From assembly GCA_049999805.1 (NCBI GenBank), contig JBNGIO010006265.1, positions 53,161 through 117,160 on the forward strand: a stretch of 64,000 nt of DNA, in the 5' to 3' direction. How positions within the stretch are numbered: position 1 is the stretch's first letter; each line of letters opens with the position of its first letter. Below are positions 1 through 64,000 of the stretch, in pieces. Source of the DNA: Folioceros fuciformis. Taxonomy: Eukaryota. The notes under the pieces were generated by a model that had not been told where the DNA came from, ran no database searches, and saw only the letters and a list, made by a program, of their open reading frames with translations. The translations under genes were made by a program, and so were the position numbers.

Positions 1-1270
1 ATTTAGAACTAAGAAGAATCATTCAAGTGAAAAAGGTGTTTTGATTCAAAACGAACAACTGTTACATTAAACCAAAAAACGATATTTATCGCGTCATGCT
101 ATGTTTCAATAAATCAGAACCATCCTGTCACAGGATCACATTTCTTGTTGAAGGCAATTTCGTGATGCCACAACCAAGGTCACAGTGGAACCAGCCCACA
201 CCTAGTGGACGATTTGGGGCTGATGATTTTCACGGCACGGGACCAACACGGTGAGAGACGTTGAGATGATGAATCAAGATGGCCATTGAACAAGGCTCGA
301 TCTCCAACCTAGGTCCATGTTCCATCCTCATTCCAAGCTCAACGCGAATCGCAGCAGCTGGTCTCAGACATAAAACTTCAGCTCCTGGTCGCAGCTGCTT
401 TTAGACATGTAGATTAGTACGCAATAGCGTTCCTTGTTTTTTTGGGAACCTGCTTCAGCGATGTACACTGAGTACATGGATGGAATCCAGATTACACATT
501 TCATCTTTATAAACAGCCACTATCTGCTGCCAAAATCAGATCTGGTTTTCTAAGACAACCTGTCCCCACCAGCAAGAACTCTTCAAACTTGAGTACATCC
601 CCGGAAAGACACTGACACTAGCTTGCCTGCTGTTTGGCAATACTTGAGACGGTTGTGAACCATCGACAAGAGGACACTTGTGTGTCCAATCCCTGTCCTT
701 CTGATGGGACCTGTGACTGGTATATGCCAGCGCATTCAACAGCAAGGGGTCATTTTTGACCTTCCAATGGTTGGCCATTTCACAACAGGCCATGTAGATT
801 CAAACTCAGTATACTGCCACAAGCTTGGACAGCCGAGGAGATTAGTGAACCACGGTGTAGCAAGCTGACACGGGAGCCAACACCTGATGTGCATTCAAAT
901 CCCGGCGCCTGTCAATTGTTGGCTCTCCTCTGACATTCGTCCTGGCTTATCACGGCAACTGCTTCTATTTGGTGGAGCAGAGAGTGAACTTCAATTCCTC
1001 GCGTCCCTTAGTCAAGACCAAAGAGGATCCTGGTGACGTCTGAGAACCACAACAGACTCCGTCCCACGTATCATAATTTACGAGGAAGTGCATGGAGTTC
1101 GTAGCCATCCACCACTCTGGATTGCTTAAGCTGACATCCGCTCCCGTTCTGTGTTGTCTCTTGCGAAGCCACTACTGCTGCGCTTATGTCTCCCGTCCTG
1201 TTCTGAACTCTCTTTCCCCACAACCACTATCGATGCTCTGTTGGATACGCGTTCTGTCATAACTGCGATC

Positions 1271-4046
<2,776 letters not shown>

Positions 4047-6039
4047 GCTTTCCCCTCACGTCGCCACAAGATGCCAGACTCCCTTCAAAGCGTTCGCACA
4101 TGCGCTGCCACCCCTCCACTACCATCCACCCCGATTCCGAAATCTACTCCTCAATCCCAAACGCCTCCAGATCACCCGAACCAGCGCTGTAACATAGGAG
4201 TCGGCTTCCCGGCGGATCTGTCTCCCAGCCGAATCCCCCCACATCCAATCCACAACCCAATCTCGGTCGCCCCGAAATGTAGCTTCGCGGAACCAGCCAG
4301 CACGACAATAACCCTCCAAGCTCCCAGCTCAATGCCAGCACGGGATCCAACTCCAGCCGCCTGCCTCAGCTCCCGCGTAGCCACACGAGCTCGGAATTCA
4401 TGCCCCTTTCAGCCCCCAAGTACTACTACACGCCGACTGACGTACCCCACACTTAAAGCTCGGGGACCGAGACCCGAACTAGGTCCAACCCACCAATCGC
4501 TTGCGGGCGACGCAACAGTGGTTCCCTCCTCCTTCCTCCGCGTCCACTACCCCGCCGTGCGCGTTTCCGCGACTCTGGAAGTCGATGGTTTGGCACGGCT
4601 GGACCAAGTAAAGCCCACGGCAGTAGGACAAGTACCAGGGGCAGTCACACGACGGCGGCGAGGCCAGTGGGAACGCAGGAGTTGGAAGCCGTATAGCGCA
4701 GGCGGTGAATGTAGTGTAGAAGCTCGGCAACGCTCAGCCGCGTAGAGCTGAAGCGAAGGCGCGCGTGCGTTTCTTCGTTCCTTAGCTGGCGTAGCTCGCT
4801 CGAGGAACGACGGACGAACTGACGGGGACACGCACAAACCAACACAGCAGCAGACTGCCCGGAGCCCAGCCTGCGCACTAGGCAGGCACGCAGGCTGGAC
4901 CTACTCGTTTCTCTCAGCATCCGCCCTTTTCCGCTCCGTTTCCCCTGTCCACCCTGGATCCCTCTTTTAGAAAGACGTTCCCCTTCCTCAGCTCCGCCAA
5001 CAGTATTCTACGCCTACATTTCTTCTCTTCTCTCCTCTTCTGNNNNNNNNNNNNNNNNNNNNNNNNNNNNNNNNNNNNNNNNNNNNNNNNNNNNNNNNNN
5101 NNNNNNNNNNNNNNNNNNNNNNNNNNNNNNNNNNNNNNNNNNAGACCCCAATCTGCTGACCAAGTTCCTTTTCCGTCGAGGACCACGGTTTTCCTTGGTT
5201 TGCTGAGTCGCAATATTTTGGAGGGAAGAGAAGGAAACATATAATACTATATCCCCCCATGTCATGCTTGGACTACTTCATCTCCGCTCCTGCTCCTATC
5301 CTGTGCAACAAACAACTGCCTAGCGATGGAGCTGAGTTATCTGATTCATGCCTTGCTCCTGTTTCTGTTCATAGGTCATGACTATTATTGTGCGTTAGAT
5401 GCGATTACAGTATGTATGTGCGGGAGTTCATTCCTGGTTTAGCGCCGAGTATGGGGATGGCGGAGGCCACTGAGGAGCATTGGCGTTGCACAGGTGTTGG
5501 TTGAGCCAAACAGGATCTGCCACGACGATGGCTCCTGGTTTGTCAATTCATCACCGCACCGGAATGAGCGAGACTGGCGATTATGAAAATGTGTGTACAT
5601 ACGTACGTAGCCACTACATCCGAGGGATGCCGGGCTCCACGGGCGTCTCGGGGGCTTTGTCCGTGTCACTACCAAACACTTCTGTCGTGATCCCCAAAAA
5701 TCACGGATCCGGAATGTACAAGAGAGGACAAGAGAGATGTGAGCCATGATTTAGAAACCGTTAGCTGTGCCTCAATTAGCTGATAGCTCGAAAACATGGT
5801 AAGAAGCTCATGCCTTCCGGGGATTGAATGCTCCCCTTAGTCATCCCTGAACCAGGATGATACAGCCTAGCGGGGACAGAAACTACAGCATCTGGAGTGA
5901 CCGGTAAGATCACTGTACCCACACCTTGCTGCTATCTACGGCAAAACTGACCACCTTCTCTCCTCAAGACTGGCTTCCGGTAATGTACAGCAGATCTGGT
6001 TGCTCCCCTCATGGTGGTTTCGTCAGCTGGCCCTGCCTT

Positions 6040-9000
6040 TCAGAAGTATATGTTTACCTCCCTGCCGTCGTTCATTTCGCTGACAAGGTCCTTAGCTTCT
6101 GTTAGGGCCACCTGGCAACAACCAGCACGCGCTCCCATTAGGTTCAGGTTGTTTAATGGCGCTATAGCTGCGAGGACGAGGGACAGTCCGACGAGTGGAT
6201 GTACACTTCGCTTACTTTGCCGTACTTGGTGAAGAAATTGCTAGTGAGGTTCAAGGTGGTGACGGCTGCCTCGCCATTCGCTTTCAGAGCTTGGGCGAGA
6301 GCAAACGCTCCCTTATCCTGAATGCATAGCCATGGGGTAGTTGAGAGCCCTGAGGAGGGGGTTTTCGACAACGGGCCCCAGAACAATTTAGAATCTGCAG
6401 GGAGGACAGCTCACTCTGATTTCGTTGAAGCCCAGATCGATGGAGGTGAGGGATTCGTTCACCACTCTCAGGCTCCGGGCAAAAGCAGCTGCACCCTGCA
6501 CCACCCGTTGGACATCAAGGAGTCATTTTCTTGAGACCACTGTGCCAGCCCTCTTGTGTCGTGCCAACACACGGAAGATAAGAGTAAGAGGCAACGGTTG
6601 AGGAAAGTCTCACATCGTCCCCCAACCCATTGGCCCGAAGATCCAAAGTTGCAATAGTGGAATTGAATTGCAATGCGTCGCAAAAGTACTCCGTTCCTTT
6701 CACTCCGATCTAACACAAGCAATATATCAGGACGGGTATTTGAAAAAGCAGCATACAAGAAGAGTTCAACAGCCCATCATGGACCAGATGCACACACCTG
6801 GCACCAGCCGAGCTTCAGGATCTCGATCTTCCCGTGGAATTTCAGAACTTCGGACAGCACCTTGGCACCATCCGGTCCAATGGGGTTGTAACTGAAGTCC
6901 AACTGCATTTCATGGCATTTGGTGTAGTCAGAGACCCCATACCCGACAAACACCAGCATGAAGTGTGGAAACGATGAGTTGTCTTACACTTGTAATTGTG
7001 GAGTTTTCCTTCAATGCACTGGCAATGTGCCCAGTACCCAATGCGGTAATATTATTTCCTCCCTACCACATGAGCAGGATTTGTGATTTGAGACATTTTA
7101 AGAGAGGCATTTGTTTGCCATAAATGCTCACGAATAGGTTTGAATCTTACCAGATCAATAGAATTAATACTCTTGTTCCGCTTCAAAGCCTCTGCAATCC
7201 TCTCAGCCCCCTGGAAGAGCAAAATACAGACCCATGAGAGACCGAATCCCAGAAAGCCTTCTAAGGAAGGGACATTCACACTTCCTCTCATCGGTGGAAA
7301 GCGATGATGGACATAAATCACCAGCTGCTCTACAAACCTCATCCCCCACGTCGTTCATGTACGCATTCAACCACTGCAAGCTTTTTGTCTTTTTCATGTA
7401 CTCAGCCAAGTGGAAAGCTCCCTTGCCTCCTATGCTGTTGTTTCCGATGTCCAACGACAACAGCTTGCCTGAAGGGGAAGTCATCAATTGGACAAATTTA
7501 CTTAGTGCAAAGACCAAGTTGAGAAAAGTCAGAAATCTGAGACAGGAGAATGTCTGACCTTTGTGAGACATCAGGCCTTGCATTAGAGTCCTGGCACCTT
7601 CATTTCCAATGTCATTGCCATGGATGTGAAGCTCCTGCACGCATGCTTCCCAGTTACTTCGAAGGGGACAGAATTTGGCGGAGCAAGAAAGTTGCATGAC
7701 ATCATTCCTCCAGGTGTCAAAGTGTCAGTGAGCTCACGTAGAGGGATTTGTTGACCTCTAACCCTTTGGCAAATGCGGCAGCACCCAACGCACCTGCATA
7801 GTTTCCCCTGCGACAAGCAAAAATGATTTTCACACATCGAACGAGACACCCTTCCAAGACACAGCCACCAATGCACATACTAACTTCAAATGTATAATTT
7901 TCAGTGTTGTTGTAGATTGGAGGGCTTCAGCCAGAGCAGCAAATCCCTGCAGAGAAAGCCATAAAACAGGTTAGAACAACGCTAGAGATGACATCACCCT
8001 CAACTGCAACAAGCAGAGCCAAGGTTGCGCACTCTTACAGAGTAGTCAATGATGTTATTGTTCAGCTCTAAATGCGAGATTTTCTTATTCTTCTTGAGCA
8101 TCTCTGCAATTGCTCTAGCTCCCTGCACCGAACAAGTGAGCAGACAAACCAATACAACGCCACCGGAAAACACGATACATGTGCAACGTGTACATTATCC
8201 GTGCATGGACATAAGCTTACCTCATCACCCACATTAATGCTGTTCAGAATCAATTTCTCAATACCAAAATTTTTCTCCAGTACAACTGCGAGTTCCTACG
8301 CCAGCACAAGATTCAGGTCAGCCCGGAGTGCCCTATCGTCCCAACCCCATCTTACCTAATCGTGAAAGGCCATAAGTTTAACCAGGAACCATACGGTACT
8401 CTGACAAACGGACCACACCTTTGCTCCTTCATCACCAATATTGTTCCCTGACAAATTCAACGTCTTCAGAAAACTGTTGGTGGGCAGCACTTGTGACAGA
8501 GCTTTTATCCCCATTGCCGTGATGTTGTTAGCCGAGAAGTCAATCGACTCCACAGTCTGGGGCAGCGGGGCCATCACACTTCAGAGGATTCGCACGGACA
8601 AGACAATAATCACACTGCAAACAAGAGACCGCCGGAGATGGCAGTGACAACCCACCTCGTTAAAAGCCAAACTTTCTGCCACGAAAATAAACCCCTCATC
8701 ACCAAACTTCCGTCCTGCATTCATACCCCAGCTCGGTGAGATAATCGAGCTACACGACCACAACCCTAGAAGCAAGAGTCTTGGGCAGACCCTGTCGGTC
8801 AGTGCTCACCAGTCATATCCACAACCCGAAACGTCCGCAATTCCTTAGCAAACTCGTTCAGCCGGGACATCGCCTCCCACGAAAACTTCTTCTCAGCGCC
8901 GGGTATCTCGGACCCAGAAATCTTCATCATGGGAATGAGAGCCTTCAATTTCCCCACCAGCTTGACCGCCACTGCGCAGTAGGCAATCTGTCACCCACAT

Positions 9001-9539
9001 TCACCTCTCGCACCCCGCAATCCTTCCGACCGCAAGCCACATCCGCACTTACCGACCACAGCCACGAGCAACGCTCCCCCGCCGACCGCAATGGTCGCCA
9101 CGTCCGAATTCAAGGGGAGTGAAAAACTCTCCCCCTCCGTGCTGGTCTTCGCACCGGAGGTCTCGGACGAGACCGAGGCCGCAGCCCGCTGGGTCTTCCT
9201 AGGCCGGGACTCCCGCCCCCGGGGCGCGTCCGACGCGGCCGGCTGCAGCCTGAATTCCCTGTCCCGCCAGTCAGCGTCATCGGCATCGCCCAGAGGCAGG
9301 GGCAGATCCAAGCGTCCCGACAGACCTCCCGCCGAGAAGCCCAAATTCCGGTGACCCCCGCGGTGCAGGCCTGCCCGGTGGTGGCCGCTCCAATGCTTGA
9401 TGGGGAGGCAGGAGCTAGAGGAGGCCGCCTTCAACCGGCCCCCCGAGCCCGACAGTCCGTCCCTGCTGCTAGAGCAGCAGGAGGAGGGAGCCCCCCTGCT
9501 GCACACAGCTGCTGGGCAGGCCAGCACCGAAGCTTCCAT
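6040..9539 (-). CDS. Plastid-targeted RNI-like leucine-rich repeat protein (EMB2004/NLRC3-like LRR family), multi-exon
   Basis: Ser/Arg-rich transit-peptide-like first exon, then repeated RI-type LRRs (LNLSGNNIGDEGA, LHIHGNDIGNEGA, LDIGNNSIGGKGA, LDLRANGLGDD, LNLTSNFFTKYG). Final exon VALTEAKDLVSEMNDGREVNIYF*. Confidence 0.85.
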
Positions 9540-11370
9540 CCCGCCACTTCCCTGCACCTACCTGCTGCGGCAGAGGCCTCTGTTCCCTTTCCTGTCAGCC
9601 TCGCGCCCAGCCTGGGGCGTCTGCCTGGAGCTCCACGCTCCTCCTTAAACCCAATACCCACAACATCATCTTCTTCAACACTAGACTCCCACTCCCAGCC
9701 AGCCTCCAAAACTGTCGAGTCCCATCACAAAAACCTCCACACGCCAAAGCCACTTAGTGCCCTTCACACTGCCAGATGAAGCATAACGCATTCCTAAACT
9801 CTTCGTGACTAGCTCTAACGTTAACTAACGTCGATCCAGTTAGATTTAAAAAAAGCTAGATTTATTTGAAAATAAATCGTCTGGAATATACTTGATAATA
9901 CCCTGCTCAACGAACCCTCGGTAGCAAGTAAAATAGGCAGGTACCTTGGAAAGGGCGCCCGAGATGGAAGTCCCCAGCTGGATGTGGGAAATCATACCTT
10001 CCGAATGCGATGCTTCGGGTGTGAAGAAGCCCTTGTCTGTTTCTGCAACTACGCAACAAGATGACTGTTCGTTCAGGAGATCACAGAATGTTCGTGTGGC
10101 TTCTGAAGGCATGTAAAACCACTTGATTTTGACGACATTTGTGCTAATCCTCTCGAACATGACATTGTGCTTAAGATCGGAAACTTGGAGCAGGGTATGA
10201 GCAACTTCATGTGCAGATTCAGGAAACACGGCTTGAAAGCGATTGATTCTTGCAATTGGGAGACGGGTAGATGAGGCATGGAAAGATCAGGATACCCAGC
10301 CATGTCCAATTCCTGCCCTCTGCTGGGCTCCATTCAGTGCTCGTAGCGTACATCGCCAAAGCGCATGACATGTCAAGGGAGGCTGGACACCCAGAACACG
10401 ATGCGTGCCGGGCTTCCTCGTCTCTGACTGTAGAGTGGTTATGAATAGCTAGCAACAAGCAGCTTGCTAGCGTGTCCACCTTGCTCCACTGCATGCTGGT
10501 CCGCACTGGCCAGCAGCATTCGTGCGGCATTCACTGGATGAGGAGGTGCATACAACCTGCCACGCCTTGGGCTCTGTGTTTTTCTGCTCTGCTCTTCGCC
10601 TGTAGAAAACCTGGTGGCTCGTCGGCAGCCTCTGGAAGGCTAGAACGTTGCTTTATAGTTAGGCGGTAGCGGATGAGGACGTGGGATGTAGTTTTGCGGC
10701 TTGGGATACAAAGGATGCGCATCCGTCCCTCGCTGGTTTCCCTGCTCCATGATCCTGAATCCCGCTCGCCGTCCTCATTTTGATGATTCATGGCGCACCT
10801 ACTTCATGGACGGCGCACATGACGCGTTGCACGAGCCCCGGCCGGAGATGCGTTTGTGCATCATGACAGCCATTGGTCACTGCCAGACGCTGAGGACCAT
10901 AGATCTGATCTTGAAGGCGGGCATGGAAGTACGTCGTACACGGTGACGGCACCCTCAAGTGGCGTGGACGCAAGAGCACCCTGCTGAACGGGACAAAGCA
11001 CACTCTAGCTTTAGAAAGGGTCCTTGTACTGGTTCAAAGGATTGGGAAGGACGGCCGCGTGCGTTGGGCTCGCTCACGCCATGCAACTACACATTCGTCG
11101 CTCCGAGGAACTGGATACGCGGCGTCAAAGCATGTGGAAGGGAGGACTATGTGACATCCACGAAACAGCGAAGGGTCGAATCTCTTGACTCGTTTCTCGA
11201 TAGCGGCACCGACAAGATAGGGTTAACTCTAGGGTTCGCAGCCGGGGAGCAGTACTTAACTCGGCATTCTTCACTTTCTGTTTCTCTGCCGCCATAAGGC
11301 TGTCCGTACCGGAGCGGCTGGGGTTACACGGGAAAGGAGAGGATCACGCAGGGCCTGTCGGGCTCGCACT

Positions 11371-11527
11371 CTGTCGGATTGTTTGTCGTGGCTTGCAGCC
11401 TGTTGGATTGCTTGTTGCGGCTTGCAGCCTGCTGGATTGCTTGCTGTGGCTTGCAGCCTGTGAGATTGCTTGTTGTGGCTTGCAGCCTGGCGGATTGTTG
11501 CGTGTTGTTTTTGTCGGCTTTGCAGCC
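11371..11527. repeat. 29-bp minisatellite, about 4-5 copies (GCTTGCAGCCTGTTGGATTGCTTGTTGCG)
   Basis: GCTTGCAGCC recurs at 11391, 11420, 11449 and 11478. Confidence 0.9.
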
Positions 11528-13288
11528 AACAAAATCCAACAAACAGTCGTTTTGATACCTCTCGTAACTCCCTGTGCCAGGGAAGATTCGCAATGTATCC
11601 AACTCTTTGAAATTACACATTGAGATTCTAACAAGCTTTCGAATCTCACAGTGAGTGTAAGAGTCCATCACTCGTTGGAGTCTCACACTCACGGTGAGAG
11701 TCCATGTGAAGCTGCGGCGTGCAATCGATCCAAAACGAGGCTGGTGAACCTAGTTGCTTGCAGACGTATTGCTGGAGTGCAAATTTCCAGGCTGACTAAC
11801 ATCCACTGTGATGCGCTCTCAGCTGACTATTGGGCCACGAGCCCTGCCAACCGTGGGAGTTCCGAGATTCATTCATCAGACAGCAGCATTCACGATCTCC
11901 TGCCGCAGTTTTGGCTATGGTAAGAACTAGGGCTTTCCCCGCCCATCTCCATGTTTGGGCTTATACCCTGGCTTGCCTTCCGCAGAGCCTGGTCTTCCTT
12001 TTCTATCCCGGTTCGCGCGGGCCACGGCACCATGCTGCAGGCTCAGCTCGCGTGAACGTAGCTTTCTTTCACCTTAGCCTTACATCACCTTTTTTGAAAC
12101 CCTTAAAACCGAAGGGCCTTTCCAAAAGTTCTTAGGAGACAAGTTGGGCATTTCATAAAGAACATACAAGTTCGAAAAGACCTCTTGTCTTCCACGTAAG
12201 CCCTCAAGGTCTCGTAGGGATTAAATATGTAAAGCGGTGCGTCAAAGTCGTCCTGGTCAATAGCAAGCTCTCTTTGAATCACTTTTTATATTCAGACCTT
12301 AAATATATACCAAAAATACCAGAAAATAATAAAAGTTAAGGTCATAATATATATTAATTTATAAGTTTTTTAGGGTTTAGAGTTTAGTCCGACCCCATCA
12401 ACATTTTTCTATCTCTCTAGGGTAGATATAAAGCTATCTCTCTAGGGTAGATAGGTTTTTTATCTTATTTTTCTAAAATAAATAAGGGTTCCATGTAGGG
12501 CTTAGGGTTCTTAAATCCAAACACTACTTTGAAAATTCTTAAACCTGTTCGTTTTAAAAGTTATTATTTTAATAAAAAATGAATATAAAACCTTTATTTA
12601 TTTATTTTAGATAAATTAAATTAAAATCTTTACAATACCATTTGTAAATTTGTAGGTGATGAGTACCATACTGCATATTAAGAAAACTTAGATCATGAGG
12701 ATCTATTTCAGTGATGAATATGGATATTTTCTCTCATCTCATTGTTGAGTATTGATACTTCCTAGTGTTGTTTCTCGACAAGCATTTCAAATCTGAGTTT
12801 AGCATTTCTGCAATGATAATCAAAACATTGTTCTTTACAGTAATAATGATACTCTTTTAGTAGATTATTTTTGTTATCATTATTAAAATTATTTTTTGAA
12901 AAAAAAAGAGATCCTAGCAAGTATATGTACTTTGCAAAACACACAAACTCTATCCAAGTGAAGTAAGCTAGTCCCCTCTTCCGCTATCTTCTTCGACTAT
13001 CTGCTCATGCAAGGCCACGGACTAATAAAAATTGGCCAACATTCTAGGAGTAAATATTATGGAAGACTGTTTGGAAACAAGATTCACCAGAATCCTATTT
13101 AATCCAGGACAAGCGTAACAATTTCTGGACAACAATATGATGTTCAAGGCTTTGTGGACCAAAAGAAAAAGAAAAGAAAAAACTAAAACTGAGTTTCAAT
13201 CCTCGAGGAAGATCTATACTAAATAGTACCTACTAAAGAGTTACTGCTCGAGAGTGTCTACTGAGGAGTGCTCCGGCGACAAGTTCTT

Positions 13289-16053
13289 TCACGGTCCACA
13301 GGTTTTCAGTCTATACAAGAGTGCCTGCAAGAGAGACAGAGTACAATTGCTGCCAGTTCTCAGAAGTAGAACAACGGCAAGATGAATATTAAATAACGCT
13401 GCATTCGGAAAATTTTCAAGGTCCTGGAACAACGGCAGAGGCAGGTACCAGGCAATTGCCCCCCGTACTATCTGAGAAGACTTCCTTTAGAGGAATGGAT
13501 GGATTCAAAACTTCATAATCTGAACCGGTTGGTATCCTCATTTGTTGCTGAGATGTCTTGGAATCAGGAGGACCACCATCACACTGCTGATCTTTCGCTA
13601 CCAAAACCTCCAATTCTCCTTTGGGTCTCGGGGACAATCTTAAATCAAGGAGCTGTAAAGCAGACAGGAAATCAGCATCTCCATCCGAACTGAGGTCTCG
13701 CACACAGCTTCAGTAAGCTGCAGTATACCTGAAGAACCTGGTGGACCGTCATCTTGGGGGGACAGCTTATGTGAGGACGTTCTAAATCAGGCAAGTTTTC
13801 TTCAATCGCTTCATTCTTCAGAGGTTGCAAGTTGATGAAGATATGGAGCTGCATGCATCCGAGATCATCATGAACAAAGCAAACTGGGATTCTGAATGTA
13901 ACTGCAAAGGAGGGGGGTCAAAGGCAATACCTCAGAAGCCCTCTCTTTAACTGCATTTGATTCCACGCTTCTCCATAGAGCAGATATTTGCAGCCGGTGA
14001 TGCCTGTTCTGGTCTGGAACACCATTCCCATGGCGTGATTGACTGCGTGCACCAGCTACTGCCCACGTCACAACATCCTCTTCAGCTCTTGCTGCTCCAT
14101 CATGAACCTTCTGAGCAGAATTTTCCACACTGGAGGGCATCCCCTCACTGTGGTTGGCAGCATTCTGACTTTGATGGGCACCCCTATCTTGCTCACTGTT
14201 GTCAGATGACACAGACACCCTGGACCTTCGTCGTTTTCTCTCAGGAAGCCTGAAGGATTCCTCTTCAGAACTTTCACCGTGATCTTCTTCCTCTGCTTCC
14301 TGATACTCGTCTTCATCCTGCTCATCGTCATCATCTTCATCCTCGTCGTCATCGTCATCATCATCATCCTCCTCCTCATACCGTGAACGGGAGGAGTACG
14401 TAGATCGGCCCCTTCCTCGTCCCCTACCTCTACTTCGGCTTGCTTGCACCCCACGAAAGCTATGAGCTTTTCTTACAATGGCTGCTGCAGTTGCTTTGCT
14501 TGATGAACTCCGCCTCCTAACAACTGCTTGGTTCTGTCGACGGAACGTGTCTGCTATGCTAGCCTGAATCTGTTGAAATCATCAATGATCATCGTCCTTG
14601 ATTAGCCTACGATGGAAAGCATCTTCGTGGATTAACAAGTTAGGTCAAAATAAACCCGAGAACGCGTACCTGCTCGTTCTTCCGTCTCTCCTCGTCCAGA
14701 AGAAAAGCCTCCTGTTTCGGCAAGAATGAAGTGAATCCAGTGAGCACGTCGCCGCATTACACGAGGAAGCAATAATCTCTTCTTGGGGCACAGACACATT
14801 TCCAAGTACGTTCATCATCCACCAGTTCAAGAAGCAAGCACAGCATGACTAACACAAGACATCAACCTCCAACAACGGCACGCTACTACACTACATAAAA
14901 CCGCCACCCAAGGCTGACCACCGTAACGCCATTTGCGACTTAGAAGCGTCACATCCCTCCATCCTACAGCTCAAACAAAACCCCCATTTCACCTGTTCCT
15001 CGTACTTGTCGATGTCCGGGTAGATGGCCGCTATAAGTGCATCAAAATTGGGATCATCTCGAAGAGACCTGCGACTGGCGCAATGAGTCCGGCATGAGGG
15101 ACATTCATTGTTCCTGCAATAATTCCACCGCGGCAGTAAGAATGCCTGCACACGATACGTCACGACAGAAGACTAGACGACAAAGGCCGAGCCAGGGTTT
15201 GCCGAACAAATCCTCGTCCAACGGCGGCAGAGCACGGGAGAATTCGCCACAAACAATGCCTCGATCCCAGCTGAGAGACAGAAAAAATCGCGAGAAACGA
15301 GGCACTCAAGAAGACGATGCGACACTGTCGCTGCACTGAGCTCCATCCCCATCTGGAACCGAGATTTTACAAATCACTTACCCCAAGCGCATGGACTTAT
15401 CAATACACTCCCTGCAGAACCGGTGCAGGCACTCCATGACGGTCCTTGTCTTGCGGATAATCCCTGCCAGCGAGAATTCATCCCCACAGCCACAGTATCA
15501 ATCCCGTTCCCATGCACACGTATCTGATCCATGAGCACGGAATGCCGTCCCCTCTAGATTTTCCGCGATCCGCACGTTCACAAAAACCAACACATCCCCT
15601 GCTGCCCCTGCTGCTCTTCTGCCTAACTGTTGCCCCCGACAACGAGATTCCCGAGCTGAATGCGGAGTGATCATCGGCCCGGAAGCACAACAAAATATAA
15701 ATGTGGGCGGGAGCGATACATACCAAGACAAATTGGACATTGCATCTCCTTCCGGATGTCCTGCAAATTCACGGTGATGTACCTGTCCATGGCGCGGGAG
15801 ACAGGCAGCGGCACGTCACGCAAAAGTGAACGAATTAAAAGGCGAACGACTGACGCACATCAAACTACTGCCAAAGTGAGCTGGGCCTCAATTCTGAAAA
15901 TCGGTGCCTGGGCTTGGCTTGCCAAGTTGCCTTGCCAGGCCGCAGGCCCGTCCCGTCTCGGCCCGGCCCTAGGCGCAACTCACATATTGGACATCGCTGA
16001 GCTCAAGTCCCTGGTCATTGTGGCACATCCGGGCGCAGCTCTCTCCCGCATCA
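13289..16053 (-). CDS. RING1: PRC1 E3 ubiquitin ligase RING1-like (RING finger plus RAWUL domain); 5' end uncertain because of an N gap
   Basis: Spliced exons give [61 protein letters not shown]. An acidic/RG-rich linker follows, then C-terminal RAWUL-like [19 protein letters not shown]...[10 protein letters not shown]. Confidence 0.9.
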
Positions 16054-16482
16054 ANNNNNNNNNNNNNNNNNNNNNNNNNNNNNNNNNNNNNNNNNNNNNN
16101 NNNNNNNNNNNNNNNNNNNNNNNNNNNNNNNNNNNNNNNNNNNNNNNNNNNNNNGTCCTCGACCTCGACCTCGCTTCAGCTTGTGAAACAAAATCGAAGA
16201 AGCAATCATTGGCGAGCTGGAGCTGGCTTGCAGGCGACGATCCAATGGCCAGCGGTATCACAGAAATTACCACGCCCGAGGTATTCACGGCTCAGGGCGA
16301 GCTCACCGGATCCAATCCATCCCTCGCCGCTCCGACTCATTCATGCAGTCCGATGTCGGATCCGATGGCTCCACGCACCGCGGGAACAAACAAATTTCGT
16401 TCGAATAATTTGTTGGTTTGCCCTTTCCCACCTTATACAATTTTAATATGTAACTTAAGTGATACGGATGTGAGAAGTATAC

Positions 16483-16554
16483 GGTCCCATGGTCTAGTGG
16501 TTAGGACACTGGACTCTGAATCCAGTAGCCCGAGTTCAAATCTCGGTGGGACCT
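16483..16554 (+). tRNA. tRNA-Gln-CTG: tRNA-Gln (anticodon CTG)
   Basis: 72-nt cloverleaf: acceptor stem GGTCCCA/TGGGACC, D-arm TGGTCTAGTGGTTAGGAC, anticodon arm CTGGA-CT-CTG-AA-TCCAG, T-loop GTTCAAA. A T-run follows downstream. Confidence 0.97.
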
Positions 16555-16663
16555 TGCTCAACAGATTCTACTTTTCGCTTTCACCTTGGTTGTGAAATTA
16601 GTAGTGGACACTGCATAATCGTAGGATTGCGAACCTTGTATGTACAACAGACGAATGTTTTTC

Positions 16664-16833
16664 TGACTACAGCGTCCATCCCCTCGGTCGAGGACCTGAA
16701 CAATTGCGGAAAGCGTCAATGTTATCCTAACTACAGCGTCCATCCTCGGTCGAGGAGCTGAACTGCGGAAAGCGTCAATGTTATCCTGACTACAGCGTCC
16801 ATCCTCGGTCGAGGAACTGTACAATTGCGGAAA
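16664..16833. repeat. About 60-bp tandem triplication covering the last codons and stop of the adjacent minus-strand gene
   Basis: CTACAGCGTCCATCC(CC)TCGGTCGAGGA...TGCGGAAA occurs three times. Confidence 0.9.
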
Positions 16834-18612
16834 CGACGCTTTCCACATATTCGTTCATAGCTCCGAGGAAAATCTCCCAGAACCACAAGTCCACGGCCAG
16901 TATGGCGGAGAAAAGAATAACGCCCAGAGTTTGGTATCTGTCCAATGGCCAGCCAGACGCTTCTTGGAGTACTTTGAGGACCGTCGAAATGCCGCCGGGC
17001 TTGGTTGCTTTGGTGCGGACTTTCATAGACCACGCTGTCCTCCAACTGATATCGCTGGCTTCCAATCCGAAGTCCTTTCTCAGGCGTTGGTCCATGTCTG
17101 GGAGGTGACCACTGCCGTAGAAGACGGCAATTTTCTGGCACCCTGAACGAAGGGCTTCTTGCAGCTCGTGCATGGCTATTTTGTTGCGCTCGCCGATGAT
17201 CACGGACCTTTCCATTAACGATGTTGTGCCATCTGCCAGGCTGCCATTGGAAAGAGGTTGTAGAGAACACAGAAGGGTATTATGGTTCAAACATAGGCGA
17301 TAGGGGGTGGGAGGGCTTACTCTATGCTGATGCGTTTTGCAAGAAAGACTTTCAGAGCCACTGCCAGATCCAAGTCTAATAGGGCCTTCATCTCTGGGGA
17401 CTTCTTCAGAGGTGCTCCAGAGGGGGCACAAACACCCTCGATGACAAACAGTCCGACAAGCGGCATTGGCATTACACGGGACACCCACAGCAGCTTGGCT
17501 CGAAACGGATCCAAGTATGATGGGAGAGTGGCACTCATGATGGCTTTGGTGGATGCCAAGCTCATGTCTCTTGCAAACGATAGAAAAGTCTCCCCTCGCT
17601 CTCTCTGCCAGCATTACAAGAATATGTCAATCAACAACACTATCATCACCACCACCACCACGACAATCAAGGCTGCAAAAACAAGAATCATGGGTTACCT
17701 GCAGGCCTTGAAAGGTTTCATAGTCCATATCTGCATGGTACCAGTTGTCCCTCCGATAGTCCATACACTCTAACTGGAAGTCCAGACCAAGCACAAAGGC
17801 AATTCCCTGTTGAATAGCGCTTACAACGCTGAAGCCTGATCTCTTGATGCCTGGCTTTGGGGGTCTCCACCGCGACCTCATTGTCCTGCTTTTCTGCTCC
17901 GAGGATTTGTCAGCCACCATCTCGAACAACACTCGGTCGTAAGTTCCCAGCTCATCCTGGAGTTGATCAAAATACCTGCAAAGACAAGAACCCGTACCTC
18001 AGGCCAGGATAGGGATCCGTGAGCTCAGTGAGGAACAAAACATCAAGGACAATAGACGAACAAGTAGACCAGAGATACGCACAACTTATCGGCAATATGG
18101 ACAGCTGATACCAGGTCAACCTGCCATCATAGGCATCAAAAACAAAAACATCAATCGAGTGTCCACAAATCACCTTTTTGGAATTGCAACCGTTCACTCA
18201 ACAGCACCTCACTACGTCCAAGCCACACCTGCTGTCTCTGGAAAATTCGCCATGGGAATGGCTTGGTGTAACTTATGACGGCAGTTTGGAGCTCAGATCC
18301 CTGGTCGCCATTGTCACAAAACCGTAGGAAGTCCGATATCGACTTGTTGTCCTCGGCTAAGCCACCATCGCTCGTGCTCTGATGCGCTCCAGGATCACCC
18401 AAGGCCCTTACCTTGCTAGACCTTCTACAGGAACTGGCCCTATCACTTGGAATCGTAAGCCTGATGCCATCTCCTCTCTCCGGAATGCGAGAGGGCGAGG
18501 CGGCCCCTGTTGCACTTTCCCTGAAAAAACTCCCCCTCCTCAGGGCCTCGTAGGCCAATCCCGGCTTGGCTACGCACACAACTGCTCCGGATACTGCCCC
18601 TGCCGCCATCAT
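16790..18612 (-). CDS. Conserved plastid-targeted protein, TraB/GumN-like family, with C-terminal transmembrane segment; multi-exon
   Basis: Transit-like N-terminus. Motifs SELQTAVISY, FEMV, LGLDFQLECMDYRRDNWYHADMD, IIGERNKIAM...KIAVFYGSGHLPDM. Hydrophobic TLGVILFSAILAVDLWFWEIF near the C-terminus. Confidence 0.75.
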
Positions 18613-19004
18613 GCAGCAGGACCGTCCTTAGCTGAGTTCACAAATCCCCTAGAACCTCCTTTCCCACCATGCGAGATGACACAATTTCATCCTACCGGCC
18701 GGTGGGATGGTACAAGACTATGTCTGACAAAGCGTATCTCAGTCAAGCAAATCTCAAAGCATCCGGCCCCAGCGTCCTTGCAAGCTTCCCAGGCTGGAGT
18801 CCCGCGGCTCTCTGTGCTGTGGTCTCTCCCCTCTCTCAAAGGGTAAAAATATCTGGCAGCTATGGCTGCCCACTCCACCATCGGAGTGGCTTCAACACAA
18901 CCCAGAGTAGGGGCGTCCTGATTACCCATTACGTGCCAATCTTCCGGAAGATCTGCAATTAGGTTACCTTTTAGTCGGAGCGGTCTGTAATATTCCAGCC
19001 AGCT

Positions 19005-20142
19005 ATGGCGAGCAGGGTTGTGGCCCGGCGTCTCGCAGCCTGCGCTACCCGCAGGTTCAGGGGAGACAATATCAGCTTCAGTCCCCAGGCTCTCAGGACC
19101 TTTGCCTCTGCGCCTGCTTGTCAATTTGGAGGTAATTGCCTTCCACCTTCGACTCCTGCTGGTTGGACTTTGCGTCATTCGGGATGCCTGATCTCTTGTG
19201 GAAGGATGGTGATTGGGCGTGATGATGGATCCGAGCTATATGTGTGAAGCATAAGACCTCGTGTAGTCATGCTGGCATTTAAATTCGGGATGGATGCTTT
19301 GGTGCAGAGAATGCAAATGAAGGCCAAATCTCTGGATTTGTTCGCATCCCTCACTTGCGGCACATGAGCGGTGGCGCACAAGGGCTTCCTTCGGTATCCG
19401 ATCCGCAAGTGAAGAAGGCCCTGGCAACGCTCTACGTGAACAACTGGGCGAAAATTGATGATGGCACGAAGAAGATCGTGGAGTCGACCCTGGCCAAGCA
19501 CCGGGATGAAGNNNNNNNNNNNNNNNNNNNNNNNNNNNNNNNNNNNNNNNNNNNNNNNNNNNNNNNNNNNNNNNNNNNNNNNNNNNNNNNNNNNNNNNNN
19601 NNNNNNNNNNNCCTCACGTCTTGGCAGTCGGCTCAAGCGGTGGAGCAGTTTGCAGCAAAACTGATTCATTTAAGGATGGAGCTGGACGAGCTCAGCGGGG
19701 GAAAATTCGGTGGTGAGGTATGAACGCTGTATTTGGGAAGACATAGTGTGGTGTGGTGCAGATTCTGTGCTTCTCTTTTCATTATTCAATCTGTTGCACT
19801 CAGGATGTTGCAGAAATTCCAGAACCAATCGTGAAGGCTCTGAAGTCTGCGTTCGCCCGATACTCCGCTTATTTGTACTCCATTGATGAAAGGACCGAGG
19901 GCTTTTTGAAGAAGAAGGTAGAGTTGGATCTTGGAAGCCTTATGCTGCAAGTCAAGCAGCGCTGCAACGGCTTGGAAGCTGAGTGGGGCGAGGTAATTCT
20001 GGAATGAAATCAACGCTTTGGCTTGTGACTGATAGACATCCTGCACTCTTTCACTGATGCCAAAGCTCTAAATTTGCAGATTGGAGTGCTCGGTACTTCA
20101 GGGCTTGCCGGTTCTTACATCGAGAAGTTTGCTCAAGTCTGA
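19005..20142 (+). CDS. SDH5: Plant-specific mitochondrial succinate dehydrogenase subunit 5
   Basis: Arg/Ala-rich mitochondrial presequence. Spliced exons LPSVSDPQVKKAL..., WQSAQAVEQFAAKLIHLRMELDEL, FLKKKVELDLGSLMLQVKQRCNGLEAEWG, C-terminus LGTSGLAGSYIEKFAQV*. One exon is interrupted by an N gap. Confidence 0.85.
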
Positions 20143-20400
20143 GCACCTGTATTGGCTACATGTTAAATTTTCAGTGAAGAAAGCTAGTTTTATCAGTTAG
20201 AAAACATGACAAGATTCGCGCACTGTAGTTGAACCGACCAAAAAACGGCACTCGCTTAGTTCGTGATTTCGTGAACGCTTTCCCGCTAATTGATCTTTAC
20301 ACGACTGAGAGAACGCGATTGCCTTCATCGAAGATGGCACGTCCGGGCGGTAAATGCTGAAGGACCAGCCGAGTCGGAGGTGGCAATCGTGGGGGAGGAG

Positions 20401-22953
20401 ATGGGAATGCAGCTGGCGATGGGTGTGAGCCTTTTCCCGGATGCCCTCTCGTGCGCGTTGTCAGGCAAGCCAGGATGCCTTCTCCGTGGCAGCCCAGTTT
20501 GTATGACGGGTCATTTGGATGCATTCCCAGTCCAAGCGTCCGTTGCAGGAGTCTCTTCCACACAAGGAGTGACGCAGAGAGAGCGGCAGGAGCTTCTGTG
20601 GCATTATTTCTTCTCGAATCCGTCGGACTGGTGGGACTACAGAGCGGATAAGAGAGGCCCTCGGCATCCTGACTTCAGACACAAGACATCCCAGGAGCCC
20701 CTATGGCTCGACAATTACCACAAGCCTATATGGGTGGATTCGCAGCTGGCCAGCTGGGATGTCCGAATGCGGGCTTCGGCTGCAGCGGCTGGGAATGGGC
20801 AGGGGGAGAATTTGGTGGGCGAGATGTTGAACAGACGTTGCTTGGAAGCCGAGCTCAGGGAGGCTGTTGAAGCGTTGGAGCAACTGGTGCAGCGGGGATG
20901 TCGGATCAGCGGCATTCTCTTTCATCGTTTGCTGAAGAGGTGTGCAGAAGAAAAGGACCTGGAATGTGGTAGGCGCGTGCATTCTCTTGCTGCCACACGG
21001 GGGTTGGCTTCCAACGCGTTTTTGGTGAATCATGTCATTGGTATGTATGCATCTTTTGGCAAATTGGAGGATGCAGTGCAGGTGTTTGGGCAGGTGCCAA
21101 GGCCCAGCATCCACATGTGGTCTTCCATCATTTTGGCGCATGCTCGGCAGGGGCAACCTGCACAGGCCATCAGCTTTTACAGGCAGATGAAACAGTCGGG
21201 CGTGGAGCCGGATAATCACATCTTCGTGGCAGCCCTTCAGGCTTGTGCTCTTGCAGAGGACTTGGTTTCGGGCAAGGAGGTGCATGCTGACATTCAAGCG
21301 AGTGCTGTGAAGGCGGATGTTTTCGTTGGGAACAGCTTGGTCAACATGTATGCTAAGAGCGGCTGCTTGGACGGTGCCCGGAAAGTGTTCGACAGCTTGC
21401 CCAAGAAGGATGTGGTGACATGGACGGCCATGATTGCAGGATATAGTCAGCAGGGGCTTGGGGAAGAAGCTCTGGTACTGTATGCGATGATGCGGAAGGA
21501 GGATGGCATGCTTTCAGCCAATCGTGTTACTTTCGTGTGTCTCCTTCAAGCCTGTGCCAGTGTGGGGGAGAAGGCGCTGCAGCAGGGCAGAGAGCTTCAC
21601 CGGCAGATTCGGGAAAGTCGGTCGGAAGATGATGCAGGCATTGGTAACAGCCTGGTGAACATGTACGCGAAATGCGGCAGCTTGGAGGATGCCCGGGAAG
21701 TGTTTGATGCTTTGCCGAGACGAGATGTTGTGACATGGAATGCCATGATTGCAGGATATGCTCAGCAGGGGCTTGGGCAACAAGCCCTGTCCTTGTATGC
21801 GAGTATGCAAAAGGAGGAGGCTTTACTGTCTGATGCTAATCATGTGACGGTTTCCTGCCTCTTACAAGCATGTGCTAGTGTGGGCGCTCTGCAGCAAGGG
21901 ATGGAGCTTCATTCTCTTTGTCGGGACAAAGGCCTTGAGGCTAACCCAGTCGTAGGCAGCTGCTTGGTTGGCATGTACTCGAAATGTGGGAGTCTAGAAG
22001 ATGCCCGCAAAGTCTTTGACGGATTGCCCTCAAAAAACTTGGTGACATGGACAGCGATGCTGAAGGGATATGCTGAACATGGTGAGGGTCACATGGCAAT
22101 CCGGTGCTTTGAAGATATGCTCCACCAAGGGGTTAAGCCTGATGAGATGACATTTGTATGTCTCATTGTGGCATGCAGCCATGTGGGCCTGGTGCAGGAA
22201 GGCAAGCGGTATTTTAGGATCATGGTGGAGGACTACGGGATCGTACCGTCCGACTACCACCACAGTTGCATGGTTGATCTTCTTGGCCGGTCTGGCAAAC
22301 TGGACGAGGCCGAACATTTGTTGCGAACAACGTCATTCACCAACGGTGTCGTGGGCTGGACAGCCTTGCTCACAGCTTGCAAGACCCACGGTGATGTAGA
22401 GCGGGGAAGACGATCTTTTGACCATCTGGTGGAACTGGAACCTGAGAACTCAACTTCGTACATCCTGCTGGGTAACATCTACGCGGATGCAGGCAGGTGG
22501 GACGACGTGGACAGGGTGGAAAGCTGGAGGAAGTCAGCAGGTGCTGTGAAGAAGCCTGCAAAAGCATGCATCGAAGTGCAGAAGGAGGTGCACGAGTTCA
22601 CAGTAGGGGAAGAGAGGAGGGACATCTCCACGACGCTCAGGTGCGTAAATACGAGGTTGAAGGAGGAAGGAGGCCATGTACCACAAACACAATTGGTGCT
22701 GCAGGCAGTGTCTGAGCAGGAGAAGGAGGATGCCCTGTGCGGGCATGCTGAGAAACTAGCTTTGGCATATGGTCTTCTCAACACCCCAGATGGCACCACT
22801 TTGGTGGTCACCAAGAATTTGCGCATGTGTAATGACTGCCACAGCAGCACCAAGGTCATGTCCCGCCTCGAGAAGAGAGAAATTGTAGTCAGGGATGCAC
22901 ATCGAGTACACCGATTCGTGGAAGGCTCCTGCTCATGTATGGATCGGCACTGA
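20401..22953 (+). CDS. PLS-class PPR protein with N-terminal PDF (OSB-like) motif and DYW:KP (DRH-ending) deaminase domain
   Basis: Intronless ORF with first ATG at 20401. PLS triplets, E1/E2, KKPAKACIEV, HAEKLA, CNDCH, C-terminus SCMDRH. Confidence 0.95.
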   Translation: MGMQLAMGVSLFPDALSCALSGKPGCLLRGSPVCMTGHLDAFPVQASVAGVSSTQGVTQRERQELLWHYFFSNPSDWWDYRADKRGPRHPDFRHKTSQEPLWLDNYHKPIWVDSQLASWDVRMRASAAAAGNGQGENLVGEMLNRRCLEAELREAVEALEQLVQRGCRISGILFHRLLKRCAEEKDLECGRRVHSLAATRGLASNAFLVNHVIGMYASFGKLEDAVQVFGQVPRPSIHMWSSIILAHARQGQPAQAISFYRQMKQSGVEPDNHIFVAALQACALAEDLVSGKEVHADIQASAVKADVFVGNSLVNMYAKSGCLDGARKVFDSLPKKDVVTWTAMIAGYSQQGLGEEALVLYAMMRKEDGMLSANRVTFVCLLQACASVGEKALQQGRELHRQIRESRSEDDAGIGNSLVNMYAKCGSLEDAREVFDALPRRDVVTWNAMIAGYAQQGLGQQALSLYASMQKEEALLSDANHVTVSCLLQACASVGALQQGMELHSLCRDKGLEANPVVGSCLVGMYSKCGSLEDARKVFDGLPSKNLVTWTAMLKGYAEHGEGHMAIRCFEDMLHQGVKPDEMTFVCLIVACSHVGLVQEGKRYFRIMVEDYGIVPSDYHHSCMVDLLGRSGKLDEAEHLLRTTSFTNGVVGWTALLTACKTHGDVERGRRSFDHLVELEPENSTSYILLGNIYADAGRWDDVDRVESWRKSAGAVKKPAKACIEVQKEVHEFTVGEERRDISTTLRCVNTRLKEEGGHVPQTQLVLQAVSEQEKEDALCGHAEKLALAYGLLNTPDGTTLVVTKNLRMCNDCHSSTKVMSRLEKREIVVRDAHRVHRFVEGSCSCMDRH

Positions 22954-23213
22954 GAGACTTCACAAGGGCAGTGCGGAGAAATGCCCTTCTCTTGTATGTC
23001 GCTTGCTGTACTCCTCGGAAGGCCATAAACAATAAATGCGCACCTATGTAACCTCTGGAATTGAAGCATTTGGTCTACGCGGCTAACAACTATGTTTTGT
23101 CCTGGTGGGTTGTTGAACCCTGAACCTTGGGAGGTAGCAGGATTTGACGATTTGAGCGTGACGATTTGATGTTGTCACGGCCAACGGGAGTGCGTGGATG
23201 TTGGTGAGACAAC

Positions 23214-25724
23214 ATGGCGACGCAGGTGGTAGACAGCAAATTGTGGGTTCAATTTGCTCAGATTGCCAGTTTTCCAATGTTGGCGGCCTCAGCGTGTAAG
23301 CAGCCTTGCGCTGCAACGGGTTGGCGGGGTTCTTCTTCCGCCTTGGCCTTCGCCTCCACTCGCAACAGCAGTTGCACTATAGTGGATGAAAGGGTGACGC
23401 AGAGGGAGCGGCAAGAGCTCTTGTGGCAGCATTTCTTCTTGGATCCAGCCGAGTGGTGGGACAACAGGGCGGAAAACAGGGCATCTTCCTCTCCCCGCCA
23501 TCAGCATCCTGACTTCAAGCACAAGACCTCCAGGCTCTCTCTGTGGCTTGACAGCTCTCACAAACCGGATTGGGTGGATGCGCAACTAGCCAGATGGGAC
23601 CAAGGGAGGCGACCGGAGGAGCTGTTCCGGCTGAGCGAGGCTGTGGAAGCGCTGGATGTCCTAGTGCAGCGGGGGTGGGGTTGTCATGTCACGCCTGCTC
23701 TCTTCTGTCGCCTCCTCAAGAGGAGCATGGCTCAAAACGACCTTGTGTTCACCAGGCGCCTGCATTCCCTGGCAGCCGCAAGTGGGCACGGCTCCAACGC
23801 ATTCCTGGTCAACCACATGATTGGAATCTATGCAGCGCATAACAAATTGGAGGATGCGATGCAGGCCTTCTCCCAAGTGCCGGTGCCGGATGTTTACATG
23901 TGGTCTTCCATCATACTGGCGCATGCGAGGCACGGACAACCTGCTCAAGGCATTAAGCTGTATCGGGCGATGCGGGAGCTGGCAGAGGTGGAGCCCGATA
24001 ACCGCCTGTACGTTGCAGCCCTTACGGCTTGCGCTGCTGCGCAGGATCTGCCAGCCGGCAAGCAGGTGCATGCTGATTTGCAGGCAAGTGCTGTGAAGGC
24101 AGACATTTTTCTGGGTAACAGCTTGGTGAATATGTATGCTAAGTGCGGGAGCTTAGTGGATGCTCGCCAAGTGTTCGACACATTGCCTAGAAGAGATGTG
24201 GTCACTTGGACGGCCATGATTAAGGGTTGCACGCAGCAGGGACTCGGTAGAGATGCTCTAGCTCTTTATACACAGATGCAGCAGGAGGGCGTTACTCTGG
24301 CCAACCGGGTCACGTATATGTGCCTGCTTCAGGCCTGTGCCAATGTGGGAGCACTGCAGCAGGGAAAGGAGCTCCATTTAAGGATCCGCGAACAAGGCTT
24401 GGAAGCTGATGCAGCTATTGGCAACTCCCTGGTGAATATGTATGCTAAATGCGGGAACTTGGAAGATGCTTGCGCGGTGTTTGACAGTTTGCCCCAAAGA
24501 GATGTGGTGTCATGGACGGCCATGATTGCAGGATATTCTCAGCGTGGGCTCGGTCAAAATGCCCTGGCTCTGTATAATAGAATGCAGCTGGAGGGGATCA
24601 CTCCGGCCAATCATGTTACATTTGTTTGCCTCCTGCAAGCATGTGCCAGCGTGGCAGCCCTGCAGCAGGGCAAGCAGCTGCACTCCCAAATTCGGGAAAG
24701 AGGCCTTGAAGCTGACGAAGTCATTGGTAACTGTCTAGTTAATATGTATGCTAAATGTGGGAGCCTGGAGGATGCTCGCAGAGTGTTTGACAGATTGCCC
24801 ACCAGAGATTTGGTGACGTGGACAGCTTTGCTTACCGGCTACGCTGAACATGGTGATGGTCACACTGCAATCAGGTGTTTTGAAGACATGCTGCGGGAGG
24901 GAGTTGAGCCAGATGACACCACGTTTACTTGCTTATTTGTAGCGTGCAGTCATGCAGGCCTTGTGCATCAGGGCCAACGTTATTTCAGGATGATGGTCGA
25001 GGACTATGGGATTGTTCCCACTGATAAGCACCAAAGTTGCATGGTTGATCTTCTTGGCCGATCAGGCCAGCTGGAGGAGGCAGAAAGTATGTTGCGAAGT
25101 AGGTCATTTGTGAGGGATGTGGTGGGCTGGACAGCTTTGCTGACTGCCTGCAAAAGCTATGGTGATGTGGAGCGTGGACGTCGATGTTTTGACCGTCTCT
25201 TAGAACTGGAAGCAGATGATGCAAGTTCATACGTGCTTTTGGAGAACATCTATGCCAAGGCAGGCAGGTGGGACGATGTAGACAGGATAGAGAATCTGAG
25301 AAAGACGGCTGGTATTTCGAAGAAGGCTGCCAAGGCGTGCATCGAAGTGCAGAATGAGGTGCATGAGTTCACTGTGGGGGAAGATAGGTCTGACATTTCT
25401 TCCAAGCTGAGGAGTTTGAACCTGAAGTTGAAGGAGGAAGGGGGCCATGTACCACATACACAACTGGTATTGAAGGCAATGTCTGAGGAGGAGAAGGAGG
25501 ATGCCCTGTGTGGACACGCAGAAAAATTGGCGTTGGCATATGGTTTGCTCAACACGCCAGATGGTACAACTTTGGTTGTCACGAAGAATCTTCGTATGTG
25601 CAATGACTGTCACAGCAGCACCAAGATAATGTCACGCCTTGAGAAGCGGGAGATCATAGTGCGAGATGCTCATAGAGTACATCGATTCCTTGATGGAGCT
25701 TGTTCATGTAGGGATCGGCATTGA
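23214..25724 (+). CDS. PLS-class PPR protein with N-terminal PDF (OSB-like) motif and DYW:KP-type (DRH-ending) deaminase domain
   Basis: 836-aa intronless ORF. PLS triplets, E1/E2, KKAAKACIEV, HAEKLA, CNDCH, C-terminus SCRDRH. Confidence 0.95.
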   Translation: MATQVVDSKLWVQFAQIASFPMLAASACKQPCAATGWRGSSSALAFASTRNSSCTIVDERVTQRERQELLWQHFFLDPAEWWDNRAENRASSSPRHQHPDFKHKTSRLSLWLDSSHKPDWVDAQLARWDQGRRPEELFRLSEAVEALDVLVQRGWGCHVTPALFCRLLKRSMAQNDLVFTRRLHSLAAASGHGSNAFLVNHMIGIYAAHNKLEDAMQAFSQVPVPDVYMWSSIILAHARHGQPAQGIKLYRAMRELAEVEPDNRLYVAALTACAAAQDLPAGKQVHADLQASAVKADIFLGNSLVNMYAKCGSLVDARQVFDTLPRRDVVTWTAMIKGCTQQGLGRDALALYTQMQQEGVTLANRVTYMCLLQACANVGALQQGKELHLRIREQGLEADAAIGNSLVNMYAKCGNLEDACAVFDSLPQRDVVSWTAMIAGYSQRGLGQNALALYNRMQLEGITPANHVTFVCLLQACASVAALQQGKQLHSQIRERGLEADEVIGNCLVNMYAKCGSLEDARRVFDRLPTRDLVTWTALLTGYAEHGDGHTAIRCFEDMLREGVEPDDTTFTCLFVACSHAGLVHQGQRYFRMMVEDYGIVPTDKHQSCMVDLLGRSGQLEEAESMLRSRSFVRDVVGWTALLTACKSYGDVERGRRCFDRLLELEADDASSYVLLENIYAKAGRWDDVDRIENLRKTAGISKKAAKACIEVQNEVHEFTVGEDRSDISSKLRSLNLKLKEEGGHVPHTQLVLKAMSEEEKEDALCGHAEKLALAYGLLNTPDGTTLVVTKNLRMCNDCHSSTKIMSRLEKREIIVRDAHRVHRFLDGACSCRDRH

Positions 25725-25979
25725 GCGAACAGATTGTTTGCACTTCCTTGAGGAGGGCATTATGGCAACCTAGATATCACATTTTTTGTACTCTCTCCAA
25801 GAATGTGACCTCGTACTAGTGCAGCAGGAGGGGAAGGTGCCTGGCTCAGAGATTTGTGAAATGGCCCCCCAAGCTCATTCAGCTCAAAGGTTGTTTCTTG
25901 GTTAAATATGATGGCAGAAAGTACCAGCTCGGCCAAATGTTTAACAGAAGATTTTCTGGCGTGCCTCTGCCGCGGTGAT

Positions 25980-26634
25980 GAGATGTATGCAGTATGGTGT
26001 TCAAACGCTTTTAAGATCTTTGGCTTTGCCTGAAGACACTTGGTAGGAAGCTTAACAACAGCGAAATAAGCTACAGTCCTCGGCCTCTGTTGAGCTTGCT
26101 CAAGAGCAGGAGCTCCTGACACTAAGAGCTGCAGGTCCGTACAGTGACATTCATAGCTGTCCTACGTCTGCTCAATGGTTGTACTGATGGTCCTGGGCGA
26201 CCCCATGTTGTAATGTCTGGGCAAGGAGCTTGGGAGTATACCCGTGGAAACTTGCATGGGTCACATTTTTCGCCAGGCAGACCACTTGGAAGAGTGAGAG
26301 TTCGCCGCAGTCTCAATCTTGTAAACCGTGTGGGCTCCAATATAAGTTTTTAATGCAAGGTTACAGGAGGTGTGGAGACAGATCAAGGGCACAGATGTTT
26401 TCAACGTCTAACAAACTGGGGATATTGCTGCCACTTCACTTTTGCTCTTGCCAGCAGTGTATGCCGACTAGGTGGGAGGAAACGCTTGAGAATGTCAGTC
26501 TGAGGAGGATGGGTGGGTGCTGTCAGTATGAGGAGGATGGTTGGTTTTTGTGGACACCAACAAGTGACAAAAAATGTGCAAGTTCGGAGGAGGTCTGCAT
26601 GTGCTCGACGCTGGGAAAGGTGCATATTGACTGA
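25980..26634 (+). pseudogene. Heavily decayed PLS-PPR/E-domain fragment
   Basis: Collinear motif remnants in shifting frames with stops: EMYAVW..AFKIF (S motif), VTFIAVL (L2), TCMGHIFRQADHLEE (S2), CKVTGGVETDQGHRCFQRL (E1), LLLPAVYAD-RWEE...LRRMGG (E2). Confidence 0.7.
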
Positions 26635-27239
26635 CACACAGGGCTAGTGTTCAATTGATCTCAGGTGGCTACGTAACTTCATTCCAAGTTCTCCTATCTG
26701 AACCTGTTTGGGTTGTGCTAATCAGACTCTTACTGAGACCGGCCGTAACCTCGAAACTCAAAAACTAGAACATGGACAAGGAAGCCAGCAAAATCGAACC
26801 TATTAGACTAAAAAGTCGAAGCGAGAATGAACAAAAACAGAGAACATTGAACCGTGAACATCAGAGACTCACCGAGACACCCTCATTGAAGGATCACCCT
26901 AAACATTGAGCTGTAGCTGTAGATGCATGGGTGTGGAGGAAGATTCCCGCGCAATCTGCTTAATCCTTGCCGAGGATGAGTCATACTAGAAAAAAATGCG
27001 GCGGTACCGCTATGGCCGACCAACTCATTTCATCGTAGGTTCGGCGATTCGGGTTAATGGCCGGGAGAAGCCCCTACTGTTGAACTATACAAGATCTTCT
27101 GCTTTCTGAGCGAAGGCCAGCAAGCCGTGGAGCGATTGATATGAAATCACATTCCCTGTTGAATATGCGTGCGTGTTGGTGTAGGATGGACTCAAGCTGG
27201 GCAGGCTTTTGTCTAAATTGAAGTTTTCTGAAGGAATCC

Positions 27240-29819
27240 ATGGCGACGCAGGTGGAGCTGTCCTTGGTTCTTCAGTCTACGTTTGTGGGACGGCAGACTG
27301 ATTTGCATCCGCGCGCTTTGCTGCCATCCTCACCCTCCCAGGCTTGGTTAGGGGGACGCGGAATGGTGTTTCTAGTCTCCCCGGCCGCCGCAGCAGCAGC
27401 TGCCTGTACAGACATTTGTAGAACTCAAGTCACGCAAAGAGAGCGACAGGAGAAATTGTGGCAACTGTTCTTCTCAGACCCTTTCGACTGGTGGGATAAC
27501 AGAGTTGATAAATCAAGCGAACGCCATCCCGATTTCAAGCATAGGACCTCCAAGGAGCCTCTGTGGCTCAACAGCCCCCACAAGCCGGCTTGGGTGGATT
27601 CGCAGCTGGCCAGGTGGGATGTTCAGATGAGGGGGCCTCGTGTTCTGTCTGCACAGGTTGATGATGGTGGTGGTGGTGGTGACCAGATTTTGGTAATCCA
27701 GAGCTTGAGGAAACATTGTCAGGAGGAGGGAGAGCTGAGTGAAGCTGTGGAAACCTTGGATTTGCTGGTCCAAAGGGGATATCGTATTCCCGATGATGTC
27801 TTCTATCGGTTGCTGAGGAGATGCATGGCAGATAAGGATCTGGTTTGTGGTAGGCGTGTTCACTCTCTTGTTGTCACCAGCGGGTACGGGGCTAGTGCAT
27901 TCTTGGCAACCCACATCATTGGAATGTATGCTTCTCATGGTGAATTGGCAGATGCAGCGCAGGTGTTCACCGAAGTGCCCAAACCGAACCTCTTCATGTG
28001 GTCTTCCATTATATTGGCGCATGCTCGGCAGGGCCAGCCCAAGCATGCAATCAAGTTTTATCGACGCATGAGAGCATCCGGTGTGCAGCCAAATAACCAT
28101 ATCTTTGCGGCAGCCCTTAAGGCATGCGCTTCTGCACAGGACCTCGTTTCAGGCAAGGAGGTTCATAATGATATTCAGACTAGTGCAGTGAAGGCCGATG
28201 CTTTCCTTGGCAACAGCCTGGTGACCATGTATGCCAAGTGTGGAAGCTTGAGTGATGCTCGCAAGGTGTTTGAAAGTCTGCCAACTAGGGATGTGGTAAC
28301 ATGGACTGCCATGATTGCAGGTTATACGCAGCAGGGTCTCGGACAAGAAGCTCTGGCTTTGTATGCAAGTATGCAACATGAGGGCGTCACTCCAGCTGAT
28401 CATGTGACATTCTTGTGCCTTTTGCAGGCATGTGCCAGTGTGGGGGCACTGCAGCACGGAAAGCACCTCCACTCACAGATTCGGGAGCGAGGTCTTGAAT
28501 GTGACGTTTTCATTGGTAGCTCCCTTGTTGACATGTACTCAAAATGTGGGAAGATGGATGATGCCCGCAAAGTGTTTGATGGATTGCCGATCAGGAATTT
28601 GGTGACATGGAATGCAATGATCGCAGGATATTCTCAGCAAGGACTTGGGCGAGAAGCCCTGGCCATTTATGCTACTATGCGACATGAGTGCATAACTCCA
28701 GCTGATCGTGTTACGTTTGCGTGCCTGCTCCAAGCATGCGCCAGCGTGGGAGCACTGCTGCAGGGAACGCAAATTCATGGACAGATTCGTGCAAGGGGCC
28801 TTGAGGATGATGTGTTCATTGGCACGTCCCTGGTGGACATGTATTCGAAATGTGGCAGTTTGGAAACTGCTCGCAAAGTTTTTGACGGATTGCCCACAAA
28901 AGTTGTCGCGACTTGGAACGCTCTTCTCATTGGCTGTGCTGAACACAGTGACGGTCACATGGCTATGCAATGCTTTGAAGAGATGCTTGAGCAGGGTGTA
29001 CAGCCAAACGAGAAAACGTTTACTTGTCTCTTGGTGGCATGCAGTCATGCAGGCCTGGTGCAGGAGGGCAGGAAGTATTTCAAGACGATGGTGGAGGACT
29101 ATGGGATTGTGCCGACCGACTACCACAATAGCTGCATGGTCGATATTCTTGCCCGGGGAGGCCAACTGGATGAAGCTGAAAACATGCTGCTTACTACCTC
29201 ACTTGTGAATGAGGCCGTGGGCTGGACATCTTTGCTGAATGCTTGTAAAATCTATGGCGAGATAGAGCGTGGACAACGATGCTTTCATCATCTGTTTGCA
29301 TTGCAAGCAGATGATGCAAGTGCATATGTTCTATTGGGTAACATCTATGCAAATGCGGGCAAGTGGGATGAAGTGGATAGAATAGAAAGCTTGAGGAAGT
29401 CAGTAGGTGCCATGAAGAAGCCTGCAAAGGCTTGCATTGAGGTGAAGGATGAGGTGCACGAGTTCACCGTAGGGGAAGACAGATCTGACATTTCATCGAA
29501 GCTGAGGAGTGTCAACTCACGATTGAAAGAGGAAGGAGGACATGTGCCACATACACAGTTGGTGTTGAGGGCAGTGTCTGAGCAGGAGAAGGAAGATGCA
29601 CTGTGTGGACATGCCGAAAAGCTAGCCCTAGCATACGGTCTGCTCAACACTCCAGATGGTGCAACTTTACTCGTTACCAAGAATCTTCGCATGTGCAATG
29701 ACTGCCACAGTAGCACCAAGATAATGTCATGTCTGGAGAACCGAGAGATAATAGTAAGGGACACGCATCGGGTACATCGATTTTCAAACGGGTCCTGTTC
29801 TTGTGGGGACAGGAATTGA
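27240..29819 (+). CDS. PLS-class PPR protein with N-terminal PDF (OSB-like) motif and DYW:KP deaminase domain (DRN ending)
   Basis: 859-aa intronless ORF. KKPAKACIEV, HAEKLA, CNDCH, C-terminus SCGDRN. Confidence 0.95.
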   Translation: MATQVELSLVLQSTFVGRQTDLHPRALLPSSPSQAWLGGRGMVFLVSPAAAAAAACTDICRTQVTQRERQEKLWQLFFSDPFDWWDNRVDKSSERHPDFKHRTSKEPLWLNSPHKPAWVDSQLARWDVQMRGPRVLSAQVDDGGGGGDQILVIQSLRKHCQEEGELSEAVETLDLLVQRGYRIPDDVFYRLLRRCMADKDLVCGRRVHSLVVTSGYGASAFLATHIIGMYASHGELADAAQVFTEVPKPNLFMWSSIILAHARQGQPKHAIKFYRRMRASGVQPNNHIFAAALKACASAQDLVSGKEVHNDIQTSAVKADAFLGNSLVTMYAKCGSLSDARKVFESLPTRDVVTWTAMIAGYTQQGLGQEALALYASMQHEGVTPADHVTFLCLLQACASVGALQHGKHLHSQIRERGLECDVFIGSSLVDMYSKCGKMDDARKVFDGLPIRNLVTWNAMIAGYSQQGLGREALAIYATMRHECITPADRVTFACLLQACASVGALLQGTQIHGQIRARGLEDDVFIGTSLVDMYSKCGSLETARKVFDGLPTKVVATWNALLIGCAEHSDGHMAMQCFEEMLEQGVQPNEKTFTCLLVACSHAGLVQEGRKYFKTMVEDYGIVPTDYHNSCMVDILARGGQLDEAENMLLTTSLVNEAVGWTSLLNACKIYGEIERGQRCFHHLFALQADDASAYVLLGNIYANAGKWDEVDRIESLRKSVGAMKKPAKACIEVKDEVHEFTVGEDRSDISSKLRSVNSRLKEEGGHVPHTQLVLRAVSEQEKEDALCGHAEKLALAYGLLNTPDGATLLVTKNLRMCNDCHSSTKIMSCLENREIIVRDTHRVHRFSNGSCSCGDRN

Positions 29820-30774
29820 GATTATTTGGAAAATGTTGTTTTACGCACCATGTCCACACCGCATTATCAATTGCTGGGCCAGGATTGGAACCTTCAGATA
29901 TGTTGACAGATATGCCTTTGTTGGCTTACAGTCATCTACACTTCTAAATAGATCCTATTGAGTTGGACTGTAGGAAGGGGTCTGGCCCATTTCAGCCCAG
30001 CATCTTTGGTCTCAGGGTGCCTTCTTGAGGTGGGAAAAGTGACTTTGATCATCGACACCGTGCAATGTCACAATGCTGGGACACCTGGCTGTATTCAAAC
30101 GTCAATCCCCGAGCAAGCTGCCCTCCAGGATGGTGGTAAGAAGATGGGACGTCCTATAACACAGGCGTCTTCTTGGCTGGTTATTCGAACTGGATAAGGC
30201 TGAAGATACGTTGTGAGGTACGTCATCTTGGCTGAGTCGCTGCTGCAGCCTTTGCTTAGTGATTACAAAAGTTAGGGTGGTTTTCCGTTTGGTCAATTAG
30301 ACCCTGCAAGTGCTGCGTTCTGTCATGCAGGTATGCGGGTGTGGAAAAGCTTGGAAATTTCAAGAAATGTCAGCATGCAGGCTCAGAGGCATGCGTGAGG
30401 CGGGTCGTGCCTACTACAAGAGTTCACAATTCTCAACTGAGGAGTGCGAATAGAGCTGTTACGGGGTCTACTCTGTATATAATTCGACACCCTGCTTAAT
30501 AAGCATGGATGAGGCAAGAAGTGCATAATGTGAACAATTTTCATCTGAGGATTGAGGATAGAGGTGCCCCTTACGAGAAGAGAAGTCTACATGTCCCAGC
30601 CGGAGAAGATAGCTTTGCGGTTCAGGGCGTGGCTGGAACAGCAGTTGTGAGCCGTTGCAGAGGGTCACCGATGAACGGTGAATGTGGGAACTGGTGGCAA
30701 GGTGCTGTTAAACGAATGGAAGAAACGCGAGCGACAACACAGTGCCCCTTGTATCCTAGTGAACCTCGGACAAG

Positions 30775-33084
30775 TCAATTCCGATCCCCACAGGAACAAA
30801 CGCCTTCCACGAATCGATGTACTCGATGGGCATCTCTCACAATTATCTCTCGTTTCTCAAGTTGTGACATGATTTTGGTGCTGCTGTGGCAGTCATTGCA
30901 CATGCGAAGGTTCTTAGTGAGAATCAAACTGGTGCCATCTGGTGTGTTTAAAAGTCCATAGGCCAAAGCCAATTTCTCCGCATGACCACACAAGGCGTCT
31001 TCCTTTTGCTGCTCAGAGACTGCCTTAAGTACCAACTCCGTTTGAGGCAAATGCCCTCCTTCCCACTTCAACTTGGTCTGCAGGCTTTTCATCTGTGAGG
31101 AAAGGTCCGACCTCTGTTCGCCTACCGTAAATTCGTGGACCTTGTTCTTCACTTCTATGTAAGCCTTCGCAGCTTTTTTCATAGCACCTGCCGCCTTCCT
31201 CAGGCCTTCTATTTTACCCACGTCATCCCACCTGCCCGCGGTTGCGTAAATGGTTCCTAACAGCACATACGAACTTGCGTCATCTGCTTCCAATTCCACA
31301 AGACGATCAAAGCAGCGTACTCCCCGCTCTACATCACGATGGCCTTTGCACGCACTCAACAACGCGGTCCACCCCACGACTTCGTTCACAAGGGACGTAG
31401 TTCGCAGTATATTTTCAGCCTCATCCAGCCTCCCTGAACGACCAAGGAGATCAACCATGCAAATGTAGTGATGCTCAGTAGGCCCAATACTATATCCCTC
31501 CACCATCCTCCTGAAATACTCCTTCCCCTCCTCCACTAGGCCTGCATGACTACAAGCCACCAAGAGAGAAATAAAAGTGGTCTCATCAGGCTCGACGCCC
31601 TCCTCAACCATATCTTCAAAGCACCGGATCGCCATCTCACCATCACCATTCTGAGCGTACCCATTAATCAGGGCATTCCATGTCACCACAACCCTGCTGC
31701 ACAAGCCGTCAAACACCCTACGAGCATGCTCCAAACTCCCACACTTCGCATACATGTCGACCAGGCAGCTCCCAATAAACACATCATTCTCAAGCCCACT
31801 TTCACAAATCTGCGAGTGAGCCTCCATCCCCTGCTGCAAAGCACCCACACTCCCACACGCTTGAATCAGCCCCAGAAACGTAACATGATCCGCTGCAGCC
31901 CTGCCCTCCCTCCTCATAAGCCCATATAGAGCAAGGGCTTCCCGCCCCAGCCCCTGCTGCGAGTACGCAGCAATGATAGCATTCCACGTCACCACATCCC
32001 GCCTCACAAGCCCGTCAAACACCTCCCGAGCCTCCTCTAAGCACCCGCATCTCGCGTACATGGTGACCAAGCAATTCCCAACCACAGCATCACCGTCCAT
32101 CCCCCTCTCCCTCACCCGCAAGTGCAACTCCCTCCCCTCCTCCAACGCCCTCAACCCGGCGCAAGCCTGGAGCAGGCAAACAAAAGTAACCTGATCAGCC
32201 AGAACCACCCCATTCTCCTGCATCCTCCTGTACAACCCCAGAGCCTCCTCCTCGCGCCCTTGCTGCGAATACCCCGCAATCATAGCAGTCCAAGACACCA
32301 CATCCTTATCCCCCAGTCCGTCAAAAACCCTCCGAGCATCCCCCAAGCTCCCGCACTTGGCATACATATTCACCAAACTGTTCCCCACAAACACATCACC
32401 CTCCACCCCACTCGCCTCCATGTCCCTATGCACCTCCTTCCCAGCCCCCAAATCCTGCCCATCCGTACAGGCCTTGAGCACCGCCGCGAAGATATGATTA
32501 TCCGGCCTCACGCCAGCCTGCCGCATCCGGCGGTACAGCCCCACAGCCTCCGCGACCCTTCCTTGCTGCGCATGCGCCAAGATAATCGACGACCACATAA
32601 ACACATTGGGCTCATCCACAGCAGCGAACACCTGCATTGCGTCCCCCAGCTCCCCAAGAGCGGCGTACATCCGGATCACATGGTTGGCCAAGAACGCGTC
32701 CGCCCCGTACCCGCTCGCCAGAGCAACCCAATGAACCCTCCTTCCCAGAGACAGGTCCTTCGCCCCCACACACCTCCTGAGCACCCGGTACAAGACCGTG
32801 CTGCTGGCACGGCATCCCCGCTGCACCAGGAGCTCCAACTCCGCCACATCCTCTCCCAGCCCCTGCGCCTCTCCGCGGCTTCCAAGCCCCTGCACTTGAC
32901 GGACGTCCCATCTACTGGCCCCGCTGTCGTGGTTCTGCATCAGCCTGGAAGAAGCTGCAAGAGCATCGCACTGGCCTTGTGCAAGGAAACTGCGGCGCAC
33001 GCACTCCCCAGCGGTCGCCATCAACTCAGACCCTGCATCGAGCAGGCTGGGGAGGGCCTGCAGTGCCGGTGGCATCATCGCCAT
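30775..33084 (-). CDS. PLS-class PPR protein with DYW:KP-type deaminase domain (DRN ending), lacking the PDF motif
   Basis: Intronless ORF with first ATG at 33084. KKAAKAYIEV, HAEKLA, CNDCH, C-terminus SCGDRN. Confidence 0.95.
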   Translation of the reverse strand: MAMMPPALQALPSLLDAGSELMATAGECVRRSFLAQGQCDALAASSRLMQNHDSGASRWDVRQVQGLGSRGEAQGLGEDVAELELLVQRGCRASSTVLYRVLRRCVGAKDLSLGRRVHWVALASGYGADAFLANHVIRMYAALGELGDAMQVFAAVDEPNVFMWSSIILAHAQQGRVAEAVGLYRRMRQAGVRPDNHIFAAVLKACTDGQDLGAGKEVHRDMEASGVEGDVFVGNSLVNMYAKCGSLGDARRVFDGLGDKDVVSWTAMIAGYSQQGREEEALGLYRRMQENGVVLADQVTFVCLLQACAGLRALEEGRELHLRVRERGMDGDAVVGNCLVTMYARCGCLEEAREVFDGLVRRDVVTWNAIIAAYSQQGLGREALALYGLMRREGRAAADHVTFLGLIQACGSVGALQQGMEAHSQICESGLENDVFIGSCLVDMYAKCGSLEHARRVFDGLCSRVVVTWNALINGYAQNGDGEMAIRCFEDMVEEGVEPDETTFISLLVACSHAGLVEEGKEYFRRMVEGYSIGPTEHHYICMVDLLGRSGRLDEAENILRTTSLVNEVVGWTALLSACKGHRDVERGVRCFDRLVELEADDASSYVLLGTIYATAGRWDDVGKIEGLRKAAGAMKKAAKAYIEVKNKVHEFTVGEQRSDLSSQMKSLQTKLKWEGGHLPQTELVLKAVSEQQKEDALCGHAEKLALAYGLLNTPDGTSLILTKNLRMCNDCHSSTKIMSQLEKREIIVRDAHRVHRFVEGVCSCGDRN

Positions 33085-34525
33085 CACCTGAGTCCTCGAC
33101 ACGATCCTTCGGCAGCCAGGAGCGACAATCCATCCATTTGTTAGTGCTGAGCTATGTCGGCCCGCTGCTCAGGACTCGTTGGCGTAATTCTAGTCTTCGA
33201 TCCTGCGTCACTGATGGAACATCCTTTGAAAGTCATCACGTCTCATGATTAATAAGTCGAGTCTATAGAACAGGGGATTCGGGACCAGGCAATCGATCCG
33301 GACACTCCTTCCTTATTGCAACAACCGATCGTTTTGTAACATTCATCGTTTCCGTTTCAAGAATGTGGGAGTTATGTTGTGTGAAAGTCTTCTTAGAAGG
33401 TGTGTGAACCCGTAGACTCATAAGCTAAGTTGGGCTTCTAACCACAAAGTGTTGAAATCGCCAAGAGTGTAGTTTTAAAAGGGGATGGCAAGTTAGGCCA
33501 CGACGGTATGACCGGTGGGTGATTGTTAATATCTTTGCCTCTCGCAAGACAATGAGCCCACCTAGACTCTAGGTGTCCTTGTACCTAGGTAAGCATGGTA
33601 TGTAGATAGCCTTTAGTCCTTCTCAGACTCGGCCTCCGCTATACTTCCTCTGCACATCCTCAACAATTTGACTTGGTTCTTGGATGCTTGGATAACAATG
33701 TCATTCTACTTTCAAGTTGAGATGCATGCAGAACAATGAGCGCGAATTTTGGTCCTACTCACATTCTAGAGATATGTCACCAAACTCAATCCTAACAAAC
33801 ATTGTGAGACAAATCACCAATTTGAGACCTAGCACACACAATAGAGATAGAGATAGGTCACCAATCTCGATTTTAGGGCACATTCATTGTAGAGACAAGA
33901 CACAATATAGGGTTGGTGATCCCAAGCTAGTCCACTTGATCATGAGAAGAGAGGAGCTAAGAAGCTCATCTCATGGAAAAGGAGGCAAAAGATCATCCTT
34001 TACTTCAATCCTTTATAAAGAGTAGTTAGCCCTCTTGGTATGATTAAAGGAGACTTAGCGTCGTTGCACATGCTATATATGTCGTGTAAGGGATTGTTTA
34101 TTAATATAAATATTTCAAATTGTTTATTAATATAAATATTTCAAAGAGTAGTTCATCTTAATTTCTAGCATCCGTAAAAATAAAATTCTAGGTATGGGAA
34201 AGAATATGCATCATTTCTCTAAGAATGAGCTAAGATAAACACGCTCATACATTTTTAAAGGATAATCTAGTATAATTATATTAATAAAAAAATCACGCCA
34301 CAAAAATTAGAGTAACCGGACTGTGTGGAGGGTATACTCCACCTGATTCGGTGGTCGAAATATTATCGCAACCAGAAGGAACCGAGAGATTGTCCCATCT
34401 TACCGGAAAGTTTCAACTTGTCCCCTAAGTCAGGTCATTTTAGCGTTGCTAGTGAAGGCCTCGTAGGGTTTTGGCGCAGACGAGACTTTGTTGGAATCAG
34501 CAGCTCCTGACAATCCGAGTGGACG

Positions 34526-35921
34526 ATGGCGGAGGATGCAGCGCCCGATCTGAAGGAGGAAGCAGTGCCCGGGGATATTGGCCCCTTCGATCCAAGCAAG
34601 AAGAAGAAGAAGAAAAAGGTGCGCCTTCAAGAGTACGAGGAGCTTGAGGAGGTGAAGGAACTTACGGAGGCACTCACAGGTCGGCATTCGCTTCAGCCTG
34701 TCCAGTGGAAGCGCGCAATCACCGTCTGACACCCGTGATTGATCTGCGCTCTTGGCTCATGCAGTGACAGACACAGTGGATTCTTCCTTCGCTGGACTTA
34801 AGAAGAAGAAGAAGAAAAAGCCGGTAAACGGAGGCATTGGGGACATTCCTTGTTGCTGTGGGCGGGGCCTGAGTCACCAGGATGTTGTCTAACACAAGTC
34901 GTGCTGATGTTCCAGGTCGAAGGAGACCTACCTGATGAAGAAGATCTCACTGAGGCACTCACTGAAGCCAATGGTACGAAGTTCGTTTCGACTTCTGTTT
35001 GGTTACGAGGACTGGTTTTATTGTGAGGAGCGATTGTTACAGAGGGCCTCAGTCTTGTCACGTCGTTTGCAGGCGGTAGAGGGGATGCTGGCGAGGATGA
35101 GGAGGGTGAACCTATTGTGCTGGAATCTAGCCCTCGCTATCCTTGGGAAGGGTCTGATAGAGACTACCTGTATGAAGAGGTGCCTAACTTTGCCTCTAAT
35201 CCGTCTTAGCTTTAAGCCGTGAAGGGTGACTGATGTCTGAACCCCTTTTTCTTTTTTGCATCAGCTGTTAGACAGGGTGTTCAACATCCTGAGGGAGAAC
35301 AACCCTGAACTGGCTGGCGAGAAGAGGAGGACGGTCATGAGGCCACCACAGGTGCTCAGAGAGGGAACCAAAAAAACAGTTTTTGTCAACTTTATGGATC
35401 TCGTGAAAACGTAAGTTGGTTACTTCGCCGGCCCATGTCCTTTTTTCGTGTTTTCTGGTGGCTGTTGTAGCTTCATTTTTTTCCCGGGGAGTGTCTCTCT
35501 CAACTTCAGAGTGTACTGTGTTTCACAGCATGAGACGTAACGGTGAGCACGTGATGGCGTTCTTACTCTCGGAGCTCGGAACCAGCGGCTCGCTGGACGG
35601 CCAACAGCGCCTGGTGGTGAAGGGTCGCTTTGCTCCTAAGAACTTCGAGGGAATCGTTCGCCGATATGTTAGTAAGTATATCTTGCCTCTATGAAACCCG
35701 TAGCTGTCTCCCCCTCGAATTCTGTGTCCATTTATGAACCTGAATCCGTTGATGCAGATGAGTACGTCATGTGCAACGGGTGTAAGAGCTCGGATACCCT
35801 CCTCACGAAAGAGAATCGGCTTTTTTTCCTGCGTTGCGAGCAATGTGGATGCTCGAGGTCGGTGGCGCCCATTAAGGCCGGATTTGTTGCCAGGGTGGGA
35901 CGTCGTAGGGCCACTACTTAG
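34526..35921 (+). CDS. EIF2S2: Eukaryotic translation initiation factor 2 subunit beta, multi-exon
   Basis: Poly-Lys boxes ([18 protein letters not shown]), [54 protein letters not shown]2-C2 zinc finger YVMCNGCKS...FLRCEQCG. Confidence 0.95.
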
Positions 35922-36265
35922 AGGTCATGACAGGTGGCTGGAGCGCAGCTTGGCATAGTAGCTATGAAAGTGAAGGCAGCCGGGACTATGTTGATGATTG
36001 CTTTGTATCGATTCAAGCGCTTCCAGATCCGTAGAAACGGGCGCGGGCCAGTAATGTCAAAAGTCCCAGGCCTCACAGTATAAAGCAGTGAGCAAGTCGT
36101 AGTCTCCTAACTGTAAGAATAAGCCTTTGCTGAGGTGGTTTTGTTGTTCAGGGTCGGACCATCCAGACCCTGTGATTGAATTGGCACGCATCTACAACCT
36201 CGTCTCCTTACAGACGGGACAAAGGGCTATATACTCTCTCATCTGCTGTTGGCGTAGGCAAGCCG

Positions 36266-37663
36266 CTACAATCTCATCTGCTGCAAGAAGCCGAGGTTAA
36301 GGGTATCCCGAACCATTAACACAACTCCGATGGCCAGCAGTAGCAAAATGCCGGAAGACATGATCCCCTGCTCCACGCCGGAGGGCAGCTTCTTGCCCCC
36401 ACGAAGCGCTTCCACCACGATGAGTGCGAGATAACCTCCATCCAGAGCCGGCAGAGGCAGCAAGTTCACCACTGCCAAATTAATGTTCACAATGGCCGCG
36501 AATTGAAACAGACCGGCGATGTCGGATCTGGCAACCTCGGCTCCCACAGCCACAATGGCCACGGGGCCAGACAGCTTGTCTGCCGTTTGCGCGAAGTTGA
36601 AGACGATCTGCTGGAGCCCGTCCACCACTACGTTGGTGAGCCTAGAAAACTCCTTTCCTGCGTACCCGGCCGCCTCCACCACGCTCTTGGTCCGTACCCT
36701 CTGCGTGAGGGCATTCGGCGAGAGCTGCACCCCGATCTTCCCCGACCCATCATATCCCTGGTCTGGAATGACTTCCACATCCACAGTCTCCCCCCCGCGC
36801 TGCAGCTGGAAGAAGAGCGTCTTCCCCGCACTCCGCTTGATGGTGTCCACTAGCTCCAGAACAGACGGCTCCTCGGCCCCCAGGACCACCCCGTTNNNNN
36901 NNNNNNNNNNNNNNNNNNNNNNNNNNNNNNNNNNNNNNNNNNNNNNNNNNNNNNNNNNNNNNNNNNNNNNNNNNNNNNNNNNNNNNNNNNNNNNNATAAC
37001 ATCCCCTCCGAGAAACCCCGCCCTGGCGGCAGCCGAGCTGGACACCACCTCGGGCACCAGCACCCCGGGCCGAAACCTTTGCTCTAGCAACCCCACCGTC
37101 TGCGCCTGCGCGAACAGCACGCTGTAGGCGAAGATCACGTTGGCGATGACGCCCGCCGAGATCACGAGCGCCCGGTCCCGGATGGGCCGATTCTTCAGAA
37201 GATCGGGGTCGTTCGGGGAGAACTCGCTCTCGGGGTCATCGTCCGGGAAGGCGACGAAGCCTCCCAGCGGGATGGCCCGCACCGAGTATTCCACGCTCTT
37301 CCACTGATACTTCACCAGCTTGGGCCCGAACCCAATGGCGAACTGCGTCACGTGGATGCCAAGCAACCGAGCCATGGAGAAATGCCCGCACTCATGCACT
37401 GTCACAATCGCCGCCAACACTCCGAGAGCTTGCAGAACGGATTCTGGGCCCTCCAGATTGATGCCCGCCAGGGACGCCTGGATCGCCCGCGCCCGCAGCC
37501 GGCAGCCCTGCGTCCCCCCTTGCCTCGTCCGAATCCGAAATTGCAGATTCAGCCGAGACTGGGAACCCAGCCGAGACTGCATCCGCCGCAGAGCCGGCGT
37601 GCACGCGCAGGCGCAGGTGGATGTAGCCATCCCCCCCGCTGCCAGCCTAGCGCTGGCCGCCAT
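36266..37663 (-). CDS. ARASP: Plastid site-2/RseP (M50) intramembrane metalloprotease with PDZ domain (ARASP-like), apparently intronless, spanning an N gap
   Basis: HECGH zinc motif, FAIGFGP, RAIPLGGFV, PDZ-like region, NLLPLPALDGG. Transit-like N-terminus from ATG 37663. Confidence 0.92.
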   Translation of the reverse strand: MAASARLAAGGMATSTCACACTPALRRMQSRLGSQSRLNLQFRIRTRQGGTQGCRLRARAIQASLAGINLEGPESVLQALGVLAAIVTVHECGHFSMARLLGIHVTQFAIGFGPKLVKYQWKSVEYSVRAIPLGGFVAFPDDDPESEFSPNDPDLLKNRPIRDRALVISAGVIANVIFAYSVLFAQAQTVGLLEQRFRPGVLVPEVVSSSAAARAGFLGGDVXXXXXXXXXXXXXXXXXXXXXXXXXXXXXXXXXXNGVVLGAEEPSVLELVDTIKRSAGKTLFFQLQRGGETVDVEVIPDQGYDGSGKIGVQLSPNALTQRVRTKSVVEAAGYAGKEFSRLTNVVVDGLQQIVFNFAQTADKLSGPVAIVAVGAEVARSDIAGLFQFAAIVNINLAVVNLLPLPALDGGYLALIVVEALRGGKKLPSGVEQGIMSSGILLLLAIGVVLMVRDTLNLGFLQQMRL

Positions 37664-37963
37664 GGTTGCGCCTCCCAAACTCCTGCTCCTGCTCTCCCTT
37701 CGACCTGTTTGCTGCTTCTCTTGCTGCCTCCGCTTCCGGGTCAGATGACCAGCGGTCTGCAGCTTCTCAGGGAAGCACCAGGCGATCACCACTTCCGGCA
37801 CTAGGGAAGGAGCCTGAGCGCCCGGAGCAAGGCCGCTCCTCGGGGAACGATGCTTGGCTGGCCACGGAACCTCGACCCCCGGTAGAACTCGTGGCGACGA
37901 TTTTTTCGTGACCCCACACTTCGGCGGGGATAACAGGCAAAATCAAAGGTGTCTTCAGTCGGG

Positions 37964-40900
37964 TTAAACACCTCCTTCTCCGAGGCTGTGTTTCCAGGTC
38001 TCTCCTCTGGGGGCGGAAGGATGGTCTTTATCATCAGCGACGGCCACAGATGATGGAACATGTTTTATCTTCGGCATTAGGGTTCTTGGTCGAATCCGGG
38101 AATTGTTGCCATGGCCGGCCAGGAAGGTATGCACTACACCGTTCGTGTCTGTCCAAAAGCTGCGGCCGGGCTTCTTCCATGCCTTGATCCTTTTCCTCCT
38201 GGCCTGCACTTCTTGTGCTGATTGGAACATGCGGGCAGCTATGTATATGTTGGACATCAAGACGTATGCTGTCGCGTCATTCTTGTCCAGCTTCATTGCC
38301 TCGTCGAAGGCAAGGCGTCCCACCTCGACGTTGCACCACATTCGACAGGCAGCCAGCAGGGTGTACCATACAGCTGCGTCGCGTTGAACTGGCATAGTCC
38401 TGATGAGATGTAGAGCCTCTTCCAGTTGGCCTGCACGGCCTAGGAGGTCCACCATGCATGTGTAGTGGGGCTCCGTGGGGGTGATGCCGTGTTGTGTAGT
38501 CATGGCCTCGAAGTACTCTCTCCCCTTAGCCACTAGACCTGAGTGGCTGCACACCGTCAAGACGCTGAGGAATGTGAGGCTGTTTGGTTGTCTGCCATCG
38601 TCCCTCATTGTTTGGAGCAAGTGGAAGACCAACTTGCTATCTCCCTGGCTGGTGTAGCCTGCAATCAGTGTGTTCCAGATGACGATGTCGTGTTCGGGCA
38701 CCGCATCGAATACCTGCTGAGCATCAAGCATGCTCCCGGACTTGGCATACATGTTGACCAGGCTGCCGGCTACACAAATATCAGCTTGAAGCCCTTCTTC
38801 CACAATTTGTGCATGAAGCTGCCTGCCCAGGTGCAAGGCTGCCACATTCGCACATGCCTGCAGGACGCACACGAATGTTACGGCGTTGGGTTCGACCGTG
38901 CTGTCTTCTTGCATGGCTCTGTAGAGACGAAGGGCATCCTGCTCCATACCTTGCTGGGAATACCCTGCTATCATAGCATTCCATGTCACCACATCCTTCT
39001 GGCCAAGCCTGTCGAATATTCTCTGTGCATCTTCCAGGCTGCCACACTTAGCATACATGTTCACCAGGCTGTTGGCTACAAACACGTCAGCTTCGTGTCC
39101 TTGTTCTTTGATTTGTGCGTCGATTTGTTTCCCCTTCTCCAACGCTGCCGGGGTGCCCACACTTGCACATGCCTGCAGTAGGCAAACCAGTGTCACGGCA
39201 TCAGGTACAGCCATGCCGCCGTCTTGCATAGCACTGTACAGACGAAGAGCTTGCTGCCCCTCGCCCTGCTGGACATACCCTGATATCAAGGCAGTCCACG
39301 TTACCAAGTCCTTCTGACCAAGGCCGTCAAACACTCTCTGAGCACTTTCCAAGCTGCCACACTTAGCGTACATGTTCACCAAACTGCTGGCAACAAATAC
39401 TTCAGCTTCATGACCTCGTTCTCTGATTTGCATATGAAGATGCTTCCCCTTTTCCAATGCGGTGCTGCCCATTGAGGCGCATGCCTTCAGGAGGCACACG
39501 TATGTCACGGAATCGGGTGCTGCAATGCCTTCAAACACTCTTTGTGCACTGTGAAAGCTGCCACACTTTGCATACATGTGCACCAGGCTGTTGGCTACAG
39601 ACACATCGGCATCATGTCCTCGTTCTTTGATTTGTACATGAAGCTGCTCACCCATCTCCAATGCTGGGGTGCCGATGCTTGCACATGCCTGTAAGAGGGA
39701 GACAAATGTTATGGCATTCGGTTCAGTCTTGCCTTCTTCTAGCATAGCACTGAAGAGTCGAAGAGCCTTTTGCCCCATGCCCTGCTGGGAATACCCACCT
39801 ATCATCGCATTCCACGTCACCGCATTCTTTACGTCCAGCCCGTCAAACAGTCTCTGTGCATCTTCCCAGCTCCCACACTTGGCATACATGTTCACCAAAC
39901 TGTTTGCTACGAACCTATCGGCTCCAAATCTTCCTTCTTTGATTTGAACATGGAGCTGCTTCCCCTGCTCCAACCCCATGGTGCCCAAACTTGCACATGC
40001 CTGCAGGAGGGACACAAATGTCACAGAATCGGGCACAGCAGTGCCTCCTTTTTGCATAGCACTGTACAGGTGAAGGGCTTGCTTGCCCATTCCCCGCTGT
40101 GAATATGCTGCCATCATAGCATTCCATGTTACCACGTCCTTTTGACCAAGTCCTTCAAACACAGTCTGCGCATCCTCCAAGCTACCACACTTTGCATACA
40201 TGTTCACCAAACTATTACCGACAAACACATCACCTTCAAGTCCTCGTTCTCTGATTTGCACATGAACCTCCTTCCCTCTCTCTAACTCTGGGGCACCCAC
40301 AATTGCACAAGCCTGCAGAAGACACACGAAAGTCACGGAATTGGGTACAGCAATCCCTTCCTCCTCCATAGCATCATATAGACAGAGAGCTTCCTTTCCC
40401 ATGCCCTGCTGGGAATAACCTGATATCATGGCAGTCCAGGTCACCACATCCTTCTGACCAAGTCCGACAAAGACTCGTTCAGCATCCTTCAAGCTGCCAC
40501 ACTTTGCATACATATTAACCAAACTGTTGGCTGTAGACCCATGAAGTTGGTGTCCTTGTCTTCTAATTTGCGCATGAAGTTGCTTCCCAGTCTTCAATGC
40601 TGGGAGGCCTATACTTGCACATGCTTGCAAGAGGCACTTGTACGTCACGGAATTGGGTACAGCAATGCCCTCTTCTTGCATAGCACTGTACAGACGAAGG
40701 GCTTCCAGTCCCATATCCTGCTGGGTATATCCTGCTATCATTGCAGTCCAAGTCACCACATCTTTGTCACCAGGTCTGTCAAAGACCCTTTGAGCTTCGA
40801 CCAAATTTCCACACTTGGCATACATGGTCACCAAAGCGTTACGAACAAACAAATCACGGTCCAAGCCACTGTTCAACACATCAGCATGGACCTCCTGCCC

Positions 40901-41581
40901 AGCTTTCAAGTTTGATGCCCTGGCACAAGCCTGAAGGGCTGCCACGAATACATGGCCATCTGGCTTCACACTGGACATGCGCAGACGTCTGTAGAGTTGC
41001 ATGGCCTGTTTGTCTTGTCCTTGTTTAACATGCACAGAAATTATGGAAGACCACATGAAGGCATCTGGTTCGTCAACGGCTTCAAAGACAGCTATTGCAT
41101 CTTGTAACATCCCATGAGAAGCATACATTCGCAGGATATGGTTGCCCAGGAACGTATCCGACTCATACCCCTTTCTCACCGTCAAGGCATGGACACGGCT
41201 GCCCAAAACCAAATCCTTCTGCACCACACATTTCTTCAGTACAGTGTAAAAGAGAGATCTGGAGATAGAGCGCTCTGTCCCCACCAAAACTTCCAAAGCC
41301 TCAACAGCCTCCACGAGATGGCCCTCAAGACACATTTTGCTTACGGTTTCAGCCGTTACGCCCATATCATCGCGTGCAGGCCTGCTTGGATGGGTTGGCT
41401 TTCTTACAGCCGTGCCGCACCTTCCGAATTGGGCCTGCTCTGACTGTTTGTGCCTTGAAGACAGGCGAACTGGAGCTCTCCCTGGAGCAACCAATAGATC
41501 ACCATTTTGTTGAGTCCGCTGTCCCCATGACGCCTTCCCTGGCCCTCTGCGTGACTCAAGGGAAATGCCCCAAACTCCCAT
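37964..41581 (-). CDS. Long PLS-class PPR protein with E1/E2 and truncated DYW (WW-like PG box, E+ type)
   Basis: About 1200 aa of highly similar PLS triplets. Ends WKKPGRSFWTDTNGVVHTFLAG, followed by unrelated sequence with no HxE or CxxC. Confidence 0.93.
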   Translation of the reverse strand: MGVWGISLESRRGPGKASWGQRTQQNGDLLVAPGRAPVRLSSRHKQSEQAQFGRCGTAVRKPTHPSRPARDDMGVTAETVSKMCLEGHLVEAVEALEVLVGTERSISRSLFYTVLKKCVVQKDLVLGSRVHALTVRKGYESDTFLGNHILRMYASHGMLQDAIAVFEAVDEPDAFMWSSIISVHVKQGQDKQAMQLYRRLRMSSVKPDGHVFVAALQACARASNLKAGQEVHADVLNSGLDRDLFVRNALVTMYAKCGNLVEAQRVFDRPGDKDVVTWTAMIAGYTQQDMGLEALRLYSAMQEEGIAVPNSVTYKCLLQACASIGLPALKTGKQLHAQIRRQGHQLHGSTANSLVNMYAKCGSLKDAERVFVGLGQKDVVTWTAMISGYSQQGMGKEALCLYDAMEEEGIAVPNSVTFVCLLQACAIVGAPELERGKEVHVQIRERGLEGDVFVGNSLVNMYAKCGSLEDAQTVFEGLGQKDVVTWNAMMAAYSQRGMGKQALHLYSAMQKGGTAVPDSVTFVSLLQACASLGTMGLEQGKQLHVQIKEGRFGADRFVANSLVNMYAKCGSWEDAQRLFDGLDVKNAVTWNAMIGGYSQQGMGQKALRLFSAMLEEGKTEPNAITFVSLLQACASIGTPALEMGEQLHVQIKERGHDADVSVANSLVHMYAKCGSFHSAQRVFEGIAAPDSVTYVCLLKACASMGSTALEKGKHLHMQIRERGHEAEVFVASSLVNMYAKCGSLESAQRVFDGLGQKDLVTWTALISGYVQQGEGQQALRLYSAMQDGGMAVPDAVTLVCLLQACASVGTPAALEKGKQIDAQIKEQGHEADVFVANSLVNMYAKCGSLEDAQRIFDRLGQKDVVTWNAMIAGYSQQGMEQDALRLYRAMQEDSTVEPNAVTFVCVLQACANVAALHLGRQLHAQIVEEGLQADICVAGSLVNMYAKSGSMLDAQQVFDAVPEHDIVIWNTLIAGYTSQGDSKLVFHLLQTMRDDGRQPNSLTFLSVLTVCSHSGLVAKGREYFEAMTTQHGITPTEPHYTCMVDLLGRAGQLEEALHLIRTMPVQRDAAVWYTLLAACRMWCNVEVGRLAFDEAMKLDKNDATAYVLMSNIYIAARMFQSAQEVQARRKRIKAWKKPGRSFWTDTNGVVHTFLAGHGNNSRIRPRTLMPKIKHVPSSVAVADDKDHPSAPRGETWKHSLGEGGV

Positions 41582-42422
41582 GGCTCTCCGACGAAACGAA
41601 CAAAAGATGCCAATCACGGCAGCTCGTCAACAGTCAGGATAATTCAGCAACAGGCGCCATCAGCTGGGCAATCCTCGTGCCCGAAATGGACGGTACTAGA
41701 AACCCGCTGGGCCCGAAATCCCACAGAACATCTTAACATGCAGCCTCGTTTCTGAAGGCGTGTTGAACCCATTTGCGAGATGAACACCACATGATTTTTG
41801 CATTCGAGGAAAAAATCCATTCATGATGCCTTCTTACTTTCATGCCCACCACTGACACGTTCTAACCAGCTTACATCTGTGTGTATGCGCATGAGTGCAA
41901 TTGGTGGAATGGTTTCCGGCTCATGCATCTCTAACAGATGACAAGCCTTACAGTGTGCTGTCCACCATCTCTTATTTCCCAAGTTTGTCTCCAACCCACA
42001 GTCTCCCCCATTTCTGCAAACAGCGCCTTAAGACAGGGCAGCGCTTTTCACACTCCTCAGCTGACAACTGCGAGAGACTTCCCAGGATTCGTTTACCTTG
42101 CCAAGCTTTCCCCCATCCTCACATCTGCCGAAGCATACGCATTTGCAGGGTCTACTGAAACAAGATGGCACAAGACCACCGTGCTCTTCGTAGCTTCTCG
42201 ACGAGGGGTGCAACATGCGACTCATCCAAATTAGCACCACTGAATAATCACATTCAGTTGGCCCCCCGTCCGTAAAAGCCCCGTGTATAGCGGGCACCGG
42301 ACCGAGCCGTAGCTCGACGTGCACGAGACCCTTCCCAGGTGTGTCACTTGTTATCCGTGCGGGAAAAACATTTCCTGTTAGATTTACGGTTCAGTTAAGC
42401 TTGACCCATTATATTTCGACGG

Positions 42423-42800
42423 CTACTTGGCCTCGCCTTTCCCTCCCTTTACTAGCCTGCACTCCAAAAAGGACGCCCGCGTCTCAATATCTAAACCACC
42501 TAATGTGATGTCCCATATGGCTGGATACTTTTCCTCACCTTTCCCTCCCTTTCCTAGCCTGCACTCCAAAAAGGACGCCAGCGCCTCAATATCTAAACCA
42601 CCTAATGTGACGTCCCATGTAGCTGGGTACTTTTCCTCACTAGCCTGCACTTCAAAAAGGATTCTTATGTCTCAATATTCAAAACGCCTTATATGATAGT
42701 CCCATGTAGCTATGTACTTGGCCTCATCTTTCCCTCCCTTTTCTAGCCTGCACTCCAATTAGGATGCTATATCTTTATATCTTGCTCTATAAATGTGACG
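42423..42800. repeat. About 102-bp tandem repeat, about 4 degenerate copies
   Basis: CTAGCCTGCACT(C/T)C recurs at about 42452, 42554, 42640 and 42743. Confidence 0.88.
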
Positions 42801-43025
42801 TTCCTTGTTCATGGCATGCCTTGCCCTCTTTCCTTTTCTCTCTCTTTACGTAAAATGTCATGGCCTTGCCCGTCTTCCCACCATATTTGTGTTTCCCCTT
42901 CCACAAACAAGGGCATAACCTCATTCTCTACATGTGAAACCACCCATAAGACATAACCTCCGTTCTTACACGTCAAACTACCCATAAGGTCCAATTGTGT
43001 TTTTGAACTAACAACCCTGCACAAG

Positions 43026-43880
43026 TATTAAGATATTAGGTTGGTTTTAAGATATTAAGATATTAGGTTGGTTTTAAGACAGTGTACAGGTATTGGCACC
43101 GCGCATAGGTTTAGCACTGTGCTCAAGGTTTTAGGTCAAACCAGCCATAAGCTTCAACCGTGTGTTTAAATTAACAATTGTACGAAGGTTTTTAAGACAA
43201 TGGGTTAGTTTTAGAATCGTGCGTTTAAATTAACAATCGTACGAAGGTTTTTAAGAGAATGGGTTAGTTTTAGAACAAGTTAGTTTTAGAACCGTGCGCG
43301 GGTTTCAAGACAATGGGTTGGTTTTAGAATTGTGCATGGGTTTTAAGATAGTATATTGGTTTTAAACAAAGTGTGCAAGGTTTAGCATCATGCATGAGTT
43401 CTAGCAAAGTGCATGGGTTTTAGCACACACACATTTTAGCAAAGCACTTGGGTTTAGCCCACACGTAGGTTTTAACATAGAGTGTGGGTTTTCACCAAGC
43501 ACATGGCACCACGCATAGGTTTTAGCACAACGACCGGGTTTTAGCACAACACATAGGTTTCAACACAACCCATGGGTTTTAGCAAAGTTCACAAGTTTTA
43601 GCACAGTGCATGGTTTTTAGCACCACGCGTGGGTTTCAATACAGCGTACGGGTTTTAGCAAAGCGCATGGGTTTTAGCAAAGCGCATGGGTTTTAGCAAA
43701 GCGCATGAGTTTTAGCACCACGCATAGGTTTTAGCACAATGCGCAGGTTTTAGTACCACATGTGGGTTACAGCATAGCACATGGGTTTTAGCACCACACA
43801 TGGGTTTCAGCATAACGCAAGGGTTTTGGCACCATATATAGGTTTTAGCACCACGTGTCGGTTTTAGCACAACGTGTGTG
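43026..43880. repeat. 19-20-bp minisatellite array (consensus roughly GGGTTTTAGCACCACGCAT)
   Basis: Dozens of GG(G)TTTTAGCA cores, for example perfect GCGCATGGGTTTTAGCAAA copies at about 43663-43710. Confidence 0.9.
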
Positions 43881-46209
43881 TGGCAGCAAAACCCCAAGCA
43901 CTAATTGTCAACGAGTTCAATCTTTAGTGGCCATACTTATCCCACTCTTGTTGAGACATTGGATTTGGTTCCCACGAAGGAACGATGGGGTTCCTCACTG
44001 CTATGGATGGAGGGTCGGACTCAATTGACTCGATGACGGATTCGAGGGCTCCTCTCCAGCTCCGATTAGGCTTGGGACAGTCCCGCTGTCCAACAGTCAA
44101 CTGCACCTCTCACGGTGCCCACAAATGTACTCCAATCACTACAACGACACTAACCCCTGAGATCCCTGAGATCTAGATGCGACTTCCCTCACTCACTTCA
44201 CTCACTCATTCCAACACTAGCAACCAACAACAACATCACTACCCTCTACGCTTCCCTATTGACTTCCCCACCCGGCAAAAGTCACTTGACTAACTCTAAA
44301 GAAAAGAACTCATAGAAGAAACAAAAAGAGTCCTTCCATGAGAGAGAGAGAGAGAGAGAGAAAGAGAAGAATAGGATTTTATAAGATATTGTTTTAGTTT
44401 TAAATTTGCATGGATCCGAATTTTGAAATGAAGTCCTCAACTGCACGACTTGTTATTACATCATGACCTTGCCAGTTGGCAGCATCGCATCTTGCCTTCC
44501 TACCGCGATGCCCTTCATCGATGAAGTCCATATCATTTAATTTTTTTTTCTTTGCATTTATGATTTCATGCATACGTCGATCATCACGGCAAGCCCGTGA
44601 AATGCCAGAAGGCTCCTCTTTTTGTTTTTTGTGTGGCGCCACACTCTCTATGCCGCCACCCGCGATCCTACCTAACACCATGCAAGCATGGTCGGCAGTC
44701 ACTCCAATCGTGTTAAAAAATGAGAATGACATATCATGGGGACATGACACGAAAAGCACAATCAAGAATTGAAGGGACCCCGCCCTTAACCGTAGCCACC
44801 ACTTCTCAAAGCTTTACCAGACGCTGCACACATGCACAGCCGGCACACACTGCTATATCGAAGCAGGGACAACCTGAGAGAGATCGCAAAGTGACAACCT
44901 GTCTCCTATAATCTCACTCAATCTTATAGAAGTCACTCTCTCTTTTACCTCACCTCTCTCTAACTTACCAATTATTATTTTAATAAGACCATTAGCCTAG
45001 TCAACTATCACTGGCCACTTATTTAGACTTTTCTAGCACATCCTGCCGCCAATAATAATGAGTTGGCCCTACAAACTACTGACTCTACCACCACAAGTAT
45101 TCACTACTTATTAAACTATTCTAAAACCTTAAAGGATGCATGATCTTCAAAGATCTTGCGAGATTGGCGAGTTGAAATCGGAGCAGGCATTGGCTTCTAG
45201 CTAGCTACAAGAAGATGGGCAGAGGTAGAAAGAAGGACGCGCGGGACCTAGGCTGTGATCAGGCTAGAAATGGAGAGTAGGGCTGATTCGGCTGTGTTGG
45301 ATGCGCACCAGGCTCTAGACAACAACACAAGGTTAGAAAGGATTAGCGAGACAGCGGGATGGGCTGGAAATTGGGCTGAGCTTGGAGTTGGGGGTAGAGC
45401 TGGATCCAACACTCTTTGGCTAGTAGTGGGATGAAAAAGGTGGAGAGAATGCGGGTTGGGGGGGAAGAAAAAAAATAGGAAGCACAACAAGTAGCCCCTC
45501 TAGCGCGATGAAACAAACCCTAACAGCACATAGCTTTCTTTGGTTTACTTCCCCAATAGAATCTAAAGATCGATGCCCCGCCCTCCTACCTACAGCTTGA
45601 ATCCATGGACTAAACAGGACTGGGAGATGGAAAAGAAAGGGGGAAAAGAGGAAGCGGGGACAAGAAGAGAATGGAGGAAAAGGAAGGAATGGAGGCAAAA
45701 GAAGGGGAATGGGGGAAAGGGAAGGAATGAAGAGAGAGGAAGGGGAATGGGGATGGGAGCGGCCGCACTCTTGCCCTAGCTAAGGCATGGATCTCACAAC
45801 TGTTTAGTCAAACATGCAATCAACCAGCTAGACCTGACATTTGACTCTGACATATCTCATATTCCCCATATTCCTACTCCTAGGTTCAAATAATCATTTA
45901 GTTATTTAATACTATATATCTTTAATTAATATTAAACCAATCACTAAACCTATATTCAAACTTTCCCGACCCTATGGCCTGGTACCAAACCTAAACTTTT
46001 TCAGGTTTGGGACCAAACCTATACCCACTCTAATAATCAAACCAATTATTCCCTGGTCAACTAACCTAATTAGTATAAGAAAAAAAAAAGAAAAAATGAC
46101 CAGAAAATAAATAAAAATTAGGGAAAATAAGTAGAAAAAGAAAACCAAACCATACCACTATTAACCCTTTTTTAACCAAAACAAACCACTAACCAGATTT
46201 TGGAGGTTC

Positions 46210-46560
46210 ACAGTGTGGGTTTTAGCACCACACTTACATTTCAACACAACACGTGAGTTTTAGTAACGTGCACGAATTTTAACAGTACATATAGGTTTTA
46301 GCACAATGTGTGGGTTTAAGCACCACGCGCGAGTTTCATCACAGCGTGTGGGTTTTAGCACCACACATAAGTTTGAGCACAACACACGGGTTGTAACACT
46401 ATATGTGGGTTTCACTATCGTGCTCAGGTTTTAGTTGCAACCACCCATAAGGTTCAACCATGTATTTGAACTAACAATTGTGCACGGGTATCAAGATAGT
46501 AGGTTGGTTTTAAGACGATTTATAGGTTTTATTACTATGCTCAGGTGTGGTAGCAAAACC
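46210..46560. repeat. Second block of the 20-bp GGGTTTTAGCA minisatellite
   Basis: GTGGGTTTTAGCACCACAC-type units, same family as 43026-43880. Confidence 0.8.
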
Positions 46561-47482
46561 CTTGGCGCGTAGCTCTTGCGACTTCGATCTCTAGTGTCCA
46601 CACTTATCTTGCTATCGTTGAGACATTGGGTTTTGTTTTAATGTAGGAGTGATAGAGCTTTCCGTTGCTCTGGGTGGAAGGTCAACCCTTCTTCTCACAC
46701 AATCCACGATAGTCTGACAACCTCTAGGAACATGTACCAAAGATTGTATTCCTATGGTTGGACAGACTCCACAACTTCCACACACATGCTTTCTCACATT
46801 GACGGATTTGAGGACTCTCCTCTAGCTTCAATTAGGCATAGCATAGCTTTCACTGTTCAACGATCTACTACACCTCTCCCGGCACCAACATACTTATTAT
46901 AACCACTACAATGATACTCAACTCTCAGCTCTACAACAGTTGTAGAGTAAGAAAGCAAAGTTACTTTCCTTCCTTACTCTTACTCACTCATTCATCCATT
47001 TACTACCAACTATTCATCTTACTTAATTTCCTACATAGTAAAAGTCTTCTAGCTAGGCTAACATTCAAGAGAAAGATGCCGCTTCCCAAAATCGTACTAG
47101 TCGCCATAAGAGCATGATTGTCACACAACTCTTATTTAGCAAGTAAACAAAAGGGACAAACCAAGAGAACAAAATACAAACAACACAATCAAGAATAACG
47201 GGCCTAGCTCTTAAACCTGTCCACTGTTCCTTAAGGCTTTACCAAATATTATGTAACACACACAACCGATACAATAAATAGTTAATGTGGTTATTAGAGT
47301 GGGTGTAGGTTTTGGTACTAGGCCTCGAGAAGTTCAGCTTTGATATTGGACCATAGGGTCGGGACGGTTTGAATTTCGGTTTGGTCTTCGGCTTAATGAT
47401 AGTATTAGGTATAATTAACTTAATTATTTTAGATACATTAACAATTCAATAATGATTTGAACGTTGCCTAACAGTGGGTATC

Positions 47483-47572
47483 TGGTCTAAATGTGGCAGA
47501 GTTATGACAGATTGGTCTAAATGTGGCAGAGTTATGACAGACTGGTCTAAATGTGGCAGAGTTATGACAGAC
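47483..47572. repeat. 30-bp tandem repeat x3 (TGGTCTAAATGTGGCAGAGTTATGACAGAY)
   Basis: Near-perfect copies at 47483, 47513 and 47543. Confidence 0.95.
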
Positions 47573-49334
47573 TAACTATGTCTGACATCTAGGTGCATTA
47601 TTGGGTATGAAGAAGAAATGGTAAGGAACCTACTGCTATAGGGAGCACACTATAGATGGCATAGGGAATAGGGAGTTTACCTATGGTAAAGAGTATAAAG
47701 TGACGATCTTAGGGAGACAAAACCTCCAAAGAAGGGAGTAGTTTCTCGAGTTGAAGGATAAGTGAGCCTGTCCCTTATTAATGTTGGAAGTGATCCTGTA
47801 AATGATGGCAAGGAGCCACACTAAGAGATCAACATACAAGAAAGTTCGATAGAAGCTCACGGATCTAAAAGAAAATGGATTCTATTAATAGAGAAGTGAC
47901 AGCTTAGCCAGCCAACCGCACTTCCCTTCAAGAGCAGTCCTAACCACACCTCTTAGAGAGGAGGTCATAGGCTTGGTAATAATATTAGCTTAGGGTAGAT
48001 AGTATTTAATAAGGAAATAATTAAATAATTATTTTAACCATTTGCTTAGGAGCAGAAATATGAGGATGGCAGGAATATGTCAGGGTATAGTAGGGTCTGG
48101 CTAGCAAGGTTGCATAATTGAGTAAACGGCCATGAGGGTTGCATCCTAGCTAGGGCAAAAATGCGGCCCAATCCCATCCCCATTCTTCCATTCCTCTCCA
48201 CTCCTTCATTCTTCTCCATTTTCCTCGTCTCATTTCCCCACTTTCTTTCCTCCCCTTCCTTTATAATCTTTCATTTCCCCACTTTCTTTCCTCCTCCTCT
48301 TTAATAATCTTTCATTTCCCCACTTTCTTTCCTTCTCCTCCTTAATAATCTTTCAGTCTCGTTTTCTCCTTGGAAGATTAAACATGCTTCAATAACTAAA
48401 AACAACAATACTTAGCAAGTGCTCAGAATCAGGAAACTTAGAATCAGAAAACTTAGACTTGTGATGTTTAGCGGCATAGCACGACCCTTTAGTTTGATGT
48501 TATACTTAGGAATGCCGGATTCACAAAGACTTATCACAATAACAAGAATGGATTTCTATTCAATTCTCTAATGGTACCTTTCTCTGTGCATTGTGTTTCC
48601 ATCGCTCTCCTAAAGACTATAGTTGATATGGGTTATAGGTTAGCTATTAATGCAGGTCTAGTAGCATCATCGATTCCATTCCAAGTAGGATGGTAATATC
48701 CATAGGTTGAAAGTAATCATAGTGTAGCCAACATTTTACAAAAGCAATAGTTTACTTACCCATAAAGAAAGCAAGTACTAAATACGTATAATATAAAATT
48801 ATTTTTGATTTAACCTCAAATGTAAACATCATAACTATCAAACCCCAAAAAGCAAAGGCTTAACAAAGACTATAAATAATATAATTATCAGTATATAATA
48901 AATAAATAAATAAATAAATAAATATTATTATATGATGAAATTATGATGGGCCAGATTAACCGCTTGAAAGAAACGCGTGGTGGTACAATACAAAGGATGT
49001 ACAAAGGATGCGCATGTGTACCTGGATGCACAAGCCAGACAACGTGAGAATACCCCTGGACACAAATATGTAAAATTGACATTGATTGCTCTATGGAAAG
49101 GTAGGCTCAGCACGGCTGCCGAGATGCTCAAACCGTTGATCCGAAGAAAGGTGGAAATTCACAACAAAACATTGACGAAGGTATGTCATTGAGTCTGGAG
49201 GACAAGATTGCCATTATTGTGAGTATTTAATGTTACAAGTAGACGAACAATATACAAGACCCCAAAAAGAATGATTGCCTCCTGAGCTCTTCCAGATAGG
49301 ACAGTATCGTCAAGAGAGCAGCACGTAGTGGCTG

Positions 49335-52300
49335 CTACCTCGAATCATGCTGCTTTGCAGCATCAAAGTCATCTCTACCACCCCCCAAGCGATACATGGT
49401 GGATGCCATGTCCGATTCCCGGCGCCTCACATCACCCTTCCTCTGCCGGTTCAACTCCAGGGTTGCCTCAGCTGACTGTTTTCGCCTTCTTTGCCGCCGT
49501 CGTTCCACCTGCCGCTCCTGCTCTTCCCACTTGTCGCACGCTGTGCCCATTGCAGAGGCAGTGCTCGTCTCAGCATCATCGTCTGTCTCGAAACCCTGTT
49601 CTCTCTGCTGCGGTGCCAGCGCATCTATTTGCCAGTCTTGTTGACCTACCACCGTCAGCCCATCTGCTACTAGACAAGGTGATTCACGTGCAACCACGTC
49701 AACACTCTCAGCAATCAGATAGCGTCGCCTGACTGCAGGTTCTTCTCGCTCACCGTCACTGCTCTCTACTATGCATACTTCCTCCACGTCATTAATCTCG
49801 AGTGGATCCAGAGCATAGCCGACACCATCCCACTCTTTGCTCAATCGTTTGTCCCTAACGGAGGGTTTCACTGCTCGGGAGGGATTGCGTGTCATCGCCG
49901 TCTCCTTAGCCTGGGACCCCTCTGCCCTCTCGAACCGTACAGATCCAACCTTTCTAGCATTTCCTGCCAAAATCTGCTCACACGCGAAGTCAGTGCTGCA
50001 AACACAAGGTAATAGCATCAACTCCCGATTCGCACACAACAATCTGTCGTTCACCTCAAATTTACCTCAAGTTTGTACCACTGAAATTTTTCTTTCCGTT
50101 CATCTTGGTGGTCCTGCTCTCCTTCCCTCCTGTCGGAACTATCCTCGATACCAGCCTTCTCAAAAACCACTGGGATACTTTCCCCTGTTCTGGGGATATA
50201 CCCAAAAGCTTCACAGACAAAGCCAGACACCGTTTCATAGTGATATGGGCCCTGGTTAAGCACGGCCCACAGACGATTGTGAGCAATTGCCACCACAACA
50301 AAGTGGCAGCATAAGCAAAATTATGTCTGATAGGCCTTTGCATATTGATCGCTAAGAATTGGTCACCTCTTACCTCTGGGACCTTGATTTCTAAGGCATC
50401 TTTTAGATCCTCAATTGAGGTGTTTGCATCAACATCAAATATTCCATCAGCCCTCTGGATCACGTAACCAGTTTTCTTCCGGATCTCCTCCTGGAAAATA
50501 CCATTAGGTCTATCCAAGCCATGCAACTTTTCAGTCATGCAAACCTTAACCTCAAGTAAAGACGATACTCCAGCGTACCTTTGAATCGTTCTCATCAAAT
50601 ATCTCACCCACAATTTCTTCTACCACATCCTCCAAGGTTACCACCTGAAGTGGAATCAATCAGCGTACGATGCCAATACTCAGAACGACATATCAATGGT
50701 ACAACGGGGGAGCGTAGTGGGAGATGAGGATTCAGAGTTTCAGTTACACACCCCAACAGCGCCACCGTATTCGTTTAGTACGATAGCCATGTGAACTTTG
50801 CGAATACGAAACTCACGCAACAAGTTCCAAACAGACATAGAATCTGAAAAAAAAATCGACAACATACTTTGATGTTCTGTTCTCCCATTAAGCTTGAACT
50901 CAATATCGAGGGACGAAAACAAGCAAATGACAACCATTCTTCCGTATTTACCTGGCACGAAATACGCTGGCCTGTGGGCAATGCGCCCAACCGACAACCT
51001 TTGCAGGAGTTCAACCTGTATGACACCATGAGTCTTTGCAACTTAGAACAAGGGAGATGGGTAAAGCTATCGAATGCCAAAGGCATGCATTTAGACGTCT
51101 AGAGGCATACCTGTTCAACATAATCTAGCATGTCCATCGCATAAGCTATACCCACTACATTGTCAACACGCCGCTCAAAAACCGGAACCCTGTGAACTTT
51201 CATGAGACTTCAGTCAAAGCCTGAACATGTAATAATTTCATTATCGTAACTCTTTCACATGTTTGTCTCGTCTAGATGTGACGACTCGATAGGCTGTGGA
51301 GTTGCCCAAATACTCTAAGTTCACTTCAATTACTTCCAAGAAAGCTTTGGAAAACACATGCTGCTTAGATGTCCACAGAGGCTAACCTCGAATACTGGTG
51401 CGTGACCCACAACTGGCGGAAGTCCATTAAAGTAGCTTCGGAATCAATCGCTACCACATCTACCAATGGAGTCATTACTTCTCGAACGTAAGTGTCTTTG
51501 ATCTCCAGCACATTCTCAATCATGTCCTGCCCAACACATAGCATCAAACAATTAAAAAGGCTGTGCAGACAAGACGGGAAAGGATGGTAACTTAATGACC
51601 AGGACCTCTGTCTTTCATCGTTCTGCTCATCTAACTCCATTTGTCTAAACCCTGACAGATGTCTGCAAGAGTACGACAGTTGAGAAGAGTAAGACAACTG
51701 AGAATTTTGCAATACTCCATACTCGGCACTACCTGCTCTTCCTCTTCGATCGCTCCACTGAGTTCTGCTCCCCGCAACATGAGCTTCAATTCCTCTTCGC
51801 TCACAAACGGCTCTCTGCAAAGCATAGTGAGGTGTACATCTGTAAATCTAGGATTCATTGTGCACAATAAATGGAACCTGCGTGCTCCCTGCTGAGCACA
51901 AAAATAGTTTAGAATGGTGCAAGCACCGGTGACATACCCACTATGCTTTAGACCAAGAAACTTGAGAAGGTTCGTGGACAAAGCTGTGACAACACGCCCC
52001 ACTGGATAGAGGATGAGAGACAACCAGGCCACTGGTCGAACCTACAGCAGATTAAAAGAATTAGAAGCAATAGGCATAGCAAAGTGCAAACAAATACAGA
52101 GTCTATTAAGCTTTGCTGTGCCTCAGAAACACATGACTAAAAGGGACACCCGGGACAGACATACCACAACCCGGGCCACTTCCGTTGCATTATGTACGGC
52201 AATGCTCTTGGGAGCAATTTCTGTGACAAGCAAGATGACAACCTGGCCATGAAGTACCCACGCTATCAGATGGCAGAACTCAAGGAACCAAAGATCAATA

Positions 52301-53601
52301 CAACCACGTATCTAAAACCTTGGCGAAGAAGTGCAATAGCAGAGACTGGGCGTGCATGATTGGAAAACCCCCGGACCCACCGTCATTACTCCTGTTGCTG
52401 CACTGATGCCAGCCTCGCCAAATAAGGCAGTGGCTGCATCTGTTACCAGAGCCGTTGCAGCAATGTTTGCCACACTGCAAGAAACAGTGTGCCTAATAAT
52501 GAGAATGTGATCTTTGCTTTGTACTAAAACCAAAGGGGGACTTGGTGCACCGGATTAGAGCCTGTGAGGTCGTCATGGGACATTTTAGCGAGCACCTTAG
52601 ACTTTTGGATTATGAACAGGTCTACAAAGTTAGATGGTGTACGTTGTGCCAATGAGGATGGTTGTAAGAAACCGTGTGACATCATTCCGCAACAACTGAA
52701 AAACTCCACCCTCCTGTTCCCTTTCTGCCAGCTCACGCACCTGCCAGAGCACATGATCAACCAGCAGAACTGGACTCCTCACCGAGGCGGTTGAAAACTT
52801 TTGAACAACCGCGTTCCACACAAGTAGACATTCTAAAGTAGCTCATTCAAATTCAATCATTCACAGTAGGGGTACATGGAGGTGCACCTTCCAAGGCCAT
52901 AACGTGGTTATAGATGTCTCTGCCATGGAGAAGAAAGCAGATAATCCGAGAAGCACGGAGAGGAGCAACCCTTGATCCCTGAAGACCGCAAAAACCTGGA
53001 GAGTCTTGGGCCAGAACCGACCCCAGAAATCCATGGCGCGTCCGACTTGCGGGATCAGGACAGAACCACTGTCTGCCGCCCATGCCTGCCCTGCTCCAGA
53101 AACCCATAAGACGCAAGACGCTGCACCCCAAATCAGAAAAGCCGCTCTAATGCAATTCCCAATGAGCCTCCATTTCGGGTCTGCATGGTGGTGAATCTGT
53201 TGACTCTCTGTTTCCTTCCTACCAGGCTCCGGGGTGCTATCACCGCGCTGCCAGTTTGTGCTGTTAGCAGTTTGACAGGAATAAGAACAATTCCTACTGT
53301 GACGGACCAGCCTACGTAATTTCTTCTGCAACCTGGGGAGCTCATGACACGCAAACCTCCATCCCTGCCGTGAACCTAAACCCTGCACATGCAAGCTCCC
53401 TACGCTAGAGTCCTCAGCTCTCCTGCCGCTGCACCCCGCTGAACGACCTGTTGAATTATCACTGGAGTAGCTTATTGCAAGAACAGGACGCTTTCGCCCT
53501 GTGGGCAAAGGAGGCAAACTCGACCTCCACGCCGGGACGCCCACAGAAGAAAAGCGCGCAGTGTATGGAACAGCGGCCTGCATCAGTTGCACCATACTCA
53601 T
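49335..53601 (-). CDS. Plastid DUF21(CNNM)-CBS-CorC/HlyC domain protein (CBSDUFCH / MGR8-9-like Mg2+ transporter), multi-exon
   Basis: LLGLSAFFSMAETSITTLWPWK, FLTTILIGTT, TEIAPKSIAVHNA, VSEEELKLML, VREVMTPLVDVVAID, MAIVLNEYGG, FDVDANTSIEDL, YETVSGFVCEAFGYIP. Confidence 0.92.
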
Positions 53602-54439
53602 GCTGGTTCAGGAGGACTAAGGCCCTTGCCGGCGCTGGCTTTTTCATCAGCTCACCGTCCTCTGCAAACAACAGGCGCCCACTATTCAGGGAGGGAAAAT
53701 GCCGGATTGCAGATACTGGCAGCTCATGCCAGACCCACTTCACAGGGACCCAGACGTGGCATACCAACCCTCAGGCCAGAAACCAGCTACTCCGTACCAG
53801 AAGGACGCCCAACTTCTGCATCATACGAGTCTAGAATTGCTGCACCCTCGCCATTTTAACGCCGCTCCTTGCACCAGGCCTGCGCACCGTCTGAATGCAG
53901 CGCAAAAATCCAGCAACACGCAAGTGGGCACCGCTATGGGACCAGTACATCAGCTCCACAGGCTCCTGCAATTTGTGATATACGGATATCGTGCGCGCCT
54001 GCCGGGATGGATCGGGAGAACCAAGACAGATAGATGGTCATCAATCTCTCATCGTCAGGAAACCGTATATTTGTCGAAAGGCGTGGCTCGAATTGAGTTC
54101 AGGATTTTCAATTACTTGATAAAGTGCGGTAAAAGGAAGGACACGCTTTGCCTAGGTTTCGTCCGGGCACCCGCGCGCTTGTACGATCCGGTTGCTTCCA
54201 GAAAGGTTCTCGGATATTCCAATGGATGCAAAAGGATTGGAAGTCCAATGTGGGTTCCGAGCCTTACGATATAGATACAGATACGTACGCGCCTGGGAGC
54301 TTTGCTGGAGCTCCCTGTTGAGGTACGGGAATAATAACAAGTAAGTATGCTAGCCTTAAACTTAGAGACTTGGAAGAGATGGAATAATAAAACCAAGGGC
54401 ATACAACCTATGCGTTTATCAACTGTCCACTAACTTTGT

Positions 54440-55095
54440 TGCAGGACGTAACAAGATTATCTAGATTCGGAGGCCGATCTAGAATCAAAGTTGTCATATG
54501 TAACAAACCTATCTAGCATAGGAGTGTCAGGGACGTGATAGGCCTTTCTAGCATCGGATTTGTCAAGGATGTAACAGGCCTATCTAGCATCGGAGTTATC
54601 AAGGATGTAACAGGCCTATCTAGCATCGGAGTTGTCAGGGATGTAACAGGCCTATCTAGCATTGAAGTTGTCAGGGATATAACAGGCCTATCTAGCATTG
54701 AAGTTGTCAGGGATGTAACAGGCCTATCTAGCATTGAAGTTGTCAGGGATGTAATAGTCCTATCTATCATCGGAGTTGTATTTAGCATCACAGTTGTCAG
54801 GGATGTAATAGGCCTATCTACCATTGGAGTTGTCAGGGNNNNNNNNNNGGAGTTGTCAGGGATGTAATAGGCCTATCTACCATTGGAGTTGTCAGGGATG
54901 TAACAGTCTCTCTATCATCGGAGTTGTCAGGGATGAAATAGGCCTATCTACCATTGGAGTTGTTATTGATGTAACAAGTGTAAAAGGCCTATCTAGATTC
55001 GAAGGCCCATCTACAAACACAGTCTAGAAAACTTTTTACATAGTAAGAGATGTTCAAGTGTAACAAGCTCATCTAGATTCGAAGGCCTATCTACA
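54440..55095. repeat. 36-bp minisatellite (TATCTAGCATCGGAGTTGTCAGGGATGTAACAGGCC), more than 10 copies, containing a small N gap
   Basis: Unit repeats directly. It produces spurious 12-aa periodic ORFs on both strands. Confidence 0.93.
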
Positions 55096-56514
55096 ATGAG
55101 AGTCCATAGAGATCTTTACATAGTGGTGAAGTACAAGAAAATAGAGAACTCCTTACATAGTAGTGAATGTACGAGGGCCTAGGGTACCTACCACCAAAGT
55201 CTGCTTCTACTATGCTCACTCCTACCACCAAAGTCAAAGAAGTCTATTTCTACCATTACCATAAAAGTTTTGTACACCACAATATACAATACGGTATACA
55301 AACCATTTCTCAGAAGGCCAAACCCAAGGCCTTTTGTAAAACAATGTACATCTTTTACAAAAAGAAAGTGGCTATACTATCCTTTATTGAAAGAAAATAA
55401 TTCTACAAGGAACCCTATGTTGTACAAAGGAAAGTATTCATGGACCTTGGCCATTCCACAACCCTCTATCACCCACCTAAGAAGATTGAGAATAGTAAGA
55501 TGTTTGCACACAATGTCTCTGACTAAATTTGCAATAGGTACTCAATCTCCTTAGTTTAAAAATAGGCCAATATGAAAGAAAACACCATAAGTCTCTTCTA
55601 GTAAAAAATAGGTTAATCTGAAGTGTGATTAGAAGGGGGAGGAGGTGGCCTTTGAGGTATTATTCATTACTATAGAGCAGCCCCAACCTATGGTGGTGCA
55701 ACTTGATCCAACTCTTTAATCCATAGAGTGGTTAAGGTGGTTTCATGCATAAAAAACAAATAAAGAATCTCAATTAGCACTTTATCTTTCATAGGACTAC
55801 TTGCTTCACACCAAGTAGTAAGGTTAAGGTTTTGGGTGCATTTTCCCAAATTTGTAGGTTAAAGGAGTTTTTCCTTGCTACAGCAAATGAGCTACAATTC
55901 ATGAAGCCATAACCATAGCAATCCATAATATTAGGGCAACCATTTCGAAGAAACTACACGATGTTTGAGCGACGATAAGTTGAAGGCAAGTTACACTCTC
56001 ATAAACATTGTTCTTACTTAAGACATGAGGTAAGAAGCTAGGCTATGCAAAGAGAACTTTTGGGTTAGGAGACGAGTACTTGTGGCCTAACATCTTTAGA
56101 CCCGCAATATCTTTGAGTATGTTGGAGAGTAGGTGCCTTGGTGTGGGTGGGCCAAGAGGGCACATTCAAATAGGTTGTTGGTAAAGGTTCATTTTGGGAG
56201 GCAACATCAAGGACCTTCTTCCATTTGCGTTTGCCATTGGATCCAAAGACACCAAGATGGATTGAGGAAAATCCCATACCATCAACAACAACCTCGATGG
56301 TGAGGGCTCTCCATCCTTGTTACCTATTGGTGTACCAACCTAGACATGGACTAAGACTTAACTAAGGAAACGGGCACTAATGAATGCTGAACCTATGGTA
56401 GTATTCTTGCATATGTCATTGCCCATTGCCACAATAAGGTGATCCTTTTGTGTGTAGCAACAAAAGCTGCCTAGCTGGCCCAAGCAATTGATGCTTGCAT
56501 TGTGACTTACCTTT

Positions 56515-56660
56515 GTTTGCAAGTCTAACCTTAGCCTCAGTTTGCAAGCCTAACCTTAGCCTCTGTTTGCAAGCCTAACCTTAGCCTCTGTTTGCAAGCC
56601 TAACCTTAGCCTCTGTTTGCAAGCCTAACCGTAGCCTCTTTTTTGCAAGCCTAACCTTAA
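56515..56660. repeat. 25-bp tandem repeat, about 6 copies (GTTTGCAAGCCTAACCTTAGCCTCT)
   Basis: Copies at 56515, 56540, 56565, 56590 and 56615, plus a degenerate sixth. Confidence 0.93.
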
Positions 56661-57262
56661 CGGATGGAGTGATAGATGATATGATTTGTAAGTCCATTCA
56701 AAAAGTGATTGACAAAATGTTCGTTCATGCAAGCAATTAAAAACTTGCGACAGGGTCCCCAACCAGCTCTTCATGTGGTCGATGCGGAACGTGGATGCCG
56801 TGGGCTACGTTCAGTTTGCTACGTAACATTACCCAACTGATAAATAGCTGTACTTATCAGAACAAGTGCAGCGATTGGATGTGACATCAGCAGAAAATTT
56901 GATCTCAAACAAACAGAGCAATCTGGTGTGAAATAAGCACATTAGGTCTCGAAAATACACGCTTCGTACTAATGGTCCACGTGGCATATCAGCATGGGTC
57001 TGGACCATTTTTCAGTGAATGAAATTTGACGGTTTAGTAATTTCCGAGTATTACCGGTATCCACGCAGTAACAGATATTGGAGCTCCCGTTAAGAGGTGC
57101 ACGAATAATATACCAACCAATATAATGTACAAAAGAATTTGAGCCCCGTTAACGTTAAGGGGCTGATCCATGGCACTGTTCCGAATGTTCGCTTGGAAAA
57201 GCCCAAAACTATAAAGAACTATTGCGAAGTTGGCAAAAACACGTTGCTGTCCTACTTAGCGC

Positions 57263-59492
57263 TTACTCTACCCAGGTTAGCGATCCTACGAGCATGAGGC
57301 TGTTTGGAAGAGGTCCCGGGCACGGTGCAATGTACGAAATCTTCCGTCTGCGTTGTTAGAAGTGGGGGAACTCAGTACCAATTCAAAAGAAGGTATGGCA
57401 TGGCCACAAGTGAACAGGAAGAGACACTCACTTTGGCAGATCGACGTCTGTAACGTGAAGGAATCCTGCCACATTGCTGCAACCAGCAGTGGGTGTCAGA
57501 CCCGATCGGTGGAGAACTTGATCCAAGGAAGAGACTTATAGATGTATACAGTTACCTTGTAAGAAGATGCTCGGGATCCTTGGCGTATGACACAGCTAGA
57601 ATTGCATGGATCAGATCCCGATTAATGCTGACAGGGACGACTCGGGTTGGATCAGCTGTAGGCTCGGCACCAATGGGGAGGGCAGACCGAGGGGCTTGAG
57701 GGCCACCACCGATTCTGAAGATTTGAAGCTCACTGAAGTTTGAGACAGAAAGATGGGGAGACAGCTCGGCGTTTATCCCATAAAAATATTCCTGCAAAGT
57801 TTAAACACAGGGGTAAAGAACGACGGATATCAGCAAAGTAGAGTTCCCAGTGCAAAAGAGCAGGAGTACCTTGGTCTTGAGCATACGAGTTTGCTGGCGA
57901 TATTTAGTGTTCCTTGCAACTACACCACCTGACTTATGCAACTTAACGACATCTACACCTTGCTTTCCCTTCAAGACCTGCTGCAACATGTTGTACAGTT
58001 TTTCCTGCATACACACGCACACGTCCATGCTTGTCCAAAGGGCAATAGGGGGAAGGAACCTGAGAAGAGGATGCATCACCATGCCAAGCACGTCCCCGCC
58101 GTAATGAGTTCAATTCAATACCTGCCCCAAAACTAAGATGACGCTAGCATTGAATGCTTCAATCGCCTGCAGGAGTAACTGCAATAGGATGATGAACGTG
58201 AGTACACACTGCACCAGACCGTGTCCTACACACGGGAAACGCATGAGAACAATTCAGAACATACTACAGCACCTCATAGCCCACACCATCCACCCAGCCC
58301 ATTGTATTAATAACCATTCCTGCTGCCCGAGCATCTGGATTAGCTGATGTCTGGGCTTCCAATGTCCGAGCTAGCTCCTTCACCAACACGCCATAAAGAC
58401 CTTGGTTCACACTGCATGTATGTTTTACCCTGCATTGGTTAAGCTGGTTCCTTTGCCACACACTGGCCCCTCCAGCACACAAGCATGACAAACTCCAGCA
58501 TATATTAACCTAAGCGTTCAGCTGAGCTGCACCTGGGTGATGCATGGCCGTAGTAATGAACCAGGGGTACATCAAGAGGCACTCCTTCCACGGGATCGAT
58601 CGGGACTTCAATCGGAGTGGCTGCAATAGTCCCTGGAATAGTGATGGCCCCTTGTCCAATGTCTATGTCTACAAAAATGGGCTTCCAACCCTGCCTAGCA
58701 GCCCAGCCAAGCAACATCTTGGCTAAGCTGGTCTTCCCGGAATCGGATGGCCCAACCACCATCACTCTGGGACCCTGATGCAGCCGACACCTCATCAGAA
58801 ATGCGTTGATCCCTAGCCCATCCCTTCGACGACCCGATCATCACATCCAGCACAGAAACAACAAAAGCACCAGGAAACCTACATAAGAGTCGGGATTCAC
58901 GTCTGCCCGCGGCTGATTCGGAGCAGCTGCCGGTAGCGGTGCCTGAGCCATCTCCCTGGCGTACTGCCGCCTCCGCTCCAACACGGCGTGACAGTTGACA
59001 TAACTCACCATTGGTGTCTGTAGAACAGAAGGCCTGTGCTGCATAAGCGAAAATCACACACCGTGCACGAGGTGCGTGGAAATTCCTAATCCACAACTTT
59101 CTCTACCTCGTCTGCAGTGTAGGCGACTTCCGCCTCCCCCTCCATCTCCACCACCGCGCCACTCCAAGTGAAAACCTGAACCATTCGCGGCACATCTTCC
59201 ATCACACACCAAACCTGCGCTTCGCACATCACTGCCTGGTGAAGGCAGCGCAGAGAGATCCACGTACCGCGAATTTGTGAGCCGGCGGGAAGGTCACCCA
59301 ATTGGACGGCGGCATCTCCGTACCAAAGATCTCCGCAGCCCCTGACAGGAGCTGCATCCGGAGCGGTGCATCCCAGCCAACTTCCACTCGCAGCTCGCTC
59401 TCCTTCGTCAACTTGAAGCTGCGAGTCGGGACGACAGGTGCCCCCGCGGCCGAAGCCGGCGCACCCGAAGATGTCCCGGAGGCAGCAGCCAT
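57263..59492 (-). CDS. CLP1: CLP1 polyribonucleotide 5'-kinase / cleavage-polyadenylation factor (CLPS3-like), multi-exon
   Basis: KESELRVEV...LLSGAAEIFGTE, TPMVSYVNCHAVLE, P-loop GPRVMVVGPSDSGKTS, FVDIDIGQGAITIPG, GMVINTMGWVDGVGYE, KLHKSGGVV, IGGGPQAPRSALPIG. End ...LVGSLTWVE*. Confidence 0.95.
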
Positions 59493-59624
59493 GGCTGAGA
59501 GGGAGCCTGACTAGTGCCTTCTCCTTGGTGAAACCGACCCGCTAGTCCGAGCGGGGTGAACACAACGATCGAGTTCCACTGCGTAGGGTTACATTTCTTG
59601 AGTCTGGTGGAATCGGCGTCCACA

Positions 59625-60662
59625 ATGGCGCTGTTTGCAATCACTCCGAGGCATGTTACACCTCGCGCAGCCCGATTTGCATTCCGATTTCTCTAAGCGT
59701 TTGTCACGTTTGCGGAATGACGCTGTGGCAGGTTCAAGGGAGCGATCAAGCCGGCTGCTGGAATCTCAGGGGACCGACTGCGTCAGTTCTTGGAACGCGT
59801 CATCGTGAACCTTGTGCAAGTGGGTACGCAATGCAGCATCGCGGTCGCATGCGGCGTGTGCGCATGCAACATGCGCTTTGAGGAGCAGCTGACCTTGTGG
59901 CGCGCAGCGGGAGCGTCCCTTCTCGGACGAGGAGGAGAAGAAGCTGCAGCAGGTTTTCGGGCTCGGTGAGGACGAGGTGCAGTGTCTGGTAGAGGTGTGT
60001 ATGTACACGTTCGAGAAGGCGGCTGCGGAATCGGCTTCCGGTAGTGACCTTGCGGGACTGCTGCAGAGCGCTGGCGTCGGAGGCGAGCAGGTGAGTGTTG
60101 TGACTGCGAAGTAGCCTGAATGAAGTCTAGGGTTTGGCGGTGATCGAGTCTGAGCAGAGGGATCCAGCTGGCAGCGTTCCAGGACGTGTGGGAAGCACTC
60201 GGAACGGATTTGATCCGAGCAGTGAAGGATCGGCCTTTCGGAGCTCCTGGTGGGAGTCACATTCTGGATCTGCACTGGCGTGTTCATCTCAAGGTATGAG
60301 GTCCTTTCCGATTGCGTTGCTGTTGGAATGAAGGGTTTGCTTTGATGCCTATCATGGTGTGAATTTTGGTTTGCGGACTTTGTGATTCTTTTTTGCAGGT
60401 TGCTGATAGTGATGAAGGACATCTCCTCGAGCCGTCAGGTGTTCTGCAGCTCAAGCTTGGGGCCACACCAGAGGTTAGCCAATTGAGTTTGATCTGGCAC
60501 CGTGTCTTGTTACCGCTTGCTTTTGACTAAAATAATAGCTCGACGTCTTGTTTGCAGGAGGGGGACGCCAAGTCCATTGCTCTCGTATTCTCCTTCGACG
60601 AGCTGGTTGAGTTCTATGAGAAGCTGGAGACGATACAGGACCAGCTAGACAGCTTGTCATAG
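59625..60662 (+). CDS. COMMD10: COMM domain-containing protein 10-like (Commander/CCC complex subunit), six short exons, not in the ORF track
   Basis: Spliced translation: MALFAITPRFKGAIK...FLERVIVNLVQRERPFSDEEEKKLQQVFGL...YTFEKAA...AFQDVWEALG...ILDLHWRVHLKVA...PSGVLQLKLG...LVFSFDELVEFYEKLETIQDQLDSLS*. This matches the COMMD10 pattern (FSEEEEEKLQ; FY.KLETIQ.QLDSL). Confidence 0.85.
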
Positions 60663-60784
60663 GTGTTTCGGATGCAAGGAAGTTCATCGTGTCATGCAGT
60701 AGTTTGGTTTACAATTGAATTAAAAGAGCAGCGGCTCTCTTGGTACCATCAAAAAAGGAGGGTAGGGAAATGGTGGGCTTAACG

Positions 60785-63098
60785 TCAAGCAACTGCTAGG
60801 GGATCTTTTTGTGAACTTTGCTGAGCATTCTTGACCCAGACGAGAGCATCTCTCTGGCCCTGCCTGAACAGCTCGTCCAGGACTTCGTCACTGGCAGGCT
60901 CCAGTGCCCAACTCAATAGCTGTAAATAGAAGAACAGGCGATGTCAGCACACAGTACAAGTTGTGAGGTACAAGCAGTGGTACTAATCTATTAGCATCAG
61001 GGTGGAACCCTCTGCGCGTGTGTTTTGTAATGAAACCGCAATAACCTGGTTGGCCGGGGCTCTTGGTTCTGTAGGGCTGCAATCTGGACTGATGCCGATT
61101 CCCTTTAGTCCGAATGCCGCGGAAGGGAACGCGCAGACCCGCACCTGTGGAGTTGAGAAAAAAAATAAAGAAGAATGTGTTGAAATCCAATATTCAGATG
61201 TTACAAAATTGCGTTGACTTCAAGTAAGAAAGGAGCGCTACCGTTGATTCGGCGGCGGTTGGAGGCATGAACAGCGAAATTCCTCCGTCAACACAAAAGC
61301 GATCCCTGAATATTGTGACCGGTCGTGGTGCAAGATACCTGCCATGTTAACCAACATTAACGAACACGACATGGCTGACGAACCACAACTGGCGGTATGG
61401 CAGGTTGTTGAAGATCTTACCCCGGGATGAAACATGATGCGAAGAGAGCATTGATGAGGTCCTCCTTGGAATCAAATTTGTCCACCAATAGACCCCTTGG
61501 AGATCGAAAAACTTGAGTGATAGCAACTGCTTACATTCGACCTGGTCATTAGGACGTGCCTGATGTTCTCCTGCTTAAAGTTCAAGGACATGCTCCCAAC
61601 TCAACCTTACCTCGAATCCTTCCACTAGACCTGATATGTGCATCTTCAGGCAAAACCTTCTCCAAAACTGCTCTAAGAACTGCCTATGAACCAGCAAACA
61701 CACAACAATACTTGTCACTTCGGGAGCCGGAACGAAAGTAATGTGGGGAAGGATACAACACAAGAGCACTGCAGCAAGAACCACTATGAAGACATACCCC
61801 TAGCCTGAAAGCAGTTCCTGAAGTCCGGCAATCTTCTGCCAGCTCTTTCGTAGCCGCCAAAGCGTCCTCCATGCTTACACCTCCAGCAACAACTGCGCAC
61901 ACAAGTGCCCCAGCTGATGACCCAGCCAATGGTGTATCCTCCTGAAAGCCCATAGAGGGAAATAGATCTGTTTCATGGGTAGTGTGGGAAATTTCACAAT
62001 CGAAAACAGCTTTCCAAGAGCAGCATGCTATTAGGGACACTCTGCGGAAAAATTTTACTCGTATTGAGTTGAAAAATGGTGCTGCCAGATTCTAAGTTTA
62101 TGAATCAACTCGCTACACCAAGAGGGCAGAACCTTGCAAGGAGGCCAAACGCTACTAACCGTCAAGAAGCCGTGTTCCATCAAACACTGGCACACTCCAA
62201 GGTGATAGGGAAACAACAACCCAGCAGCAGAGAAACTGAAACCTGGGCTCGTCAGTGCAGGCCTTTCCTGCTCAGCGATAACATCTTTCTTCCTCTGCTC
62301 CCACTGAACAAGAGGATCCAAATCGTCTCTCGTGACCGAATCAATACCATCGTCTCCCTCTCTCCTCCCCTGCGTGCTGGAAAGGCCTTCAGATGGTTCT
62401 TGAAAGGCCTTTGCCACACTTCTCAAGAGGTTCTTAAAGGCAAACCACTCTTGAATGCTAGACCGCCATTTGATAAAAATTTGCACGGCTCCGTCTCCTC
62501 CTGCTTGACCTACAACTACATCTGCAACTGCAGCTCCGTCAGCACCAGAAGCAGCCAAGGGACGGCTGTCTCCAGATTGGCTAACTTGAATCCCATCCAT
62601 CACAGACGCAGGAACCGAGCACGGCGCATCTTTGCACTCTCGGCCGGCATGTTCCGATTCAACGCCCTGGGGGCTCATTGCACCATCAACAGCAGCCTCA
62701 TTCTGCTCCTCCGAAAAGACTCTGGCAACCAGTTCCGGCCCCGCAGGACGGTGACCGAAAACGCTCCTTCCCCCAGGCAGCACATTCCAAGAAGAGCCCG
62801 ATCTTAAATGCTTCGCAGCACCCGACCTGCTGCCCGGAATCGTAGCCATCCGAGCACCGTTACAACTGCGCACGGAGTTACATGCCTGGGACGCAACCTG
62901 AGCATGACAGACATCTCCCGCCCCCCGAATCTGCCATGCGTGATAGCACATGAAAGCACCAATTCCCAAGGCCCGCTCCATGGCTCCGTCACCAAGCACG
63001 CCAGGCACAGAAAGCTGGATCATACCGCCTCCCGCAGTCCGCACGGAACTTCCACCATCCTGCACACAGAATTCAAAAACCATGAGCGCGCAATCCAT
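60785..63098 (-). CDS. Patatin-like phospholipase (PNPLA type), multi-exon; exact start uncertain
   Basis: Oxyanion-like FSFSAAGLLFPYHLGV, nucleophile GSSAG, DLINALFASSCFIPGY, catalytic VDGG, C-terminus LLSWALEPASDEVLDELFRQG...*. Confidence 0.9.
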
Positions 63099-64000
63099 CC
63101 ATCCACCTCTCCCGCCAGCCTGAGCCGCGACACGATCGCACCAGCATTACCTCACACCAATTCTCCCACTGCGATTCGGATTCGAATTCGGATTCGGATT
63201 CGGACACAACAACATAGGCAGGAACCTGAGACGAGCCTACGCCTACCAAATTGCTTTTGAAGCCATGGAGAATTGCACTGTCCAGTCAGTGAACGGAAGT
63301 CCCAGCCTCGGTACAGATCGCACGCGGAAGTTGCCTCCGCATTCGGCCTGGAGCCAGAGAAGCTGCTGATGGAGCGGAGCCTCCAGGAAAGGTCTCACGC
63401 CAAGGAGCGCATGCGTCCACAACCGACCAATCCTGAGTTGGAGCGGAGAATCGGGAGTCAGGAGGAGCCGCAAGCCTTCCGCTCCTCCCAAGTCGCAGTG
63501 TCACACGAAACAGTTACGGGACGTATAGCCATGCTGGGATCCTTGGAGCATGCCAGCCGTGTTCTCAAACAAGTCCGATGCGTCTTTTCAGTAAGACAAA
63601 CATCAGACAACAAACGTTTAGAACAAGGCACTTGTGGCTCCTTGGCTTTGGGCTTTGCAGCAGGCGGCCCGCGCAGGGCTGTACGGATGGAGGGAGGGGG
63701 ACAATCGTTTGGAGTGTTCAATTAACTACAACTATGCGATTAATTCATCGAAAATTCACGTTGTCAAGTCATTTTGCACAAGGCCTCGGTGGCAAGATCC
63801 ACATCGAAGATGAGTGGTCATACCGGTGGATGCCTTTCCTAAATTGCGATAGTCCGAGGACGGCAAAGGAGGCGACGACGTGGTTGAAGTTAGATCGGTG
63901 GTCGGGTTTGATTCCGATCATTATTTGAGGGACCAGATGGAGCAAAGCTTCGTTCGTCATGAATGACAAGATCGGACTTCTGCAGCCGTTTCCTGGGCCC

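Follow-up and report, generated by a model that had tools for sequence, protein, structure and literature searches.

PPR-DYW editing factors are generally portrayed as a targeting peptide followed by a PLS tract, E motifs and a DYW domain. In the stretch of 64,000 nucleotides analysed here (the window), three tandem PPR genes carry an additional, non-PPR module ahead of the PPR tract. We asked what this module is and what it might contribute to an editing factor.

Three tandem PPR-E-DYW genes with a common N-terminal module

The open reading frames of the 64 kb include three tandem intronless PPR-E-DYW genes, all on the + strand (g1, g2 and g3), a paralogous gene (g4) and a fifth PPR reading frame. 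The features are as follows; the name of the PDF module is justified in the next section.

20401..22953, + strand: g1, PDF-PLS-E-DYW:KP gene with a DRH end (ORF; Pfam PPR, E_motif and DYW_deaminase; KPAKA, HAE, CNDC, DRH)
20401..20568, + strand: g1 presequence, 56 aa, 4% acidic residues, Ser/Thr/Ala-rich
20569..20760, + strand: g1 PDF module, 64 aa (OSB-only profile, i-E 6.1e-19, profile positions 3-56 of 58)
22672..22944, + strand: g1 DYW deaminase domain, KP/DRH type (PF14432, residues 795-885 of the 887-aa ORF, E 1.5e-35)
23214..25724, + strand: g2, PDF-PLS-E-DYW gene with a DRH end, 836 aa (ORF and Pfam; box KAAKA, against KPAKA in g1 and g3)
23394..23600, + strand: g2 PDF module, 69 aa; the loop preceding the PDF has a 5-residue insertion (OSB-only profile, i-E 3e-15)
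25443..25715, + strand: g2 DYW deaminase domain (PF14432, residues 744-834, E 1.3e-35)
27240..29819, + strand: g3, PDF-PLS-E-DYW:KP gene with a DRN end, 859 aa (ORF and Pfam)
27429..27620, + strand: g3 PDF module, 64 aa, the copy used for the AlphaFold2 model (OSB-only profile, i-E 1.3e-16)
29538..29810, + strand: g3 DYW deaminase domain (PF14432, residues 767-857, E 5.1e-36)
30775..33102, - strand: g4, paralogous PLS-E-DYW gene, KAAKA, DRN end, without a recognisable PDF module, used as the internal comparison (62% identity to g1)
37964-41617, - strand: fifth PPR ORF, without a PDF module (profile search)

The g1 reading frame is open from a TTG at 20290 (20290-22953, 887 aa), with its first ATG at 20401; in-frame stops lie 9 nt upstream of the g2 ATG and 21 nt upstream of the g3 ATG. 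The spacer between g2 and g3 is bridged by one sequencing-run contig (25598-27591; run X1, share 0.97, kind of run not given), which says nothing on transcription or splicing.

PPR motifs (PF01535, PF13041), an E motif (PF20431) and a DYW domain (PF14432) were present in g1, g2 and g3, which identifies their products as PLS-class PPR-DYW proteins. The PG box, worded KPAxA in the KP type, reads KKPAKACIEV in g1 and g3 and KKAAKACIEV, with the P replaced, in g2. The active-site HAE and CNDC were found in all three, and the C-terminal residues are DRH in g1 and g2 and DRN, one residue off, in g3 and g4. The KP type differs from the PG type in its PG box and has an active-site HAE in place of HSE together with a CxxC, and its hornwort variant ends in DRH instead of DYW (PMC9478123). 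By their motifs (KPAKA or KAAKA, HAE, CNDC, DRH or DRN), the DYW domains of g1-g3 are of the hornwort DRH/KP kind; a preliminary description of the locus, which assigned the module-bearing PPR-E-DYW proteins to the KP kind, was correct on this point.

The N-terminal order is the same in the three genes: a presequence of 56-63 aa is followed by the module of 64-69 aa and then by the PPR tract. From its composition, the g1 presequence is presumed to be an organelle-targeting peptide. Neither the presequences nor the linker from module to PPR tract, which is variable, could be aligned between the paralogs. The module begins VTQRERQE and ends WD, and 37 of its 67 columns are invariant across the three copies. 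No Pfam family was found at E <= 0.1 in the N-terminal ~160 residues of g1-g3.

Homology of the module to OSB PDF motifs

The PDF motif of OSB proteins, for which PMC6963530 and PMC4166229 cite Zaegel 2006, is a ~50-aa motif with a Pro-Asp-Phe signature, and in AtOSB1 this motif is by itself enough to bind ssDNA (PMC6963530). We built an OSB-only profile from 115 PDF copies of 35 proteins named OSB by their sources, with no window or PPR sequence included. In the six frames of the 64 kb, this profile matched the g1, g2 and g3 modules (E 6e-19, 3e-15 and 1e-16) and nothing else, the next hit having an E of 6. The matches cover 53-55 of the 58 profile positions, and their envelopes (20584-20760, 23409-23600 and 27444-27620) fall within 3 nt of the coordinates given when a conserved module in three tandem PPR genes was first noticed. 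Both that observation and the accompanying proposal that the module is an OSB PDF motif are confirmed by this search. In the reverse direction, a profile of the three window modules alone retrieved 874 proteins at E <= 1e-3, including some named OSB2 and OSB3 (E 1e-19 to 1e-48); in P0029 and P0033, also hits of this profile, Pfam recognises an SSB domain above its threshold. Common to the module and the OSB motifs is the pattern W..F..P..WWD.R..K....PDFKHK....LW.....P.WV, over ~50-60 aa. These sequence matches show that the g1-g3 module is homologous to the OSB PDFs.

The proteins as a whole are unlike OSB proteins, in which the PDF comes after an SSB-like OB-fold and mostly occurs in several copies (two to four copies in 60, 33 and 20 of 157 proteins; one copy in 29), whereas g1-g3 have a single copy before the PPR tract. 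Since no SSB domain was found in g1-g3 (Pfam, E <= 0.1) and PPR motifs come after the PDF, g1-g3 are not OSB proteins. The profile searches, including that with the OSB-only profile, revealed no PDF module in g4.

In the literature searched, PDF-PPR fusions were not described, in agreement with the preliminary description, whose author knew of none, and none of the relevant papers that name the PDF motif concerns PPR proteins; an earlier mention may exist in key OSB or KP papers or in their supplements. OSB and DYW are unmentioned in the main text of the Anthoceros angustus genome paper. The extra domains of PPR proteins listed in a review are RRM, LAGLIDADG, SMR, NYN, CBS and SAP, with PDF absent from the list (PMC9459714). 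Maize PPR4 likewise has an extra nucleic-acid-binding domain N-terminal of its PPR tract but, unlike g1-g3, is a P-class splicing factor and the domain has an RRM fold (PMC9459714).

Conservation and predicted fold of the module

In an alignment of 39 diverse PDF copies, W10, W20, D22, R24, P33, D34, F35 and P52 were invariant and P17, K27, K38, L44, W45, W54 and V55 nearly so. The Pro-Asp-Phe signature (P33, D34, F35) was intact in 39/39 copies, the three from the window included. Pairwise comparisons of g1-g3 gave an omega of 0.146, 0.143 and 0.105 for the module, and of 0.160-0.190 for the PPR/E region (0.14-0.16 for g4 versus g1-g3), all of them rough values because dS between the paralogs exceeds 1. 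In contrast, the dN of the presequences was 0.99-1.31. These rates support purifying selection on the module in g1-g3, and hence the earlier suggestion that selection has retained it. Since g4 lacks the module and is nevertheless under purifying selection, the module is dispensable for at least one member of the family.

The position of the module directly after the presequence, together with its loss in g4, could mean that it is cut off as part of the targeting signal, or that it is a neutrally evolving relic without function in the mature protein. We consider this highly improbable: the module has an omega of 0.10-0.15 whereas the flanking presequence and linker are unalignable, the layout is kept in proteins of hornwort type and in those of ferns, a lycophyte and a moss (see below), and in OSB proteins the motif belongs to the mature protein (PMC6963530).

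An AlphaFold2 model of the g3 module (pLDDT 94.2) has a compact alpha/beta, helix-strands-helix arrangement; according to this model, the PDF module is a small, independently folding alpha/beta domain. A sequence search of solved structures with the module gave no match at E <= 1, and Foldseek with the model returned nothing at E <= 0.001 (best E 3.6). In a wide structure comparison of the model the highest Z was 3.8, with no match at 5 or above. These searches assign the module to no fold, nor do they show that its fold is new. What is gained is a confident predicted model for a fold without a clear solved counterpart. A prediction of self-association of the module scored 0.00 ("no answer") and counts neither way.

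The module is not basic, its net charge being -1, -1 and 0 in the three copies. Such near-neutral charge, in a compact and confidently modelled domain with conserved hydrophobic and aromatic positions, would suit a protein-protein module that brings in another factor or is brought in by it, for example OSB proteins, other PDF-bearing PPR proteins or an editosome partner. This is quite unlikely in our estimation, given that ssDNA binding is the sole activity for which we found published evidence, in the account of the motif in PMC6963530.

PDF-PPR proteins of other plants and the possible role of the PDF

The layout of g1-g3 is found outside the window. We retrieved 25 PDF-PPR proteins whose named sources are ferns, one lycophyte and one Sphagnum moss; Adiantum KAI5076972.1, Ceratopteris KAH7415344.1, Diphasiastrum KAJ7570437.1 and Sphagnum compactum CAM6033764.1 are examples, annotated only as hypothetical or PPR proteins. 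In all 25 the PDFs, one to four per protein, lie ahead of the PPR tract, and P0208 has an additional internal set. As in the window, the PDF or PDFs are directly N-terminal of a PLS-class tract. Unlike the window proteins, which are of the KP type, most of the 25 end in E motifs, and only two (P0175 and P0128) have a DYW domain, in both cases of the ordinary PG type and ending DYW. No KP-type protein was among the 25. A near-length search with the g3 module region returned P0005 alone, of three candidates, and no named hornwort protein carrying the module.

In a tree of PDF sequences built on 59 columns, the PPR-linked copies clustered: labels changed 8 times, compared with 21.0 times on average after shuffling, and none of 500 shuffles gave so low a number. 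A single clade of all 22 PPR-linked PDFs was not rejected (p-AU 0.793, lnL 41.69 higher). The window copies grouped with a PPR-linked subset of fern/hornwort type, in which the motif takes the form HPDF...LWLNS..KP.WVD; the groups containing them have SH-aLRT values of 91-93, are unstarred and are not strongly supported. The tree and the domain order show the PDF-before-PLS layout to be old, inherited and common to ferns, lycophytes and a moss.

All three PDF proteins of the window are of the KP type, and a tie of the PDF to this subclass was implied when the locus was first described; the PDF might, for example, fit the DYW:KP enzyme for U-to-C editing or redirect it to ssDNA. The comparison did not support this tie. 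Two of the 25 related proteins are of the PG type and 23 have no DYW domain, and g4, a KP paralog, is without the module. Hornwort DRH-type PPR-DYW:KP proteins, comprising candidate U-to-C editors and designer versions (PMC9478123, where Gerke 2020 and Gutmann 2020 are cited), resemble g1-g3 in their PLS tract, E motifs, HAE, CxxC, altered PG box and DRH/DRN end, but the passages of PMC9478123 that deal with them leave an N-terminal PDF unmentioned. The designer proteins begin with a PLS triplet behind a tag, and synthetic KP proteins composed of a PLS tract and C-terminal domains perform U-to-C RNA editing without any PDF (PMC9478123). A KP-specific role of the PDF is largely refuted by these data and has, in our view, very little chance of being right.

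We favor a more general role, in which the PDF is a putative built-in single-strand-binding accessory of PLS editing factors as a whole and stands outside U-to-C chemistry; judging from sequence, we put the probability of this reading at about 0.45. The products of g1-g3 would be organelle-targeted PLS-class PPR proteins with a DRH-type DYW:KP domain, in which a single PDF is kept, flexibly tethered, between presequence and first PPR motif. When a PPR tract binds RNA, its N-terminal repeats lie toward the 5' side, and consequently the PDF would most likely touch a single-stranded stretch of nucleic acid immediately 5' of the PPR footprint. Contact would be made through its invariant aromatic and basic residues, without sequence specificity, and would either add affinity or keep the target unfolded. 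Counting against this reading are the non-basic charge of the module and its absence from g4.

The ligand need not be RNA. AtOSB1 and AtOSB2 prefer ssDNA over dsDNA or RNA (PMC4166229), and RNA may therefore not be what the PDF binds here. The PDF could instead be a nucleoid tether that holds the editing factor on single-stranded organellar DNA during transcription or replication, so that editing is co-transcriptional. The ssDNA binding of OSB PDFs, with the preference of OSB1 and OSB2 for ssDNA over RNA (PMC6963530, PMC4166229), is in keeping with this, as are the score of the module as a normal OSB-type PDF and the variable, unconserved linker, which is what a tether would have. However, a single copy may bind weakly where OSB proteins usually have two to four (one in 29/157), and g4 manages without the module. 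On balance we regard such a tether as unlikely.

The PDF-PPR proteins extend the known range of the motif beyond OSB proteins. If the accessory role applies, the PDF would be an extra component of the minimal editing machinery in several non-seed plant lineages. It might then be relevant to engineered C-to-U and U-to-C editors, which are now built without a PDF. A bolder version, which we offer as doubtful, makes the PDF an ancestral cis accessory of PLS-class editing factors that arose by a single fusion in an early land plant and has persisted in hornworts, mosses, lycophytes and ferns, where it would bind single strands non-specifically at the 5' edge of the PPR footprint; seed plants may have handed the job to separate helpers. 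Its hand-over to helpers of the MORF/RIP type is speculation.

The module regions of the window are also covered by contigs from three other organisms, at an identity of roughly 91-93%.

A tandem PPR gene cluster and its N-terminal module

Three PPR-E-DYW genes (g1, g2 and g3) lie on the + strand of the window, followed on the - strand by a paralog, g4, and by a fifth PPR reading frame.

Coordinates of the PPR genes and of the module

20290-22953, + strand, g1 ORF, first ATG at 20401
20569-20760, + strand, g1 module, VTQRERQE...WD segment
23214-25724, + strand, g2 ORF, head-to-tail with g1 and g3
23394-23600, + strand, g2 module, VTQRERQE...WD segment
27240-29819, + strand, g3 ORF, head-to-tail with g1 and g2
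27429-27620, + strand, g3 module, VTQRERQE...WD segment
30775-33102, - strand, g4, fourth paralog
37964-41617, - strand, fifth PPR ORF, 1217 aa, PLS-class with an E motif

The predicted products of g2, g3 and g4 are 68%, 65% and 62% identical to that of g1, and Pfam detects PPR repeats, an E motif and DYW_deaminase in all four (E 5e-36 to 1.4e-34), with no family found in their N-terminal part; for the fifth ORF, it reports no DYW domain at E <= 0.001. In g1-g3 the module starts after 56-63 residues that are Ser/Thr/Ala-rich and only 4-5% acidic, at coordinates agreeing to within a few bases with those of the preliminary description. It is 64-69 aa long, with 37 of 67 columns invariant among the three copies, and is followed by a linker that differs in length between paralogs and is not conserved in sequence. 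Since in-frame stops lie just upstream of the ATG (9 nt in g2, 21 nt in g3), the module falls inside the sole long reading frame.

Pairwise omega among g1-g3, from Nei-Gojobori counts and only rough since dS exceeds 1, was 0.146, 0.143 and 0.105 for the module, 0.160-0.190 for the PPR/E region and 0.042-0.068 for the DYW domain; the presequence could not be aligned (dN 0.99-1.31). Rough as these ratios are, the contrast in constraint between the module and its flanking segments is clear. It is highly improbable that the module is a relic, either neutral or cleaved off. A recognisable copy was found neither in g4, which is under purifying selection in its PPR and DYW parts, nor in the fifth PPR ORF; its absence from g4 is probably a secondary loss.

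The surroundings include a Peptidase_M50 ORF (36266-37801, - strand, E 6.5e-57) with an assembly gap inside it, one of five N runs (410 bases in total) that represent scaffold gaps: 5043-5142, 16055-16154, 19512-19611, 36896-36995 (within the peptidase ORF) and 54839-54848. The g1 ORF begins some 680 nt downstream of one of these gaps.

Identity and predicted fold of the module

A profile made from the three window copies alone matched 874 of 1.84 billion representative proteins at E <= 1e-3, 327 of them at E <= 1e-10. With the same profile, an indexed search returned 11 proteins, five of which bear the name OSB2, OSB3 or organellar single-stranded DNA binding protein 3 (E-values 7.6e-19 to 2.3e-48). 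A wider profile matched 1163 proteins, and OSB1-4 names were frequent among the best 120 of these. Conversely, as the preliminary description had suggested, an OSB-only profile (115 PDF copies from 35 source-named OSB proteins) was run on the window translated in all six frames, where it matched all three modules (i-E 6.1e-19, 3e-15 and 1.3e-16) over 53-55 of its 58 positions and nothing else significantly (next E 6). On sequence grounds the module is the OSB PDF motif, as the preliminary description had proposed. PMC6963530 describes this motif as some 50 residues long, marked by Pro-Asp-Phe and located C-terminal to an SSB-like domain; according to the same source, it alone suffices to bind ssDNA in AtOSB1. 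Among ten non-PPR-type matches, Pfam placed an SSB domain above cut-off in two and below it in two, with none in the other six.

When 157 proteins were rescanned locally (the best 150 of the 874 plus seven from the indexed search), the usual copy number was 2-4 (two copies in 60, three in 33, four in 20), and 29 had one. The OSB-like proteins P0001 (Kingdonia uniflora, 1160 aa), P0002, P0003, P0004 and P0006 carry 9-13 tandem copies, far above the one to three given in the OSB reviews consulted. PDF copies also occur in P0047 (Coptis chinensis, 1526 aa) and P0038 (Striga hermonthica, 1063 aa), one of the pair having a kinesin motor domain and one being named 'Interactor of constitutive active ROPs 2'; each could reflect a merged gene model or an additional fusion.

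An AlphaFold2 model from a 39-sequence alignment predicts a compact domain (pLDDT 94.2, pTM 0.79) with helices at 2-15 and 54-65 and short strands at 20-22 and 35-37. W10, W20, D22, R24, P33, D34, F35 and P52 are invariant in this alignment, and P17, K27, K38, L44, W45, W54 and V55 nearly so; the conserved aromatic and basic residues would be suited to base stacking and backbone contacts. No solved relative was found by sequence, Foldseek or a wide structural search (best Z 3.8).

PDF-PPR fusions in other plants

Of ten long matches to the three-copy profile, eight proved to be PPR proteins carrying the module in N-terminal position. PPR tracts occur in 11 of the best 150 of the 874 matches, and Pfam identifies 15 PPR proteins among the best 120 of the 1163, 13 of them separate Diphasiastrum complanatum loci. 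Named sources are Adiantum, Ceratopteris, Pteridium, Diphasiastrum and Sphagnum compactum, and the annotation of these proteins goes no further than hypothetical or PPR protein. Among the matches listed, at least 16 such loci come from Diphasiastrum. In all 25 PDF-PPR proteins collected from the matches listed, isoforms left out, one to four PDFs precede the PPR tract. P0208 (Diphasiastrum complanatum, 1362 aa), with PDF sets at 97-197 and, internally, at 636-735, has the appearance of a pair of tandem PDF-PPR genes joined in one model.

In a quick-method tree built from 163 PDF copies (59 columns), PPR-linked copies were clustered: labels changed 8 times on the tree, whereas shuffling gave 21.0 changes on average and never so few in 500 shuffles. 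The group holding the window's copies (SH-aLRT 91, unstarred) comprises 12 PPR-linked rows and two short proteins, 14 in all, and takes in fern proteins and P0005. When all 22 PPR-linked copies were forced into one group to the exclusion of the 119 non-PPR copies, the log-likelihood of the tree was 41.69 above that of the free quick search (p-AU 0.793); one old fusion behind the PPR-linked PDFs is thus compatible with these data.

KP-type DYW domains read HAE at the active site, and hornwort KP proteins come in DRH and GRP variants labelled by their last three residues (PMC9478123). The box is KKPAKA in g1 and g3 and KKAAKA in g2 (DYW domain at 25443-25715) and g4; HAE and CNDC are present, and the proteins end in DRH (g1, g2) or DRN (g3, g4). 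By these motifs they are DRH-type KP proteins, as would fit a hornwort origin, and the proline that names the box is not fixed within the local family. The DRN-type g4 still has an RWDV junction resembling the module end in g1 and g3. Only two of the 25 collected proteins (P0175 and P0128) have a DYW domain, both with a PG box and a DYW end, so the general layout is PDF(n)-PLS-E(-DYW). The preliminary description of a PDF-DYW:KP architecture thus holds for the three window genes, the only KP-type cases among the matches listed, but not for the fusion at large, and a KP-specific role for the PDF is very unlikely.

Possible role of the module

The module is a real, selected PDF domain with a predicted fold, flexibly linked before the tract with which an editing enzyme reads RNA. 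Our literature search found no paper tying the PDF motif to PPR proteins, and the Physcomitrium catalogue of PPR extra domains (RRM, LAGLIDADG, SMR, NYN, CBS, SAP) lacks it; the fusion joins two known modules in an apparently undescribed combination. It is conserved over several non-seed plant lineages and is easily testable.

The N-terminal repeats of a PPR tract lie toward the 5' side of the bound RNA, so the PDF would occupy the 5' edge of the footprint. There it might act as a non-specific single-strand binder, adding affinity or keeping the site unfolded, a tentative reading to which we give a probability of about 0.45. The module's net charge of about 0, and the fact that g4 manages without it, call for caution with any strong functional claim. 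A role in protein-protein contacts is rather improbable. A tether to single-stranded organellar DNA is slightly less so, though still unlikely; in its favor, OSB1 and OSB2 prefer ssDNA over dsDNA or RNA (PMC4166229).

What the first reader, a model, noticed from the sequence alone, without database searches (positions are those of the whole stretch)
20401..33084. Tandem cluster of four DYW:KP-type PPR genes: candidate reverse (U-to-C) RNA-editing enzymes
Seen in sequence: all four replace the canonical PG box with KK(P/A)AKA(C/Y)IEV. They have HAEKLA rather than HSEKLA at the zinc site, an intact CNDCH, a shortened segment after HEFTVGE, and end in DRH or DRN instead of DYW. Established knowledge: the KP/DRH variant class is restricted to hornworts, ferns and some lycophytes, the lineages that perform organellar U-to-C editing, and KP-type domains are the proposed catalysts. 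Inference: these are natural U-to-C editors of potential use as programmable RNA base editors.
Basis: partly seen in the sequence, partly recalled or inferred. Interest (0 to 1): 0.75.

Follow-up and report, generated by a model that had tools for sequence, protein, structure and literature searches.

The report
Reverse RNA editors with OSB-type motif
Four neighbouring genes of what is likely a hornwort encode members of a known, several-hundred-gene family that likely converts U to C in organelle RNA, and three of them carry an extra front-end motif related to plant organelle single-stranded-DNA-binding proteins, which likely helps them hold nucleic acid.

Summary
Four intact single-frame PLS-PPR-E1-E2-DYW genes carry the KP box, HAE, CNDCH, the four-residue deletion, Lys88 and DRH/DRN ends; the fourth lies on the opposite strand. 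They are ordinary DRH-type DYW:KP paralogues: the genome gives at least 150 such matches plus 188 GRP-type ends, the hornwort pattern. U-to-C activity is likely but untested. The class and its use as editors are published, and the designer protein built on DRH sequences (KP1) was not among the active ones, which weakens the tool claim. It is intact in 47 of 55 GRP, 38 of 89 DRH, 3 of 56 E+ and 0 of 5 PG proteins sampled, with dN/dS about 0.2. It also occurs on fern, lycophyte and Sphagnum PPR proteins, including a C-to-U type, so it is not specific to U-to-C editing. My searches found no paper on this fusion, but two key papers were not read. The scan's earlier notes held nothing relevant.

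The parts
20401..22953 (+). Gene 1: N-terminal extension (likely targeting peptide), PDF motif, 14 PLS motifs, E1, E2, DYW:KP ending DRH
20575..20766 (+). OSB-type PDF motif of gene 1 (59.9 bits)
22552..22950 (+). 133-aa DYW:KP domain of gene 1; Lys88 codon at 22813
23214..25724 (+). Gene 2: same layout, ending DRH
23397..23606 (+). OSB-type PDF motif of gene 2 (53.5 bits)
25323..25721 (+). 133-aa DYW:KP domain of gene 2; Lys88 codon at 25584
27240..29819 (+). Gene 3: same layout, ending DRN
27429..27620 (+). OSB-type PDF motif of gene 3 (56.2 bits)
29418..29816 (+). 133-aa DYW:KP domain of gene 3; Lys88 codon at 29679
30775..33084 (-). Gene 4, converging on gene 3: PLS array, E1, E2, DYW:KP ending DRN; no PDF motif, only the short tail that follows it in genes 1 and 3
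30778..31176 (-). 133-aa DYW:KP domain of gene 4; Lys88 codon starts at 30915

Best explanation
These are four old local duplicates of DRH-type PPR-DYW:KP genes whose products likely enter an organelle, are predicted to read different RNA targets with their 14 PPR motifs, and likely convert a U to a C using the zinc site and Lys88, with the N-terminal PDF motif of three of them likely acting as an optional grip on single-stranded nucleic acid. Shown: intact frames, domain layout, catalytic residues, DRH placement, different code residues in each array, homology of the motif to OSB PDF repeats, and purifying selection on it. From papers on synthetic relatives: Lys88 attacks the uridine and forms a covalent intermediate that plants resolve in an unknown way. 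Inferred: organelle import, target identity, direction of editing, and any role of the motif. I favour sequence-independent binding to the RNA upstream of the PPR site, or to nucleoid DNA near nascent transcripts.
For: Residues H65, A66, E67, K88, M92, C93 and C96 are present in 4 of 4. The four nest among DRH proteins, apart from all HSE/DYW proteins. The genome has the hornwort profile of hundreds of full-length KP genes and few PG genes; a near one-to-one supply of full-length U-to-C factors is described for Anthoceros (PMC13263110 passage). Two mitochondrial fragments in the nuclear assembly carry sites that only a U-to-C change would restore: TAT at His378 of Cox1 and an in-frame TAA in nad2. 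GRP-based KP2 and KP3 edited only U-to-C. Contigs of a run that shows spliced neighbouring genes match parts of all four genes without a difference, and three other organisms have long contigs about 90-95% alike over the genes. The motif matches OSB proteins; dN/dS is 0.20-0.23 against 0.39-0.61 in its flanks; the OSB1 PDF motif suffices for ssDNA binding (PMC6963530 passage).
Against: No assay, target or editome for these genes. The DRH-based designer KP1 was not among the active ones. G64 and V113 (4 of 4) and H133 (2 of 4) are the residues that turned KP6 into a C-to-U-only enzyme. Lys88 is also in 6 of 6 PG proteins here, so it does not set direction. The mitochondrial fragments could have mutated after insertion, and the His site was not resolved in the laid contigs. 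The motif is absent from gene 4 and from about half of the DRH proteins, and designer editors work without it. RNA binding by a PDF motif was not shown in any passage I read.
Confidence: 0.68

Rival explanations
1. DRH proteins are C-to-U or two-way editors, or need a partner to work, and the GRP subtype does most U-to-C editing in hornworts.
For: KP1 (DRH-based) was not among the active designs while both GRP designs worked. KP6 is two-way and is C-to-U in vitro. The KP6 C-to-U-favouring G64 and V113 are the norm in DRH proteins (88 and 90 of 90). Only about six PG-type DYW genes were found for all C-to-U sites.
Against: G64 and V113 are also in 58 of 58 GRP proteins, whose designer versions are U-to-C only. 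The U-to-C-favouring C6, T17, A116 and V119 are present too (T17 and V119 in 4 of 4, C6 and A116 in 3 of 4). One consensus on one foreign target is a weak negative. Numerous E+ proteins with a PG-type box could serve C-to-U sites with donor domains.
Confidence: 0.2
2. The proteins edit as above, but the PDF motif is a passenger: an ancient fusion that is decaying, or part of the cleaved targeting region, with no role in editing.
For: It is lost in gene 4 and below 10 bits in 43 of 89 DRH and 40 of 56 E+ proteins, with partial remnants in others. It sits on C-to-U and non-catalytic PPR proteins elsewhere. Designer editors lack it and work.
Against: Where kept it is constrained almost as much as the P2-E2 region: dN/dS 0.23 against 0.18 in GRP at similar dS, 0.20 against 0.14 in DRH. 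It is intact in 47 of 55 GRP proteins, folds with confidence (pLDDT 83) and persists from Sphagnum to ferns.
Confidence: 0.3
3. Some of the four are redundant or non-functional leftovers of PPR gene turnover.
For: The family is very large, with broken copies nearby in rank (short frames and a stop; truncated PDF-bearing frames).
Against: All four frames are intact although only 63-69% identical, all catalytic residues are kept, and similar long contigs exist in three other organisms.
Confidence: 0.08

Closest known systems
Hornwort DRH-type PPR-DYW:KP proteins (Gerke et al. 2020, as summarised in PMC9478123)
   Same: KP box, HAE, 133-aa domain without xHP, M92, DRH-like end, PLS-E1-E2 array, co-occurrence with the GRP subtype.
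   Different: Nothing in the catalytic part. The passages I read do not mention an N-terminal PDF motif; the original paper was not available.
Designer U-to-C editors KP1-KP7 (PMC9478123, PMC11845758, PMC11332814)
   Same: Same domain class and Lys88; KP1 is built on the same subtype.
   Different: These are natural genes with their own arrays, N-terminal extensions and PDF motif. Only GRP-based KP2 and KP3 and fern-based KP6 were active.
OSB proteins (OSB1-4) and their PDF motif
   Same: The same roughly 65-residue motif with LW..FF..P..WWDNR, PDF(K/R)H(K/R) and LWL..P.WV signatures.
   Different: In OSB it follows an OB fold, often in several copies, and binds ssDNA. Here it precedes a PPR array, usually once, with no OB fold. 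The genome's own OSB gene has a predicted 76-nt intron inside the motif; the PPR copies do not.
DYW:PG C-to-U editors (OTP86, DYW1, synthetic 9KFX)
   Same: HxE and CxxC zinc site, conserved lysine, homologous domain (E 1e-31 to 1e-38).
   Different: PG box, HSE, xHP and DYW end are replaced; they form a separate part of the tree.

Membership tests
PLS-class PPR-E1-E2-DYW | (P1-L1-S1)n-P2-L2-S2-E1-E2-DYW order | tested here: met
   L-S-(P-L-S)x3-P2-L2-S2-E1-E2-DYW by pattern parsing in genes 1-3; in gene 4 the parse merged one P-L pair and missed the first L, which the alignment shows
DYW:KP | KP-type N-terminal box in place of PG | tested here: met
   KP in genes 1 and 3, KA in genes 2 and 4
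DYW:KP | HAE (or HCE) at the zinc site, with CxxC | tested here: met
   HAE and CNDC in 4 of 4; definition from PMC11845758
DYW:KP | 132-133 aa domain lacking xHP; M92 | tested here: met
   133 aa and M92 in 4 of 4; four-residue gap against 9KFX and 7O4E
DYW:KP | Lys88 | tested here: met
   4 of 4; also present in PG proteins, so not diagnostic
DYW:KP, DRH subtype | DRH-like end and grouping with DRH proteins apart from GRP and PG | tested here: met
   Tree of 215 C-terminal regions; the GRP clade has support 0.99, support inside the DRH group is low; no named DRH reference sequence was available
DYW:KP | U-to-C activity on an organellar RNA | not testable with these tools
   Needs an assay or knockout
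DYW:KP | PPR-code match to U-to-C sites of the species | tested here: inconclusive
   Only two candidate sites were at hand and neither fits (best 4 of 8); organelle genomes were not found in G000
DYW:PG | PG box, HSE, DYW end | tested here: not met
OSB PDF motif | Sequence signature of about 50-70 aa with Pro-Asp-Phe | tested here: met
   53-60 bits against a profile built only from 26 repeats of the eight OSB-like hits; OSB1 among the database hits
OSB PDF motif | Binding to single-stranded DNA | not testable with these tools
   Known for Arabidopsis OSB1; not tested for these copies
OSB proteins | N-terminal OB fold | tested here: not met
   No SSB or OB family in the four proteins; SSB matches lie on other contigs

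The most novel reading that the evidence does not exclude
Editing factors of seed-free plants carry an undescribed built-in cofactor: a PDF motif taken once, early in land-plant history, from an OSB gene. Hornwort U-to-C enzymes keep it far more often than their E+ relatives because it holds the RNA, or tethers the enzyme to the nucleoid, long enough to finish the lysine-linked reaction. Its absence from all designer KP editors would help explain why they are weak, stall crosslinked or, for the DRH design, do nothing.
Probability: 0.2. Interest if true: 0.7.

Novelty: new variant of a known kind. Interest (0 to 1): 0.4.

Why it matters
The four genes alone add little: they are typical members of a published class. 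The PDF fusion matters more. No natural KP enzyme has a known activity, and it is open how plants release the crosslinked intermediate. Heterologous tests often trim the protein to just before the first PPR motif (14 residues kept for PPR56), which would remove this motif. Genes 1-3 (with the motif) and gene 4 (without) form a natural comparison set. If the motif raises efficiency or release, it bears on both the plant mechanism and U-to-C editor design.

Tried and rejected
Target prediction: no rbcL or psaA/B match in G000 and only single short cox1 and nad2 fragments; the four codes fit neither U-to-C candidate site. Direct sight of U-to-C editing: laying four runs on the cox1 fragment listed three C-to-T and one C-to-A difference on the coding strand but not the His site, so inconclusive. 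No RNA holder listed on record for the region; run types are guesses, and one exact contig crosses the gene 2-3 spacer, so depth says nothing on expression level. The idea that the motif is specific to U-to-C enzymes was rejected after it turned up on a Sphagnum DYW:PG protein and on fern and lycophyte PLS/E proteins. The idea that the cluster is recent or special was rejected: 63-69% identity, no single clade, clusters common. Pfam and PHROGs have no model for the motif. The ESM Atlas lead to phage gp49 scored under 0.9 and was not supported by the viral fold search. No solved structure matched by sequence or fold: best Z 4.1, none at 5 or more among 48,161 chains, which does not show a new fold. 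A region-limited homologue search for the motif gave nothing among 57 candidates although such proteins exist. N-terminal composition did not settle plastid against mitochondrion. The maximum-likelihood motif tree timed out and FastTree was used. Gerke 2020 and Zaegel 2006 were not held; Gutmann 2020 was not requested and did not appear in any listing. A 'CURE domain' that I half recalled was not found. No supplements were opened; they could mention the motif.

Full report
Observation. Four long stop-free frames lie at 20290-22953, 23208-25724, 27222-29819 (plus strand) and 30775-33168 (minus strand). Each has PPR, E and DYW_deaminase matches. Counting from the KP position gives a 133-residue domain with H65, A66, E67, K88, M92, C93 and C96 in all four, the numbering used in PMC11845758. 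Each array has 14 PLS motifs plus E1 and E2, and the code residues differ between genes. Gene 4 faces gene 3, so the array is only partly tandem.

Context. The genome is 87 Mb. A search with the gene 1 domain returned 150 matches, the number scored, out of 559 candidates; the domains in the 30 loci fetched were all HAE types, nearly all with DRH-like ends. A pattern for a GRP end followed by a stop gave 188 matches against 0 for the reversed control. A Pfam DYW search put only four DYW-ending genes among its 30 best loci. DRH and GRP are described as the two hornwort variants (PMC9478123), so the organism is inferred to be a hornwort. Close KP neighbours are common: 19 pairs among 138 hits, 7 tandem, 7 convergent, 5 divergent. 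The four proteins are 63-69% identical. For each gene a window mate ranks first or second among about 210 PPR frames, though gene 4 ranks only 14th-15th for the other three, and they do not form one clade. This fits an old local duplication with one inversion.

What is known. I read PMC9478123 (parts 1-3 of 6 and passages), PMC11845758 (parts 1-2 of 4) and PMC11332814 (parts 1, 3 and 4 of 6). Three of seven consensus KP proteins edited U to C: GRP-based KP2 and KP3 and fern-based KP6. KP1, built mainly on DRH proteins, was not among them. KP6 also edits C to U. Lys88 is needed for U-to-C and forms a crosslink that persists outside plants. The activity of natural KP proteins was unknown as of 2025. 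So the class and the editor idea are published, and the subtype found here is one whose design failed.

Direction of editing. Sequence cannot decide it. The four carry residues that pushed KP6 towards U-to-C (C6, T17, A116, V119) and towards C-to-U (G64, V113, H133). G64 and V113 are also fixed in 58 of 58 GRP proteins, whose designs are U-to-C only, so they are not decisive. The organism seems to need U-to-C editing: a cox1 fragment has TAT at the position of His378 of plant Cox1 and a nad2 fragment has an in-frame TAA. Both are likely nuclear insertions and could have mutated; laid contigs listed C-to-T differences at three codons but not the His site. In one search, contigs of run X1 show GT..AG joints in the flanking genes and match parts of all four genes exactly; runs of three other organisms give contigs of 0.6-1.5 kb about 90-95% alike over the genes, including the PDF-coding stretches, with little or no cover of the spacers. 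Run types are guesses, so this is moderate support for transcription and conservation.

The extra motif. Genes 1-3 share a block before the first PPR that Pfam does not model. Its 8 database hits were OSB-like proteins, one named OSB1. A profile built only from their 26 repeats scores the three window copies at 53-60 bits and finds none in gene 4. The motif is the PDF motif, described as sufficient for ssDNA binding in OSB1 (passages of PMC6963530 and PMC6451138). I fetched 180 regions chosen from the KP, Pfam and E+ hit lists. With the window they gave 211 PPR frames; six open at an end were dropped and four were re-classed from the tree. At 40 bits or more the motif is in 47 of 55 GRP, 38 of 89 DRH, 3 of 56 E+ and 0 of 5 PG proteins; at 15 bits, in 51, 41, 9 and 0. 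Paralogues are not independent, only the single frame was scanned so upstream exons would be missed, and the E+ set was chosen by likeness to one gene, so the Fisher value (2e-14) is descriptive only. Twenty further regions picked from unassigned motif hits gave 21 strong frames: 12 GRP type, 4 E+, 2 truncated, 3 cut by the region or contig end. A more sensitive scan shows remnants in 11 of 56 E+ and 7 of 89 DRH proteins above the control maximum of 8.4 bits, and only 1 weak hit among 23 early-branching DRH proteins. Where the motif is kept, dN/dS is 0.23 (GRP, n=43) and 0.20 (DRH, n=37), against 0.39-0.61 in the flanks and 0.07-0.18 in the C-terminal domains; choosing high-scoring copies biases this downward, and DRH dS is near saturation. 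The model folds with pLDDT 83.

Range and origin. Among 120 database relatives, 3 of 42 HAE/HCE proteins and 0 of 74 HSE proteins carry it; many are truncated, and the three named fern and lycophyte KP-like proteins lack it. A profile search of 1.8 billion representatives gave 1123 hits; of the best 150, eight are PPR fusions. Six have names: Pteridium, Adiantum, Ceratopteris, Diphasiastrum (two) and Sphagnum compactum, the last a canonical DYW:PG protein. None of the six is a seed plant, but 973 hits were not seen. In a small tree all PPR-borne copies group together (support 0.96) with two sequences labelled OSB-like inside, a weak hint of one early origin. The genome's own OSB gene has a predicted 76-nt GT-AG intron inside the motif, absent from the PPR copies. 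Capture through a spliced transcript would fit the retroposition reported for PPR genes (PMC13386178 section 6), but later intron gain fits as well.

Is the fusion in print? Searches for the motif with PPR or editing terms listed only OSB and unrelated papers. A 2026 survey of editing-factor fusions has no mention of PDF or OSB in its main text, nor does PDF appear in two other recent papers searched. The hornwort genome papers were seen only as passages on PPR genes. Gerke 2020 and Gutmann 2020, the likeliest places for a mention, were not read, and no supplements were opened. I put the chance that it is already noted at about one in four (judgement).

Verdict. The finding is real and correctly classed, but ordinary as a cluster. 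The best reading is four single-target U-to-C editing factors (0.68). The added value is an apparently overlooked OSB-type motif on editing factors of seed-free plants, kept preferentially in hornwort KP proteins, and a natural with-and-without set in this cluster. Interest 0.4.

Noticed in passing
window 37964-41626 (-): A fifth PPR gene, 1220-aa frame, PLS-E+ type with a PG box (KKPGRSFW) and no zinc domain; no PDF motif. Likely a C-to-U specificity factor needing a donor DYW.
   Followed up: partly
window 36266-37942 (-): Single-frame peptidase M50 (site-2 protease type) gene directly behind the E+ gene on the same strand.
   Followed up: no
L031:1470-1700 and L255:1501-1665: Short mitochondrial insertions (cox1, running on into what looks like its upstream intron, and nad2) that keep unedited codons, including U-to-C-type sites.
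   Followed up: partly
L253:923-1184 and L254: The genome's own OSB gene: SSB fold plus one PDF motif split by a predicted 76-nt intron.
   Followed up: partly
L082-L222, GRP genes; L072-L251, E+ genes: GRP proteins share a conserved N-terminus (MATVWQPD type); several E+ proteins have related N-termini and eroded PDF remnants, suggesting a shared front end with different C-termini. A few KP genes carry two PDF copies.
   Followed up: partly
L230 and L231: PG-clade DYW genes with unusual residues (one ends DQW, and one PG-clade protein has HAE), possible donor-type or intermediate domains.
   Followed up: no
P0132-P0135, P0177 (database): Proteins with 9-11 PDF repeats and no PPR, and a kinesin with three PDF matches, show the motif is mobile beyond OSB.
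   Followed up: no
window 1466-4055, 7203-7724, 51631-52041, 57801-58837: Exons of an EF-hand plus kinase gene (likely a calcium-dependent kinase), an LRR gene, a CNNM gene and a CLP1-type gene; ordinary neighbours.
   Followed up: no
window 19802-20269 and 34546-36800: Spliced genes flanking the cluster, seen as GT..AG joints in four runs; not identified.
   Followed up: no
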